A stretch of DNA of 63,948 bases, counting the filler, from Dimargaris cristalligena (taxonomy: Eukaryota): assembly GCA_003614675.1 (NCBI GenBank). It is 4 parts of 4 records of this genome, joined end to end, with 100 filler letters (N's around TTAATTAATTAA, not from the genome) between each part and the next. Parts side by side here need not be neighbours in the genome. Positions count along the whole stretch, not along the records: positions 16,575 to 33,044 come from ML002844.1; 3 more parts are not named here. The stretch is one strand, 5' to 3'. This document shows, piece after piece, positions 1-63,948 of this stretch. The position numbers and the translations under genes were made by a program. The notes under the pieces are model-generated. The model was given only the letters and a program-made list of their open reading frames with translations. It made no database searches and was not told the origin of the DNA. The first letter of the stretch is position 1. The number at the start of each line of letters is the position of its first letter.

Positions 1-329
1 GATAACTAAGTAGAGGGAAAGGGAGGGGAGTTCCCAGATAATAATATTAGTCATCACAAAGGATAGGTAATACTCGGGTAACCGATAAATTCAATATAAA
101 ATAATAGAAGGGAAAAAAGGAAAGGGAGAAGTCTATTTTTAGTTGTACTTTGAATAGGGGTGTAGTCCAGCCAGGGGCATTGTGAATGCAGGGGTACAGT
201 CCGGTCAGGTGCAGGGGTGCAGCTTAGTTAAGGGTATATAGGAAAATAAAATATACTAATAGAAAAAATATTATTACTAATAAAAATAGAGTAAAAATGA
301 CTATACTCATCAGGGGTGTACTTCTGATA

Positions 330-1675
330 AGTGTAAAAAATAGATAAAAAATAAAAGTAGGTAAAAATGTGGTAAGTTTACCACAGGAGGTATCCTAAAA
401 GGAGTACTACTAAGATTGATGTATAAGTCAATAGACTCACTAGGTCCTGGTAGTATCTGGAATACTCTGTTAGGAATTAAAAGAGTCTTCAGATAACCCC
501 TAGACTATGTAACAAGAAGACAGGGCTGGGACCTGGAAGGGTATTATATATAATAATACCATGGCTCTAAGTATAGTTATGGGAAAGGTAATATAATATA
601 ATAAGGCCTAATATAGTTGCAGCTGATTTAGTTGAATTAAGTCTAGTTAGTAGGTTTAATATCAATACTAAATCTTTAAAACAGTGGTCAGAACCTATCC
701 ATTTATTACTAGTACACACCTCCTCAATAATGCTGATGATTTGATTAGTCTTATAGTTAGGGACATAGTTATGTGAGGGGGTCCTGATTAGACTACATTT
801 TTAGTGAGCCTTGGCCTCAGGGGCACTGGATAATAAGTAGTGATACCACTGAGATACTGTAGTATACCATCCAACTATATTAGAGTAGTTCATATGATAC
901 CAGGAAAGGAGCCTTGGAGGAATTTGATTTGCTAATGTATTGAGGTAAATAGCCACATGCAGGGGCCATCTATACTTCAAAAAATAGATAGAGCCTGAAG
1001 AAGCTGGCTAATGAGTCTGGGCCCTTTTTCTGGGGCCAATTTGAGGGGGGGGATGGCTGCCACTATAATACCAACCCTTTATTTGTAAGGAGTATACTTT
1101 ATAAATTAGGGCATAGGGATGTCTTAAAGGCTAGTGTATAGATATCTATCTAAATCTAGAATTATATTTGAGGAGGGCTGGGAGCTGTACCCAAATCCCT
1201 ATAGTATAACTAATGCTGTTCTTAAAGTGGAAAGACACCAAGTAATTAATAACCAGCTGCTCACACCCACTTGGAAGTAGGTGAAATTTGCGGCCAGGTA
1301 CCTCTATCATAGATAACTCTACCACACTATCAAATAAGGACTTCATGGCCATGTCCATGTAGTTACTCCAGGTTATTAAATTCCAATATAGTTCTGTGAG
1401 GATAATATTGACCAAGGTTGAAAAAATTAGTATGTAGGAGGTGAATATTGGGTAAAGTGCCACTAAATTTGGCTCATAAGATGTTTGTTGGTTTGCACAG
1501 CCACTAGGATGGGTAGAATATTAGGGGGGGGTACAATATGAGGTACAAATAGCCATACCAAAGACCTACTGGATTTATAGTATGGACCCAAAGAGGGGGG
1601 AAGTAAAAAAATCCAACTTAAGACAGTATCCAGAGTCCCCAATGAAAAGACAACCATCCAGAATCAAGGCACCAT
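330..1675 (-). pseudogene. Decayed, CpG-depleted repeated sequence (pseudogene of a multicopy family, or TE relic)
   Basis: About one CpG in 241-1860 by eye. The minus strand gives protein-like frames broken by stops, starting ATG GTG CCT TGA TTC TGG ATG GTT GTC TTT (hydrophobic, signal-like). About 430-660 is similar to about 18110-18350 (ccatgg..ta.gt.t...tatgggaaag.taatat...ataaggcctaatat). Confidence 0.5.
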
Positions 1676-2275
1676 GTGATGGTGAATCTGACTGTGGTAG
1701 TCACTAACTAAACATCTTTAAAGTGGGAGGGAAACTAGGTGGGAATGAAGTAAAATATAAGAGGCTGACTAATATTTATGTGTTATGTTGATTATTTTGA
1801 TGTTTGTTGTTGGGGTTTCTGGTGAATGGGGGGCTAGGATATATTAATTATTTTTCCAGCCCTAATTCTCCCTTGATAATTGTTGCGGGTGGTCAATTGA
1901 AAGAGGTTAATGAACCACTAGTAGTCAAGAAATGCAGCCAGTCCATACCCCTCCACATCACTTGTGCCCGGGTGGATTTAACAGCCGGAATGAAATAATG
2001 TAGACAGCCTAGTCAACCCATTTTCAATGAATGCCAATGTTAAACTATAGACGGCCAGTAATAGGAGTGAAAGAAAGATGGAGAAAAATGGAGAAGATGT
2101 ACTGGACAGCTCAATCTCCAAATTGCCGGTGGTGTACCACCGGTACGGAGGTCTGTATTACTCTGGGGTAACTAAGTGGTATACTATGGCGCTTATATTC
2201 TCGATAGTTTTTCATACATTACGATAAAGCACTGTTGAATGGTGTTACCCTTAATATACCCCCCCCTCCTCCCCG

Positions 2276-2323
2276 CACACACACACACACACACACACTC
2301 TCTCTCTCTCTCTCTCTCTCTCT
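2276..2323. repeat. Compound microsatellite (CA)n(CT)n
   Basis: Read directly from the sequence. Confidence 0.95.
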
Positions 2324-3626
2324 TGACTAGCAGGGATAGCAGGTGACCACCCCCCCAGGCGTTTTTTTCATATCACGTTTTGACCATTTCCCCATGAAAT
2401 CGGATATACCCTGCTGCACTCAACACATCCCATCCGCATGGAATGAGTCGAATAAATCATAAGGCATGTATTTTTAAATGAGGCATTGATTAGCGGAGAG
2501 CTATGTTAACCCTCCTCCATCTTATCTTTTCATGATTTAGTGCCCCAATATTAAATAATACCATACCAGCTATATTCGCTAAGGTAGTCGCAGGTGTAAT
2601 GGTGAATTGGTTAATCGGATACTTCCGAAAGTAATACCGCTATTTTTTGCTTACTGGCCCTGACATGCATATCGGCCATCCAGGCTAGCATGTCGCAGCC
2701 CAAGTCTACGCTTGTGGTAAAGGAGGATTGTTGGTAACCCGTTTAGTGATAAGCGGGATCGGAGGGTATGATTTAGTATATTTTACCCCTGGCTCAAATC
2801 CACTCATTATTGGTGGGGGCAGTAGCCCTTGACCTCCACAGTTTACAGAATTATCGGGTGGGCCAAGTTTGCCTACTTCAACTGTACTTGAAATCGAGAA
2901 TTGATGGGAATAATAGTCCATCCAGCAGCATTAATATTATTTTTTATGAATATATATGTCCGTCGGATACGTATAGATAACCAGAATCTCGCCGATAACG
3001 CTGGGTGGAGAAATCCACGTGTCGATAGGTAGATATAGCAGTAGTTCGTCAGACGGGAGAGAGAGAGGGGGGGTGGAGTGGACCCTTACCAAACGTGTGG
3101 GGTTCGAAAGGAAATAAAAAACGATAAAATATAAGGAATGGTGAGGCAGATAAGACAGCGACAGCATAGTGAATGATATAAGGGAGGGTGGGAAGAAAGA
3201 AAGAGAGGTATAAAGGGGAGGGGGGTGCGGGTAAACATGACAAGTACACAAGTACATATAGTAGTTATGAATGGTATGAAGAGAGAGGGGGAGATATAGA
3301 GGTCGAATTCGGAAAGGTAGACAACGGAGCAGGAGAGCGCCCAGGCGAGGGACAGGTTTATAAGGGAGAGGCATACGCCATTCACGAAATAGAGGGATAC
3401 TATCCATTAAGATCCAGAAACCATAGTGAGCGGGAAACGGCGAAAGATGTAGCGAAGGCGGGATAGACCGAAATGAGAGGGGTAGAGAACCGGGATTCCG
3501 GGGATTAGAAATGCAATTAACGGCTGGAAAGCGTAGGCGGCACTCGGTGGTCGGTATTCGCAATAGTGGGTGGGAGGGTCTCTGCTCGGTGATGGTAGGC
3601 GAGTTTGATTGAGTACGGGTCGGCAG

Positions 3627-4847
3627 TTACAGGAAGTAGTCGGGGGTACGGCGAGTAACATGGGGCTCTCCTCGTCTCGGGGCGGGGTCGAACGGCAAAA
3701 AGGTATATTTCATGTGCTCGTCGAGCTCCATGATGGCGGCCTGGTTACCGCAGCGGTAGCAGTAATTCGGGGCACTGAAAATCGTCACCACGTTCTTGTC
3801 CTGCGACCAATTGTAGCCCTCCATCACCAGTTGGTGGGCGCGGGCAATCAAAGTCAGGCCGTTGCTTTGGTTGAAGGCTTCGGAAATGTCCTGGCCAAAC
3901 GTGTAGCCCGCTCCACGGGGGGAGATGCCCCAGCCCATCCGGTCGTCAGGGTCGGACCACAGCAGATCGCACATGGGTCCTTCGTGGGGCACTTCCTGGA
4001 TCCGGTCGAGGGTACGTATTTGGTCCAGGGTATCTACGGACGGCGACAGGCCTCCGTGCAGGCAAAAGATTTGGTTTTCTATGAGGGCGGTCAGGGGTAG
4101 GTAGTCGAAAAGTTCGGTAAAGTGCTTCCACACGTCGGCGTTGCCGTATTTGCGCAGACATTCGTCGTAGAAGCCGTAGACTTGGGTGATTTGCCTGCTC
4201 TCGTGGTTACCCCGGAGAATGGTGATGCGGTCCTTATAGCGGACCTTCATGGCCACCAGCAGTGTGACGGTTTCGACGGAGTAGTAGCCACGGTCGACAT
4301 AGTCACCCATGAACAGGTAGTTCGTGTCGGGGGAGTTACCGCCAATCTTGAACAGCTCGACTAAATCGTGGAACTGGCCGTGGATATCCCCGCAGACCGT
4401 GACGGGGCAGCGCACGGGCTGGACGTTGGACTCCTTTAGAAGGACTTCCTTGGCCTGGGGTGGGAGATGGAGTAGATGGAAGAGGAAGGAGGGAATGGGG
4501 CTGTCATGTGGTTAGAATAGGCGCACTATGGTGAAGGAGGGGGGTGCTGGCTTGGCCAGATGCATAATAGTAGCAGGTCGGGGTGGCCTGCATGAGGAGA
4601 GGTTGGCTGGAAACTACCCGACTACTGTGCCCTCTTTTCTTGGTCATCTAGGTAGCCGGCGGTCCAGCGGAGTTGGGGGCAGGATCAAATGCACAGCTGA
4701 GGGAAAGAGGGGCGATATAGGGTTCAAGCAAAGGCGGGCTGAATTTACCTTTTCGCATAGTTTCTTGACATCTTGCTCGGGGAGTTGCTTGCATTCGGAG
4801 AGATGTTGGATCCAGGAGTCCAAGGTCGGGATGTCGGAATTGTCCAT
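3627..4847 (-). CDS. PPH21: Serine/threonine protein phosphatase 2A catalytic subunit; exons 4847-4749 and 4454-3627; 308 aa
   Basis: PPP motifs [27 protein letters not shown] and the PP2A C-terminus TPDYFL. A phase-0 GT..AG intron joins LCEK|AKEVL. Confidence 0.97.
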
Positions 4848-6618
4848 CGAGTGCGGAGCTGGGAGAAGGGGTTGGGTCTAAACTAAGATGGGCCGGTTAG
4901 TAAGAAGAATATAAGAGGCTGAGGAAAACCGATACGAAGAACACAATACTCAAGAAATAATATATAAAAGGGAGAGAGTGTGTATTATATGGAGAGGGCT
5001 TGGACAAGAAAAGAAAGAAGGAGCACTAAAAGATGCAGATGGGCGATGGAAAAGCGAAGGAAAGGAAGGGAGAGAAGGAGGGGGGAAGGGAAAAGAGGAA
5101 GGCATACTACATGTTGAACGCAGTAAGTCCTCTCTCTCTCTCTCCCTAGCCTATCTATACTATGCCCTCCAGAAGAGCTGGGAGTGTATCCCGTTTTAAT
5201 GGGAAAGGGAAAACAAGGAAAGCACCCTCATTAAAATGGCGGCGCGGGTCCATTGTCCTCACTTCCTCTCTATACGTTCGTTTATCCAGCTACTATGTCC
5301 GCCCTATCGTTCGAGCTGAAGGGTCCTTCTCAAAAGCACAGCGCCATAGTTAAGGGGTGTCTTCCCTATACTGCTTACGCATCGGTCGTATAACCAGTCC
5401 ATTATTATTGTATGGTATACCGTGCCTCCCTGGGCCATTCCCGGCTCCCATACGGCTGGGAATAAAAGGCATTGGGGTATGCCTATTCATTCCTTCGACC
5501 CTAACTCCGGGTTTGTAGGCAGCCAACTTACAAATCCATATATTTAATTAACCCCGCTTTATTCTGTAACCCAACTAACTAACTTCTCGGTATTAGTGCA
5601 TTGTGTGCCAATATAACGGTGGATATGGAGCTCCCCCAGTGATAACAACAGCAGTGAGTGGCTATTTTTACCAGTGGGCTGTTTCGTCTCACCAAACAAA
5701 ACCACCATCGCTTGACCGCTAGGGTAAGGGATTGGGAGAAACCGGATCACGTGAATACTGCTCCTAGTCCTAGGGCAGCCCCACACAGTTAAAGCAATAT
5801 ACAACCACCATCACCCCCCTATTTAAGCAGTGGGTGGGTAGGTTTTACCAGACAGCCGGCTATAATATTATTGTACTATGTGGGCCTGGTTAGTCGGCAA
5901 TTGCTTAGGACATGGGGACCCTGGAATTTTCGGAGCATTCCCAATTACCACGTCACACACGCGTACATTTATTATTACTACGATGATAAAATGGTGCTTC
6001 AATAAAGAATAATATAGCGGTGGTATAGAATTATCAATCCTCTCCCTTTCCTCGGACCCCCCCATTTTGCACAGTACGGCCACATCACTGTAACGTCAGA
6101 CTATTTATATTAGCTTCTATTCTACGATCATTAAAATAGTCTACCAATGGGGGGGAGTGGTGTACCTACCTGCTTTCGGTCCCAAGTCAGCGGTTTCGTC
6201 ATCTGAGGAAAATGATACGCCTAAAGGCTGCTGCGCCCTAGGTGCCTATAATACTCTACAAGGCGAGTATTTTCCATAGTGCGCGCGGTGTCGGCGCTGG
6301 CTGGTTTCTCTATTTAATCAAACAACCTTCGCGCCGCACTGGTCTTACTTTTTCTGGTCCATCTCATCTACTCCGGTTACACTCTACATGTAACCACTCC
6401 TCCCTCTCCCGTCCGCCCGTATTTAAAATCCCCCCAGCCCTTTCAATCCGCCCGCCACCTCCTTTCTTTCCTAACTAACTCATTTTATCTTATACACTTA
6501 TTGTGTATCTGTATCATCGCATACCCATTATATAATATCCTCTCGTTTATATTCTCTTTAGCCACTGCCCAACCCCACCGGCTGTGTAACTCGGTCGAAT
6601 TAACTGCATACTATAACC

Positions 6619-8034
6619 ATGATGTCCTCCTTCCTGCGCCCCGCTTGCTTCGCTACCGCCTCCGTGCGTCGCTCCCTAGTGGTGTCCAACAGCGCCCGCC
6701 ACCTGGCCTGTGCCCGTACTCTTCTGGCTCCCTTCGGAAGGTAAATAAATTACCCGAATGTCTTTTATTGAGTTACTGTATATGATGGGGTGAATGTCCT
6801 GTGTGATTGTGTTTTATCACCAGCAGCTGCCCTGTGGTAAGGTGAGACTGACTTTAGGTCGCAGTAGAGTTTAGTGTAGCTGGTGATGTAGTAGTAGTAG
6901 TAGTATTAGTAGTGGACGGGAACTTCTTTATGGTTTACTATGATGACAGCCATATAGTAGCCAGTCACTGGACAAAGACTATAGAGACCACTTACCCCCC
7001 ACTTCGTTAGTTATAGACCATATAGAGAGTAATGTAATAACAACAGTCACCTTTAACCTGTGCAATCCCCTCTTTGTCGTGCTTGTGGAACAAAACGAAC
7101 TGGTGTGGGGGGGATTCACGCTTTTACCCGCCGGTTCTAATAGTGCCTGTGCTTCCTTCCACACTCGAACATGCCTTGCTGCGCAAAACTCCAACCATAA
7201 CAGCGAGATGAGCGATAACGATCCCAATCGTATTGAACATGCCAAAGAAAAACTATTAGAAGGTAAGGAAGCTACGGAAAACCCCCAAAAATAGAAGGCG
7301 TGGGGTATAGAGGGGCCCTTTCTCCTGGTAATATACATATGGTGTCTCAATTGGAGGAGAGTTCAGAAGTTGGGATTGGATTTTAGCCTAGAGCTTCAGC
7401 GGTGGAATTACTATTATCGCTGGATTTAGCTGCTATACTGCTCTTTAACCACCTATTTTATACACCTCCGTCTTTTTCCATATTCATGGTACTAATGGCT
7501 GAATGATCCAATGTGGCACACCCCCCGTCGTCATTAATACGGTTTTTCTATATGGTTAGGCCAAGTCAAGAGCCCCTTCGCCAACGCCCCCGGCTGGAGT
7601 GAAACCCTGGCTACCGAATCCGAGGCTAGCGTAAGTGATATTAGGAGTTCCTCCCTTAATAGTATATATTATAAATTAACATATATATTCACTCAATGTG
7701 TTGTCATTGTTTGGCACCGTTGAAAATGCGGGTTTCCGTTGCTGATCGGCAGGGCAGTTCAGTTAGCTTACAGCAAAGCGACGGGAACTAAATAACCCCA
7801 TTTCTCCCTTTTCCGCATCCGCCAGTCTCATGAAAAAGGGGGTGCAAATTAGTGGCAATTAATTTAAGGTTACAAATGACAAACTAAACCCGTAATATAT
7901 TTTCCTTGGTTTACTCCATTTTTATTTAATTTTTTTTACATGTTATTCTTCAGGTCAAGGCCGACGAAAGCAACCCCGAATCCTTCCACTCCATGCAGCG
8001 CGAAACGATCGAGTATGTTCATGAAGAACACTAA
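6619..8034 (+). CDS. Small conserved fungal protein with mitochondrial presequence; exons 6619-6740, 7144-7262, 7560-7630, 7954-8034; about 130 aa
   Basis: Four exons with GT..AG junctions and consistent phases. Arg/Ser-rich acid-free N-terminus (MMSSFLRPACFATASVRRSL), then MSDNDPNRIEHAKEKLLEG and APGWSETLATESEASVKAD, which resemble a conserved fungal family of unknown function. Confidence 0.8.
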
Positions 8035-9395
8035 GAAGGAGAGGGAAGGATGTTCTCCATCTTCATTCCTATCCACATTGACGCCTACATTTTTTCCCGT
8101 TGGCCATTTTCTTTTCAGCTGAACTAGTATAGTATGGCAGCCCCGCCGCCGTATTAGTTTATTTTCGGCTATTTTATATTTCTGCTCATATATATATATA
8201 TATATCGCCCCAATTCCAATGATTCGTTCCCAGGCCAAGCGAGTCGGGGCTGCGAAATAAATTTATAGTTCTGACCCGAGGATATTTAGATTACAAAGGT
8301 GGAAGAAGGGTGTGTCGAAGGTGTATGTAGAGAGGGGTGGCAAAAGACGAGTTACTGGCAATTTTAGCAATATAAGGGGGGATAATGTCCATCGATCGCC
8401 ATTAAAGGGATAGAGATCATCCTTCCAATCTCAATTAGGGGAAATTTGGTTTCAAAAGCGACAGGAACGAAAGGGTAAAGGAGGGAGGGAAGGGGATTGA
8501 TTGGCTGGGCCAGTTGAAGTGTGGAGAAGACGAGCGGCCCCAAACAGAGGGTCTTTAGGGAGATGGTGGTACATTTACGAGGGTGAGTTGGGTGGTAAAA
8601 TAGCCAAAAGACAAATCAAAAATAGCTTAGCCCATCTACACGACTTAAATGGCTTGAGGAGGGCGGGGTATATAGTGTTTAACCACCTGGATTGCTGCCG
8701 TGTGTATGTATATGTGTATGTATGTGTAAAATGAAGGAGAGGGGGGGATGATGTACGTGATCAGAATGCAGGTAGTTGGGGCTGGGGGATGTCCGCCATA
8801 ACAGAAGCTCCATAGGCAAGTGTGTATTTGTATTATAGGATAGGGTAGAGTGTTTTGGTGATTAGTAGAAGGGGATTGGGAGAGTCACCCTCACCATAGC
8901 GGAGAGGAGGAGGAGTACAAGGAGAGAGGGGAATCCCTGATGTTCCCTGAGGGAGTAATAGTTGGTCATCCTCAGGTGTTGTTGCTCTGTGAATAGTCTC
9001 ATCGGAGAGTAGGATAAAGTGTGCACGTGATGCTCTATGATTAGGGAAAGGGTAGCAGCAGCCCTGTCCTCTCTATTTGGGATTGGGACTACGACCATAC
9101 TAAGAAGGAGGGCTTTTTCCTGTGCGTGTGTGAGAGAGAGGGGGAGAGAGAGACTCTATTCCCTTTGTTCGCCTCTCACGCTCACCGGGTCCCCTCCTCC
9201 TTCTCTTTCCCTCTGTGGATGAACACACCCTCTCTTTCCTCTAGTAGTGTCATCTCCCCGTAGCCGTCGTCCCTGGTCTCCACGTCCTGCATTCGTCGCT
9301 ATTTCCCTTTCCTCTCCTTCCCATCTCGTTCTTGGCCCTCTGTAGTCCGCTTGCCTTCCCTATCCATATCACTATAACTCTCTCTATATACACAC

Positions 9396-10984
9396 ATGTC
9401 CCTACGCAAGAAGCGCAATCTAAAGGGCTTGGCCCTCGACCAGTCCCCCATCGTCGGCAGCCAGGCCGAGTCTAAGGACGCTCCCCTAAACGATCTGGAA
9501 ATCGGCGTCGAACTGCGTTTGGACCTCCGCACCGAAGACCTGAAACACGTCGATGAGCTCGGCAGCGGTAACGGTGGGGTGGTCAACAAAGTGCTGCACG
9601 TCCCCACCAACACCATTATGGCCCGGAAGGTAGGATGCTTTATTACTGCTACTGCTTTAGCACCACCTCCCCCTCCTTTGGAGATTATTGTTTTGAGGCT
9701 CAGTGAAGATAGCCTGCGGACGACCTATAGGGTATCTATTGGTATTAGTTTTGGGGAGCGCGCTGTCTTCCAGTAGTGGATGTAGGAGGTACATATATGT
9801 AGTATAGCTCAGTTAGTGGTGGACGACTCCCTTCCCTCGTCTATGTGTCCCTGATGTATTATCTCTCTCCGCTATCATCGCGTGTACCGTGCCGGTGGTT
9901 GGCCAGTCCCCAAACCCTGTAGAGCCAACTGCCTCCCACGCATTGCCATATCATCTAATCGCTATCATCCCTCCTCTATATACCTCACACATCTCGCACC
10001 ATTAAAAACAACCCCAATCCAGGTCATTCATGTCGACGCCAACCCCAATGTGCGCAAGCAAATTATCCGGGAGCTCCAAATCCTCCACGACTGCAATTCC
10101 CCCCATATTGTTTCATTTTACGGCGCCTTCATGACCGGTGGCGATATTTGTTTGTGTATGGAGTATATGGATTTGGGCTCCTTTGACCGAATTTACAAAA
10201 AGAATGGCCCCATCCCAATGAACATCGTCGGCAAAACCAGTTGCGCGGTAAGTACTGCTTCCATTTAGCACCCGATTGACTGGCATAGTGTTATTGTATA
10301 ATTATCCGTAGGTAAAACTACTCCATAAACAAATATAGCCTCATCGATTGGGAGAGGAGGGGGTCATTTATAATCAAATATTCCATCAACTCAAGGCCTC
10401 TTTTGTGCCCACTTTATTCGTCACACTAACCGCCCCACCAACTATTCTCCCTACCACCCATTCCGCCCCTCTAGGTTCTCGACGGCCTGATTTACTTGTA
10501 CGATAAACACCGCATTATTCACCGGGATGTCAAACCATCGAACATTCTCATGAACTCGTCCGGTCTCATTAAAATTTGCGATTTCGGAGTGTCGGGGGTC
10601 TTGATCAACTCCATGGCCTCGACCTTCGTGGGTACGAGCAACTACATGTCCCCGGAACGAATCAAGGGGGCCACCTACACCGTCAAGTCCGATGTGTGGA
10701 GTCTCGGTCTGACCCTGATGGAACTGGCCCTCGGCCGGTTCCCCTTCCCCGAAGGAAGCGCCATGTCCGTATTCGAGCTGATGCAATTCATCGTCAACGA
10801 ACCCTCCCCCACCCTGCCCGCCGACCAGTTCCCCGTGCCTTTTGTCGAGTTTTGTAACGCCTGTTTGCTGAAGGACCCCGATCAGCGGCCGACCCCTAAG
10901 CAACTGATGGAGCTATCACCATTCGCTAAAATGGCCGCCGCCGAAAAGGTGGATGTTGAGAGCTGGTCGCGTACCCTAGTCTAG
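9396..10984 (+). CDS. STE7: MAP kinase kinase (Ste7/Byr1/Fuz7, MEK1-like); exons 9396-9629, 10023-10247, 10475-10984; 322 aa
   Basis: N-terminal docking motif [17 protein letters not shown] loop, [11 protein letters not shown], activation loop [23 protein letters not shown]. Two phase-0 GT..AG introns. Confidence 0.93.
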
Positions 10985-13790
10985 TGTAAAATCCGACCCT
11001 CCCTCCCCTAACCCTCCGCCATTAGGTAAACTTGGAGCAATTAACCCTCTCATTAACATCGCCCCTCCCCTTCTTCTCTCGCTTATAGCCGCCTTCTTCT
11101 GCTACTCCATTTTATTTTGGTTGTTGTTTTTTTATTTTTACCTACACCACATTGCCGATAACTTGTATCGAAAGTTTTTTTTTTACTATTACTATATACG
11201 TTTTTACTGTTGCTTCATCATGTTGCGTTTGATTCCAAATAACGATTCATCATCACACTATCCGTGTTTCCCAGCTTTCCCCGTCTCTTAGTATTATTAT
11301 TACTATTACTATTATTTCCATTACCACCATTATTATTACTATTCCGCCACCACCTTCACCTTCCTACTAGGGAGGTCCTCTTTATTTCCCTGGCCCTCGA
11401 TATTCCAAGGTGGCGTCAAGAATGGTTGAGGGATATCCGTTCCTTCTCCCCCACCGTCCCCATCCTCCACCCAACCGGGAAGCCCTTGTGATCTACTTTC
11501 AGGACCGAATACTTAATAATCGCCACCTCCCACTCTCTTATTTCCGTGATAACCCACCGGGTATAGTGCAATGGCTCAAGTGTGAGGAAAGGGAGAGCAC
11601 CTGTGTAATCGATTACGCCCAAATAAAAATGCCGCCCTGCTGAGTGTGCCCCATTTACTCCTCCTGTTTTTTTTTTAAAAAAAAAATGTAAATAAAATGG
11701 CGAGTACCAGTGACTTACTTTGGCCAACAGGGCCCAATGCAATAGATCCGATTATTTTTGGCATAACATGGTTCCTGCGGGCTTTATAATAAGCCCGGAA
11801 GCGCTGGCACTAGCCTGTATTAGACTAGATTTGGATGGGGTTTGCCTGGTTTCTTTCGGGAGGAATTAGGCATAGTAGCCCTTTCTTTGAGGATAATTTC
11901 ACAGTGGTGGGGGTGTAGGAGATAATTGTGAGATTCCTCTCCAAAATATATACCCATCAGTGGGATGATTATATATTATATAATAAGGGTGGATGGGTGT
12001 TTTAAATTCCTAATTCTGGGTACAACTCCCCATCCCCAATCAGGTATTAAATTTTTTATCCTCTCCAAAAAAAATTAATTAACTGAGAGAAAGAGAACGA
12101 TATGTGAAAAAACCATAGCTAAGCATCCGACCGACCAATTGGTAATCTTAGTAGGCTCAGCTTGTTTCACGGCTGGGTACATAACAGAGGGCTGTCTGCT
12201 GCTTCTCTGATTAACCTACTTTCCTCTCCCTTATCCTTGTATAGTGTATCATTATTAATATTTATGTTATTCCGTCTAAATAACTCACATCCCTCTTTAG
12301 TAACGGTAAGTCTTCGGCATTCGCCTACGGATTCCTGGACCATTCGGCGCTTCAACTAATTTAACTGATGAGCAGTAGGGGTTATCTACTCACAATTTTC
12401 TGACACCTCTAAACTGAGTTTCGTGTGGAGTGAGGGGATTCACGGGGGATTCTCCTCTGCCCCTCCTTCGCCGGTGATCTGAAAACCTACTCTGAAATTC
12501 TTGAACAATTCCCTCTGTGTTTACAAGAGGGCGGTGGTCCATCTTTGGCCTTTAAACATATTTCTGAACCGCGCGATTCGCCTATTCATGATCAGTATGT
12601 CCAGTAACTAATCGTACTCCTTCGTAATCTCCGCCCCATGGTTTGTTACTTGAATCCACCTCATAGATTCTCCCGTGGCAGTCTCTTTCAGCTAGGAATA
12701 CAATCATTCAGTTTTATTCTAACATTGCCTTTTACCACGGTTGTGCTTTCGTAGGGTTGTAAATAGTCAATAAACACACTTCTACTTTTATTTCTAAAGA
12801 GTGCCTCCCCTGCTAATTTGATTGAAAATAATTTAGAGGCGTCCTGTCGGGGTAGTGAGTGGAATCCATTACTGGGGTTGGGTATTTGTGAACTGTATAC
12901 TTAGTTAAAGACCCTAGTGTTCAAGACCCAACGGAGGATCAAAGGGCAGTGTGAATTTTGCTGAGTGCTGGAAATTGACACAAGAATTACCAACCGTTTA
13001 AGGTCCTAAATAGTTCCACCAGAGGTGTACTACTTGTGTGCGAAGTAGCCTGTGACTTGAATAGAACGGAAATACCCCCCTCCCCCATTGTTATGTTTTA
13101 AGCATTTTGATTCACCCCAATGAAAAAGTCTTCTATGTAAGCATGACTCGCCTGGCTGGCCTTTCGTGGTTGTTGACCACATCCACTAACATACTGTTCC
13201 CGTCATTTCTCGGGTGGGTTGCTTACGCTCAGCATAATTATAAGGCGTTGAACGCGGCTGTAATAGGAACGCAGACTAGTTAATGTACTCTTGACCTATA
13301 GAGGTTGAGACCGTGCCAATAGGGTAGTTATGTCGAAGCCGAGCTGAATCTATTGATTCCATAGTGTTGTTTTGACAAAGGAGCGGTCAGTTGCATACCA
13401 TTATGAATGCAATGAAAAGGGAGAAGTAGCGTCAGCAAATACACAAGCTCCCCTATTTCCTAAAGTCCCCCTAAGGGGCGATAGACTATAGGGTACATAC
13501 AATTACTCAGCCCTCTGGTGTTACATTGGTGGACTTTGCTTACCTCTTTGGGGTACAGGCATTGCATCCGAATGAAACAAGGCCTGGTTACCGCTACTCT
13601 ATGTTCGTGTAGATTTACGGTGCTGGCCGAGACTAACCTGGCGGCAAAGATACACGGTGTCCTTTTATTATTCTGACATTAGTGAAGGATAGGGAGAGGG
13701 GGAGAGAGACAAAAAGGGCCAGTGCGCATTTTGGAGCTCGTGAACCATACGGCCGTCTAGGAAAATACCTGAAAAAGGAACACCTGCTCC

Positions 13791-13934
13791 ATGTGGGTGA
13801 TATTCGGCCCAGCTGAATGGGGATTTAAATGATAAGTGCACGAAAAAATGGGCGAGTGATTCATTTCTAGCCAGTAGTATTTTCCTCATCCAATGGATTT
13901 TTCGTTATACAGCCTGGTTGAACCTCTCCCATGT
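13791..13934. mobile_element. MITE-like element, most divergent copy (144 bp)
   Basis: Shares cctcatccaatggatttttc.ttatacagcctg and its termini with the copies at 37067-37210 and 54165-54305. Confidence 0.6.
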
Positions 13935-14282
13935 GATCGTGTGACGATGCCATACTTCGCGGTTACTCAATGAACTAATCGGAACCCCCATTTTGGCCTG
14001 GATAATCGTCCCAATCTTATAAAAGTATGGATAGCAGCCGTTCAATGTATTCAACCCTACCCCAACGGAGTATTGCTCCGCTCGTCTTCCGGTAGTTGCG
14101 AAGCAAATCTCCGGCAAGTCCCAATAACGAGAGTAAATAATAATTCTTTATAGATACTCTCCATTTACCTGCCTACCTACCCATCTATTCAATCAATTCA
14201 TTCGCATAGAAGACCACTTGTATTATCTTCCGTCTTCTCCATTAGGCGTATTTATCAATAATTGATTGCCAATTAGTCAGCC

Positions 14283-16234
14283 ATGTTGAATTCCCCCCTT
14301 TGGTTCGGTTTTCTGGCGGTCGGGGCCCATACCGTAGCCCATCCTACTGAAAGTCCGCCTCTCCCGAGTGGCCACCACCACCGACTGTGTATTTCGTCGA
14401 ACCAGGCGTCCAACGATCCACTTTCCTCTTGCTGGCGCAACTTACCCATTGAAATCAGCCAAAACATCATTTCCCAATTGGATGCCCCCAAGCAAATCGA
14501 TTTACTCAAAGATAACAGCCTTTGGCGGGCCAATCGGCGATTGTTGTTAGAGGAGGTAAGTTGTGGGCTAAAGGCATGTCTCTAGTAGTGCTAGATCCTA
14601 CTTAGGTAGGAGGTAGGGGGCTCCATATATATTCGCGGGATAAATTTAAACATGCCCTATATATCACTCATTGGGCAATACATTGGGGATATGCATATAT
14701 GCCTCGGCTGGTGATTCCCGGTTCCCTAAACTCACCAGCTGCATTCGCCTATTATATCATACATCAAACATAACACTCACACACCCCTACCTATATGGTT
14801 CCGTATAATAATTTCTATCACGGCACTATATAGATCATTGGGAAAACACACACTGCCTATTCGGACCAGAACCAATGGGATCAACTATCCACCACTTGGT
14901 TAGAACTAGCCCCTTTGGAAATCGTGGACAGTACCCTTTTCAAAATTGACGGCATGTCCCAGAAGACATACCCAGCGCAGCAACGCCTTTTCACGCAAGA
15001 AAACATCAACCTGTACTGCGAGCATTGGGGTGATTTCGAACAATTTGTAGTTGCCAACCGCCACCAACCGATCATTAGCCGCAATGCCCGCTACCCCCTG
15101 TTACTGGATACCTTATTAGCCACAGGCACATTTGCCCGGACGTTTCCCCTCGTAGCGGGCTTGGACGGCGCCACTTTGATCCAATTGTGGAAACTATACC
15201 AGGCTGGACGACAACAGCACTCGGGACCGCGTGAAACATTCACCTCCCCCCAACCGCCGTTGCCCCGGAGTTCGCGACGGCCCCTAGCAGCAGCAGCAGT
15301 CGTAGTAGCTACCACTATGGCCGCCACCACCACAACCGCCGCCCAGTTGACGTTACCCCTCGGGTCGCTGAACATCCACCGACTCAATCCTCCCCTCACA
15401 GTCCCGCAACTCCTACCCCATGTCATCCACCGCGTCAGCTATACGGCCCTCTGGTATTTTTATCAACAGGGCCACTTCGCCGATATTTACCGGTTTTTGG
15501 AGGGTAACACAGATCAGGTCCGCGACCCTAATCATCCCGTCGACTACATGTATTACGACCCCCGGCAACGTAATCGGGTGGCCATCTGGGCCCGCTTTTG
15601 CCTTACCTTGGCTTTTTTGAAAGATCAACCCGACCCAGAGACCGGAGGGGGGCCGTTCATCCAACGGCTCGTCCAAATCGTGGAACGCCACTACCGATTA
15701 ACGGCCCCCGGGTCGGTCGGTGCTGGTACCGGTACCGGGGTCGGGCCTAGATCCAAGTCCGAGACTGAGAGTGAGAGTGAGAGTGAGACCGATGCTGAAA
15801 TCGGGACTAGAGTCGGGAGTTTTGCCAGACGCCACCTTTCCCACTGGGTCTGTCTCCGATTCTGGAATTTCCACCAAGCCGCCGACCGCCTTTACGTGTT
15901 ATGGGGTTCCGTGGAATGGTTGTCAGCCCACCCCATTGTTCATCACGAAAATTGTCGCTGGCAGATTTTGGACCACCCCGCTCTGGCGTTCAATGGCCAG
16001 GGTCGCCTGGTACAGTTGGTACCCGAAACCCAGCTACAAGCAGCCAACGACGACCAACAACTGCCCCCCAAGGCCATGGAGATTCCCATGGGGTGGGTGG
16101 ATTATGACTATAAAACTAATCGGGCGTATCGAACCTTAATTCAGTGCCCCGCCGTTCAGGAACTGACGTACATGGAATGGGCTAGGGCAATGTTAATTAT
16201 GTTTTGGTTTCGCTTCTTACACCACATGGTGTAG
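14283..16234 (+). CDS. Putative secreted protein with an N-terminal F-box-like motif; exons 14283-14555 and 14834-16234; about 557 aa
   Basis: Signal-like N-terminus MLNSPLWFGFLAVGAHTVA|HP. WRNLPIEISQNIISQLD..Q..L....LW fits the F-box consensus. GAG|GTAAGT donor and TAG|ATC acceptor are in phase with the 439-aa ORF. Confidence 0.75.
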
Positions 16235-16423
16235 TTCTTCATAATTTATACACAATAATGTAAAAAAAGGAATAAACTGAAAGCAACTAAATTTATTTTC
16301 AAATGATTCCCAAGCCTGATAACCAAAACTAGTCGCGGATCATTTTATTTGTAAAAAGTGAGTAATATAGCAGCTAGATGCGATACTAGCATACAGCATA
16401 CAAATGGAAAACAAAAAAGGAGA

Positions 16424-16474
16424 CTCCGAAACGGGGAATTGAACCCCGACCGTCACGGTGAGAGCGTGAAATCC
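16424..16474 (-). tRNA. tRNA-Glu(CTC), 5' part cut off by the contig end
   Basis: Reverse complement reads GGATT TCACG-CT-CTC-AC-CGTGA CGGT CGGGG-TTCAATT-CCCCG TTTCGGAG: anticodon arm, T arm and 3' acceptor strand, followed by a T6 Pol III terminator at 16413-16418. Confidence 0.93.
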
Positions 16475-16574
16475 NNNNNNNNNNNNNNNNNNNNNNNNNN
16501 NNNNNNNNNNNNNNNNNNTTAATTAATTAANNNNNNNNNNNNNNNNNNNNNNNNNNNNNNNNNNNNNNNNNNNN
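16475..16574. other. Artificial contig linker (44N-TTAATTAATTAA-44N)
   Basis: Six-frame stop linker inside N runs, identical at three places. Confidence 0.97.
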
Positions 16575-16850
16575 TTTATTATCTATCTTTTCAAATAAAG
16601 TTCAGTTTTCAAGGATTTGATTTCAGTTCTTTACAGGTCACATCAACAGTAACATCCATTGGTATGACTTGGTGATAAGGGAAACAGCAGTAAACCCCTC
16701 GGCTATAAATATGGCATGGGCCACCCTCTCTTCAACTATCAATTACCCATTCACAGTTTATTGATCTGACAATTACATGCTTCCCCCCCTCCACAACCAC
16801 CGATTTCTTCAACCCACTCCCACTGCCCAATTTTAACCAATTTTCCGACC

Positions 16851-17075
16851 ATAAAGTTCCAGTCCACCGCTGCCCTCACCCTCATTTTTATTCTGGCTAC
16901 TGTCACTCAGACCCACCCACTGGCCCCTGTCGCAGTCCATTCACCTCAACTAGCCAAGTGTGGATTCCACTCTTTTGCTGCAAAGGTGGGTGGTGGTTAT
17001 GTTGGTTACAAAGTAACCAGAGTTGTAATTGACAAGCTCCAAGGGAATAAGAATAAGAATACTAATACAATTTAA
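16851..17075 (+). pseudogene. Small secreted-peptide precursor relic (start codon apparently ATG>ATA)
   Basis: TATAAA at about 16703, a C/T-rich leader, then acc-ATA opening a 74-codon frame: (I)KFQSTAALTLIFILATVTQT|HPLAPVAVHSPQLAKC GFHSFAAKVGGGYVGYKVTRVVIDKLQGNKNKNTNTI*. Confidence 0.65.
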
Positions 17076-17769
17076 TCCAGTGGCAATTGTTCGACTTACC
17101 CTGTCTGGTTGATGGCAGTACATTTCCAACATTGTGTCAATCTCAATTAAATATTTAAAATACCATACTATCACTGACACACCTTGAATACTTTTATATT
17201 GCTTGGTGTTGTCAATAAGGGATTTTTTGCCTCAGAATCTACCTGCTTCTTTTATTTATTATATAAAAAATATATACCAGCTAATCATCTTGGCCTGCTA
17301 GCCCTTTACCCAACTTAAATGTTTTATATTTCAATTTCCTTAAAATATCTGAGGTTTTCTCACCCTACTCTTTTGAATCTTAGTAAGTTCAATAAGGCCC
17401 CCCAATGAAACTCAGTAAATTTAAATATTGTAATAGTACCTTGGATATATAGTATTGGGATGCTTGATATTGGAAATGCTAACAATATACCAATACACTT
17501 TCATAAAAGGGAAGAAGGCAGCTAGAAGATGGCAAGTGCCTCTATGTTGTTAGTTTTATTAAATAGCATAGTCAGCAGGGGTATCATATGTGGTAAGAAT
17601 GAAAGGATAAAGGATAAGTAAATAAACTATTGTAATTGTTCAGAAACTGACAAGAACAATAGACCCACTGGGACCTATTTTTCAACAGAAGGAATTCTTA
17701 AATATTATTTAATAACAGTATGGGTCATATGAGGTACAAGACAGTACCTTTTACATATTTTGTCTAAAG

Positions 17770-18360
17770 GTATTACCTAAGTTCACCACTATTAGTTCAT
17801 CAAGAGTACTGAGGGTAGGCTTCTAATGGTAGGTGGAGCTTAGGCTTAGTTAAACATTTCACTAGTATTAGGTATAGGTATAATACTAACTAATAAAGGC
17901 TAGAGGTAGGTAAATGCAAGGGATATACAGTAGATACACTTACTAGTAAGTATAAGGGGGTGAGTATATATAGGGTTTATTGGATAAATGAGGGGTAAGA
18001 ATAAGCTGAGGGTTCTAACTAGTCCCAATGGGGCCCAGTTATATATATATGGGGATAGCTCCAGAGGGAGGTCCCAAGGAAAGGATACTACCAAGACTAA
18101 GGTATAGCTAGATGGGCTAACTGGATAGTCACCAGTATCCAGAAGTCTCTAATGGTAACTAGAAGAGTCTATAGATTAGTACTTGAGTAATTAGTATAAT
18201 AAGGTGGAGTCCAGAAGAGGAAGGGTTATATGATAAGTAATGATCCCATGGTACTAGGTGTGACTATGGGAAAGCTAATATGGTGCTATAAGGCCTAATA
18301 TGGTCAGATATCTAAGTTGGCCAGATTAAGGTGGACTAGATGGTCCAATAAGCATAATAT
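17770..18360 (-). repeat. Second copy of the CpG-free degenerate repeat
   Basis: 17775-17933 matches 32885-33044, and about 18110-18350 matches about 430-660. Differences are mostly transitions. Confidence 0.75.
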
Positions 18361-19902
18361 TGTATTATAAAATAAATTATTTCAGAATATAAACTTTAAT
18401 AATTATATGATAATTATTTTTCTTTTATAAGATCTCAGTATATTCCATATGTAAATTTGAATACTATAGAAATCCCAATTATTTTACATATAGATAATAA
18501 AAGGATTACAAGTGTTAATACTGCATATCTATTGGGCCATGGTTAAGCCATTACTGGTTCTTCCCAATTATAAACTATGGAGAATCCTAAGTGAAGTATT
18601 TGGCCACTGGTTGAGGCTGTCACCAGTAATAATTTAAGTGTTTTAGTGAATGCATGTCAATACTTTTTTGAAGAAATATTACTGGTATTAATGTAATTTT
18701 GGATGTAAATTATATACTCAATGTATATGTTATTATAAATGTCTAGTGAAGTATATAGCCATTTCCAATGCCTGTTAGATTTTATTATGAGAAAAAGACA
18801 TGTACTTTTTAATCCAGGCAGCCTACACTGGTACTGACCATGAGATTGTTGATTGGAGGCCATAGTTTGATCATGGATCAAGTATAATTGAATTTACCAT
18901 TTATATATCCAGGTTTTATTAGCTAGAGGAAAAACATTTAACACTAAAGGTAATATAGTAAATATTTAAAATATATTTGTTGAGTGTAAAATCATAATAG
19001 ATAAGAACCTAACTGGCTTTTGGGGGCGAGTTAATGTATCATGCTAAATGATGGAGTAAAAAGTAGCATGACTAAAGTTGGAACTGCTGTACTGGCTTCC
19101 TAGAAAAATGATAATGAATACCAGCAGTGAGATATTCCACAGACTCTGCTTTATATATGCAGCCATGATGTCTTTATCATTATTATTGACAATTGCAGTA
19201 TGAATTAGATTAGTAGTATTTTCTAACCCTGTACTATCTTAAATTTGGTGTCTGTTGTCCTGTATTGACCATGAGATTATCTCATAAACCTCCCTATAAA
19301 TGCATGTGTCAACTGCCTCTAGTTTTTGCCAACATTTAAATATATAGGTATTTAAAAACTACATGGTGAATATGGACCCACACTGATAAATGCCACCTAA
19401 TAAACAATTATTGGGTAGTGGGGACTGTTGTTTGGCCTTCGTCTGCCTTTGACAGCTTGGCAAAAGGATCATAGGGGACATAGTCTCTCCCTATAGTATA
19501 GTTGGGGCTACTAATTGCACCCCAAATTAGAAAAATATATTGTTTGATACTCAGCATCACTGCAGAGTGAAGCTGGTATGTACTAATGAATGTGGTTGGG
19601 CAAAGGAATTAATAGAAAGGCACTTGGATAAACCACTGTGATGTCAGGGGCAAATGAGAGTGGTATATGTTAGGACAAGAACAAGTAGAGAGCTGTGGAG
19701 GAGAGAGTATAATACAATGAATATGCATATTAAACAAACAAGTGGTGTGTATGGTTTTAATTACAGCTTGTGCTATGTGTTCAATAGTGGGGGGAACAGG
19801 TGTCTTATGTATATAATGGTTTTCTGATGTGCTGCCGTGGGCAGCTAGGCTGAGGCCGCATAAGCATTGACACTGATCACCAATCCAAGAAGTAACCATG
19901 CT

Positions 19903-21343
19903 ATGGATGAGTTTGAGGTCCCCGGATATTTAATAAGTTCATTCTATGTGAACGGCCTGGGTCCAGAAATGTTTTTTTTATATGAGCTGATTATCCTTTT
20001 CTTCAGCTTTCTAATTTATTATTTTATTTTTATTTCCATTAACTATTGACGAAGTTATAGGCCATTGAAAATGATGGTGATTTTAACCCATGACGATTAG
20101 TATTATGATGGGCTATAAGTAAGACCAGGTACCACAAGATGGACAGGAGTTTGAAGGATGGAAAATAGGTTTATTAAACTAGATATCAAAAAGGGAAAAC
20201 AAAAGAGGAGTTGCAAACTAAAGAGCAAGCTGTGGGGGAATAGTTGGGGTTATATCTAAACTCAAGGGGTAGGAGAAGAATGACGACAACTAATAAATAC
20301 AAATCAGTAACTAGGTAATATGGGGAATAAAACACAGTAGGATAATGGGTATATATTCTGATAATATTAAATATTAATTTTACCCATTTGTTAGTATGGG
20401 TTTTTTTACTTATATGGCTGGTTATTCTTGTAGCTCAAATTAACTAGTTATAACAATTAGTTGCTTCATATTTCTACTTGTATTATTTTTGATTATCCTA
20501 TTATGAGCGGTGGCCTGGGAATAACTACCCATCCAGTGGGTTCCTTCTTGGAATTACACCATATAACCTTTTAGCATGAATTATTTATATCAGTTATATT
20601 AATATCCGACATGAAGAAGGCTTGGGAAGACCACACCTTTACAGGTCTTCCAACCTTCCAATTATCCATTATTCACTTCCATTTACATATCCATGACCGT
20701 AGCTTAGTTATTAAGTCAGTTTTTTCCCTATTGCAGGTTTTTATGACCTAAAATCATCATAGTTATCATTAGGTATAGTCATTTAGTTTAGTCAAATTAG
20801 TATATATATTCCAGCAGCGTCCCCCCGTTTTTAGGGATAAGTTATTTTTGAGATAAGTTTTTATTATTCAGAATAAATATCTAGTTTTAACTTCACTAGT
20901 ATTAACTGACGACCCCGACGATTTCTTTATAACAGTTCTATTTTATTATTTCTGCTCTTATTCCTTTTATTTGTTCTATTTCTCCATTCGATTTTGGTAT
21001 CTCTAGTACCAAATTTTTAATACCTATTTTTTTATCATCTGACAATGCGACGACACGCGAGACGACGGCGTACGACACAATGGAAGAAACATCCATCAGC
21101 AACTTCCCGAAAGCCACCTCGGTCTCAACCCCCTCGAAACCGATCAAGCCCAACACTCCGCACTACATGACCAAGTATGGCAAACCGTCCAGTGAAAGCA
21201 AACCGGAGACTCCTCCATCTGCTGACACTCCCAAGGGCGAGCCAGCGGAGCCCCTCAAAACTTTGGCATTACACATACATTCGCCATTAATGGGCGCTTA
21301 CTCCTTATTATTAGATAAGCACATCGATGAAAATGGCCTATAA
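19903..21343 (+). pseudogene. Possible decayed multi-pass membrane protein gene
   Basis: ATG at 19903, a hydrophobic segment, then NY*RSYRPLKMM (TGA possibly from CGA). An apparent last exon after CAG at 20935 reads FYFIISALIPFICSISPFDFGISSTKFLIPIFL and runs into the S/P/K-rich 21080-21343 ORF. The middle region has many stops. Confidence 0.3.
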
Positions 21344-21766
21344 ACCATACATTAACCGTTCAACAATACGTATGTATTTAAATCCATGTGTTTATTTTCA
21401 AATCAGCAAACACCAAAAATAAAAATAAGAGCAGGCTGGAATGGCCAAGTAAAGGGTTCTAATATAGCATAGATAAAAATGAAAAACAGACCGGACAGGT
21501 GTGAAATAAGCATGGGTTGCCTATATTTAATAGGACAATAGGGCCCCGCACTAGTGAACCCAGGGCAACGAAATGATATTGAGAAAATGAGCCGCTGTTC
21601 ATGGTGAAAATAAATGATACATTTAGCCATACCGGCCGGAATGCAAATAATAAAGAAGAATAGTGGAGAGGGAAGCACGGAAAAGCACTCGATTGGGGCA
21701 ATCGGCGCCCACATAGAAATATGTATCTACGAAACAAAAACGGTGGTACTGATATGAAATCAAAAT

Positions 21767-24275
21767 CTACTCCTGAGGTCGCTCGCCCGAGGAAGTGCTT
21801 TTTTTGGACTTGTTTCGATTTTCCTCGTCGCGCTAATTCGGGGAGTTTGTGAGGCAGCATTAGATCACGAAACGTGCGTTTCAGTTAGTCGGGACTTTTA
21901 ATAGCACAATACACTCAAATAGGGGGTGCCCATTATATCGAGCTAGAAAATGAGCATAATATGCCGTTTCACCGAATCGGCGACTCCCAATGCGACTTAC
22001 CTGTTCTTGGGCCAATTCGTCTTCGATCAGGTCTTCCTGTTGTTCCAAAACGGCCAGCTTCTGTTTGTTGGTGGCCTTGCCGTGAGCTTCGGAAACCTTC
22101 AGTTCCGCCTCGCTCAACTATGTATAGAACATATAGGAAGTTGCCATAAATGAGGAATATGGATATGTGCACATCCGAAATATAGATACATGCATGATTG
22201 GTCAACCCAGCGTATAGCGTGCCCCACTATAGACATTCGGCATTATATGCTCTTTTTAGGGTCTGCTATGATTAGCCAAAGCCACAGTACAGTTTCAATG
22301 GGACTATAAAACTTACCAGGTTATCGGGCAGCGACGACAAAGTGGCTTGAAGCACGTCGGGAGAAAGAGTAGCCGACTCGCTGCTAGAAATAGCAAAGGC
22401 CCGCATCAAAATCAGGATAGTCATGGGGACCTTGTGGTTCAAGTGCAGATCGAGCCATTGTTTCAACTCGCTACGTAATCGGGCGGGTGATACCCCAAGG
22501 GCCCGCATGCCGCGGCTCGAACAGGCCGTTTGGAGTTCGGGAATCGTCATGGTATCCACTCCTTCCGAGTTGATCATGCGGTCGTCGGCCCGGATGAATT
22601 TCATCTGGCTTCGAATGCGGTTCCGCAGCATATTATCCAAACCGTAGATCCCCAAGTTCATGTACCGGCAAATGCTAACCAGTTGTGGGCGGGACAGATT
22701 TTCCAGGGTGAAATCCTCCTCGAAGGTGCGGGCCACTTTGAGCAGATCTTCGGTTGCGGCAAGCTCACCGGTCGAACGGATCTGGTGATGAGGATATTCA
22801 GGTACACCAATTTGGTATGTTGGTAATAGTGAGTTAAAGACCATGTCAGTAACAAGGGTGCTTGACAGGGTAACAGTGGGAAAACGATACACCGTATATA
22901 CGGTGCGCTCCGAAAGACAGCAGCATCTCTATTGATATTCTCGTTTGCATTGGGCAAAAGCCAAACCAGTAGGTCATTGGATGGAATGGCATATCCTGGG
23001 GTGAACCGCCTTACCTTATGGAAAAGTTCGACTAATTCGTCGACTTCATTCTCGGCAGGCGTGCGGGCCTTGGCACTTTCGGCCATCGTTTCTCGCAAAA
23101 ATTTGCTCACTTCCATGCGCACTTTCAAAAGCTTGCGACGATTGTCCTCTTGGGTCTTTTTGGTCTGAAAGGTGCTGGGAAGCATATTGGGGAAGAGCCA
23201 CAAGGCAACGGGCAGCAGCAGTTCCATGAAGGGTACGATGATGAAGAAACTGAACGGGATGAGCCGAAGCAAGTCCTTGGACGTACGGCTCAGCTGTAGG
23301 TGGGCAGCATCGGGATAAGAGAGACGATGTCGATTAGTCAGGGGTTTGCAGGTAATGCATACGACATGTAGAAAAAGTGCAGGGCTTTGAACTAACCGCA
23401 TATGTAGAGGATGGGCATAAAGCGGGCAAATTTCCGACGCTCAGCACAGGCCTATGCTTTAAAGTGGCTCGTCGTATTCTTTTACCGGTTAGGCACTTAC
23501 CTGACGCTGTTCACGGCGGGTCAGAGTGTTGCCTTTGATCATGCGGGCGACCAGCTTGGTGGAAATGCGGGTTTCCAGAGCCAAGAGTTTAGTGCCATCC
23601 CACAGGTGGTGGAGTTCATCCTTGATGCGTTGCATGATGGGTTTCTTAGCCGTGGGAGGCACCACGGTCGGCTTAGGAGGGGAAGTGACGGGAACCACCG
23701 GGGCCGACACAATTTTGGAGAGGTCTTCACCGGAGGAGGTTGGCTTCGAAGACGCATCGGTGGTTGGGGTTGGGTTGGCAGTGGGCGTTTGGCTCGCGGC
23801 GGAGGTATCCTTGGCAAAGACAATCGGTCTGGGATCGAGGCGATTCGGGGACGGGGTTGAGGTGGCCTCGGTGGAGCGCTGCTGATCGGCCCGTGGGGTG
23901 GAGTAGGCGAATGAGCGAATCAGAACCTGGGGCGGGACCACCCAAATGCCAACGGGTGGGTATCTGGTGTGGACAAAGGTGAGACCAGCAGCTACAAGAC
24001 GGGGTTCCGCCACAGCAAAAGCCCGTAATAATAATAATAATAAAGAAGCGGGGGTATGGGAATGGGTCAAAATTTACCAGAAACGGCTGTTGTTAATGTC
24101 AGGACAATGAGACGCAGGAAAATCTGTTAAAGACTCGAGTCGGACACCTTCAGCAGTATCAGGGTGGCGTTAAATAAAAAAATTACTCACGTTGGACGCG
24201 GCTGAAGGGGCGGAGACCGACGGACGAGGCACGACCCATAAGGGACCCACTAAGGGCTTTCGATAAAACGGGCAT
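21767..24275 (-). CDS. MDM38: LETM1/Mdm38 mitochondrial inner-membrane protein; exons 24275-24191, 23991-23501, 23293-23015, 22781-22317, 22117-22001, 21832-21767; about 500 aa
   Basis: LETM1 motifs ELHHLWDGTKLL, LTRREQRQL.RT..DLLRLIPFSFFIIVPFMELLLPVAL.LFPNMLPSTF, LENLSRPQL, DDRMI..EGV, ELQTACSSRGM, LKQWLDL. All introns are GT..AG with consistent phases. Confidence 0.95.
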
Positions 24276-24695
24276 GGCGTGGGTCGCTCGCTAGTGGGGA
24301 GGGGAGAAAAAGGGATCGGCCGGTTGGGGTGTTGCAAGTGAACGGAGTAACCAGATAATAAACTAGAAATGGAGTGACTAGGTTGTGAAGAAAGACAAGG
24401 GACGCAATACAGCAACAGCAATGGCAAGAAGCAACTGACAGAAGCAGCAGCGTCCGAGATCAGGGCTGGCATAGTACCACTTGAGCCTTAAGAGAGGCTG
24501 ACGTACTCATAGGGCGCACCCTAACAGCTTGGGCGCAACCCTTCAGACTTGGTCAATTACCCACGAATCGTCCCACCTCGCTTACCCTACTATTTACCTG
24601 TTGTTGTTCTGGTACTCGAATGCGCCTCTCTATTTTTGTTTAGTTTGCAACTCCGTTCGGCTCTAGTTATTCCTTTGTCTCCCCCTCCCTGGAGC

Positions 24696-27600
24696 ATGGA
24701 CACTCCGAATGCCTCGTCTCAACAAGGCCCTCGCCCTGGCATGCCTCCCATGAATCTACCGGGCGGGGGTCCGTACCCCGGCTCCCCGGTACCGTCCATC
24801 AGCATGACCCCACGCTCAAGTGGATTCCGCCGCTTCCCCGTCACCGGCCGACCGTCCATCAGTGGTGGTGGTGGAGTCAGCGGTGGTCATCGCCCGGCAA
24901 TTGGTGGATTGGGACTGCCCAGCACCCCATTCGGGGGTGGCCCTTCCTTGGGACCCGGCTCCCCGTTTGGCACCAGGGCCCGACCTCCCGGCATGGACAA
25001 TCAAGCCGATCCCTTTCCACTAACCGCCACCCCGTCCGCCACGCTCGGCCGACTCCCCGACCATTTTTCATTGGAATCGACGCCGGCCCCGAATCGCCAT
25101 ATTTTTAGTACCTTTTCTCCGTTCCGGCAGACCACGGGCATCCCGCCTATGCACTCCGCCACCGCCTCGGTTCACTTGGAGGCGGAACGGCATTTCCCCC
25201 TGAACCTCGAGAAACCCTTGGCCGGATCGAGTGCGGATGCCAAGGCCCCCTCCGAACGGTCCGGCGCTCCATTGGACGAGGTGATTGATCGATTGCGGGG
25301 CTGGCGGCGATTCGCCATGGACGGGCTCATGTGGGACACCGCGGTTTACTGGGGGGAGAAGGTGCTCAGTATGACCCAGAACGTTTATGACCTCTACGCC
25401 CTCTGCTATATCCATATTGCCGCGGGTAATCTCCATCGGGCCGAGTACCTGCTCTTGGCCCACCCCCAATATGTCGCGTTTACGTATTCCAGCTGGGCGT
25501 GCCGCTACCTGGCCGCCCTGGCCTCCCTACAACTGGGGAAATACGCTGATACCTTGTGGATTCTCGGGGAACAGCCCCGGTATGGCAGCGGCGCCAGTGG
25601 CTTCGGAGTAGGGGGTGCCGGCCCTTCCTCCGCCTCCTCCCGACGCTTTTCGTCCACGGCTAAAGACGGCCGTACCTCCATTGGCGGGTCCATCGACCGC
25701 CGACCCCTGTGGAAGACATCGGCCAAGGGTTCTCGGCAAGGCCGATCGTCAGTAAGTGGCGGCCCGGCGGGGTCTAAGGCGCGGTATCCCCCCGACTTTC
25801 CCGATCTGCTCAATAGTCACCTAAGCACCCCCATATCCACCGCGCTAGACCGCGATCACCACGAATTTAAATTACCTCACACCGATGCCAAAACTCCCCA
25901 GCCGCCGACGACCCTATTGGGTCATTCCGGCGGCACCTTTCCCTCTCCGTTTGGACCTTCGCATGACCCTCCCATGTACATGACGGTAGCCGACACGCCC
26001 ACCAAGCCCAGCCAACCGGTCGGAACCATGTTGGCCGATGTCGACCTCCCCTCGGACTCAACTTTTCTGGCCAACCCCTTTACTCACCGGCTGGACTTTT
26101 TGGCCCCTCCGGCTCCGAGGACCGTCAAGTTCGCCACCCTCGATGGCTCTCCGGAATCCACCACCACGTCGACTGCCGATACTGCCACAACATCCATCCC
26201 TGCTAAACCCACCCATACTAAGCCGATGGAGACCACCTTCGGTCACCCCATGGTCTCCCCCTTTCCATCGACGAAGCCCCCCGTGGATTGGCCTGAGGAA
26301 GCGGGCTCTTTGAGACCTCCCAGCCCAGTAGGCATCAACTTTAATTCCGCCATTAGCTATCTACGTGGCCGGGCCTACCTGAATCAACAGGGTTTATTTC
26401 GGGCCAAGCAGAGTCTGAAGGAATCCGTTTTGTTCGATGTGCGGAACGTCCAGGCCTACCAGCTCATTCTGGATAGCCAACTCCTCACCCCAGCGGAGCT
26501 GCTACGGTTTGTGCACAACCTTCCCTTCCACGCCCAGTTGGGCTCCCTGGATGGTGACTTAGTGCGAGACCTATACCTTACCAAACTGAATACCCTCCAT
26601 CCCTACGCTAGCAGTGCCACACAACCGAGGAAGGGCGCTGTATCCCCGCCAACCATGGAAGCTCACCGCACCCCGGCCGATGAGAAACTAGACGCCCTCG
26701 TCCCCCTGGGATTCGAAACCGCCCTGACCAACCTAGTGGATCGTTTCCGGTTGCGCCATAACCCTGACCTCTGGACCGCTGGGGCCGAGCGGGCCTATGT
26801 TCGCGGCCAAATCCACGACTGTTTCACCTTGACCTCGGCCGTCCTACGGTCCGATCCCTACCACCTAGCCACTCTCCCCCTACATATCGCCTGCCTTTAT
26901 TCGCTCCGCATGAAGCACCAGCTGTTTTATTTGGCCCATGATTTGGTCGACTATTTCCATCACCATATATTAGCCCGGGCCAGTGCCCCCGCCATTGCGG
27001 TGTCCTCGGTTTCCACTGCCGCCGCTAGTCTGTTTCCCCCGGGTCGGTCACCGGGCCCCGCCCTCGCCGGGGATTCCGCACGGGGCCGGTTTGCCGACTC
27101 CCACGGCCTATGGCCCGATTCCACGGCAGCGGGCTCGGACGGCAATCCCTGGCGACCCCACGGTGCGTCCTCCGTATCGTTCCTAGCGGGCGCCGGCCCC
27201 ACCAGCGCCCAGGCCGACCGTTCGGCGATGATCACCCAAACCTCGAAGGAGTCGGCCCAGCCGATCCCCTGGTTTGCCGTGGGTTGCTACTACCTGCTCG
27301 TGGGCGATTACGCCCAAAGTCGCCGGTACTTCAGCCGGGCCTGCTCGCTAGACGCCCACTGTGGGCCGGCCTGGGTAGGATTTGCCCACTCCTTCGCCGC
27401 CGAAGCCGAGCACGAGCCGGCTACCACTGCCTATTCGGCTGCGTTCCGTCTCTTCCCGGGATCCCCGCTCCTCCCCCAATTCCTGGGCATGCAGTACCTC
27501 CAAATGGACAGTCTGGTCTTGGCCCAGGACTTCCTACTAACGGCCGTTCGTCACTGCGTAGGGGATTACCTTCACCACCACCGGCCAACGGCACCCCCAT

Positions 27601-28711
27601 CCTCGACCCGGGTGACCGAACTCACCGAAGACCCTCTGCCACCATTAGGGCCACCCACTGCTAATCGGGAAGTCCGGGTCCAAGGTGCCACGATACCATT
27701 TGCCCAGGCGATGTCAGACACCGGGGCGGCCCACCAGCTCGCGGATACCCTGGTCAATTCCTCGCTCCTCAACGAATTGGGCACGCTGGCCTATAAACAA
27801 GGCCGATACCCTGTCGCCCTCGTCTATTTAGAAAGAGCCGAGGCTGTGCTGGCCCAACCGGACCCGGCCTTTCGCTCCGCTGTGGTTGCGCTCCTAGGCG
27901 ACTCCGCCCCACCGGGTTTAACCCCTTCCGTTTCCTCAGCCACAACTGCGGCAAAGAACCCCGGCCAGTACGGCTCCGGATCGCTCTTCACGGCCAACGG
28001 CACCGTGGCCCCCGTGGTGGCATCGGGCCTCGAAACTATTTGGGTAAATTTGGCCCATACTCATCGACAGCTAAGACAATACCCCGAGGCCCTAAAATAT
28101 CTGGAAAAAGTTCGGGCCGTATCACCGCACGACTGTAATGTACTAACCACCATGGCCATGATATACCATATCCTGGGTCAGTTGGATGAAGCGATCATGT
28201 TATACCACCAGGTAAGTATAGGGCGAACGATACATTAAGCTGATGGGTGTTGCACTACGAATTGACAGTCTAGCATTCTTATGTTGGTTTGCTAATCTAT
28301 TAAAACTTTTTCTAATGTAAACATCTATGGCAACATTATTTCCTCTATTTTTTTACCTATACCCTGCATTAGATCCTTTCCGTTCAACCTAATGATATAT
28401 CAAGTTCCAAACTTCTTCAGCTTGCCGTGGAACAAATGACCCGGCGCCAGGGTTTACCTGAATCGATCGAAGCCCTGCCCGAGCGCCACTTAACCCCCGA
28501 CCGGGACAGTGGCGAGAGAAGCCATTCGATTTCCCAACCCACCCCACGGTCTCCGGCCCGAAATGGCCCGGTAGACGCTAACACATTTACCGTGGCCGTG
28601 CCCCAACCTCGCCCCCCAGGCAGGTTTGCCTGGACTACCACCTCCTCAGTCGAACCTGGTCCAAACTACGATGAGTCCGATATGGAAATGGAAATTGAAG
28701 AGGATTTGTAA
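24696..28711 (+). CDS. CDC16: Anaphase-promoting complex TPR subunit Cdc16/Cut9/APC6; exons 24696-28211 and 28373-28711; about 1284 aa
   Basis: LRGWRRFAMDGLMWDTAVYWGEKVLSMT, LFYLAHDLVD, WFAVGCYYL...SRRYFSRA, GPAWVGFAHSFAAEAEHE.A..AYS.A.RLF.G, LLNELG, WVNLAHTHRQL, and an acidic DMEME tail. Confidence 0.92.
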
Positions 28712-31700
28712 AATAGGTTGACATACCATCAAACGGAGTGTTATATTTTTAAGGAATGTTTAATTATTGGTGCTATAATTCAAAGCGAATGCTTGTCATC
28801 CGATCAACTATATACCGCTAGTTCACTGGTAGTAAATTGTCTAGGGTGCCGAGTTAATATGGACACTAATGCATTCCTGCTTTTCTAGGACTCCCCATCG
28901 TAATAAAATACCTAAGCAGCACCAACAGCCAATTTCCTCAGAATAAGGATACCTAACCGCAATAGAGCGTCGTGAATTGTTGCCATTATATTAGACTTTG
29001 AAGCACTACGAATACAGCAATCCCGTACGGCTATTTAATGAAGCAAAAGAAGGAATTAACACTCAATGGCATAATTGATCAAATGTGATAATGAAATGGA
29101 GAAGAATCGAGTGTGCGAGCCGACGTAGTGTTTCAAGGCGGGTGAGAGAGTTAGGATACGATAATTCGAGTCCTAATGGCTGCCCAAGAAGTTTACCCTT
29201 GCCAATCGACACGATTTTCCTTCGGGATTAACATAGAGTAAGAATTGAGAAAAGGGCCGAAGTGGCAAATCGACCTGAAGCCAATACCCTGTGAAATATA
29301 ATATTCGATAGTAGCATTACCGCCGCAACAGTGGACTCCATTAATTTACCCGGCTCGGCCGCACCCAAACAACCACCAATGCCAATATATATTTTTATTT
29401 GTGAAACAGAAACGAAGTCTGGCATTGTCACTGGGATTATACTGGCCCAGTTGGTAATGTAAAACGAAGAAGGACGGAGCTCGGTTGCCCGTACCTGCGT
29501 TTCTCTTTTGGATTATTTTAGAGCGAGTAGACTTGATGACTATTGGAGAAATCTGGCCCGGCTATATTCCCAAACCCCTGGTTGATAAGACAGGCACTAC
29601 CGGCTAAAAATAGAATCATATCCCATGTTGACATTGTAATAGTCAAACTCTCCAATTATAATTTTCACTATTAGCGGCCAATTGGAGCAAACTGCGCCTT
29701 ATCTATAGTACTGTGAAACCTGACGGAAATCAACATATAGTTGGTACTTCGCCACAACTAGTTCAGGGGAGGTTCACTTTTCTTTCTTAGCACACTGAAT
29801 ATTGTAATTATACAAAATCGGTTACTTTACACTTTATAATAAGGAAAAGTCCCAAGTGTAGGACGAGTCAATCAGAGGGATAGGATCGGTGGGACGCAGG
29901 AAATGAATTTCTAACAGTTATGGCCACCACTCTAATGCCCTAGATAATATAATGATAACAATAGCCCTACTTACCCCAAACGGTGTGTTTGTGAAGGTGG
30001 GAAAAGAAGGGGGTGATCGTATGAAACGACGGACAGCAAGATTGAACATAACTGGACCAGGGCGTGTCATGTGATACACCAACAATCGTTACATCTGCCA
30101 ATTGAGCGCTAATGTAGTGCTGGGAGGACGTCGGCGATCAGCTTTCAGTATCCGGATATCAATTCACCCAGCGATTATCATGGAAAAACTGGCGATTATC
30201 GATTATTCCAACGTTTGCGAAAGAATTCCAATTGATATGCCGAATTCCGGGTGAATTTTTCCACGCCTTCGGGACATTAATTCCCGATTAGTAATTTCGA
30301 TTCTATGATGGTGACCATGTGATACGATGAATTAATGACGATAACTAGAAATGTGGAATGCTACTTGACAAATCTATAATGATTGTTCGCGACCCTGGTC
30401 CAGGGAGCCCTCTTCCACTTTGGAAAACACGCGTACTTGTTCATAGCCATTTTCTATCCACATTGGCTCAACAAAAATAATTATTCTTAAAAAATATTTT
30501 TTTATTTTAAACAGCATTATTCCTTTATATTTTAATACCCCGACCGTTTAAATTAATATATCTCGCCCTCCCCTGTTTTCTTCTCAGCAGCCAACGTCCC
30601 TCAGTTTTTCGGTCAGAAGATGCCCCCTTCGACGCTTGTACATCCTGTACAGGAGCCCATGGCGCCCAGTTGCATTCATAAGCCTAGCGCCAGATGGACG
30701 ATCCCTGACAGCTATTCATTGAGTAATGTACATTTTTACGCAGAGAGCTGTTATGGAGCAACCAGTCTGACAAGCCATACTGGGGTATCCTGTGACTCTG
30801 TATAATTTCTGCTGGTTCGCTCAATTATTCCCGGATTACCTGTCGGGGAAAGGATACGGGGGTATTTGCGGCTAGCTACCAGTAAATTGACCAGGGCAGA
30901 TGTTGGTCATTGTACGACCAGCCCAAATAGCCGACGATAACTACGTTGCGGGATAAGCTAACAAGGGGCGAAAACAGTAAGGTTGCAATGATCTACTAGA
31001 GCTTCCCTCAAAAAAAAAAAAAAAGGGCTGGTACATGGGAATGCCAAACTTCATTTACGAGGCTGTAACGGTCCACCCGGCCAATATTAGGGCCCGTGCC
31101 ACATACAGCAGGATAGGCGGATTTGCCCTGTCGGCCCTTGTCAAAACCAACTGTTCCAGCATTCCCCTTGCTCTGGGAGGCTCTTTCTTGTTCCCAATGT
31201 CCTCTATATTATATTACGGCCATCTTGTATGAAACGTGACAAGTCAAATGGACGTATGGAATTTACTAGTCAAAGGTCAATCATAATACGCCCGTCCAGC
31301 GATCATTTTAAATTTCCCGAAATCAAGGGGGTTGCACTTAATATAGCTAAGTGGATGTAGGATTAGAGTTTCATTAAACCCCGAAATACAGTGGAACAGT
31401 GGCCAATGATCCTTGATCAGGAGATAAGAGAAATAGGACAGATCCAAGAACCCCCATCACAATGATTAACCCAGGCCAAGTTAGGCTTGTCATGGATGAA
31501 ATCCAGTACAGCTGTATACGAATTGCAATGATAAGTCAATGGGAAAAAAGCCATGTAATTCATTTTCCCCAGTAGGATAGCCTCATCCAACGGGTTGTTC
31601 GGTTGTTAGCCTAATTGAGCCCTAGCCATATACCACATTATTTTCCAGTGTCCTATGGCAGCATACTAGTAGAGTCAGGGCAGCCCCCTTCTGCAGTCCG

Positions 31701-31928
31701 CCCAGTGTTCTTACATTCTAGAATTCATATATAAATTAACAACCATTCCCCCCTCCAATTTACTCAATACCTAGCATTCCACCAACTCCCACTCATCACT
31801 CGACAACACCAAATGCTTTCCCTCCTCCACTGTATTCCTTTAATATTGCAATTAGGCCAATCCCTTCTGATCTTGATATCCCGACCCGCTTGCTTAAGCC
31901 TACCGCCTCTTCCCAATCCAGTCCAACC

Positions 31929-32108
31929 ATGAATTACACCATTTCCCTCGTCCTCGCCTTAGCCCTGGCCACCACCATGGTTGCATCTGCCGCCACTCCA
32001 ATCACCCACACGGCATTAGCCAAGTGCGTGTCCGAGCTGCTTCAAACCGAGCCCATCGTTCCCGAAGAGGCCCCAGTGACTCATTTCGGTCGCCCTAACC
32101 GCTTGTAG
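31929..32108 (+). CDS. Small secreted protein (59 aa), possibly truncated by a premature TAG; the frame stays open to 32234
   Basis: TATATAAA at about 31728, C-rich leader, acc-ATG. Signal peptide MNYTISLVLALALATTMVASA, then TALAKC. 41 more open codons follow the TAG. Confidence 0.65.
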   Translation: MNYTISLVLALALATTMVASAATPITHTALAKCVSELLQTEPIVPEEAPVTHFGRPNRL

Positions 32109-32884
32109 GAACACCCACACTGCTCCTTGCAGTGGTCTAACCCTAAACTGCAGGCATCTCAGGCCAAACGGTCGCCTAATCCAATAATTGCCCCCAAGAC
32201 ATCCGATGAGCTGGCACCAATATATGATGATTGACAAGTGGTTCAATCTGATGAGTATGGATCTAATAAGCCAATTTCTGCTGGAAGCTTAGTGCATTTT
32301 TTTGGAATACCCTGCTTTTTTCTGAGGGTTGGGCGTAGCCCACTCAATTATTATGTTACGTAATTTAATTATCCCATTTATTTATTCACAGAGTAGGTGC
32401 CGACTAGTTTGATAGTGATATTTACCTGTTTTTTAAAATAAATTCATAAGCTCAATAACTAAACGTTACTCGTAATATAAAGGGTATTCAGGGAGGGGTT
32501 GAGTATGAGGAGCACAGTCAGCTAATTTGATGTAAGTCAAGCAGTACAGTCATCCGACAAAGCATTCAGCATGTGTAATTTATACAAGTGAAGATAATCC
32601 ACCATTACTTAGTTTAACAATTAGGACAACCACTATCCTGAAGTATGCCTATTTAGATTGTTTCAAGTGGTTTTTTTCTCAGAGCTGCTATCATTTGTAT
32701 ATTTTTGCATTGTATATAACATCTCCCATTGATCATCCCTGCATATTACCCTACATTTGGCATATCTTTATTTTAACTATTTAATCCCAACCTTAAAAAT
32801 ATTAATATTATATACCCTAATGATAAAGAGTCCACTCTAATTAATCTGCTGTCATTGTTTTTTACATTCTACTTTTATTTATGG

Positions 32885-33044
32885 CACCTGGGTTAACCAC
32901 TCTTAGTCTGTCAAGAGTCCTGAGGATAGGCTTCTAATGGTAGGCAGGGCTTAGACTTAGCTAAGTAAGCTACTAGTGCCAGGTACAGGCATAGTACTAA
33001 CTAATAAAGGCTAAGTACAGGTATAGGTAAGGGATATGCAGCAG
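32885..33044 (-). repeat. Third copy of the degenerate repeat, running into the contig end
   Basis: caagagt.ctgagg.taggcttctaatggtagg...tactaactaataaaggcta is shared with 17800-17900. Confidence 0.8.
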
Positions 33045-33144
33045 NNNNNNNNNNNNNNNNNNNNNNNNNNNNNNNNNNNNNNNNNNNNTTAATTAATTAA
33101 NNNNNNNNNNNNNNNNNNNNNNNNNNNNNNNNNNNNNNNNNNNN
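33045..33144. other. Artificial contig linker
   Basis: 44N-TTAATTAATTAA-44N. Confidence 0.97.
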
Positions 33145-35790
33145 AATGGGGAAAATAGGTTAAGTTAGTAAACAGCTCATCGGCATATGGACCCGTATAC
33201 AGTCAAACCAGCTGGCGTAATTATAATCAAGCACTAATACTAGGTCGAAGAATCCGATCCCAAGTGGAATCGGCCAGTAGTGGGGTTCTAGCTGCCATTT
33301 AATACTGCGACGGGATAGCCCAAGTGGATTTACAATGTCAAATTTCGCCCATAGTTAAAGGGATGTTGTTCAAATCCGCGGCCTGTGAGGAGCCAAGGGC
33401 ATGGTTAGATGGAGTCGACCAATTTGAGGGTGGTTGATTAGTTACTTCCCAGGAAGACACTAGTGGCATTTGGTGACGTGGTCGAACAGTAGGGAGTGTA
33501 TGGGGGAAATTGCATTGATAGACGCGAGGGTTGATAACGACCTAACTGAATGGGGTGATACGGGCTGCTTAGACGGATTGGGGTAGTGGATGCAGTCTTG
33601 GACCTGCTGGGGATTCGGGGACCTTGAGTAAGATTCCGTTGGTTGGATAGGGTCGACTTTACCGCACGCATTTGAATGTCAGTCACAGTAGTTAATTTTC
33701 TTGGGATTGCGATGGGGTAGGCCGATTTTGAATGGTTTCCCTTGGGCGTTGGGTGGTTGACTTTGCCATAATTAACCTGTGGAGTGGCTCGGGGGATTTG
33801 AATAGGCGTTCTGTTTGAGTCGCTGGGGTTGGGTGAATAGTCGGGTAGTTGGCCTTGGACTACAAGGCCAAAGGCGATCACACGAGAAATCAACTCGAAG
33901 GACAGGTCCTGATTTAAGATAAATGATTATGTATACACAATAAAATAGTACGGTGGGCATTAGACATAAGGTTATTACATAATAACTTGTCAAAGACTTT
34001 CCAGTAAATAATTTATCTGAAAATGGTCACTGATTAGTGATAGCTGGCCGGGCATGCCTTGGAAGCGGAGCTGGAGGCACGGTGACCCATGGTGTGGGGT
34101 GGACAGGACTGATAAATATCGGTAGAGGTCATGGTAAAAGGCAAGTTAGTTGGTGTCTAAACAAGTGAGACAAGCAGATGGAGGAATAAAAGATGGCAGG
34201 GCAATATTGCCATTGCCCGTAAAAGTGAATCCAAGCTGGCGGGTGATACAAGGTATATGGTATGGAAGCTGAATATGGAAGCGAGGGCGGGGGTGGGAAA
34301 GGGAGAGTGGAAGGCATTCGATATCGAGGGGCCGATTATATATATTGGGGGACATTATTAGTGGCCAGTCTTAGCCCATTGTTTTGGTAAATATACGTTT
34401 TCCTTATATTTAATGGGTAGTGCAACCCCTGCTATACATAATCACCGAAATCATGTAATAGATATATGGCTACTGCCTAGTAGTCCCCTTGAGTGGTTTT
34501 ACGTGAAGATATTATGCAGTGGATGCAACCACAGAGGAGGCCGGAGTACTCCAATCCTCGTCTTTACCACTTGCATCTTGCTGTACCGCACTGCTTTATT
34601 AGCCGTCTAACCTCTGCCCAATAATAATATATGTATGGATAATTATGCGATGCTCTTAGAGAGAGAGTGGCCTGGTTACGAGGTAGGTAAATTAAGAGAC
34701 GCTAACCGTAACTATCTGCTGTACTGTTCCCTGTATAAAGCAAGTAATGCACCGGCCATTTACTGTGAGGATGCTATAGCAACATGAAAGAGATATGGCC
34801 AGAATGTAGTACGGCTGTTTGGGATTCTGAATGGAATGTGGATGCGTGATAATAGACACTAAATCTAATTTCATCAGTAAACCCTGTCTTATCAACCAGG
34901 GTTTTCGTTCAACAGCGGAACTGGACCTATTTCTCATTAACTTTATAGATCATTTTCTTAATACCCACCTCCCACAAAGGATGTATTTGGCCTATATATC
35001 ACAAAGAATACAGAACCAACTATTCCATAAGGGAATTCGAAGGGGGAAAGGTTGGGCCAGTCGCTGGTTGTTAGGTGAAGGGGTTCATGTCATGCGAACC
35101 GAGAAATGGTGATTTACCTTGTAGGCATTTACACCTTCTTGGAGAATTTTATTCTGAATTTCTAGGGTTGGCTCACAGTACTTTTACGGGGGTCTGCTTG
35201 GGCTGGACCAAGCCCATATTATCTCCGAAGGAATTTTGTGTTGCAAGCAGTATGTATAAATTTCCTGAAGTCAGCCGTGTTATTATTTCCTATTGTTGAG
35301 ATGTAGAGCAAACGGTTTGGCTAGGGTAGAGTAGTAGTGGTGTCCATTTTGCCGAACCCCAACCAAAGCGGGGAAATAAATGGAGAACCAATCGAAAACC
35401 CGGGACCATGCCACTGGCGAACTCCTGGACTAATGAATTATATAGCTTGTGCGTAGTTGCTATTATAGGGGCTCTTTCGTTTGGTAAGTATGTGTGGTGT
35501 CTCTGTCTTCCCTTCCCCAATCACCAGCCCCCCCATCAAAGTGCGAAATTTACTATTCTCCAAAGCCTTGAGAGAGAAGAGAGTGGGAGAGGAGGCCTAG
35601 CCCTACCAACTGCTGTTATCCTGTCAGGTTAAGTCCCGCTGTTCCTTTACTTGTGTGTGTATACTTTGTCACCAATTCCTCGGTTTGCATTCATTCGCTT
35701 TTCGCCCTTTTCCTCGGTGATCTTGTGCCCTACGCTTCTTTCTAAGTTACCTCTTGGATTCACCTATCCCCCAATCTCTCGCTATCAAAA

Positions 35791-36613
35791 ATGACCTCGC
35801 CTCTTGTTAAAGTAAGTCACCAGCGGATCTCACTTCGGCACTGTTGGGTTGCTCGGCCCTTTTGAAGGCCTCTTTGGTCCATTTCAGGGAGCCCGCCGCT
35901 CAAAACCCTCCTGGATCCACGGATTGCCTGCCAAGACATACACCCCCCATCCATTCATGGGACCCTAGCATGCGCCACTCTGGGGCAGGGTGGTATATAG
36001 AGGCCAAATTATGACTATATATATTCCCGTATAGTCACCACCAGGTTGACTAGAAAACGATTACCCCAGCCATTCCGTTAATCTAGCACCTTTCTCAATC
36101 GACTAACTTATATTGCACCAATTGCTTATGAACCATGTTTATTTTTTTTGTTAAAAAAAAAACTATAGTACCTTCGTTATGGCGCCCTGGCCTCCGGCCT
36201 CGTCTACGGTTACGTGCACAACAACACCCTACTACAAAACAAGGGAGAGGAAGCTAAGCGCGAGGAATACCGGCATTACGAGAACCTGATTGCCAAGGCT
36301 AAGAATGAGTACGCCCAGCTTAAGGCCGCCCAGTCCACCGCCGAAGGTAGGTTACGAGTCCCTCTATCTATTACTATCCTACGACTATTTACATCGCTGT
36401 GTACGATACTAGTCGCCATTTGCCCCGGATGCTCTCTATTTTGATTTGATATTGCTATGCGCGGTCTAACCCAGTCACTATCTATATCCTTACTTCCATT
36501 TACCCGTTGGGTTTGTATCCCATTTGGTCTCACTAGTGATCTCCGACCCTGAGAACCCCCAATTTGACCTCGAGAAGTACCTGAACTACGTCGACTCGTC
36601 GTCCAAGGCCTAA
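35791..36613 (+). CDS. TIM11: Mitochondrial ATP synthase subunit e; exons 35791-35811, 36169-36346, 36537-36613; 91 aa
   Basis: MTSPLVK|YLRYGALASGLVYGYVH has the GxxxG transmembrane motif, then the coiled coil ENLIAKAKNEYA and C-terminal VISDPENPQFDLEKYL. GT..AG introns in phase. Confidence 0.9.
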
Positions 36614-37066
36614 ATTCATCGCTAACCCGACTATTTTTTTTTTGTTCTTCTCTATGTTCGCGAGCGATTGCCGGTTATCCGGCTTTCATGCCTTATCCCA
36701 GGCAACCTTAAGGGCTTAGTGCTTAATCTCTCTGAATTTTACGGCGAGTAGCTATTTATACACTCTGGGACTTTACCCTACAATCTGCTTCACCAATCAT
36801 CGTTTATTTCTAGAAAACCCCCTATTAAACCACTTTGGTTCAATCTAGCGTCTTTCGACACGACTTGAGGGGTGACTGTATAGTTCAAGGGGTTTCGGGC
36901 CCTTCTAATACAGGTATGGGCTAGTTTCGGTACTATGTCTCCCAGTAACCAGCAATAGTCCATTGTGAATACCTTTAAAATGGAGGAGATTGCATCATAA
37001 TTTATTATGCCAGTCAAGTGACCACGTCACTGGAAATCTTCAAATATAGACTAGGATGGGGTATTT

Positions 37067-37210
37067 ATATGGGAGAAGTTCATTCAGGCTGTATAATGAA
37101 AAATCCATTGGATGAGGCCAATATTACTGGTTAAAAGCTATTCTCACATATATTCACCCATACATGTATCATATAAGACCTTAAACAGCTGGTTTGAATT
37201 TCACCCATAT
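37067..37210. mobile_element. MITE-like element (144 bp) with imperfect 25-bp terminal inverted repeats
   Basis: Left end ATATGGGAGAAGTTCATTCAGGCTG versus reverse complement of the right end ATATGGGTGAAATTCAAACCAGCTG (19/25). Near-identical inverted copy at 54165-54305. Confidence 0.75.
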
Positions 37211-37417
37211 GCATTGTGGTTTAAAAGGTAATAATTTAATCGCAGTGGAGGGATTGATATAGCAAGACCGCCGTAATGAATTGGTACAAGTTAATATAAT
37301 AGGGTTAACAGCAATTTCACTGTCAACTAATAATAATAATAATATATATATATATATATATGTATCGTATACAGGTGCCCAACCCGGGCGGTGCTATAGT
37401 CTAGATATACCCGCGTT

Positions 37418-40400
37418 CTAGGGAGTCCACACATCCTGGCAGTAGCGACCCGCCGACTTCATTTGCAAAAGGTATTGTTCGGCGTTGGAGGCCGACATGC
37501 CGCCTTGGGTTTGGGCCATATCCTTAAGTACGGACCACACACCCGAATCCAGCTGAGTGGAGCCGCACACGTAAAGGTAGCCCAACTGACGGTGCCATAA
37601 ATCCCAGACGCGTTCGGCGTCGGCTTGGAGGCACTGTTGAACGTAGCTGCGGTAGAGGGCGTGTGGTGAAGGTTGGTGGTGGGGGGTTGCTAGATCTGAT
37701 TCGGATGAATCCGCGCGTGAGTAAGCCACAGCGTAGTGATCCAGGATTCCGGACCGTTGGTAACTATCCATTTCGTCGGCATACAAATGGTCCTCCGCGG
37801 GGTCGCGGCAGCCAAAGTAGAGGGCCATGGTGGACCGCCGACTGGTCGATTGCCATTCCGCAGAACGGGCCTGTAGGAACCCCCGGAACGGAGCGATACC
37901 GGATCCGGCGGCGATCATAATGACCGGTGCCTCTTGACTATACAATACAGGGGTGTCGATGGGCATGGGTGGTGGTGAAGCAACAACGGCCTTGCCCTCC
38001 ATCGATGATGGCGGCGGATTAATGAAAAAGGGTAACCGGAAGTGTAGGTTTTCCGAACGAACCCGCACCCAGAGTTGGGCTACTTGGTCCATGGAGGTCA
38101 GCCCCGCCAGGGGCGGGGTGGGGGCTAATCCGGCGAGGTAACCCGAGACTAGCCCAGGGTAGTGCTGCCCGTGGTGTTGGTCATTGATCACGGCCACGGT
38201 CAAATGGGCCTGGTAACAGCCGTCACTTTCGGCCAACCCGTCGCTGACTTCAGAAGCATGGCTACCTTCCTCCTCCGAGTCTGCCAAACGGTGGTGGCGC
38301 AGGCCCCGGGGTGAACTGGCTACGGAGTAGCGTCGCGGGGCCATACTGTGCAAATGGACCAACCATTCGGCCCAGCCGAACCCCAGTAAATGGGTTGTCC
38401 AATCCGCGGTTCCCACGAGCAGCTCGGCTGTCGTCCGGTACTGGGCCTGAAGGGCCTTGAGGGCCCGGGCCGTCTTGTCACTATCATCATGGCGGCTGCG
38501 ACCTAATTCCCGGAGGTGGGGGTGACGAGCCACAATATCTAGGTAATGTTGGGGCTTATCATCAGGTCCGGAGACCTGCGCAATGGCGTAGTAGAGCGAT
38601 TTGGGCGGGGCACCTAATAAATCGGCGAAATACACCAGGACGTCCCCCACGGTAGAAGTGGGCGGAATGGCCTTGATGAGGGAACGCATGGGCACATCCG
38701 TTCGTTGGGCATTGATCGGGGATACCGAGAAACCCTGGTGGAGGTCTAAGCCCAGGGCGTGGGCCACTTCCCCCACAGCGTTCAGTGGGTTCTGCGGCGC
38801 TAATTCGATATGATCCCCCGCTTCGTACGGGCAGGGCGAGGTGGTCTGAAGTTCAATGTGCCGGGTGCTCCGTCGGGTATCTGGTGGAGTGGAGGTAGGA
38901 TAATGGCGCAGTTCGTGGTTGGCAGTCACAAAAGCCGGGGTGTACCCTTGTTCCAGGAGGATTTGCTCGGTTGAAGATGCTACAGCGGAGCTACTGGAAG
39001 GACTGGAGACCTCGGCGATGATATTGGTGGTGGTGAGTATGGAATTAGAGGGAACTTCCGTAGCTTGGTGGACCAGCACATCGGAGAGGAATTCCAAATC
39101 AAGGGCTGTTTGGAGCTCCTGACCCCTCAAATCCGAGAGGTGTGGCTGGGACTGCGTCTTCACGTTCTTACCCGATGGCGACGTCAGGGATACATCAGGA
39201 ACGGGTGCCCCGATGCGGGGAGCCACGTTCAATTTCATAAACAAATGCGTGGCCAATTCCGCCGACCATTCCGAAAATATCTGATCGGTATCTTCCTTAT
39301 CGGAGTCACATTGGCCCAGCGGAAAGACGGAGGTTGCCCCCAGGTGTTTGAGGCTGTCTTGGATCAATTTCGGGAAAGCCTGGAAAGTCACCCACTGGCT
39401 GTTACCACAGCCGAAAGCGGCAAAACGGAGGTGGCTGAAGGGCAACCGGAAGGACCGGGCCTGGCGGACACTGCCATCCTGGTCAGACTCGGAATCCGGA
39501 TCCGTTTCCAAGGAGTTGAGGCGAGTGGTGGAACCCGAATCCGATCCCAAACCGGATAGCGAATTCGCCGTCGATGACGTACTGGTCTTGACCATTCGTT
39601 GGAGGTAGGCTTCTAGCTTAACCCCATTATCGGGAGCGAAGCCGTTGTAAGTACTCGTGAGGAACACCGTGAAATGGCGGTCGGACCGCGCGTGACTGCC
39701 CGTGCGGACGGGTTCTCCCTCAGCCGTAAAATTGAGGGGATCCTGCAGCCAGTCATCCAAGCCCTGTAACTGCACGATTTCACACCCCAAGTAAGCCAGC
39801 TGGGCGCCCAGTTGGCGGGCGTACTCTTCACACATGCCCATGTTCGAACCGAAGAGCAGCGAGAATTGGGGCATGGGCGGGAGAGGCGCCGACGGTGCCT
39901 TCATCATGGTGGGCGGTAGCACCAAATGACTCAACTTACTGGCCAGGAACATATACGACTGGCTTGAAATTTGCTTAATGAGCGACCCCGCTGAAAATGT
40001 CGAAGATGCGCGCCGTTGCATTACCCGCCCGGAGGCATCGGTGGATTGCCACCACGGTTTACTCGTGTCCCGGTGGTGTACGGACATGCGCAGGCCCATT
40101 GGTTTCAGGGTAATCCCCTTCGGGTCCCAGGGTACGGGCGTGGTATTAAGATTTCGGAACTCGAATTTGCGCAACATATAAGCCAGCACGATTTTCATTT
40201 CCTGCAGCGCGAATTGGAGGCCGATGCAGGACCGCGGGCCGGTGGAAAAGGGCATCCAGGCATAAGGGTGCCGTTGGGACACTGCTTCGGGGGTGAAGTG
40301 GTCGGGGTTGAACTGATCGGGGGTTGGGCCCCAATGGTCGGGGTTGCGGTGCAGACCGTAGGTGTGGACCTGGCAGGTGGTGCCCGCGTGACACTCGAAA

Positions 40401-41815
40401 CCGCCGGGCAATACGGCATCCTGCACGCAGTCCTTGACCAACAGGAAAATTGGTGGGTACAGCCGCATCGTTTCCTTAATGCACTGGGTGAGATAAGGTA
40501 ATTTGGCAATCTGCTGCGACGTGGGCTGGCCGTTATCGGGCAACTCGGCGTCGTCGATTTCGCGGAGCACGCGGCGCATGATTTTCGGGTGTTGGTTCAG
40601 CAAATAGAGGCACCAGCCCAGGGTGTTACTGGTGGTTTCGTGGCCCGCAATGAGGAAGGTAATCACTTGGTCACGGATGTTGATGTCATCAATGTACCGT
40701 TTTCCCCCGGCTTCGTCAATGTCGTAGGCATTCAACATGTATCCCAGGATATCCTTCCGCATGGTCGATTCCAGTTCCGGGGCCTGGCGCCGATCAGAAA
40801 CCACTTGGTCCACCGTGTCGGTCATGAGTTTGACCTTGGCCTGAAACTCGTAATTGCGGCGCAGCGGCAAGTGCTTCCAATAAGGGGTCAATACCATCCG
40901 GCTTAGACACTCGGATAGGGTAAAGTTAATGGCGTCGACAAACGGGTGGCTGGCCAGTTCGGGGGAATCCAGCAGATTGAAATTGTACCCGAATCCGACC
41001 CGGGCAATCGTTTCGAGGGCAATATTCGTGGTCCAGTGGGAAATATCCACTTCCGCATTCTGATCGGCAAAGGTTTCGAAAATACGGACGGCGTCACAGG
41101 CGATTTCGGCCATTTGATTAATGTAAATCCGCATGGCACTGGCCGAAAAAGCGGGAATAAGCAACTTATGGGCTAAACGCCAATGGTCGGTATCCGTATC
41201 ACTGGTGAATAATCCATTGCCGGCAACCGCCTGCAATTCGGCGAACGGATACACAATGCGTTTTTTAAAGTACACGCCCTCGGTCAGGAAATGTTCGGCC
41301 ACGACGGGATCACTGGTCAACACAATACGGGCGCCCATTAAACTAAGCGACACCAGATGGTTGTATTCGAGTAGGACGCGGTGCTCGTCCGCGACGAGAT
41401 CATTCATGAAGACGTTCAGGTTACCCACCAGGGGGTAGGGCTTGGGACCGGGGATGGGGCGGCGAATGCAAGTCTCTTCAATATAGACGATGATTTCACA
41501 CTGGATTTGGGCCCACGTGGTGAGTGGATCACCCAAGGCGGTACAGAAACGAACGTCACCAATGGGGGAGAGGTGGAGACAGGCGCGGGCGAGGTCGATG
41601 AACTGGTCGAGGGTTTCGATGGCCTGAACCGATAGAATTACCCCGTCCTTGTCCTCGCGACCACCCTGTGGAACGAGCACGATGATGGGGCGACCGGTAT
41701 GGACAGGACGGGGCGTGGGGTCGGCGGCCCCCCTGACTTTGTCAATTGTGTGGGTGAGCTCCGAAAAGCCATTTAATCCCACCGGGGAGGCTAAAGGGCC
41801 CGTGTGAAAATTCAT
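37418..41815 (-). CDS. Self-sufficient cytochrome P450 / NADPH-P450 reductase fusion (CYP102/CYP505-type architecture), intronless, 1465 aa
   Basis: P450 part: AGHETT, ETMR, FSTGPRSCIG. FMN domain: GSNMGMCE, TSTYNG, FGCGNSQW. FAD/NADPH domain: RRYSVASS, G.VSGYL, AGSGIAPFRGF, LYFGCR, YVQ, YVCG, DVW. Confidence 0.95.
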   Translation of the reverse strand: MNFHTGPLASPVGLNGFSELTHTIDKVRGAADPTPRPVHTGRPIIVLVPQGGREDKDGVILSVQAIETLDQFIDLARACLHLSPIGDVRFCTALGDPLTTWAQIQCEIIVYIEETCIRRPIPGPKPYPLVGNLNVFMNDLVADEHRVLLEYNHLVSLSLMGARIVLTSDPVVAEHFLTEGVYFKKRIVYPFAELQAVAGNGLFTSDTDTDHWRLAHKLLIPAFSASAMRIYINQMAEIACDAVRIFETFADQNAEVDISHWTTNIALETIARVGFGYNFNLLDSPELASHPFVDAINFTLSECLSRMVLTPYWKHLPLRRNYEFQAKVKLMTDTVDQVVSDRRQAPELESTMRKDILGYMLNAYDIDEAGGKRYIDDINIRDQVITFLIAGHETTSNTLGWCLYLLNQHPKIMRRVLREIDDAELPDNGQPTSQQIAKLPYLTQCIKETMRLYPPIFLLVKDCVQDAVLPGGFECHAGTTCQVHTYGLHRNPDHWGPTPDQFNPDHFTPEAVSQRHPYAWMPFSTGPRSCIGLQFALQEMKIVLAYMLRKFEFRNLNTTPVPWDPKGITLKPMGLRMSVHHRDTSKPWWQSTDASGRVMQRRASSTFSAGSLIKQISSQSYMFLASKLSHLVLPPTMMKAPSAPLPPMPQFSLLFGSNMGMCEEYARQLGAQLAYLGCEIVQLQGLDDWLQDPLNFTAEGEPVRTGSHARSDRHFTVFLTSTYNGFAPDNGVKLEAYLQRMVKTSTSSTANSLSGLGSDSGSTTRLNSLETDPDSESDQDGSVRQARSFRLPFSHLRFAAFGCGNSQWVTFQAFPKLIQDSLKHLGATSVFPLGQCDSDKEDTDQIFSEWSAELATHLFMKLNVAPRIGAPVPDVSLTSPSGKNVKTQSQPHLSDLRGQELQTALDLEFLSDVLVHQATEVPSNSILTTTNIIAEVSSPSSSSAVASSTEQILLEQGYTPAFVTANHELRHYPTSTPPDTRRSTRHIELQTTSPCPYEAGDHIELAPQNPLNAVGEVAHALGLDLHQGFSVSPINAQRTDVPMRSLIKAIPPTSTVGDVLVYFADLLGAPPKSLYYAIAQVSGPDDKPQHYLDIVARHPHLRELGRSRHDDSDKTARALKALQAQYRTTAELLVGTADWTTHLLGFGWAEWLVHLHSMAPRRYSVASSPRGLRHHRLADSEEEGSHASEVSDGLAESDGCYQAHLTVAVINDQHHGQHYPGLVSGYLAGLAPTPPLAGLTSMDQVAQLWVRVRSENLHFRLPFFINPPPSSMEGKAVVASPPPMPIDTPVLYSQEAPVIMIAAGSGIAPFRGFLQARSAEWQSTSRRSTMALYFGCRDPAEDHLYADEMDSYQRSGILDHYAVAYSRADSSESDLATPHHQPSPHALYRSYVQQCLQADAERVWDLWHRQLGYLYVCGSTQLDSGVWSVLKDMAQTQGGMSASNAEQYLLQMKSAGRYCQDVWTP

Positions 41816-44800
41816 TGGATAAACCTATTAGGGGGGCTGGTGGTGGTGGTTAATAAATGACAGTGATTGTGATCAAATGGTACCACGCAGGGGGGTGAGA
41901 CTATGAAACAGTCGAGTAACAGACTGGGCCAATGGTGACTAAAAGAGACGGCAGCTAGGAAAGATCAGCTGACAAACTAGAAAATGAGAGAGGAAAAAGA
42001 AGGGAGGCAAAGAAAGAGAGAAAGGGGCCAGTGAAGTGAGCACGCCCGCCAACAATATCCGCAAGGTAACCTCAGCGGGTTACTCTAAACCTCAAAGGGG
42101 GCTGCTTTAGGATTGAAGGGTGCAGGTGCCTTGTATTTAAAGCAAGTCCAGGAAAAAGCCGGAAATGAGCTCGAATACAACTACTTTAAGGTAATTGGAG
42201 GAAGCAATGATAGGCAGATAGTACAGAGATGTACAGCGAAACCGAGATGAATGAAAGGACAGGCCGAAAATCGGTAAATATAGTGGTGATTGCTATGCAG
42301 GGACTCGCTGAACGATACCAATATGTACTGGATTATCTTAGGCTGATAATAAATAGGGAGGGGGTCCTGTAGAACCGAACAAGCAGGTTTTAGTCGACAG
42401 TGACCACAACCCCGAGAATGCAATACTATTGGTGAAATACAGGAACAGATTAAATACGATTACAGTGGTGTTTAAGAAGGAGAGTTTGGATACCAACGAT
42501 CCATTGGGCAGTTAATTAGACCAAGCCGACCGTGGTGCGGACAAGTTCAAAAAAATAGGGATTAATTTAGATTGTTTTATATAGAGAAAGTACCGCAATC
42601 GATACCTTGAAATAAGAGAAAGGGGAGGGAGGCCATGGAAAGGGGAAAACAACACACCAATAACCAATCTGTACTGATTAGAGTAAGGAGGTGGGGCGAA
42701 CCTGCCGCTTTTATAGTTGGTTACAGCCGTTCCAACCCAGAATGCCATACGAAGATGTACAGTCGGTGCAAAAAAAACACATCTGGTATGACAGCATTCC
42801 ATTCACCCAAATAGATCCATAAACGGAGGCAAAAAAGGAGAGGAATAGGGGGAGTCTGGCTAAATTAATTGGCCAATGTCACAAGGGGGATGTACAATAA
42901 AGAAGGGGGTTCTAAAGTGGGGAGGGTGAGAGAACTGCTTTGGTCGGTGCAAGGTGGCAATGAAAAGCTGCGCCGGTATGTGATCAAGGGCTTGAGTGCC
43001 CATGGGTGTAACGCCAGACAAATGGCCGCGGCACAACTTGGTCTTTATTTACTGTGTTTCGCAGCCCCCTTCTCCCTCTCTTTTTACTCCTTGTTGCCGG
43101 CTCCGTAGAGTTCCGAGTTGTGCTTTACGGCGCAGTTAAGTTCACCCCTTACTTGGCCGATTTTTTCCTAAACCCGCACGGATTAAAGGATTGGCAATCA
43201 GGGTCTCCGTCCTCACGTATTCGGTCTTTCCTCTCACTCTCCTCTCATCTCCTCCCCTGACTATCAACCACAGATTCGGTCAGCCCTTGCTACGCATTGC
43301 AAATTTCTCCTAGTGTGCCGCCGATTGCCGCATATCCATAATAGAGTGGGCCTTTGGACTAATGTGTCGATGGGGGAATCCTTTAGCAAATAAGGCCAAT
43401 TATCAACTTGCGTATGCTTTGCACTATTGCCATCCCTTTTATTTTTATACATTCTGTTTAAAAATAAGGATGGTAAAAGGGGTGGCTGGGTAGAATATCG
43501 TAGAGAGTCACCGGAAACGCGTCTCCAAACGTAAATCCCTAAACTAGCCTAGCTCTGCAGCATTGGTGGTTGATGATTTACTATTATACAACATGAAGTA
43601 ACAACCAGTTTCTCTGGACCCCACACTCATCCCCTCCAATCCTACTTGCCCAAATACGGAAGATACCTCATCGGGCCTTTGATTTTGATATGCCCCTATC
43701 CGGTGGCTATCACCTACCACCCTACAACCCCGGTTTACATCCCTATGCCCCCCCCATTCACCCACCCCCGTTTCCGTCGCTGCGTCCGTCAACTCTGAGG
43801 CTACAAAGAGAGTCGGTTTAGTCCACCACCACGCCACTTTCTCCTGGTGATGTCTTTATCGTTTATTCGAGCGGATGAAGTCCCTCGAGTTCGCATCCAC
43901 GGAGTCAACCACATGTTCCGATTGGCCATGTTCAAAGTCAATCACCTAACAGTTCACCCATCCCTACCCCAACGCACTCTGCGAAGCCCGCCGTGGTAGT
44001 TCTCTGCTTAATCAACTTGGTCGCGGCTACTTCATTGTGTAGCTTACTCCGGTTTATTCAGAACTCACTAAATGGAGGACAGCCGCCAAACTCCAAAAAA
44101 ACAACAACTAGTTGCTTCCAATAACCTAATAACTGAACGAAGGAAGGGGGGCTGGCTCTTTCACTCTCATATGGTACGACCCACTTTTATCCTCCAGCGA
44201 ACGGCCGGTTATACTCAGGCCATTAATTTGGTCGCATTGGGCAGTTTTTCCTATAACAGGCTTCCAAAACACCGATTTGCCTGCCCCGGTTGCACCGACG
44301 ACCAACGGGCAGGCAATGGCGATGGCTGGCCTATCTGGTCTACTCAAAGTCCAAGGTAAAGTGGAGAAAACTTAGTTCAGAGGTCCCTAAAGACAAATTT
44401 GGCGAGGGGGGGGCTCAATACACGCCTCAGTGACGGGTATTTCAATCTGTGATTAGCAAGTACAGGGTCCAATGCATGTTTTATCTATGAATATGTCGTA
44501 GTGAATGGGGGCATTAGCAAACAAATTCGCACCCTCAGTGACTGGGCCATTCTCTACCTATTAATTATGAATTATTCGAAAAGTGGTGGAAGGCAACTAG
44601 TAGCGCGAAGCACAATACTATACGGACAGAATGGAGAGTGGCCAGTGTCCCACTGAATAAACTCTGTATTATAATTATGTATTTACCACGGGGTATAACC
44701 CCAAGCCAGCACTACGGGCTATAGCAATCTATCCTTTTCGGTAGGTTCGTTGGTGTTACAAGTATAAGGACAGCCCGTATTTTCCCTTACTTGGTTTTTT

Positions 44801-47800
44801 CTGTTCTTTCTCATTGGTGACCACCATTGGGGGTCTGGCTTTGGAAGGCTTCCGGTATATTTTTGTAAGCCAAACCTACCTATGAGATATAAAAATAAGC
44901 AATTTAGAGAGCAAGGGAACGCAAGAGGAGGTATGCATGTGGGAATATATTTCGTGGATTTGTCCAGAGTCTGAAATTTCCGATAAGGGTTCATTCCAAA
45001 GGGCGGTTCTCTGTTGGCAGGGCTTAATTAAATTAGTCGACAAGATTTCCGGGAGTTGCGAGTGCAGCGGTATATCGTATGTGATTTGCATTGCGGAAGA
45101 CTCGCCAGTTTAATAAAAGCGACGCTGATGGGAACATGCCAAGTCATTATATTGCATCATCCCGGTTATAAATGGTTCCGAATGTACGACCCTAGTAATT
45201 CCACGAAGCATCCCCTCGCGCCTCATTTTTTGAACAGCTGGGATTACTGGATCCGTCCAGTGAATTGGAACCGGCTTGATTCACTGCCATAATTTGCGAT
45301 AAAAAGACGAATATTAGGGATCACCGCGCCACAGTAGGTTCCTTGATAGGTAAATTGAGGGGTCTGGAGGCTCAAGCTAGCCCGCCCAAGTAGAAAGGCC
45401 CTAGGTTCCTATTATGGATCTAAACGGTTCCAATGACTGACTAGACCAAGCTGCTTATTTACGCGAGACTTGGTTGCTTAGTCAACATCATCCTGTCCTC
45501 TAAGGCATCTCAAAGCCACAAAGAACTAGTTGTCTTATGATTTAGTGGGAATCTGAATCTCCATCAGCTGTTCCATGTTGGTAAATAGAGCGTTAGGTGG
45601 TCGGGCATTTGGAACAGTCGTTGCAGATGCCACCACTACAAACCTTTTTTTCACCCGCCCCATTTTCATACAACTCCCCAACCACAACGCCTTTGCCGGG
45701 TAAAGGCCATTCGCCCAACCCGCCATGTAAGCCTGATCCGATTACATAATAGATGATCCCAAGTGCCATAATTATAATAGCTATTCAAGGAGAGGTGCCC
45801 ATGCCTGCCATATCCCCATTTTTAATAAAGCAAATATCCAGCGCCACTTTCCGTGCCCTCTGTCCTTTTTCATCCGTCCTTCTCGGGCGTCTAAACAAAT
45901 AAGATCAGCCCGAGGAACCGATGTTCAATTCACTATCCCCATTAGCGCGACCCTTATACCGGCTATCCCGTTTTCCCCCGAGCCGAAATCCGTCGCCAGC
46001 AACACCCGTTTAATTATGCCTAATGAAGCCCGAATTCCAATCCCAACTAGTTCAACAAAGAGCCGTAGGCGAGAATAGAATAAATTGCCCAAGGTAGCAT
46101 TCGCAACTAACCGTTCGTCTCTATCCACGTACATGTAGACCCGCCTTAAAGCACTAGAACATTAAACCGGTTAGCGATAAGAGTACGATATATTCAACAA
46201 AGACGAGTCAGCCGACCCGTGGAACCCCCCTTGCTGTTTTGCTACATGATATTGTTCACTTCCCTCCTAGTCACACTATTCCCCACGCGTTGATTAGAGG
46301 GGGATATATCATATTACGGTAGCCCACCTTCTTTTGGTAACCTATAGGATTGGTAAAAAGTGAAAGTACCCAGGTCTCGAGTGGAATGGTGGGAACCGCA
46401 ACAGAAAAAAACGGCTATGTTTCATTATGTTCGTAAAAACATTAGAGCTCACATGGTCTCTCTGCGGTGGCCCCGTAAACGTAATCACCATGCTGATCGT
46501 CGCTAGGGCCATCTATACCCCAAAATGCTAGGATGGAAAAAGAACCGCGTCCAATCCAATGTACAGGGGGCATATGGCCTAGAGTCCGGGGAAAGGAGTT
46601 TAGGGAGTACCCCCATTAAATCAACCCATTACAGGGCGACAACGACGGGGAAGCCACTCTTTATGGGGTGTTTCCACTCGGCTGGGCATTGGACATCCCC
46701 TAAAACGCCGCTAATTATATTAGCCAGGCCTCCGTAATGCCAGGGTCCCCTTACCAGCCCGTATGTCAATAATAGAACGGTGGACATTTATGTAAAAGAG
46801 TTTCAGCCCAAGGGAAAATCCTGAATAAGGATATGGGCCGTGATGCCTACTGGGGCAGTGCAGACCCAAGCGAGGAATGGGGGTAGTGGTGGTGGTAAGT
46901 GACGAAGACATACCGCTCTTCACCGGAAGATGAGTTGGTGGCCGGCGTTGTGTATAATCAATAACATGGGCGCACCACAGAGAATCCCTTGGTTCGCCCT
47001 CCGCCTTCTCTTTGGTAAAAGGGTCAGAGCCATTACACCGGTTGTCTCGAGAACGCCGCTTTGCTGACCCGCTTAGTATCCATGAAGCCCTCCTCCCCCC
47101 AGTCCGCTTCAAACCCCCGTCTGTATTGTAGGGGAGTGGCTTTTAACAAGAAGGCAGTATTCCGATTAAAGCAATCGCGGTCGGCCCACTGGACCTCGAA
47201 TATACAGCATTATTGCGGCAGTTCTGACGAATGGGCAGTACGAGGCCAGATCATCATCCACTCCCCAATTAGGTATGGAATCCATCACGTGACTGGATAT
47301 CTGGGTGGATAAAAAAAGGCGAGTTTTTTGGAGAGTGGAGAAGCTTGGGAGTGTTGAAGCGGCAGAAGAGATTCCATTAATGTGGCTCGGCTCATTTTTT
47401 TCTTTCTAATTTTAATAGTCGTTATTGATGGATGCAACTAATATACCGTATATTAGGATCAATTAGCCACCGTAAAAAATACGGCCCAGACGACTAGGAA
47501 AAAAGGCCGAGCTGGATTCTCTGTAAGTAACCTGCCGCAACGCTTGGCTTCGTTCGCTCTTCGTTTGCCCTTTCGTCCACATTCTTTGACTCTTATTTGT
47601 TCTGGACTTGCGGGACACTCCGTCGTTCGTAGACTTTCTTATTTACTCAAAGCCTGGATTCTCCCCGTGCCTCGGCAGCGGTTGAACTCTTCCCAGCCGT
47701 CAATCGCGTTAGCGCGCTCCATCTAACTATAGTTCAGAGCGGCTTCTTCTGTGGTATCCTTTCTATTTTCTACCGATTCAAGTCCAGTTGAATCCCGTAC

Positions 47801-47831
47801 GACCAGCTATCTAGCCCGCCTTTTTTTCCCA

Positions 47832-49614
47832 ATGACGAATCAGGCCAAACTCGAGCGTCCCAGCTCGCTCACTCAAATCACCAATAGCACCCCCGTGTTT
47901 CAACTGGTGCAGGTGCCCTACTCAGCCCAGGGCGATGGGTCGGACCTACCGGGGAGAAAACATCCCTACCTGGCTACCTTAATGCCCGTCTCGGCCGTGG
48001 CCCCGACCGTCGTGCACGCCCATATGCGCCTGGGAACCGCCACTTCCCCCTCCGAAAACCCGACGTCCGCCCTCCATTGCGGGAAGCGCCGCCGGGGTCC
48101 CCTGCCCGGGCAGCTGGAAGTGGCCCGGTCCGTACAGGACCTGCTACTCGTTGCTACCCAGAACAGCGGCGTGGAAATGTTCAAAGTGGGCCACTTTGCC
48201 AGTCTCCAGTCCTGGACCTTCCCCGCACGTACTTGCCTGGCCGCCCCGCCCCGTTATTTCGTACACTACCAAACTCTGGGTGCGCAGGAGGCGGCCGAGG
48301 CGGATAGGGATAGTAGCGCTAATATCCCCCGCATCCCTTTGCCCGATAATCCCCGCGCCCCCGGCCTAGTGGATCATCCGGCCCATTGGGTCTATGCCGT
48401 GATTCAGGCCAGTGAGGATTCGGATCCCGCCTGGGCGGGCCGGGAGGTTTGGGTATGGGACGGGTCGGTGGATCGTCGTCAGTCGGCGGCCTTGGAATTA
48501 CCGTCGGCTACTACTGAATCGACGACCCCCAAGCCGTTGGCCTATCGCGTGGGCCAGCGGTATCCCGTAGAGGCCAAGAAGTCCAATGCGCTCGCGCCGG
48601 AGAAGGTCGCTAAGCCGGCCTCGGCCGCGATTGCCGTTCAGGTCCCGAAGGCCAAGGCCGCCGAGCCATCGGCAGCCTCCGCCCCGGCCACCGCTGATAC
48701 GTCTGCTTCTCTGCGGCCCCCGGCTTTTGCCCAGCGGTTCGTGGTACAGTCGGATTACACCGTCCAAGCCCTGCATACCACGTCATCTTTGCACGGCCAC
48801 ATTGCCCTGGTATACCAGAACGGCTTAGTTGACCTCTTGGCCGCCGATTTAGGTACTACCCTGGCTACCTACCGCCTGGCTGAGGATCAGCCTGCGGCTT
48901 CGTCGACCGAAATTCACGTTATCTGGTCCGCCGTGGTGGATCTTCAAGATGCTGAGACTACTCTCCAATGCCCCTGGACGCAAAACACTGACACTACTGC
49001 TCTGTGGCAGCTCGTGCAAACTATCACCCACCCCGGGGCCCAGCCCACCCTGGCGCTGCGTTTCTTCTTGATTGGCGATGCGGACCCTACCGAAGCTGAT
49101 GCCAAACCAGTGGGTCCCACTATTACTTTAATCGGGGAATGCCCGATTCCGAGCACTCCCAAATCCGCCGAGGTCGCTGGATCCGTTCTCCCCTTGGGCG
49201 TCTCTCTGGCCCAGGACGGCTCCCTGCTTCACATTCTTGATGCTGCGGGCGTTTGGTCCAACTACCGCCTGAAGTTCGATGAGCACCTCATCGGTAAGCT
49301 CCGGGCTATCCCAGGGAATCCCGTGCCGCTCAATCACCTGAGCCCCTGGCAGCAGCGGGCCCGCCTTCTAACAACTGCCCGCGACGATCCGGACCGGCAA
49401 TCCAAGCCCCTCCAGATTTACCCCGCCTGCTTGGACTCCCGTCAGGTTATTGCCCTTCCCGGTGGTTATACCGCCATCATTGGTGAAGTTCCCTCCACCG
49501 TCCCGGTACAGGCCACCCCTTCGGATGAATCACCGGCGGATGCCCTCAGCATATCACCGAAGACTTATCGCACCTACTCTCTAACCGTATGGGATACTTC
49601 CTATTCCACACTGC
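47832..49614 (+). CDS. NOL11/Utp8-like SSU processome protein, 3'-truncated at the contig end
   Basis: LLVATQNSGVEMFKV...LQSWTFP..TCLAAPP and LTVWDTSYSTL(Q) resemble conserved NOL11/Utp8 beta-propeller segments. Long open frame of about 594 codons. Confidence 0.65.
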
Positions 49615-49714
49615 NNNNNNNNNNNNNNNNNNNNNNNNNNNNNNNNNNNNNNNNNNNNTTAATTAATTAANNNNNNNNNNNNNNNNNNNNNNNNNNNNNN
49701 NNNNNNNNNNNNNN
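49615..49714. other. Artificial contig linker
   Basis: 44N-TTAATTAATTAA-44N. Confidence 0.97.
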
Positions 49715-52518
49715 TCCCTGATGGGTGTCGGCACAACTGACATTTAGTCTACTTCATTTTAACATTATTTAACGACCCACCTAATAATCAGTTTGGCGTT
49801 TCTTGCCGAGATATCTCCAGAGTTAGGTTCACTTTTTTGTGGTCCTCCAGCGAGTCCCTTTTGATTTTTTTCAATTCCATACAATTTACGACCTATACCT
49901 CCTACATCCACCCATTGTTTTCATTAACGACTATTTATTCTTACCACTCTACCCATATTTTAACGAATTACCCATGCAATCACCCTACCTTATGTTCTAA
50001 TGCCTTTTATTAGCTTTAACCTAGTACTACTTTTAATTTTCAAACATGATGACCGCATTTACCCTTTCACTTTTACTATTACATTTAATGACTATTTACC
50101 GTCCTATACTCCCGAGTGGAATTCAGACGATGATTTAATGCAATTGCCATGACCTACTTTACCTTAATATAACGGCCCAACCTCACATCACATATAACTA
50201 TAATAATAATAAACCCATATTACCCTCGATAGCAGAAACCCGCCATCAGTTTAGATGTAGATTATTCAATACCTAAATGGCCCATACCGGTTGGGAGGTA
50301 CGTTAATTAAACATGCTTTAAGCAATTTCCACCAGACCGCAGGATACATCCAGGATCAATCAATCTATCAAGGCACCTAGGCAGTGAATGGCCTCTTTAC
50401 TAACCCAATCAGCGCCATGACCTCCCTTTTTTACACGAAAGAAACATCGTTAGAGTTGATTGGATCATTGGGCAGGGGTCGGATGGGGGCGAACAATCAG
50501 TAATCACCTACCATTAGCCAGGGTATTTTTATTGAATTGAGGAAACGTGATTCTATAAAAGGTTAATGAATCAATGCAAGGGTGGTCAATTCTTAACCCG
50601 CCCATCAATAAAATATATTTCAATTAGATATGGCCGACTTGAATAAATAGAGGACGAAACTGGTAGAATTACATAAAAAATGGACGAAAAATGATACAAA
50701 AAAGCGAATATCCCCTATTTTAGTTTTTTAATATGCCAGCAGCTCGATTGACAGTAATTACGAATCCACCACTTAGGCGGCCCAGTTCATTAACCTTGAA
50801 GCCCAATCCTCCATTGAAAGTTGAATCGTTTCATAGGTACCCAGTGCCTCGGACAAAAGTACTACCATGATATGCTTGCACTATTGGGTCGAATGGCAAA
50901 TGTGGCAATAAGTTAATGATAAATCGCACAGTGAAACAAGATGTTAGCGGAAGTATGCCGTATGCGGTGAGGGCCGACCCATGGTGAGAATACCATGCGA
51001 TTGGGACTAGGATTAAGATCAGCTGATCACTATAATTGATTATGCCCAATTTGTAAATAAGCATTATGTGTATTACCAGAGGGTGGCCGAGTGGAGTTGT
51101 GTCTATCATTAGCCAAATCATTTGGATACATATTGTGCATATTTAAATGTATTGAGATATCGGCTTTCCAAAATCAAGTAACCGATAATTGCAGGTGGGG
51201 CAGAAATCTAGGCAGTGCTGCCTTAGCCCGAGGGTAAACATAGGTTAATACTTACAGACATCATGAAAAGATGCACATGTGCAAAAAGTTGTTGTGAGTA
51301 GAATGTGATGGACTTTGTCGTTACTATCGCGTACCTAAGGTCCAAAATAGAGGTGATTTAGTGAATTGGTTATATATTAAATGGGCTATTTAAGAGTATG
51401 GTCCCCTGTAAAGCAGTCATGCGTATCCAGCCCAGATTGGCATTCCAGTGCCAACTGTGTGGGCTAACAATTACCTCGTAGAAACATTGGTCATGGGCAC
51501 CGACGTACTGGAGGACTTGAAGGGCAGCGCATTTGGGGGTGAAGGCCCACATATATGGGAAGGCCGAGATATCGTAAACAATATAATATTTTTTGGTTAA
51601 GTTACAGGGGGTATAGTTGCTGGGGGGATGGGCGATAAAATAACCAGGGAAACGTACTATCTAACCAAGCCTTTAGATAAGATGTTAGTATTTGTATATA
51701 CCTTTACAGCCCCAATCAAGCTGCTCAAGAGTCTCTTCGACCAGGGAGACGCCTATTATATGCAGCAGTTGTCGAAGGTGGGTGGCTTCAACTAAATAAT
51801 TAAGCAATATATTCAAGCGGTTAGATAATCCGAGTACTCTACAGAGAGTTCGCCCGCCTAGCGGCGTTGGAAAGGTGACATTGGTTAGGCAAAATAGCCC
51901 ACGTAGCCTGAACAACAGGAATACCACTATTAGACTACTGGAAGTCTTCCGGGTAGGATGACTGGTACCTACGGGACCGTTTGGACCGAATGTCGGTCAG
52001 GACTGCATTTAAGGGGAGGTCCATGTGGTTACTAACTAGAGAAGTGAAGGGAAGTGAGGCCCAACTCGGTAATGGGAGGAAGTAAATGCAACCTAGAGGC
52101 ACCCGCGAAAGCTGTGTTAGCTTTCTTTAGGATATATCGAATGTAGGGGAGGGGGTGGGTAGTACTGCGGCCAAGGGCCAAATGAGGTCTATGGTTGACT
52201 ACCGAATGGCAGAGTGATCTCCTCTATACTTCTTTTAATAGGTTATGGAGCCTATTCCCGCACATACAGTAGAAGGACGGGGGATAGGCAGGCCTGAAGA
52301 CTAGGGTGGTAATGTAGGGAGGGAAGAAGGCCCACACAAAAAGTCCCCAAAAATTGCCCGCCTATCACAAACTATAATACCTACTCGCCAATTCTCGCTG
52401 GGCACCACATATCCATAACAAAGCCGCCAGTGCCTGTAGCATCCGTCCCTTCTCTCTTCCTTCAACTTTCGTTCATATCTACACTTTAGTAGGAGAACCG
52501 CTGATTTTGTCAATCACA

Positions 52519-53207
52519 ATGGTAATGCTCCCATACTATACGGCCTACGATGCCCCTCCCCCTCGATTCCGTCGATTCCACGCTAGTTAACCATCACAGT
52601 ATGAGTCGCGCTATCCATCCATCCATCCATCCGTCTAACGGCATTGGAGGGACGAACTTTTCCGTGAATCCGTGCTAACCTAATCCATCCACATGCCTGT
52701 ATCTCTATTTTTCTAATGAAAACGAACACCGGTGGTCTACGAACAACGCTGCTCGCCTCCGCGTTCCGATGGATATATTGATAATCGACGTGGTCACTAC
52801 TGTAACCATCGAGTAGCCGGCCCTTAAGACTTTCCGCACCAAGCGCATTCTGGCGAAGAAGATGCGCCAGAACCGCCCTCTTCCCCAGTGGTTCCGCTTC
52901 AAGACCGACACCAAGATCAGGTAAGTTGGGCTTCCCCATTCGTCACAATCCCCTACTCCGTTTAGGAATCCCCCATTCCGCGCTCGCGATTCCGTTGTCT
53001 GTCGATTCCCCCATTGACCATTTGTTGAGTTTCTCAGCCCTTCTCCCGAGGTTTACCCTCGGCCGGTTTGTCAAGTTTTAGATAGAGCCAGAGCTAACCA
53101 ATAATTCTCCTACTCATTGTGGTTGTATTTCGTCAACCCATGTACTTGTTCATTATAGATACAACGCTAAGCGTCGTCACTGGCGCCGCACCAAGCTGAA
53201 CATCTAA
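52519..53207 (+). CDS. RPL39: 60S ribosomal protein L39 (eL39); exons 52519-52521 (ATG only), 52817-52920, 53159-53207; 51 aa
   Basis: Spliced product is [55 protein letters not shown] introns. Confidence 0.95.
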
Positions 53208-54164
53208 GTTTGTTTGGCCGACTCCCCCACTCGCGTTCGCTTGGCCTTTTTCGCAAGTTACCTGTTACGGCAAGCGGTTCCGTTCGGCGCTCACGTACAT
53301 CTTACTCCGTCACGCGGTATCCTTTCCTCCTCCTCGCCCCATGTATAACTTATATCCATCCAGTGAAGCAGGTCGAGCACCTTGCCAGGTGTGCTGTTAA
53401 GGTTGTTTCGGATAAATAAAATGAGTACTTCTCCACTTTGTCCGTGTCGTTTAAAGTCCATTATGTTGAACCTATCTATCTTAGTATGAACACATCTTCC
53501 GATATAGCCCTACTAGGTATTTGTGAGAAATTTGGCTTACTGAATTGGAAATTACGACCTTGAAATGTAATGGACCCGAGTGGATTATCCAAGCAACTAG
53601 AACTAGCTAAGGAATAATATAAACCCCATTTTAGTTGCTGGAGCTCGCGAATTGAGACTCGGGTACTTTGGTAAATCCCAGCTATTTTCCTGAGTTTAGA
53701 ACTGTATTTTTACTTGGTCAATTAAATTACAGGTAATTTTAAGTATAAATGTGCTGGATGGGCCAGTTGTGACTGACAGCGGCATTCCAATCTTATATTA
53801 TTTTTCGGGGTAGACCAACCTCTTGGTGCGTATATTTATATTTCTAATAATATTGGTTCTATATTGTTAAGCACATAGCGGCTACATAAAACCCGACTGA
53901 GAATAGCTTAGTTGGTAGTTGGCACGAATGGCTTGGTCTACTCCTAACTCCTACTGCAAAAGCCCCTTGACCTGACTCACCTCAGGAAGGTTATCTATGA
54001 TACCTTACGAGAAGTTTCTAAATACATCAATCATTACCTTACAGACGTTCGATGAGTAGAGTCCAGAAATAATTGGAAACTAACTGGTTAATAGCAATTT
54101 CACTAATGTTATATGACCATGCTATACTAGCAACCCTTCATATGGTTATCCTATTCCATTGAGG

Positions 54165-54305
54165 ATATGGGTGAAAATCAAACCAGCTGTTTAAGGTTTT
54201 ACATAATACATGTATGGGTGAATATATGTGAGAATAGTTTTTAACCAGTAATATTGGCCTCATCCAATGGATTTTTCATTATACAGCCTGAATGAACTCC
54301 CATAT
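54165..54305. mobile_element. MITE-like element (141 bp), inverted relative to 37067-37210
   Basis: Its reverse complement matches 37067-37210 apart from a few substitutions and a 3-nt indel. Confidence 0.75.
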
Positions 54306-55763
54306 ATTTTTTCGACAGCATTAATGTGGATAATCCAGTGAAAGTTACCCTCTATCAAAGTATCGTTAGAAAGGCCAATAATACATAGCACGTTAAATAA
54401 CAAACCCCTTCAAAATAACTGGGCGGAAGCCGTACATTCCTATAGTCCGTAAATGGGCGGGAATCGCCACCTCATATCCGTTGAATTCAACCAATTACGG
54501 AGGCTGGCTTCCACCTTTCCATTTGTGTCTAAATAGGGTCAAGAACCCTTAACATAATGGTGTCTAGACTCCTTCAATAAAACATTTACTTCCACCCTTC
54601 CCCATTTGGACTACCTTCTGGTCAATTCCAGCTACTTGCACACGATATATCTATACCAGTTAACTAATGGAGGGCTGGACGGTCCCAACTAATAGTAGGT
54701 GTCCCACCCAACTCCCCTCATGTACACGCCATTAAAAAACTATTTGGCAAAGTTGAAATGCAATCAAAAATATTCAAAGTCCCCTAAATCCCAATTGGGC
54801 GTGATTGGTCTCCCATAAGGCTGGTTTTCTATGGGTTGAAATTAGCCTACTAAAGCAATGGTTACACTTTTGGTCTGGTAGTAGTACTTGGGACAACTGT
54901 ACAATACTTAAACTTGGCGAAAAGGGGGTGAACATACACAGGTTATCGGCTATGCTCTTCTGGTGAAAAAGGTGCCATTGAGCGGAAAGCAGGCATAGGG
55001 TATCTGCTTTCCAATCAAGCCGGTGGCTTCTTTATTTCAGTACAATTCACTATTATTAAAGAGGTTTACACTAGTAGCTATTCGTCACTCAAAAGTCAAG
55101 CTCAGTGAAAGGGCCTTAATACTACAGTAAAACATTCCAGAATGATGGTATTGGCCACTTCATGTGAATGGGGCGAACGGCACCCCGAGTATAATGGCCG
55201 GCCTGACAGACGATTCCATTCATAATTCGAATCATAACTGGTAGTGGTAGGGTGGTCGTTAAAACACCGAATTGCATGGGTGACGTGGAAAGAAGACGAC
55301 GCCTTCCAATAATGGGTGATAATCGGCAGTTAAGTATTCATCAAGAAGGGCGATTCCCGAACGAAAGGTGAAGCGGTGGAGGATAATTTGAAGAGCACTA
55401 CATATTTAATTGTAGTATATAAACTGCCTGAATTGCTGACCAACCACTATCAATTCAACCAACAACTTCATATTTTCTCCCCCCTTCTCTTTAACTCCAG
55501 CACACCATAGCCTCTATCCCCTTACTCTTACTCGGATCGTCCCATCTCTTTTCATTCCGCCTTTCACTCGTTCGCCCATCCAAAAAGGTAATAGGCCCGG
55601 TAATTTTGGTCAAGTTCTACAACTTCACCACATTAAAAATAAAATTTTCATTTGAACTAGAAATATATTTCAAAACACGACCACTAACCATTGTGTGTAT
55701 TGAAATCGCGTTCTTTTTTGATACTCGGCATTAACCACATCTCCAGATAAACCCAAGCCAACC

Positions 55764-58322
55764 ATGTCCGAACCCCAGGTAATCGCTCAGCGCCCTGACT
55801 TCGGCAAGTTGGGCAGTAACATTCCGATCAATGCCAACTTTATTGAGATCGAGGCATTTGGTGAGGACCCAGTTCACCACTATGACCTCAAAATACTCCC
55901 CGAAGTACCGGCCGAACTGGGCCGCGAGGTGTTCCAGGTTCTCGAAAACCAGCTACGCCATAACTTGTTCCAAGGCACCTACCCCGTTTTTGACGGAAAG
56001 TACAACATGTACTCCCCCGTGGTATTAGCCCTTGCGGATGGTAAGGGCGAATTCGACGTGTACTTACCCCGGGATCAGAAGCGTCTCGAGAGTGCCCCCG
56101 CAGGCAAGGGTCCGAAACCCTTCAAAGTGTCCCTGCGAAACGTCGCTATGATCAATATGGGCGTTCTACGCGAATTTGTTTCCGGGCGCATCGAGTTTAA
56201 CCCCCAGGTCCAGTCAGCCATCAGTATTCTCGACGTTGCGTTTCACCATCTGCCCGCTAGCAAGTACCCTAGTGCCAAGAACTCCTTCTACACGTCTGAA
56301 GGGAAGCAGGCCATCTCAGGGGGTATTGAAGTCTGGCCGGGGCTTTTCCAGTCAGTGCGCCCCACCCAGGGCCGGGTGCTACTGAATGTCGACGTTAGCT
56401 CGACCGCATTCTACGCCCCCGGATCGCTGCTAAACAGCGTCGTTCGGTGCCTCAACAAGGTTGACCCCCTCGAACTGCTCAACCTTCGGGAGCACGAGAT
56501 GCGCAACCTGCAGAAGATGATCAAGGGGATTCCCGTGACGTTGACCCACCGCGACCAGGGGGAACGCATTTTTAAGCTCAAGGGTATTAGCGAGCGCGGG
56601 GCTAACCAAACCATGTTTAATTTGCGCAGCGAAGACGAAACCGAAACCAAGATGTCCGTCGCGAAGTACTTTTCCGACCATCTGAACATCCCGGTGCGCT
56701 ACCCTACCCTCCCCTGTGTTGAATTGAAACGCGGGACCATGGTGCCTATTGAGTTTTGCACGGTGGTCTCTGGTCAACGCTTTATGCGCAAACTTGATGA
56801 GCGCCAGACCGCCGAAATGATTAAGTTCACGTGTGTGCGACCCCAGGAGCGATTTAAACGCATTACTAAGCAGGCTTCGGATCTGCTTTGTTTCAACTCC
56901 AATCCCTACCTGAAGGCGTTTGGCATTAAACTGAACGGAAAAATGCTCAGCATCAACGGTCGGCAGCTACCCCCGCCCACCGTGGTCTACGGAGGTAATT
57001 CCAAGGATCGTAATGTTAAGCCCAAGGACGGGTCCTGGAATATGCGTGATAAGTGTTTCGTTGTGGCGGCCGAAATCCCATCGTACGGCGTCCTGGTGTT
57101 GGACCGGGAAAATGGCCAATCCCGAAAAATGGTGAGTGGGTTTATGGGACAACTTAACAAAATTCTCTTCAACATGGGCATCGAATTAGCGGATAGAACA
57201 CCCTCCATCACTTTCGGCCACTATATGGGCAACTTTAACCAAAGTCTAGAAAAGGCGCAATCGGAAGCCCGGCGCGTTTTCCAACAGACACCGCGGATTA
57301 TCTATGTTCTGGTGGGCTCCACGGCCAGTTCCGTATACGGGGAGATTAAGCGCATCTCGGATACAAAACTGGGGATTATCACCCAGTGCATGCAACTGTC
57401 GAAGATTCGCCGGCCTAATAATATTCAGTACATGGCCAATGTGGCCCTGAAAATCAATGTGAAACTGGGGGGTATTAACTGCCTCCTGGAACCAAAACAA
57501 ACCACATTCATATCTGGTGGGTCGACCATGGTCATCGGTGCCGATGTCACCCACCCAGGCCCCGGTAATAACACCGATCCATCCATTGCCGCTGTCGTCG
57601 GATCGATTGACAAATCGATGACTCGGTTCGTCAGCGAAGTCAGCGTGCTCCCTCCGCGCACTGAAATTATTGCCTCCCTATCCGAGTCCGTAAGCAAAAT
57701 GCTCAAGGCATTTAAGCAGGAAAACCAATGCCTACCCCGCCGGATTCTCTTCTATCGCGATGGTGTTTCGGAAACCCAATTCCAAACGGTGCTAGTCGAA
57801 GAACTGGCGGGCATTAAAAAGGCCGCCGAGGAGGTGAACGATGGCGAATCGATTCTGGTAACGTTTATCACTTGTCAGAAGCGCCACCACGTGAGGTTTA
57901 GCCCTCTCAACCCCGGCCGAGGTGACCGCTCGGGCAACTGCCCCGCCGGTACCGTCGTGGACCGTGGTGTGACCCACCCCAAAGAATTCGATTTCTTTCT
58001 GCAATCGCAGGGGGGTCTTCAGGGCACCTGCCGTCCCACCCGCTACACCGTATTATATGATGATAATGACTTCACAGCCGACGATTTGCAGCAGCTGACA
58101 AATCAGTTGTGTTATTTGTATCCGCGTTGTACTCGCTCGGTGTCGCTTTGCCCTCCTGCATATTTCGCCGATTTGCTAGCGTCCCGAGCCCGCTTCCACC
58201 GTGGCAGTCGGAGTGATTTTGAGGACAATCCGACTCTGGTCACCCCCACTACTGGACATCGCGACGATATTCAGCTGGTGCCGGTGATGCTGGGTCTAAA
58301 GGAGGTACTCTACTTTATGTAG
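55764..58322 (+). CDS. AGO: Argonaute (N-PAZ-MID-PIWI), 852 aa, single coding exon
   Basis: ANF start, QSVRPT, LNVDVS, PAZ SVAKYF...YPTLPC...PIEFC, MID YGEIKR/TQC/KINVKLGG, PIWI GADVTHP, RTEII, YRDGVSE, KRHH.RF, GTVVD, QGTCRP, PAYFADL. Confidence 0.97.
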   Translation: MSEPQVIAQRPDFGKLGSNIPINANFIEIEAFGEDPVHHYDLKILPEVPAELGREVFQVLENQLRHNLFQGTYPVFDGKYNMYSPVVLALADGKGEFDVYLPRDQKRLESAPAGKGPKPFKVSLRNVAMINMGVLREFVSGRIEFNPQVQSAISILDVAFHHLPASKYPSAKNSFYTSEGKQAISGGIEVWPGLFQSVRPTQGRVLLNVDVSSTAFYAPGSLLNSVVRCLNKVDPLELLNLREHEMRNLQKMIKGIPVTLTHRDQGERIFKLKGISERGANQTMFNLRSEDETETKMSVAKYFSDHLNIPVRYPTLPCVELKRGTMVPIEFCTVVSGQRFMRKLDERQTAEMIKFTCVRPQERFKRITKQASDLLCFNSNPYLKAFGIKLNGKMLSINGRQLPPPTVVYGGNSKDRNVKPKDGSWNMRDKCFVVAAEIPSYGVLVLDRENGQSRKMVSGFMGQLNKILFNMGIELADRTPSITFGHYMGNFNQSLEKAQSEARRVFQQTPRIIYVLVGSTASSVYGEIKRISDTKLGIITQCMQLSKIRRPNNIQYMANVALKINVKLGGINCLLEPKQTTFISGGSTMVIGADVTHPGPGNNTDPSIAAVVGSIDKSMTRFVSEVSVLPPRTEIIASLSESVSKMLKAFKQENQCLPRRILFYRDGVSETQFQTVLVEELAGIKKAAEEVNDGESILVTFITCQKRHHVRFSPLNPGRGDRSGNCPAGTVVDRGVTHPKEFDFFLQSQGGLQGTCRPTRYTVLYDDNDFTADDLQQLTNQLCYLYPRCTRSVSLCPPAYFADLLASRARFHRGSRSDFEDNPTLVTPTTGHRDDIQLVPVMLGLKEVLYFM

Positions 58323-60316
58323 GGACTGTTATTGCCGTCTATCATTTTGACATAACTGTGCTAGCCAGGCTATCTGGCAATCCTCCACTCCCCCTAACCT
58401 TTGGTTGATAATTTCAATCTTCAATTTGAATTACAAATAAAATAATAGCCGTTTTCGGGTTAAAAAAATGCATTCACGTTAAAAGTTTCCAGGGGGGAAT
58501 TGTAGGTCTTTTTTGATAAGCAATCCTAGTTTTATTTGTCCAAATAGAAAAGTACAGTGAAATAGTCAACAGAACCCACAAAACTATTCAATGCCAATAG
58601 CATTGACTACTTCCGGGTAGTAACCCGCCACAATGCTAAACGGGCTGATAGATCCTTTACTCTTCAGATCTAGAGTATACAATGCCAACATTCGCACTTA
58701 CGCACTGCTAAAATGATGAGTTTAGTTTTAGTATTGTGATATAATTACAATAGCGAATATTACATTACTAGCTGCTCTATTTATTAATATTAATATTCAT
58801 ATGGAGCGCGGGGGACATTTTCAACTAAAAAGAACATTTTTGGTATAACATAATCACTATATTAGAAAGTATATATACTATTGTGACCCAATAGGTCTCG
58901 CCCTCAGGATAATTAAGCAGACTTGGCAAATCAGGCCAAAAAAAAAGAGCAAAACGCACAAGTTGGAACCAATATTTTCAGTTCATTATTAGTTGTTTTT
59001 GTTAATCTATTCTTTCAATATCGTGGTACTTATTGGTAATACTTGTTATAATCAATAGAGAAGTCCACGTTCTGCAGCATCCAAAATAACAACATATACA
59101 TGTGTAAAGAACACGACTGAGAATGAATTCTGCATAAAAAATTATGAGAAACTCGGCAGAGCTGGCTGGTTGGATGTAATAAAAAAGGGAGTTAGATACC
59201 AGTAATAACCCTACAGAGAGTTCACTATCCCCGAAGCTGAGAGGAAGTATAGTATGTCATTTTTATTATTTACGCTTAGTAACATAAAGAATTTGCCAAA
59301 TAATTTTATAAGCCATTGAAATATATCTGACGGAGTTGAACTGTAATACTAACTATTCATAGTACACTTGATCATTGTCGGGCGTGATTAGTCTCACATG
59401 CCTGGTTTTCTATAAGATATAATTAGCCTACCAAAATAATTGATGAACTTTCGATCTGGACAAAGTACTTGGGACAAGTATGCTTATCCCGAAATTGAGA
59501 AAGGTAGCCGGATTAAACTAGTTATCAGCAATGCCCTTCTGGTGAACAAAGACTCTTTAGAGGAATGTAGGTATAGTGTATTAACTTTCTAAACGAGCCG
59601 ATGGCTTCTTTATTTTAGTGGAATTCACAATGATTATAAGAGATCCTCACTAGCACTGATTTGTTTGTCAACAATCGAGCTTAAAGGTCCCAATAGTGCA
59701 GTACACTATTCCGGAATGGTACCATTTACCAATTCATGTGAATAAGGCGAACAGAAATGTCAGCATAATGGATTGCCTGACAGGCGATTCCATTCAAAAC
59801 CTGAATCATAACGAGTGGTTAAAATGAGATCGCTGATTCACCGAATTTTATGAATATTGTGGAAAGAAGTCAGTGACTTTCCTGTAATGATCGACAATGG
59901 ACGTTTACGTCTTCATTAAGAAGGGTGATTCCCAAACAAATAGTGAAGCAATGGAGAATAATTAGACAAAAGCTCTTCATGTTTTATCTCAATATATAAG
60001 CTACCTGGATTGCCATCCAACGACTTTCAATTCAACTATCAACTACATAGTTTATCGCATTCTTTACTCTAACTTGAGCATTTCTACTCCCTATCATTCA
60101 ACCTAACTACACTCTTTCACCCATCCACAAAGGTAATTATTCCGGAAATTTTATAATTTTGGTCAAGTCCTACAACTTCACCAAGTTATAATTGAAAATC
60201 TCATTCGAACCAAACATATATTTCGAAACACAATCACCAATCATCGTGCGTGATGCAATCGCGTTCTTTTTTGATAACTGGCATTAACTACATCTACAGA
60301 TTAACCTGAGTTAACA

Positions 60317-62915
60317 ATGTCTCAATGTCAACCCATCGCGCAGCGCCCTGATTTCGGCAGGTTGGGCAGTAACATTCCAATCAATGCCAATTGTTTTGAA
60401 ATCAAGTCATTTGGTGAGGGCCTAGTTCACCATTATTCCATCCAATTTTCACCCGCAATACCGTCCGAACTGATCTGGGGAGTATTCGAAGTTTTCGAGA
60501 GTCAGCAGCGCTTCAAATTATTTAAAGGCACCTACCCCGTTTTTGACGGAGAGTCCAGTATGTACTCCCCCGTGGAAATAAACCCTGAGCATGTAATTGC
60601 CGAATTAAGTATGGAAATACCCCGGGACCAGATGTGGCTCGATAGTAGCCCTCAAGACAAGGGCCCTAAACAACTTAAAGTGGCTTTGATACCTATCAAA
60701 AGCATCGATCTGCGTAGTCTCCGCAAATATATTGCCGGGCGAATCGAGCTTAACTACGAGGTCCAGTCAGCTATCAGTATTCTCGACGTTGCGTTTCACC
60801 ACCGGCCCGCTAGCAAGTACCCTAGCGCCAAGAACTCCTTCTACATGCCCGAGGGGAAGCAAACCATCTCGGGGGGCATAGAAATCCGGCCGGGGCTCTA
60901 CCAGTCGGTGTGCCCCACCCAGGGCAGGGTTCTACTGAATGTCGACGTCACCGCAGCCGCTTTCTACTCCCCCGGTCCGCTGCACATGGTCCTAGTTAAG
61001 TGCTTCAACAAGACCGCCCCCCTCGAGTTGCTCGACCTTACCAATGACGAGTGGCGCAAACTGAAGAAAATGGTCAAGGGGCTTGCCGTAAAGCTGACCC
61101 ACCGAGATAAGGGGGACTACGTTTTTAAGATCAAGCGCATTCAGGATTACGGGGCCGACTAAGACAGGTTCGAGCTTCGCAAGAACGGCTATATGAGGGC
61201 TGAAATTTCAGTGTTGGATCACTTTTCTAACCTCCTGCAAACTCCGGTGCGCTATCCCACCCTGCCCTGTGTAGTGTTGAATTGCGGAGCCAGAATACCC
61301 TTGGAGTTTTGCACGGTGGTCTCTGGTCAGCGCTATTTGCGCACACTTGATGAGCGCCAGACCACCGAAATGATTGATTTTGCGTGTGTGGGGCCCCAGG
61401 AGCGTTTTAAACGCATTACTAAGCAGGTCTCGGACCTGCTTTGTTTCAATTCCAATCCCTACCTGAAGGCGTTTGGTATCAAAATGAGTGATCAGCTGCT
61501 CAGCATCAATGGGCGCCAGCTGCCTCCGCCCACCGTGGTCTACGGCGGCCATTCCAGGAATCGTAAAGTCGAGCCCAAGGATGGGTCCTGGAATATGCGT
61601 GGCAAGCGATTCTTCGAGGGTGCGAGAATCAAGTCATACGGTGTCCTGGTTTTGGACCGGGACAATGACCAATCCCGAAGAATAATGAGTAAGTTTATGG
61701 AACAGCTTAACCAAACTCTGTTCGACATGGGCGTCGATTTAATTGATATACCATTCTCCGACACATCCAACCCTGATATGGACATCGATTTGATGCAACA
61801 ACAACTCCCCATCACATTTGTGCATATCTTGGGCGGACTTTCCGCGAATCTGTCAAAGGCAAGGATGGAAGCCAGGGGCAAATTCCGTGAAGAGCCGCAG
61901 ATTATCTATGTTCTGTTCAACCCCACGGCCAGATCCGTGTATGGGGAGATCAAGCGCATCACGGAAACGGAAATGGGGATTGTTACCCAGTGCATGATGC
62001 TGTCCAAGATCTGCCAGCCTAACAATTCTCAGTACATGAACAATGTGGCTCTTAAAGTCAACGTAAAACTGGGGGGTATTAACGGGCAGCTGAAGCTGGA
62101 CCAATCCCTTTTCTTATCCAATGGATCGACTATGGTCATTGGCGCTGACGTCTCCCACCCTGGCCCGGATAATAGGACCGACCCATCCATTGCCGCGGTC
62201 GTCGGGTCGATTGACAAATCGATTACTCGGTTCGCCAGCGAGGACCGTGTCCTGCCGCTATACCAAAAAATTATTCCCTACTTATACGAGCCCGTAAGCA
62301 AACTTCTCGAGGCCTTAAAGGAAAAAAACCAATGCCCGCCCGGCCGGATCCTCTGTTATCGGACCGGTTTACCAGAAACCCATTACCATGATATGCTAAA
62401 CAAGGAGCTGACTGAAATTCAAAAGGCCGTCAATGGAGTTTGCAAAAATAAGATGGTAAATATTACCATAATTGTTTGCCAAAAGCGCCATCACATGCGG
62501 TTTAGCCCCCTCAACCGCAGCCGAGGCGACCGCTCGGGGAACTGCCCCGCTGGCACCGTCGTGGACCGTGATGTGACCCATCCCACAGAATTTGATTTCT
62601 TTTTGCAGTCTCATAGGGGGCTTCGAGGCACATCCCGCCCCACCCGGTACATCGTCCTGCACGATGATAATGGTTTCACCGCTGATGATTTGCAGCAATT
62701 GACAAATCAGTTGTGCTACTTGTACCCGCTCGGTGTCGCTTTGCCCTCCCGCGTACTTTGCCCATTTGCTAGCTACCCGGGCCCGCTTCCACCGCCGCAG
62801 TCAGAGTGACTTAGATGACAGTGTGAGTCAGGACACTCCTACTTATGGACACCTCGATGTCATTCAGCTGGCGTCGGTGTGGTCTGATGTACAGAAGGGG
62901 CTCTACTTTATGTAG
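60317..62915 (+). pseudogene. Disrupted Argonaute paralogue
   Basis: Collinear with 55764-58322. In-frame TAA at 61160-61162 (CAA in the intact copy), an 11-nt deletion and frameshift at about 62729, and catalytic-site changes RDG>RTG and RTE>YQK. Confidence 0.88.
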
Positions 62916-63948
62916 GGTCAGTATTTTACATTTCATTTTTTCATTTTGGCATACCTATGCTAGTTACACTGCCTAGGGATTCACCCCTCCCTCTAGTCTT
63001 CGGTTAAAAATATCCATCTCCGACTAGAATTATATATTAAAGAGCACTGTTCTTTGTCGCACATTTTACCTACACTCGCTTGTTAAAGTATCTTTAGGGG
63101 CATTATTATTATTATAGGATAGGTATCGTTAGGTTGAGCAAACCGGTATAGATGTGTATTGAATAAATACCAATTAACTAAAGAATCAACGATAGGAATT
63201 GGCTCGGTTTTATATAGCCGAGTTGTCTAAGGATAAAGGCGCCGAACCAGCGCAGAGCATACCGGTAAATACCACTAGACGATAGGATATCAAGTGTGAT
63301 AATAATGAATGTGCGATAATGAATAAATGGTATGGAATATATGAATCGAGCAGTGGGAATGGCAGAAGGAAGATGATCCTTCGATAATAGCACCTGGTTT
63401 TCAAACGGAGTGGGGGAATTCCTTCATCTCCTAGTTCAATGACCAGCCGGCTTCAATCCTATTAGTTATTATACACGATATGGTTGTAGCATCGACTATT
63501 CTCGGATATTCTCTCCTACCATAGTACTAAAGCGGTTGTATAATATTTATTTAAAAACATGTAGACAGTACTAGCCATAGAGTCCAGAAGGGTGCAATAG
63601 TCGTTCATGTTTATAAAACAAGAAAACGGCAATAAAAGGCGATTTTCCTGGCCATCATCTAATGGTATCTATATTTAGATGATGGACTGGCCGAACAATA
63701 GAGATACCTTTGGTAAAATATGAGGTTGTGGTTGTAATGACGCAATAGCGGTAAGCTTAGCCGGCTATTTCATTATAGAGGTTAAGCACTGATTTAGTAC
63801 TATACAGAAGATATGAAATACCCGATATCTATAGATGCTTGTTGTGGTTGCAATTAATGCCACAAGGTAATATAGCCCGATAACCTTATCAGGGCCAACT
63901 GGAGCAGCCTCAGTTTAGTGGGAAAAACTAACTAGCTAAGTGAAACAC

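Follow-up and report, generated by a model that had tools for sequence, protein, structure and literature searches.

Among the described systems closest to the gene reported here are pathogen F-box proteins that recruit the SKP1/SCF machinery of a host, and VirF of Agrobacterium and AnkB of Legionella are translocated F-box effectors of this kind. These bacterial proteins and the RipG/GALA proteins of Ralstonia are injected by type III/IV secretion systems rather than carrying a eukaryotic signal peptide, and their substrate domains are of the LRR or ankyrin type. A eukaryotic parasite, the Hessian fly, has the SSGP-71 proteins, which Zhao et al. in 2015 reportedly found to carry secretion signals and in which an N-terminal, recognizable cyclin-like F-box precedes a target-binding domain made of LRRs, the whole forming a very large family. 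Skp proteins of the host are reported partners of SSGP-71, and RipG7 of Ralstonia interacts with the ASK proteins of Arabidopsis and needs its F-box for virulence (both as given in PMC4617103).

We have analyzed a gene of Dimargaris cristalligena, which a preliminary description of this DNA took to be a parasitic fungus and which is indeed a haustorial mycoparasite, the Dimargaritales parasitizing fungi by means of an appressorium and a haustorium (as stated in PMC9866270). The predicted protein resembles those of the SSGP-71 family in the position of an N-terminal F-box-like motif before a second domain, but its F-box match stays under the threshold, its unannotated helical domain is without LRR, and only two copies were seen in the species. 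No sequence relationship of the new family to SSGP-71 or RipG/GALA was found, none of the bacterial F-box effectors is among its nine HMMER matches, and neither the protein itself nor those retrieved with HMMER gave a Pfam match to LRR or ankyrin families.

Gene structure and the 3′ end

The gene lies in the window, by which we mean the whole stretch of 63,948 nucleotides that was analyzed, and it is made up as follows.

14283..14555, + strand: exon 1 (91 codons, ending ..LLLEE), from sequence, the deposited protein P0001, tblastn and composition
14556..14833, + strand: intron 1 (278 nt, GTAAGT...TATAG, phase 0, GC 0.42), from sequence, composition and P0001
14834..16231, + strand: exon 2 (466 codons), followed by the stop codon TAG at 16232-16234
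16093..16234, + strand: second intron of the NCBI model (GTGGGT...TAG, 142 nt), inferred from the ending of P0001

The start codon ATG at 14283 stands 9 nt downstream of an in-frame TAG (14274-14276), the open frame of exon 1 runs to GAG GAG and then to the donor GTAAGT, and the two spliced exons give a predicted product of 557 amino acids. The same exon 1/exon 2 junction is present in the NCBI protein BJ085DRAFT_33978 of D. cristalligena (P0001), exon 2 matches a protein of this species with 100% identity, and a paralogue, P0002, aligns across the junction free of gaps. In tblastn, residues 31-94 of P0002 correspond to 14388-14579 and residues 87-496 to 14834-16159. The gene structure also fits the composition, as exons 1 and 2 (GC 0.52 and 0.56) are richer in GC than the intron (0.42) and the flanks (0.41 and 0.32), and GC3 is 0.60 in exon 1 and 0.63 in exon 2. 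The genome paper does not mention a transcriptome anywhere in its main text. An upstream exon spliced into 14277 was considered and rejected, as it would bury the signal-like stretch described below, and it is further disfavored by P0002 and a second homologue, P0004, both of which have their initial Met immediately ahead of the hydrophobic stretch. Judged from sequence, the two-exon gene of D. cristalligena is genuine, and the model proposed earlier, with both exons, the phase-0 intron and a second exon of 466 codons, agrees with the sequence, P0001, P0002 and the composition.

The two models differ at the 3′ end. P0001 ends in ..PMGSS whereas the open frame goes on, from which we infer that the NCBI model removes 16093-16234 as a second intron. 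In BLASTP, exon 2 residues 421-442 find their match at the C-terminal end of P0002 (AYRTLIQCPAVQ vs AYRVLIQCPSVQ), and GC3 across 16093-16234 is 0.50-0.62. This stretch is more likely coding than intron, at least to 16159, and the 3′ intron of the NCBI model is probably wrong; because the stretch aligns to the paralogue, the 3′ end given in the preliminary description is to be preferred to that of NCBI. For the last 24 residues (16160-16231, ELTYMEW...HHMV) none of the homologues offers a counterpart, and P0002 terminates shortly after ..QCPSVQ without an equivalent of the hydrophobic C-terminal tail (..WARAMLIMFWFRFLHHMV; hydropathy of 1.33 over 14 residues). As a candidate GPI signal this tail was rejected, since it contains Arg and is not conserved.

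A small family with a helical domain

Exon 2 had been described as an orphan that could be assigned to nothing, a view that did not survive a HMMER search over 1.84 billion proteins, which gave nine matches at E≤0.001: the gene itself, seven collinear homologues and one repeat protein. The last of these (P0005, a 571-amino acid tandem-repeat protein) matches only residues 88-131 of the query, is probably spurious, and was dropped and excluded from alignment A1. The D. cristalligena paralogue P0002 shows 36% identity in BLASTP (E 8e-78), up to residue 442 of exon 2, and pairwise identity among P0001, P0002 and P0004 is 19-40%. Of the 8000 candidates scored in a word-based search with profile A1, P0001 and P0002 alone were retrieved, and tblastn of all nine proteins against the 64-kb window revealed no second copy. 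On these alignments P0001 is one of at least two paralogues in a small, previously unannotated protein family. The copies found in D. cristalligena are these two, and there is therefore no effector-like expansion.

What defines the family is a domain encoded by exon 2, which in P0001 is interrupted by two insertions.

14834..16159, + strand: family-defining all-helical domain, residues 1-442 of exon 2, from HMMER, A1, BLASTP and AF2
15218..15364, + strand: low-complexity insertion (Pro-rich, then an Ala/Val/Thr run), residues 220-268, pLDDT <50
15713..15787, + strand: a further low-complexity insertion (Gly/Thr followed by a Ser-Glu repeat), residues 385-409, pLDDT <50

The first insertion is largely missing from the other family members, where A1 has gaps, and the second likewise corresponds to gaps in other members (A1, BLASTP). 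Alignment A1 contains 14 invariant columns, and the conserved blocks of the domain are Y..Q..WD.L...W..LAPLE.WD, F..AN, FPL, LW.LY, ARF..TLA and G.L.Q.VP. The core blocks reach a pLDDT of 70-92 in the AF2 model (pTM 0.65), in which the predicted fold is all-helical. Resemblance to described domains was sought by several routes. Pfam has no family for exon 2 and none for the seven homologues, the sole row being Lactamase_B_3 in P0004 at E 0.18. In sequence searches of the PDB, P0001 and profile A1 gave one match each (E 0.61 and 0.56), which are noise, and Foldseek of the AF2 model returned nothing at E≤0.001 from either the PDB (best 0.97) or BFVD (best 0.096). The best ESM Atlas scores, 0.86 for P0001 (a match whose own model has a pLDDT of 0.36) and 0.83 for P0004, are leads only.

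In three of the eight family members (P0001, P0002 and P0004) the helical domain is preceded by a signal-like N-terminus and then an F-box-like motif, and this three-module order is conserved among the three predicted proteins. The N-terminal module is missing from the deposited models of the other five, which may be truncated. The occurrence of the signal-like N-terminus and the motif in three of eight members means that they are no one-off prediction artefact.

The same comparison bears on the proposal that the signal and F-box exon is a reusable cassette, spliced genome-wide to many different substrate-binding exons. The intron does lie exactly between motif and domain, and two N-terminally short homologues, P0006 and P0009, begin within a few residues of the exon boundary, which suggests that the intron position may be conserved. 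Nevertheless, a word-based search for exon 1, which is short, within longer proteins recovered the gene itself alone (one of 84 candidates), tblastn of the nine proteins, confined to the 64-kb window, uncovered no further copy, and P0002 and P0004 carry the identical type of C-terminal domain rather than different ones. The shared three-part order therefore represents a conserved architecture and not a shuffled cassette, and a modular system with variable C-termini is very improbable.

The hydrophobic N-terminus and the F-box-like motif

Two features are encoded by exon 1.

14283..14339, + strand: N-terminus resembling a signal peptide (residues 1-19, MLNSPLWFGFLAVGAHTVA), possibly cleaved between TVA and HP, from sequence and hydropathy
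14433..14555, + strand: F-box-like motif, residues 51-91 (WRNLPIEISQNIISQLDAPKQIDLLKDNSLWRANRRLLLEE), from Pfam-clan matches below cut-off

The signal-like N-terminus, MLNSPLWFGFLAVGAHTVA followed by HP, is present as originally described, and by inspection it consists of a hydrophobic core, LWFGFLAVGA, and then T-V-A before H. Peak Kyte-Doolittle hydropathy over eight residues is 2.24 in P0001 (at residue 6), 3.08 in P0002 and 1.84 in P0004, and at most 1.51 in the five other homologues. The hydrophobic region of P0001 is short (1.54 over 12 residues), with no Lys or Arg among the first five residues and no basic n-region; in P0002 and P0004 an Arg stands at position 2, and acidic residues lie downstream of the hydrophobic stretch. 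There is no further transmembrane segment in the 557 residues of P0001, where the highest 19-residue window (1.50, at residue 242) is the only one at or above 1.4 and falls in the Ala/Val/Thr low-complexity run. From these properties the N-terminus probably works as a signal peptide.

The protein has a near-neutral pI of 6.9, seven cysteines (as does P0002; five homologues have 0-4) and no N-glycosylation sequon. With few cysteines, no sequon and an all-helical predicted fold, it has features that fit action in a reducing host cytosol.

About 20-30 residues after the hydrophobic start, P0001, P0002 and P0004 share the pattern LPxEI..I.S......LL, with no variation among the three at P, E, I, S and LL. 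The only three Pfam matches of the segment (residues 45-91 of P0001) belong to the F-box clan, namely F-box-like (E 0.0038, 17.4 bits against a cut-off of 24.3, profile positions 1-19 of 47), PRANC (E 0.0091, 16.8 bits against 25.8) and F-box (E 0.027, 14.8 bits against 20.5). All are below the gathering cut-off and cover only profile positions 1-19/20, so that the matched portion is residues 51-69/70 (14433-14492), that is, helix 1 alone. The gathering score of none of the clan families (PF00646, PF12937 and PF09372) is reached by P0001, for which a whole-protein scan gives PRANC alone at E 0.072. Hence, of the F-box motif read earlier as WRNLPIEISQNIISQLD...LWR, the residues are there but the Pfam F-box profiles all stay below cut-off. 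UniRef labels P0001 as ‘F-box domain-containing’, and F-box families also appear in the ESM Atlas, as leads only, in eight of the ten best named matches of P0004 (family or clan, scores 0.75-0.76) and at rank 21 for P0001. The motifs of P0002 and P0004, two of the three motif-bearing members, have no Pfam match at E≤10, and Trp81 in helix 3 is not conserved among the three. Against solved structures, the profile of the three motifs gave five matches at E≤10 and the single segment gave one, and none of these is an F-box protein. The AF2 model places short helices at 56-63, 68-76 and 78-83 with a pLDDT of only about 40-52, and residues 1-62 are below 50. Taken at this level, the motif may work as an F-box, with a probability that we put slightly under even.

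F-box proteins usually carry the F-box at the N-terminus with a large unannotated domain behind it. The gene could encode an endogenous SCF substrate receptor, a lineage-specific F-box protein whose helical domain binds substrates of the fungus itself and whose hydrophobic stretch either is irrelevant or anchors it in an internal membrane and leaves the F-box on the cytosolic side. The confinement of the Pfam matches to F-box-clan families and the UniRef name agree with such a receptor, as do traits of an intracellular kind (a helical, Cys-poor domain without sequon, pI 6.9 and disordered low-complexity loops) and the weakness of the P0001 hydrophobic stretch as a signal peptide. With ordinary fungal F-box proteins (PF00646/PF12937), P0001 shares the N-terminal LPxEI-type motif and a large lineage-specific domain, but it scores 14.8-17.4 bits against cut-offs of 20.5-24.3 on helix 1 only, and its motif is preceded by a conserved signal-like N-terminus, which is atypical of them. 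A hydrophobic N-terminus kept in three members that are only 19-40% identical would be unexpected for a chance false positive, and the charges in P0002 and P0004 favor translocation of the C-terminal side, which would leave an F-box across the membrane from the cytosol, where it would be misplaced. With the F-box match itself partial and below threshold, we consider an endogenous receptor rather unlikely.

The opposite possibility is a secreted or cell-surface protein without F-box function, in which LPxEI is a degenerate or chance likeness, for example the first helix of the protein's own fold, and the helical domain acts in the extracellular space, at the wall or at the interface formed by the haustorium. 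This is what signal-like N-termini in three members, sub-threshold scores limited to helix 1, the lack of Pfam matches for P0002 and P0004, the failure to retrieve solved F-box proteins and the variable Trp81 would lead one to expect. It accounts less well for the fact that the three best, and only, Pfam matches fall in one clan, and for independent language-model leads toward F-box families, which were obtained with the divergent P0004 and, at rank 21, with P0001. Few cysteines and no sequon are unusual for an extracellular fungal protein of 557 residues and likewise count against it, and we regard this explanation, too, as rather unlikely.

Possible secretion and action in a host

Our working model, a tentative one, is that of a secreted, host-SCF-recruiting F-box-like effector. 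The N-terminus would route the protein into the secretory pathway, and the charges flanking the hydrophobic stretch would fit an N-in/C-out orientation in two of the three members (P0002 and P0004), an orientation by which the motif and the domain would end outside the parasite cytosol. Release at the host interface, the haustorium, would follow. The F-box-like motif, if functional at all, could then meet Skp1 only inside the host hypha, and the helical domain would pick host proteins for SCF-dependent ubiquitination. Delivery to the host and action there are purely inferred. In its most specific form, the proposal is that signal-bearing, Cys-poor helical proteins of D. cristalligena use a degenerate F-box to dock on the Skp1 of the parasitized fungus after haustorial delivery and so turn host SCF on host proteins picked by a substrate-binding domain of a new type, which we consider unlikely; for the secreted F-box effector reading overall, our assessment ranges from unlikely to rather unlikely.

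Predicted secretomes offer a comparison. The orthogroups OG0000176 and OG0000338 of Mortierellomycotina are similar to the present case in that they are zygomycete proteins predicted to carry a secretion signal and annotated with PF12937; they differ in coming from mainly non-parasitic fungi, and the comparison is one of table rows only (Table S6, PMC9391592). These two F-box-like orthogroups of non-parasitic fungi stand in predicted secretomes that also list the intracellular families RhoGAP, Hsp70, AAA and Sir2 (PMC9391592), and secretomes predicted in silico are not reliable in this case. F-box-like proteins with a predicted signal are thus neither rare nor linked to parasitism, and the many plainly intracellular families in zygomycete predicted secretomes (as tabulated in PMC9391592) lend weight to the endogenous receptor.

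The surroundings of the gene were also surveyed. Neither a Skp1 gene nor a second F-box gene was found among the scanned ORFs of the window (41 of 94 ORFs of ≥95 amino acids, nine long ORFs and the two exons), the scan being of ORFs other than those overlapping assigned genes on other frames, and ARAGORN reported 0 tRNAs. Literature searches returned nothing on F-box proteins in D. cristalligena, did not find the phrase ‘secreted F-box’, and gave no paper on haustorial F-box effectors of mycoparasites that was relevant as judged by title. To our knowledge, hardly anything has been learned of the molecular means by which biotrophic mycoparasites of early-diverging fungi manipulate their fungal hosts.

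Should the effector reading fail, the analysis still defines an unannotated family of helical domains and corrects a deposited gene model, and it shows that a signal predicted for an F-box-like protein carries little weight by itself. If the protein is secreted and binds Skp1, a fungus that attacks another fungus would join bacteria, viruses and a gall midge among the hijackers of host SCF, and a new substrate-recognition fold would be added. If true, this would be the first fungal F-box mimic effector and also the first to act between one fungus and another.

Gene model and genomic setting

The gene on the plus strand is read as follows:

14283 (+), start codon ATG, with an in-frame TAG upstream at 14274-14276
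14283-14555 (+), exon 1, 91 codons
14556-14833 (+), intron, GTAAGT...TAG, 278 nt, phase 0
14834-16231 (+), exon 2, 466 codons, followed by the stop at 16232-16234

Splicing yields a protein of 557 aa without an internal stop. This two-exon structure, put forward in the preliminary description, agrees with the sequence comparisons, as P0001, the gene's own NCBI product (BJ085DRAFT_33978, 513 aa; 100% identical to the exon 2 ORF over 90% of the ORF length), has this junction too, and the alignment with P0002, a second D. cristalligena protein of the family (BJ085DRAFT_27353), spans it gap-free. Composition also separates exon 1 and exon 2 (GC 0.52 and 0.56, GC3 0.60 and 0.63) from the intron (GC 0.42) and flanks (0.41 and 0.32); the genome paper does not mention a transcriptome in its main text. 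We infer that the NCBI model splices out 16093-16234 as a second intron, hence its ..PMGSS end. The frame is open through this segment and aligns with the C-terminus of P0002 (AYRTLIQCPAVQ in the window vs AYRVLIQCPSVQ in P0002), so the 3' end first read here appears the better one and the deposited end is probably wrong; the last 24 residues are the sole unsupported part.

The remainder of the window is ordinary fungal chromosome by Pfam analysis of its ORFs, with genes for ANAPC3/TPR, a P450-reductase fusion, two Argonautes, a PP1-type phosphatase, LETM1 and a protein kinase. The following were observed in addition:

2940-4511 (-), PP1-type Metallophos ORF (3630-4511), one stop codon, then a same-frame 229-aa ORF (2940-3626) with no Pfam match
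about 16421-16575, N runs (about 16466-16519 and 16532-16575) on both sides of 'ttaattaatta', adjoining a minus-strand stretch resembling the 3' half of a tRNA; ARAGORN reports 0 tRNAs over the window
24525-28235 (+), intron-free 1237-aa ORF, ANAPC3 with C-terminal TPR repeats, lying where the GC content of the window peaks (0.58-0.62)
37421-41824 (-), single 1468-aa ORF with cytochrome P450, flavodoxin, FAD-binding and NAD-binding domains, a self-sufficient P450-reductase layout
55722-58319 (+), Argonaute, one uninterrupted ORF of 866 aa that carries the full set of six Argonaute Pfam domains
60305-62806 (+), tandem Argonaute, in which one in-frame stop (61160-61162) splits ArgoN and L1 from partial PAZ, L2, Mid and Piwi; a short in-frame intron, an error and a pseudogene are candidate explanations for the stop

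The helical-domain family

Exon 2 had been described as an orphan, and a word-based search with it returned one match among 8000 candidates scored, the protein itself. That view is overturned by an exhaustive HMMER search over 1.84 billion representatives (threshold E<=0.001), which yielded nine proteins, namely P0001, P0002 (E 1e-61) and P0003 to P0009 (E 1.7e-10 to 2.4e-4). When P0005, a tandem-repeat protein matching a 44-residue stretch only, is left out of the alignment, the seven remaining homologues are collinear with the window protein, with 14 invariant columns and the recurring blocks Y..Q..WD.L...W..LAPLE.WD, F..AN, FPL, LW.LY, ARF..TLA and G.L.Q.VP. Distant members are 17-27% identical pairwise. 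No second copy was found within the 64-kb window. The N-terminally short members P0006 and P0009 start a few residues from the position of the exon 1/exon 2 boundary. Such starts would be expected if a short 5' exon had escaped gene prediction, and the pattern hints at a conserved intron position and missed 5' exons in their models.

The AF2 model is all-helical (pTM 0.65, mean pLDDT 58.7, core blocks 70-92), and the domain is Cys-poor and lacks a glycosylation sequon. The window copy carries two insertions specific to it:

P0001 residues 220-268, low-complexity insertion 1
P0001 residues 385-409, low-complexity insertion 2

No relative of the domain was found among Pfam families, by sequence among solved structures, or by fold in PDB and BFVD (E<=0.001), and the family is unannotated. 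The preliminary description also proposed that exon 1 is a reusable cassette joined to variable exons. P0002 and P0004, the other two carriers of the N-terminal module, share the C-terminal domain of the window protein, and exon 1, a short query, matched nothing but the gene itself (1 of 84 candidates); hence the cassette idea is unsupported. The N-terminus that resembles a signal, the F-box-like motif and the helical domain together form a conserved unit.

Signal-like N-terminus and F-box-like motif

The N-termini of P0001 (MLNSPLWFGFLAVGAHTVA), P0002 (MRIPFSIGLVVVGISDLIPLTLCLG) and P0004 (MRLLNGIFPALTIGSTLLLYGLG) run from Met through a hydrophobic stretch into small residues, with 8-residue hydropathy peaks of 2.24, 3.08 and 1.84, respectively, and of at most 1.51 in the five other members. 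The signal-like character is least pronounced in the window copy, whose core is short and which lacks a basic residue. P0002 and P0004 have Arg2 ahead of the stretch and acidic residues behind it, which by the positive-inside rule favours translocation of the C-terminal side. Hydropathy revealed no further transmembrane-like segment. We consider it rather probable that the N-terminus works as a signal, mainly because the feature persists in members only 19-40% identical.

The motif at residues 45-91 matches only three Pfam families, F-box-like (E 0.0038), PRANC (E 0.0091) and F-box (E 0.027), all of one clan, but each match lies below the gathering score and covers profile positions 1-19/20 only. 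No solved F-box protein was retrieved: a three-motif profile gave five matches to PDB sequences at E<=10, none an F-box protein, and the single segment gave one, again not F-box. The P0002 and P0004 segments have no Pfam match at E<=10, and whole-protein searches gave nothing beyond PRANC (E 0.072, P0001). In favour of an F-box, P0001 is named 'F-box domain-containing' in UniRef, the 21st-ranked entry of its Atlas features search is an F-box cluster with a score of 0.81, and 8 of the 10 best named Atlas matches of the divergent P0004 belong to the F-box family or clan (0.75-0.76). Against it, all three motifs keep P, E, I, S and LL but not the third-helix Trp, and AF2 places three short helices here at pLDDT of only about 40-52. 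No Skp1 gene was seen among the window ORFs scanned. A functional F-box is conceivable, with the balance tipping slightly against it.

Possible roles in mycoparasitism

Three readings remain close in likelihood. Ranked first, by a narrow margin and with less than even odds, is a family that would be secreted and delivered from the haustorium, after which the F-box-like motif would act on host Skp1. The conserved signal-like N-termini, the charge topology, the Cys-poor, sequon-free helical domain and parasite biology were counted for it. D. cristalligena is described as a mycoparasite (PMC6784888) and Dimargaritales as attacking Mucoromycota and some Ascomycota via appressorium and haustorium (PMC9866270), and Hessian fly SSGP-71 and Ralstonia RipG/GALA are precedents (PMC4617103). 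Alternatively, the proteins may be endogenous SCF receptors, possibly membrane-tethered; this second reading and a third, a secreted protein without F-box function, rank equally, just behind the first. Counted for the endogenous reading are domain features that look intracellular and the unreliability of in-silico secretomes: the Mortierellomycotina predicted-secretome indicators in Table S6 (mmc7.xlsx) of PMC9391592 include two PF12937 orthogroups beside RhoGAP, Hsp70, AAA and Sir2, suggesting that signal predictions on F-box-like proteins turn up repeatedly among zygomycetes, perhaps often as false positives.

Literature searches found nothing linking D. cristalligena to F-box proteins, nothing using the phrase 'secreted F-box' and, judged by title, nothing related that joins mycoparasite, effector, F-box and haustorium. 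Hijacking of host SCF via F-box mimics is already a known concept. Hence, if the host-Skp1 reading is true, what would be new is at most a putative instance in which parasite and host are both fungi and the substrate domain is a new one.

What the first reader, a model, noticed from the sequence alone, without database searches (positions are those of the whole stretch)
17095..19840. Kilobase CpG-free tracts with CpA>TpA differences between repeat copies: RIP-like or methylation-driven decay
Seen: by eye there is no CpG from about 17100 to 19020, about one in 241-1860 and none in about 32560-33044, while genes are CpG-rich. These tracts hold copies of one repeat. Aligning 32912-33044 with 17801-17933 gives mostly transitions, several at CpA (agtgccagg/agtattagg, gtacagg/gtatagg, ggcatag/ggtataa). 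The minus-strand frame is full of TAG stops. Known: RIP (CpA>TpA) is characterised in Dikarya, and 5mC deamination removes CpG. Inference: a repeat-targeted C>T mutator or heavy methylation acts in what looks like a non-Dikarya fungus and reaches neighbouring genes.
Basis: partly seen in the sequence, partly recalled or inferred. Interest (0 to 1): 0.7.

Follow-up and report, generated by a model that had tools for sequence, protein, structure and literature searches.

The report
CpG-free repeat island in Dimargaris
A 2.7-kb stretch of non-coding DNA around a very abundant short repeat in the early-diverging fungus Dimargaris has lost almost every CpG, which is the usual scar of long-term cytosine methylation rather than clear evidence of a new RIP-like mutator.

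Summary
The CpG-free tracts are real and far beyond chance. From 17092 to 19027 there are 1935 bases with no CpG, against 50 expected, while 46 GpC are present. The longest CpG-free run in 1000 block shuffles was 419 bases.

The window is from Dimargaris cristalligena or a very close relative, in Zoopagomycota.

Only about 0.66 kb of the tract (17749-18411) is a repeat. It is a non-coding dispersed element with hundreds of copies. The other ~2 kb is single-copy in contigs of four DNA runs, yet equally CpG-free.

The single-copy flanks show CpG loss with TpG/CpA gain, the signature of 5mC deamination. The repeat core also has a TpA excess and a TpG/CpA deficit, which is RIP-like composition.

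The two in-window copies differ mostly by transitions (32:10). The CpA bias of those differences is weak under a fair null and also appears in a control.

- **Best reading (0.6):** a methylated repeat island, with CpG methylation spreading into unique flanks.
- **A true RIP-like mutator:** about 0.2.
- **Decay reaching genes:** no evidence.
- **Verdict:** a new member of a known kind, of moderate interest.

The parts
17092..19836 (.). CpG-free or CpG-poor AT-rich non-coding tract. It holds 4 CpG in all, at 17092, 19027, 19440 and 19836.
   Evidence: CpG positions and gaps; shuffles; 0 Pfam families in six frames.
17749..18411 (+). Core repeat 'R1'. It is a non-coding dispersed element of about 0.66 kb with hundreds of copies. 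It has no CpG, TpA o/e about 1.5-1.7, TpG/CpA about 0.7 and GC skew +0.35.
   Evidence: summed contig depth is 18,000-112,000 against about 60-150 for single-copy bins, and 1685-2378 contig pieces per run were laid on the 5-kb stretch. Searches (composition; no tandem structure; alignments).
17092..17743 (.). Left flank, essentially single-copy, CpG-free.
   Evidence: 1 CpG against 17.4 expected, 17 GpC; depth is near single-copy apart from an 87%-identical second copy of 16904-17252 and short matches at 17410-17576.
18412..19836 (.). Right flank, single-copy, CpG-free, with a TpG/CpA excess.
   Evidence: 2 CpG against 39.5 expected, 45 GpC; depth in bins 18412-19747 (all but 19080-19246, which is somewhat higher) equals that of the one contig covering them. 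TpG o/e 1.16-1.48.
16636..16933 (.). Edge segment with a 97%-identical variant contig (a paralogue or the other haplotype) that still carries CpGs.
   Evidence: There are 9 differences in 298 b. All 7 listed have A/T in the window and G/C in the other contig. Five are at a CpG of the other contig and 2 at CpA.
202..1886 (.). Second CpG-free tract, with one CpG at 1291. Bases 1-750 have core-like composition, 421-711 aligns weakly with R1, and 1000-1886 is flank-like.
32555..33044 (.). Third CpG-free tract. 32860-33044 is the start of an R1 copy, cut off by the linker at 33045.
20082..20916 (.). Moderately repeated AT-rich segment next to the tract, only partly CpG-depleted (o/e about 0.3-0.5).
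   Evidence: depth 2,000-19,000.

Best explanation
The tract is a small heterochromatin-type island centred on one copy of a very abundant, non-coding ~0.66-kb dispersed repeat. The repeat attracts cytosine methylation at CpG, most likely by a DNMT1/UHRF1-type maintenance system. The mark covers 0.65 kb of unique DNA on the left and 1.4 kb on the right. Over evolutionary time, deamination of 5-methylcytosine has turned practically every CpG into TpG or CpA. The repeat family has in addition lost C before A, which gives TpA excess and TpG/CpA deficit. That could come from non-CpG methylation inside repeats, from a separate repeat-directed process, or from the element's own history.

Shown here: the CpG extinction, its extent over single-copy DNA, the reciprocal TpG/CpA gain in the flanks, the repeat's copy number, and the taxon.

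Inferred: that methylation is the cause, and which enzyme does it.
For: 1. The depletion is CpG-specific and GpC is normal. There are 0 CpG against 50.3 expected and 46 GpC in 17092-19027. Mean GpC o/e is 0.92 in CpG-poor windows against 0.94 elsewhere.
2. It is not a matter of composition. AT-rich control windows keep CpG o/e 0.92 (n=34). The CpG-free run is 1935 b against a maximum of 419 in 1000 shuffles.
3. The single-copy flanks have 3 CpG against 57 expected. Their TG/CA o/e is 1.19 against 0.97 in controls (Mann-Whitney p=0.004), and TpA is not raised (p=0.13). This is the product pattern of CpG>TpG/CpA.
4. The tract is centred on a repeat with hundreds of copies. All 20 of the 247 500-b windows with CpG o/e <0.25 lie in the three repeat-bearing tracts.
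5. There is polarity at the tract's edge. All 7 listed differences (of 9) to a 97% variant contig are window A/T against other G/C, and 5 are at CpG.
6. Relatives have the machinery. A published table lists DNMT1, UHRF1, a class II zf-4CXXC protein and HELLS for the Kickxellomycotina Coemansia reversa and Linderina pennispora. DNMT5 and DNMT4 are 'ND' for both. 5mC is marked 'Y' for Linderina (supplement of PMC10538959).
Against: 1. No methylation data and no DNMT search were possible for this organism. No genome is held.
2. The repeat core shows a TG/CA deficit (0.75), not an excess, and a TpA excess (1.47). CpG-only deamination does not predict this.
3. [quoted passage not shown]
4. One short piece with repeat-level depth, 21084-21250, is CpG-rich, so copy number alone does not predict depletion.
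5. The 'single-copy' flanks could be old repeat copies that have diverged below the 80% threshold used.
Confidence: 0.6

Rival explanations
1. A RIP-like mutator triggered by duplication acts in this Zoopagomycota fungus. It makes C>T changes at C before a purine (CpG and CpA). It degrades the R1 family and leaks into neighbouring unique DNA.
For: - The core windows have the four highest composite RIP indices of 247 windows: 0.98, 0.75, 0.73 and 0.68. The next highest is 0.55.
- In the core, TpA o/e is 1.47-1.68 and TG/CA is 0.73-0.75.
- Transitions to transversions are 32:10 between the two copies, against 476:383 in the Argonaute duplicate (p=0.01).
- C is variable in 18 of 25 CpA contexts, against 14 of 56 CpC or CpT contexts.
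- By eye, the window copy differs from the 30-base loose-end consensus of 26-39 contigs per run. That consensus lies just before 17861. Within its first 24 aligned bases the changes are almost only G:C>A:T, and two are at CpA.
- A composite-index signal has been reported for another Zoopagomycota species, Zoophthora radicans, with caveats (PMC11105155, passages).
Against: - With pyrimidine sites as the null, the CpA/TpA bias is weak (p=0.037 in one pair, not significant in the other). It also appears in a non-repeat control (p=0.027).
- The flanks show TG/CA gain, not loss, so they do not look like RIP leakage.
- The 3.6-kb tandem Argonaute duplicate (72% identical) keeps CpG o/e 0.88-0.98 and shows no CpA asymmetry (56 against 51).
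- The composite index exceeds 0.2 in 21 windows that have normal CpG, so it is unspecific here.
- Badet & Croll list this species as 'no_rip'. Their AT-rich 4-mer enrichment in repeats is only 1.17-1.47 (supplements).
- DNMT4/RID is 'ND' in the two Kickxellomycotina relatives tabulated.
- Mutation polarity could not be measured across many copies.
Confidence: 0.2
2. The whole 2.7-kb tract is one old composite mobile element or piece of foreign DNA. Its CpG-free, AT-rich composition was inherited, not acquired in place.
For: - The visible parts of other R1 copies (loose-end consensus strings) are also essentially CpG-free, so the family may have spread after losing CpG.
- 10-base direct repeats at 17749 and 18482 flank the core.
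- 96% of this species' annotated repeats are of unknown class: 2.11 of 2.19 Mb.
Against: - The flanks are single-copy at 80% identity or more in four runs of two studies.
- Flank and core differ in composition (TG/CA 1.19 against 0.75), so they are not one homogeneous element.
- The edge segment 16636-16933 lost CpGs relative to a 97% variant, which shows decay in place.
- Three separate tracts show the same core-plus-flank pattern.
Confidence: 0.1
3. CpG is lost without methylation. Possible causes are selection against CpG in silent chromatin or a local AT-biased mutation or repair regime.
For: - The tracts are AT-rich (GC 0.28-0.40).
- A Nature Genetics 2025 survey notes CpG depletion in some eukaryotes with very low 5mCG (PMC12695648, passage).
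Against: - GpC is untouched, and equally AT-rich control windows keep CpG.
- General AT bias does not remove one dinucleotide completely while raising its deamination products.
Confidence: 0.07

Closest known systems
CpG erosion of 5mC-methylated transposon-rich regions in fungi with DNMT1 and/or DNMT5, as in Basidiomycota such as Cryptococcus (review PMC13297926, passages; bioRxiv 10.1101/149385, search listing and abstract only)
   Same: The loss is CpG-specific and confined to repeat-bearing, gene-free DNA. TpG/CpA rises in the flanks. Genes are spared.
   Different: The host is a Dimargaritales mycoparasite (Zoopagomycota). Methylation has not been measured there. Relatives are listed with DNMT1+UHRF1 but no DNMT5. 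The extinction is total over about 2 kb of single-copy DNA. The repeat core also carries a TpA excess.
Repeat-induced point mutation (RIP) of Neurospora and other Pezizomycotina (RID/DIM-2 dependent, CpA>TpA; as described in PMC12543289 section 9)
   Same: The DNA is AT-rich and TpA-rich with few CpA. Transitions dominate the divergence of a repeated sequence. The composite RIP index is positive in the core.
   Different: - CpG, not CpA, is the dinucleotide wiped out.
- Unique flanks show the CpG>TpG pattern.
- A long tandem duplicate is spared.
- The context bias of copy differences is weak.
- The species scored 'no_rip' in the published screen.
- A RID-class enzyme is not listed in relatives.
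Composite-RIP-index signal in Zoophthora radicans (Entomophthorales, Zoopagomycota), eLife 2024 (PMC11105155, passages)
   Same: Same phylum, and an index-based hint of RIP outside Dikarya.
   Different: That report rests on the index alone, and its authors state major caveats. In this window the same index is positive in many ordinary CpG-normal windows, so it is not diagnostic.
TpCpG hypermutation of transposons in Pucciniomycotina
   Same: C>T at CpG in repeats of a fungus without canonical RIP.
   Different: No preference for a 5' T is visible. The 5' neighbours of variable C are A 10, T 5, C 6 and G 11. The CpG sites themselves are gone, so the test is weak.

Membership tests
5mC-deamination CpG erosion of methylated repeats | CpG depleted while GpC and overall composition do not predict it | tested here: met
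   0 CpG against 50.3 expected and 46 GpC. Shuffles and AT-rich controls agree.
5mC-deamination CpG erosion of methylated repeats | Reciprocal excess of TpG/CpA | tested here: inconclusive
   Met in the single-copy flanks (1.19 against 0.97, p=0.004). Not met in the repeat core (0.75).
5mC-deamination CpG erosion of methylated repeats | Association with repeats and sparing of genes | tested here: met
   All 20 CpG-poor windows lie in the three repeat-bearing tracts. Gene windows have o/e 0.8-1.1.
5mC-deamination CpG erosion of methylated repeats | A CpG methyltransferase (DNMT1, DNMT5 or Dim-2) encoded by the organism | not testable with these tools
Relatives are listed with DNMT1+UHRF1.
5mC-deamination CpG erosion of methylated repeats | 5mC actually present on the tracts | not testable with these tools
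   Only contigs of DNA runs were available. There are no methylation calls.
Canonical RIP | Acts on duplicated DNA and spares unique DNA, apart from short leakage | tested here: not met
   About 2 kb of the 2.7 kb is single-copy and equally CpG-free. The 3.6-kb tandem Argonaute duplicate is not depleted. At 72% identity that duplicate may lie below any recognition threshold.
Canonical RIP | C>T with CpA preference, giving high TpA/ApT and low (CpA+TpG)/(ApC+GpT) | tested here: inconclusive
   The composition criterion is met in the core (product index 1.65, substrate index 0.66, composite 0.98). The context bias among copy differences is weak and is shared by a control. Polarity is known for only a handful of sites.
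Canonical RIP | RID/DNMT4-class methyltransferase present | not testable with these tools
   No genome is held. DNMT4 is 'ND' for Coemansia and Linderina in the published table.
Canonical RIP | Genome-wide enrichment of AT-rich k-mers in repeats (criterion of Badet & Croll 2025) | tested here: not met
   Taken from their supplement, not recomputed here. RIP_status is 'no_rip' and the TE enrichment of eight AT-rich 4-mers is 1.17-1.47, below their 2-fold cut.
Pucciniomycotina-type TpCpG hypermutation | 5' T preference of the mutated C | tested here: not met
   The 5' neighbours of variable C in the R1 pair are A 10, T 5, C 6 and G 11, against A 20, C 14, T 6 and G 8 for conserved C. The sample is small.

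The most novel reading that the evidence does not exclude
A Zoopagomycota lineage may run a repeat-directed C>T hypermutation process aimed at C before purines (CpG and CpA). Its relatives show no RID/DNMT4-class enzyme. The process might work through DNMT1/UHRF1 or through an unrelated deaminase. It would have degraded a family of hundreds of ~0.66-kb repeats, and CpG methylation would then spread from the relics into unique DNA. That would be a RIP analogue outside Dikarya, missed by k-mer screens because the repeats are short.
Probability: 0.15. Interest if true: 0.75.

Novelty: new member of a known kind. Interest (0 to 1): 0.4.

Why it matters
Reviews describe early-diverging fungi as having very little 5mC and as being dominated by 6mA. 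A tract in which every one of about 50 expected CpGs is gone, including in 2 kb of unique DNA beside a repeat, suggests otherwise for this lineage. It implies that cytosine methylation has been dense, long-lived and able to spread around repeats in a Dimargaritales mycoparasite. That gives a cheap sequence-only proxy for mapping silent chromatin in a fungus that is hard to culture. It also gives a concrete prediction for methylome sequencing.

The RIP-like composition of the repeat core is the only part that could widen the known range of RIP-type genome defence. The present evidence for that is weak.

Tried and rejected
- **DNMT search by protein.** I ran no further search on a bacterial methyltransferase seed. 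Success looked unlikely, and a negative result would be uninformative.
- **Pfam.** Six-frame translations, with X at stops, of 16900-20100 and 1-2100 gave 0 families in 12 sequences. Six ORFs from 16709 to 22117 also gave 0 families.
- **More repeat copies.** An 18-base conserved word was scanned in metagenome contigs. It gave one 1.7-kb locus, L001, which matches only those 18 bases and has normal CpG, so it is a chance hit.
- **Earlier findings of the scan.** Three look-ups returned nothing.
- **RNA.** No RNA holder is listed for the tract.
- **Literature.** Bewick et al. 2019 (PMC6533610) is not held. A search for 'Kickxellomycotina' plus 'DNMT1' found 0 papers. Of 13 papers holding 'Dimargaris cristalligena' and 'methylation', 11 were listed. 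By title and start of abstract, and by the passages read in one (PMC10386755), none concerns its DNA methylation.
- **Composite RIP index as a detector.** It exceeds 0.2 in 25 of 247 windows, and 21 of those have normal CpG. I rejected it as unspecific here.
- **First context test.** The C-bearing copy's context gave OR 7.7 (p=1.5e-4), and pooled OR 6.0 (p=4e-7). I downgraded this result. It partly restates the TpA-rich composition, and the stricter test is only marginal.
- **Tandem structure of the core.** None was found.
- **Junction frames.** Translating across the linker junctions to decide whether the four pieces are contiguous was inconclusive.
Full report
**Source and taxon.** The window is four pieces joined by N44-TTAATTAATTAA-N44 linkers at 16475-16574, 33045-33144 and 49615-49714. 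Whether the pieces are contiguous could not be settled. No whole genome is held.

The genes are eukaryotic and fungal in type. They include a P450-reductase fusion, an APC3/TPR protein, a LETM1 protein and two tandem Argonautes. The first Argonaute's best named relatives are Dimargaris cristalligena proteins (69% and 63%), followed by Tieghemiomyces and D. xerosporica. The second Argonaute is 98% identical (449 of 456) to D. cristalligena H4R33_001934. So the window is D. cristalligena or a very close relative: Zoopagomycota, Kickxellomycotina, Dimargaritales.

**The observation.**
- No CpG lies between 17092 and 19027. That is 1935 b at GC 0.327, with 50.3 CpG expected from base composition and 46 GpC present.
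- After that there are only 19027, 19440 and 19836.
- One CpG (1291) lies between 202 and 1886.
- None lies from 32555 to the linker.

The longest CpG-free run in 1000 shuffles that preserve composition in 250-b blocks averaged 222 b and never exceeded 419 b. The longest GpC-free run in the real sequence is 303 b.

Of 247 windows of 500 b, 20 have CpG o/e below 0.25, and all 20 lie in 1-2000, 16751-20000 or 32501-33000. AT-richness is not the cause. Thirty-four AT-rich control windows of 250 b (GC<0.42) have mean CpG o/e 0.92. Gene windows have 0.8-1.1.

**What the tract is made of.** No frame of 16900-20100 or 1-2100 matches any Pfam family. Neither do the ORFs up to 22117. There is no tandem structure.

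Inside the window, only two stretches of the tract are repeated. 17749-17933 aligns with 32860-33044 (139 of 189 columns identical). 18102-18405 aligns weakly with 421-711 (190 of 311).

I laid the contigs of four public DNA runs (two studies, at least 80% likeness) on 16575-21574. This gave 1685-2378 pieces per run. Summed depth was 18,000-112,000 over 17744-18411, against about 60-150 where a single contig covers the stretch. So about 17749-18411 is one copy of a dispersed repeat, here called R1, present in hundreds of copies. Other contigs carry variable internal deletions and inversions.

The rest of the tract is different. 18412-19747 (apart from one bin, 19080-19246, with slightly more) has exactly the depth of the one contig covering it. 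17092-17743 is nearly so, apart from an 87% second copy of 16904-17252 and short matches at 17410-17576. About 2 kb of the 2.7-kb tract is therefore single-copy at this threshold.

A published annotation agrees with short unclassified repeats. It gives the species 7.1% repeats, 2.11 of 2.19 Mb of them 'Unknown'. It records 23,236 repeat hits of at least 100 b at 80-95% identity, but only 109 of at least 1 kb (supplements of PMC12543289).

**Two compositional layers.** I classed 250-b windows into three groups.

| Class | n | CpG o/e | TG/CA o/e | TpA o/e |
|---|---|---|---|---|
| Repeat cores (1-760, 17740-18420, 32860-33044) | 5 | 0.08 | 0.75 | 1.47 |
| Single-copy flanks | 9 | 0.04 | 1.19 | 1.10 |
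| AT-rich controls | 34 | 0.92 | 0.97 | 1.00 |

The flank TG/CA excess is significant (Mann-Whitney p=0.004) and the flank TpA is not (p=0.13). The core TpA excess (p=4e-4) and the core TG/CA deficit (p=9e-4) are both significant. The two flanks of this tract hold 3 CpG against 57 expected, with 62 GpC.

The flanks therefore carry the classical product pattern of 5-methylcytosine deamination (CpG>TpG/CpA). The core carries a composition that the Neurospora RIP indices score as positive: product index 1.65, substrate index 0.66, composite 0.98. The four highest composite values of the window are all in cores. That index is also above 0.2 in 21 windows with normal CpG, so it is not diagnostic in this genome.

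**Differences between copies.** The two R1 copies differ by 32 transitions and 10 transversions. The 3.6-kb tandem Argonaute duplicate, used as a control, differs by 476 and 383 (Fisher p=0.01).

In 18 of the 32 transitions the C-bearing copy has CpA, whereas only 7 of 49 conserved C/G are in CpA (p=1.5e-4). The control shows no such effect (107 of 475 against 338 of 1303). This test partly restates the scarcity of CpA and the abundance of TpA.

A stricter test classes all pyrimidine sites by their 3' neighbour.
- In the first R1 pair, YpA sites are variable in 14 of 58 cases against 8 of 77 for the rest (p=0.037).
- In the second pair the figures are 15 of 71 against 13 of 83 (not significant).
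- The non-coding part of the Argonaute duplication shows a similar bias (34 of 149 against 54 of 375, p=0.027).

There is no preference for the 5' neighbour. A CpA-specific mutation bias is not demonstrated by these two pairs.

**Polarity.** Two small pieces of evidence give direction.

The first is at the tract's left edge. A contig 97% identical to 16636-16933 differs at 9 places. It is either a paralogue or the other haplotype; a review notes that the species may be non-haploid (PMC10386755, passage). At all 7 places listed by the tool, the window has A/T where the contig has G/C. Five are at a CpG of the contig and two at CpA. That shows decay in place, mainly at CpG.

The second is a 30-base consensus of what 26-39 contigs per run carry just before 17861, with agreement 0.82-0.83. 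Read by eye against the window, it is more GC-rich. Within its first 24 aligned bases it differs almost only by G:C>A:T in the window copy, and two of those changes are at CpA. Both samples are tiny. The tool did not show the remaining 722 variant rows.

**Does duplication as such trigger decay, and does decay reach genes?** The tandem Argonaute duplicate (72% identical over 3.6 kb) keeps CpG o/e 0.98 and 0.88. The second copy is somewhat more AT-rich. Its transition asymmetry of 271 against 205 (p=0.003) is concentrated at CpG (84 against 46) and CpC (77 against 50), not at CpA (56 against 51). The second copy carries one in-frame TAA where the first has CAA. This is mild decay, not RIP-like devastation.

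A short piece with about 20-fold depth (21084-21250) is CpG-rich. CpG density returns to normal from about 20900. I find no evidence that the depletion enters a recognisable gene.

**Literature.**
- Badet & Croll 2025 (abstract, section 9 and supplements read) found repeat-enriched RIP-like signatures only in Ascomycota. They list this species as 'no_rip', with AT-rich 4-mer enrichment in repeats of 1.17-1.47. Their screen looks for enriched k-mers and would not register CpG loss.
- The eLife 2024 Entomophthora paper (passages) reports a positive composite index in 24.2% of the Zoophthora radicans genome, and its authors give explicit caveats.
- The source data of Funabiki et al. 2023 list DNMT1, UHRF1, a class II zf-4CXXC protein and HELLS for Coemansia reversa and Linderina pennispora. 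DNMT5 and DNMT4 are 'ND' for both. 5mC is marked 'Y' for Linderina, citing PMID 28481340.
- My searches found no paper on cytosine methylation or CpG-depleted repeats in Dimargaris. Bewick et al. 2019 could not be read and may bear on this.

**Verdict.** The best-supported reading (0.6) is a repeat-centred island of CpG methylation whose mutational scar covers the repeat and 0.65-1.4 kb of unique DNA on each side. A DNMT1/UHRF1-type system is the likely enzyme by analogy with relatives. This is inferred, not tested.

A genuine RIP-like process (about 0.2) is not excluded, because the repeat core has a real TpA-rich, CpA-poor composition and transition-dominated divergence. The fair context test, the flank pattern, the spared tandem duplicate and the published screen all weigh against it.

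An inherited composition (about 0.1) or a cause unrelated to methylation (about 0.07) is less likely.

The finding is a clean, well-delimited example of a known kind of genome scar in a lineage where it has not been described. It is of moderate interest, and the tests listed under next steps are straightforward.

Noticed in passing
16475-16574, 33045-33144, 49615-49714: Three identical N44-TTAATTAATTAA-N44 linkers lie exactly 16570 b apart, so the window is four pieces. The first linker cuts a tRNA gene: 16424-16474 on the minus strand matches Rfam tRNA positions 21-71, E=4e-4. Whether the pieces are contiguous is unknown.
   Followed up: partly
16575-16635: The first ~60 bases after the linker lie in a bin with summed contig depth of about 200,000-230,000 in all four runs, against about 60-150 for single-copy DNA. 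Contigs of the window's own locus stop aligning at 16636 although they run on for kilobases. Other contigs join this point to various places of the R1 repeat. It may be the end of another very abundant element.
   Followed up: no
55722-58319 and 60305-62806: There is a tandem Argonaute duplication. The first copy is an intact 866-codon frame. The second has an in-frame TAA at 61160-61162 where the first has CAA (Gln). The second is more AT-rich (GC 0.472 against 0.503), with excess loss at CpG (84 against 46). The annotated D. cristalligena protein starts downstream of the stop.
   Followed up: partly
13790-13932, 37069-37211 (-), 54165-54298: This is a short (~140 b) repeat family. Two copies are 96% complementary to each other and lie inside CpG-free gaps of 216 and 263 b. 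The third copy is more diverged and keeps CpGs.
   Followed up: partly
21084-21250: This bin has about 20-fold depth in all four runs, yet it is CpG-rich (9 CpG). It lies in an ORF with no Pfam match. It is a counter-example to 'every repeated piece is CpG-depleted'.
   Followed up: no
17749-17758 and 18482-18491: The same 10-base word (TTTTACATAT) lies at the start of the R1 core and about 70 b beyond its end. Its first 8 bases also start the R1 copy at 32860. It may be an element terminus or a target-site duplication.
   Followed up: no
17749-18411: CTA, which reads as TAG on the minus strand, occurs 25 times against 8.1 expected. G exceeds C by a skew of +0.35 on the plus strand. The R1-like parts of the other two tracts show the same strand bias.
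   Followed up: partly
14834-16231 and 47733-49614: Two long GC-rich open frames (466 and 627 codons) have no Pfam family.
   Followed up: no
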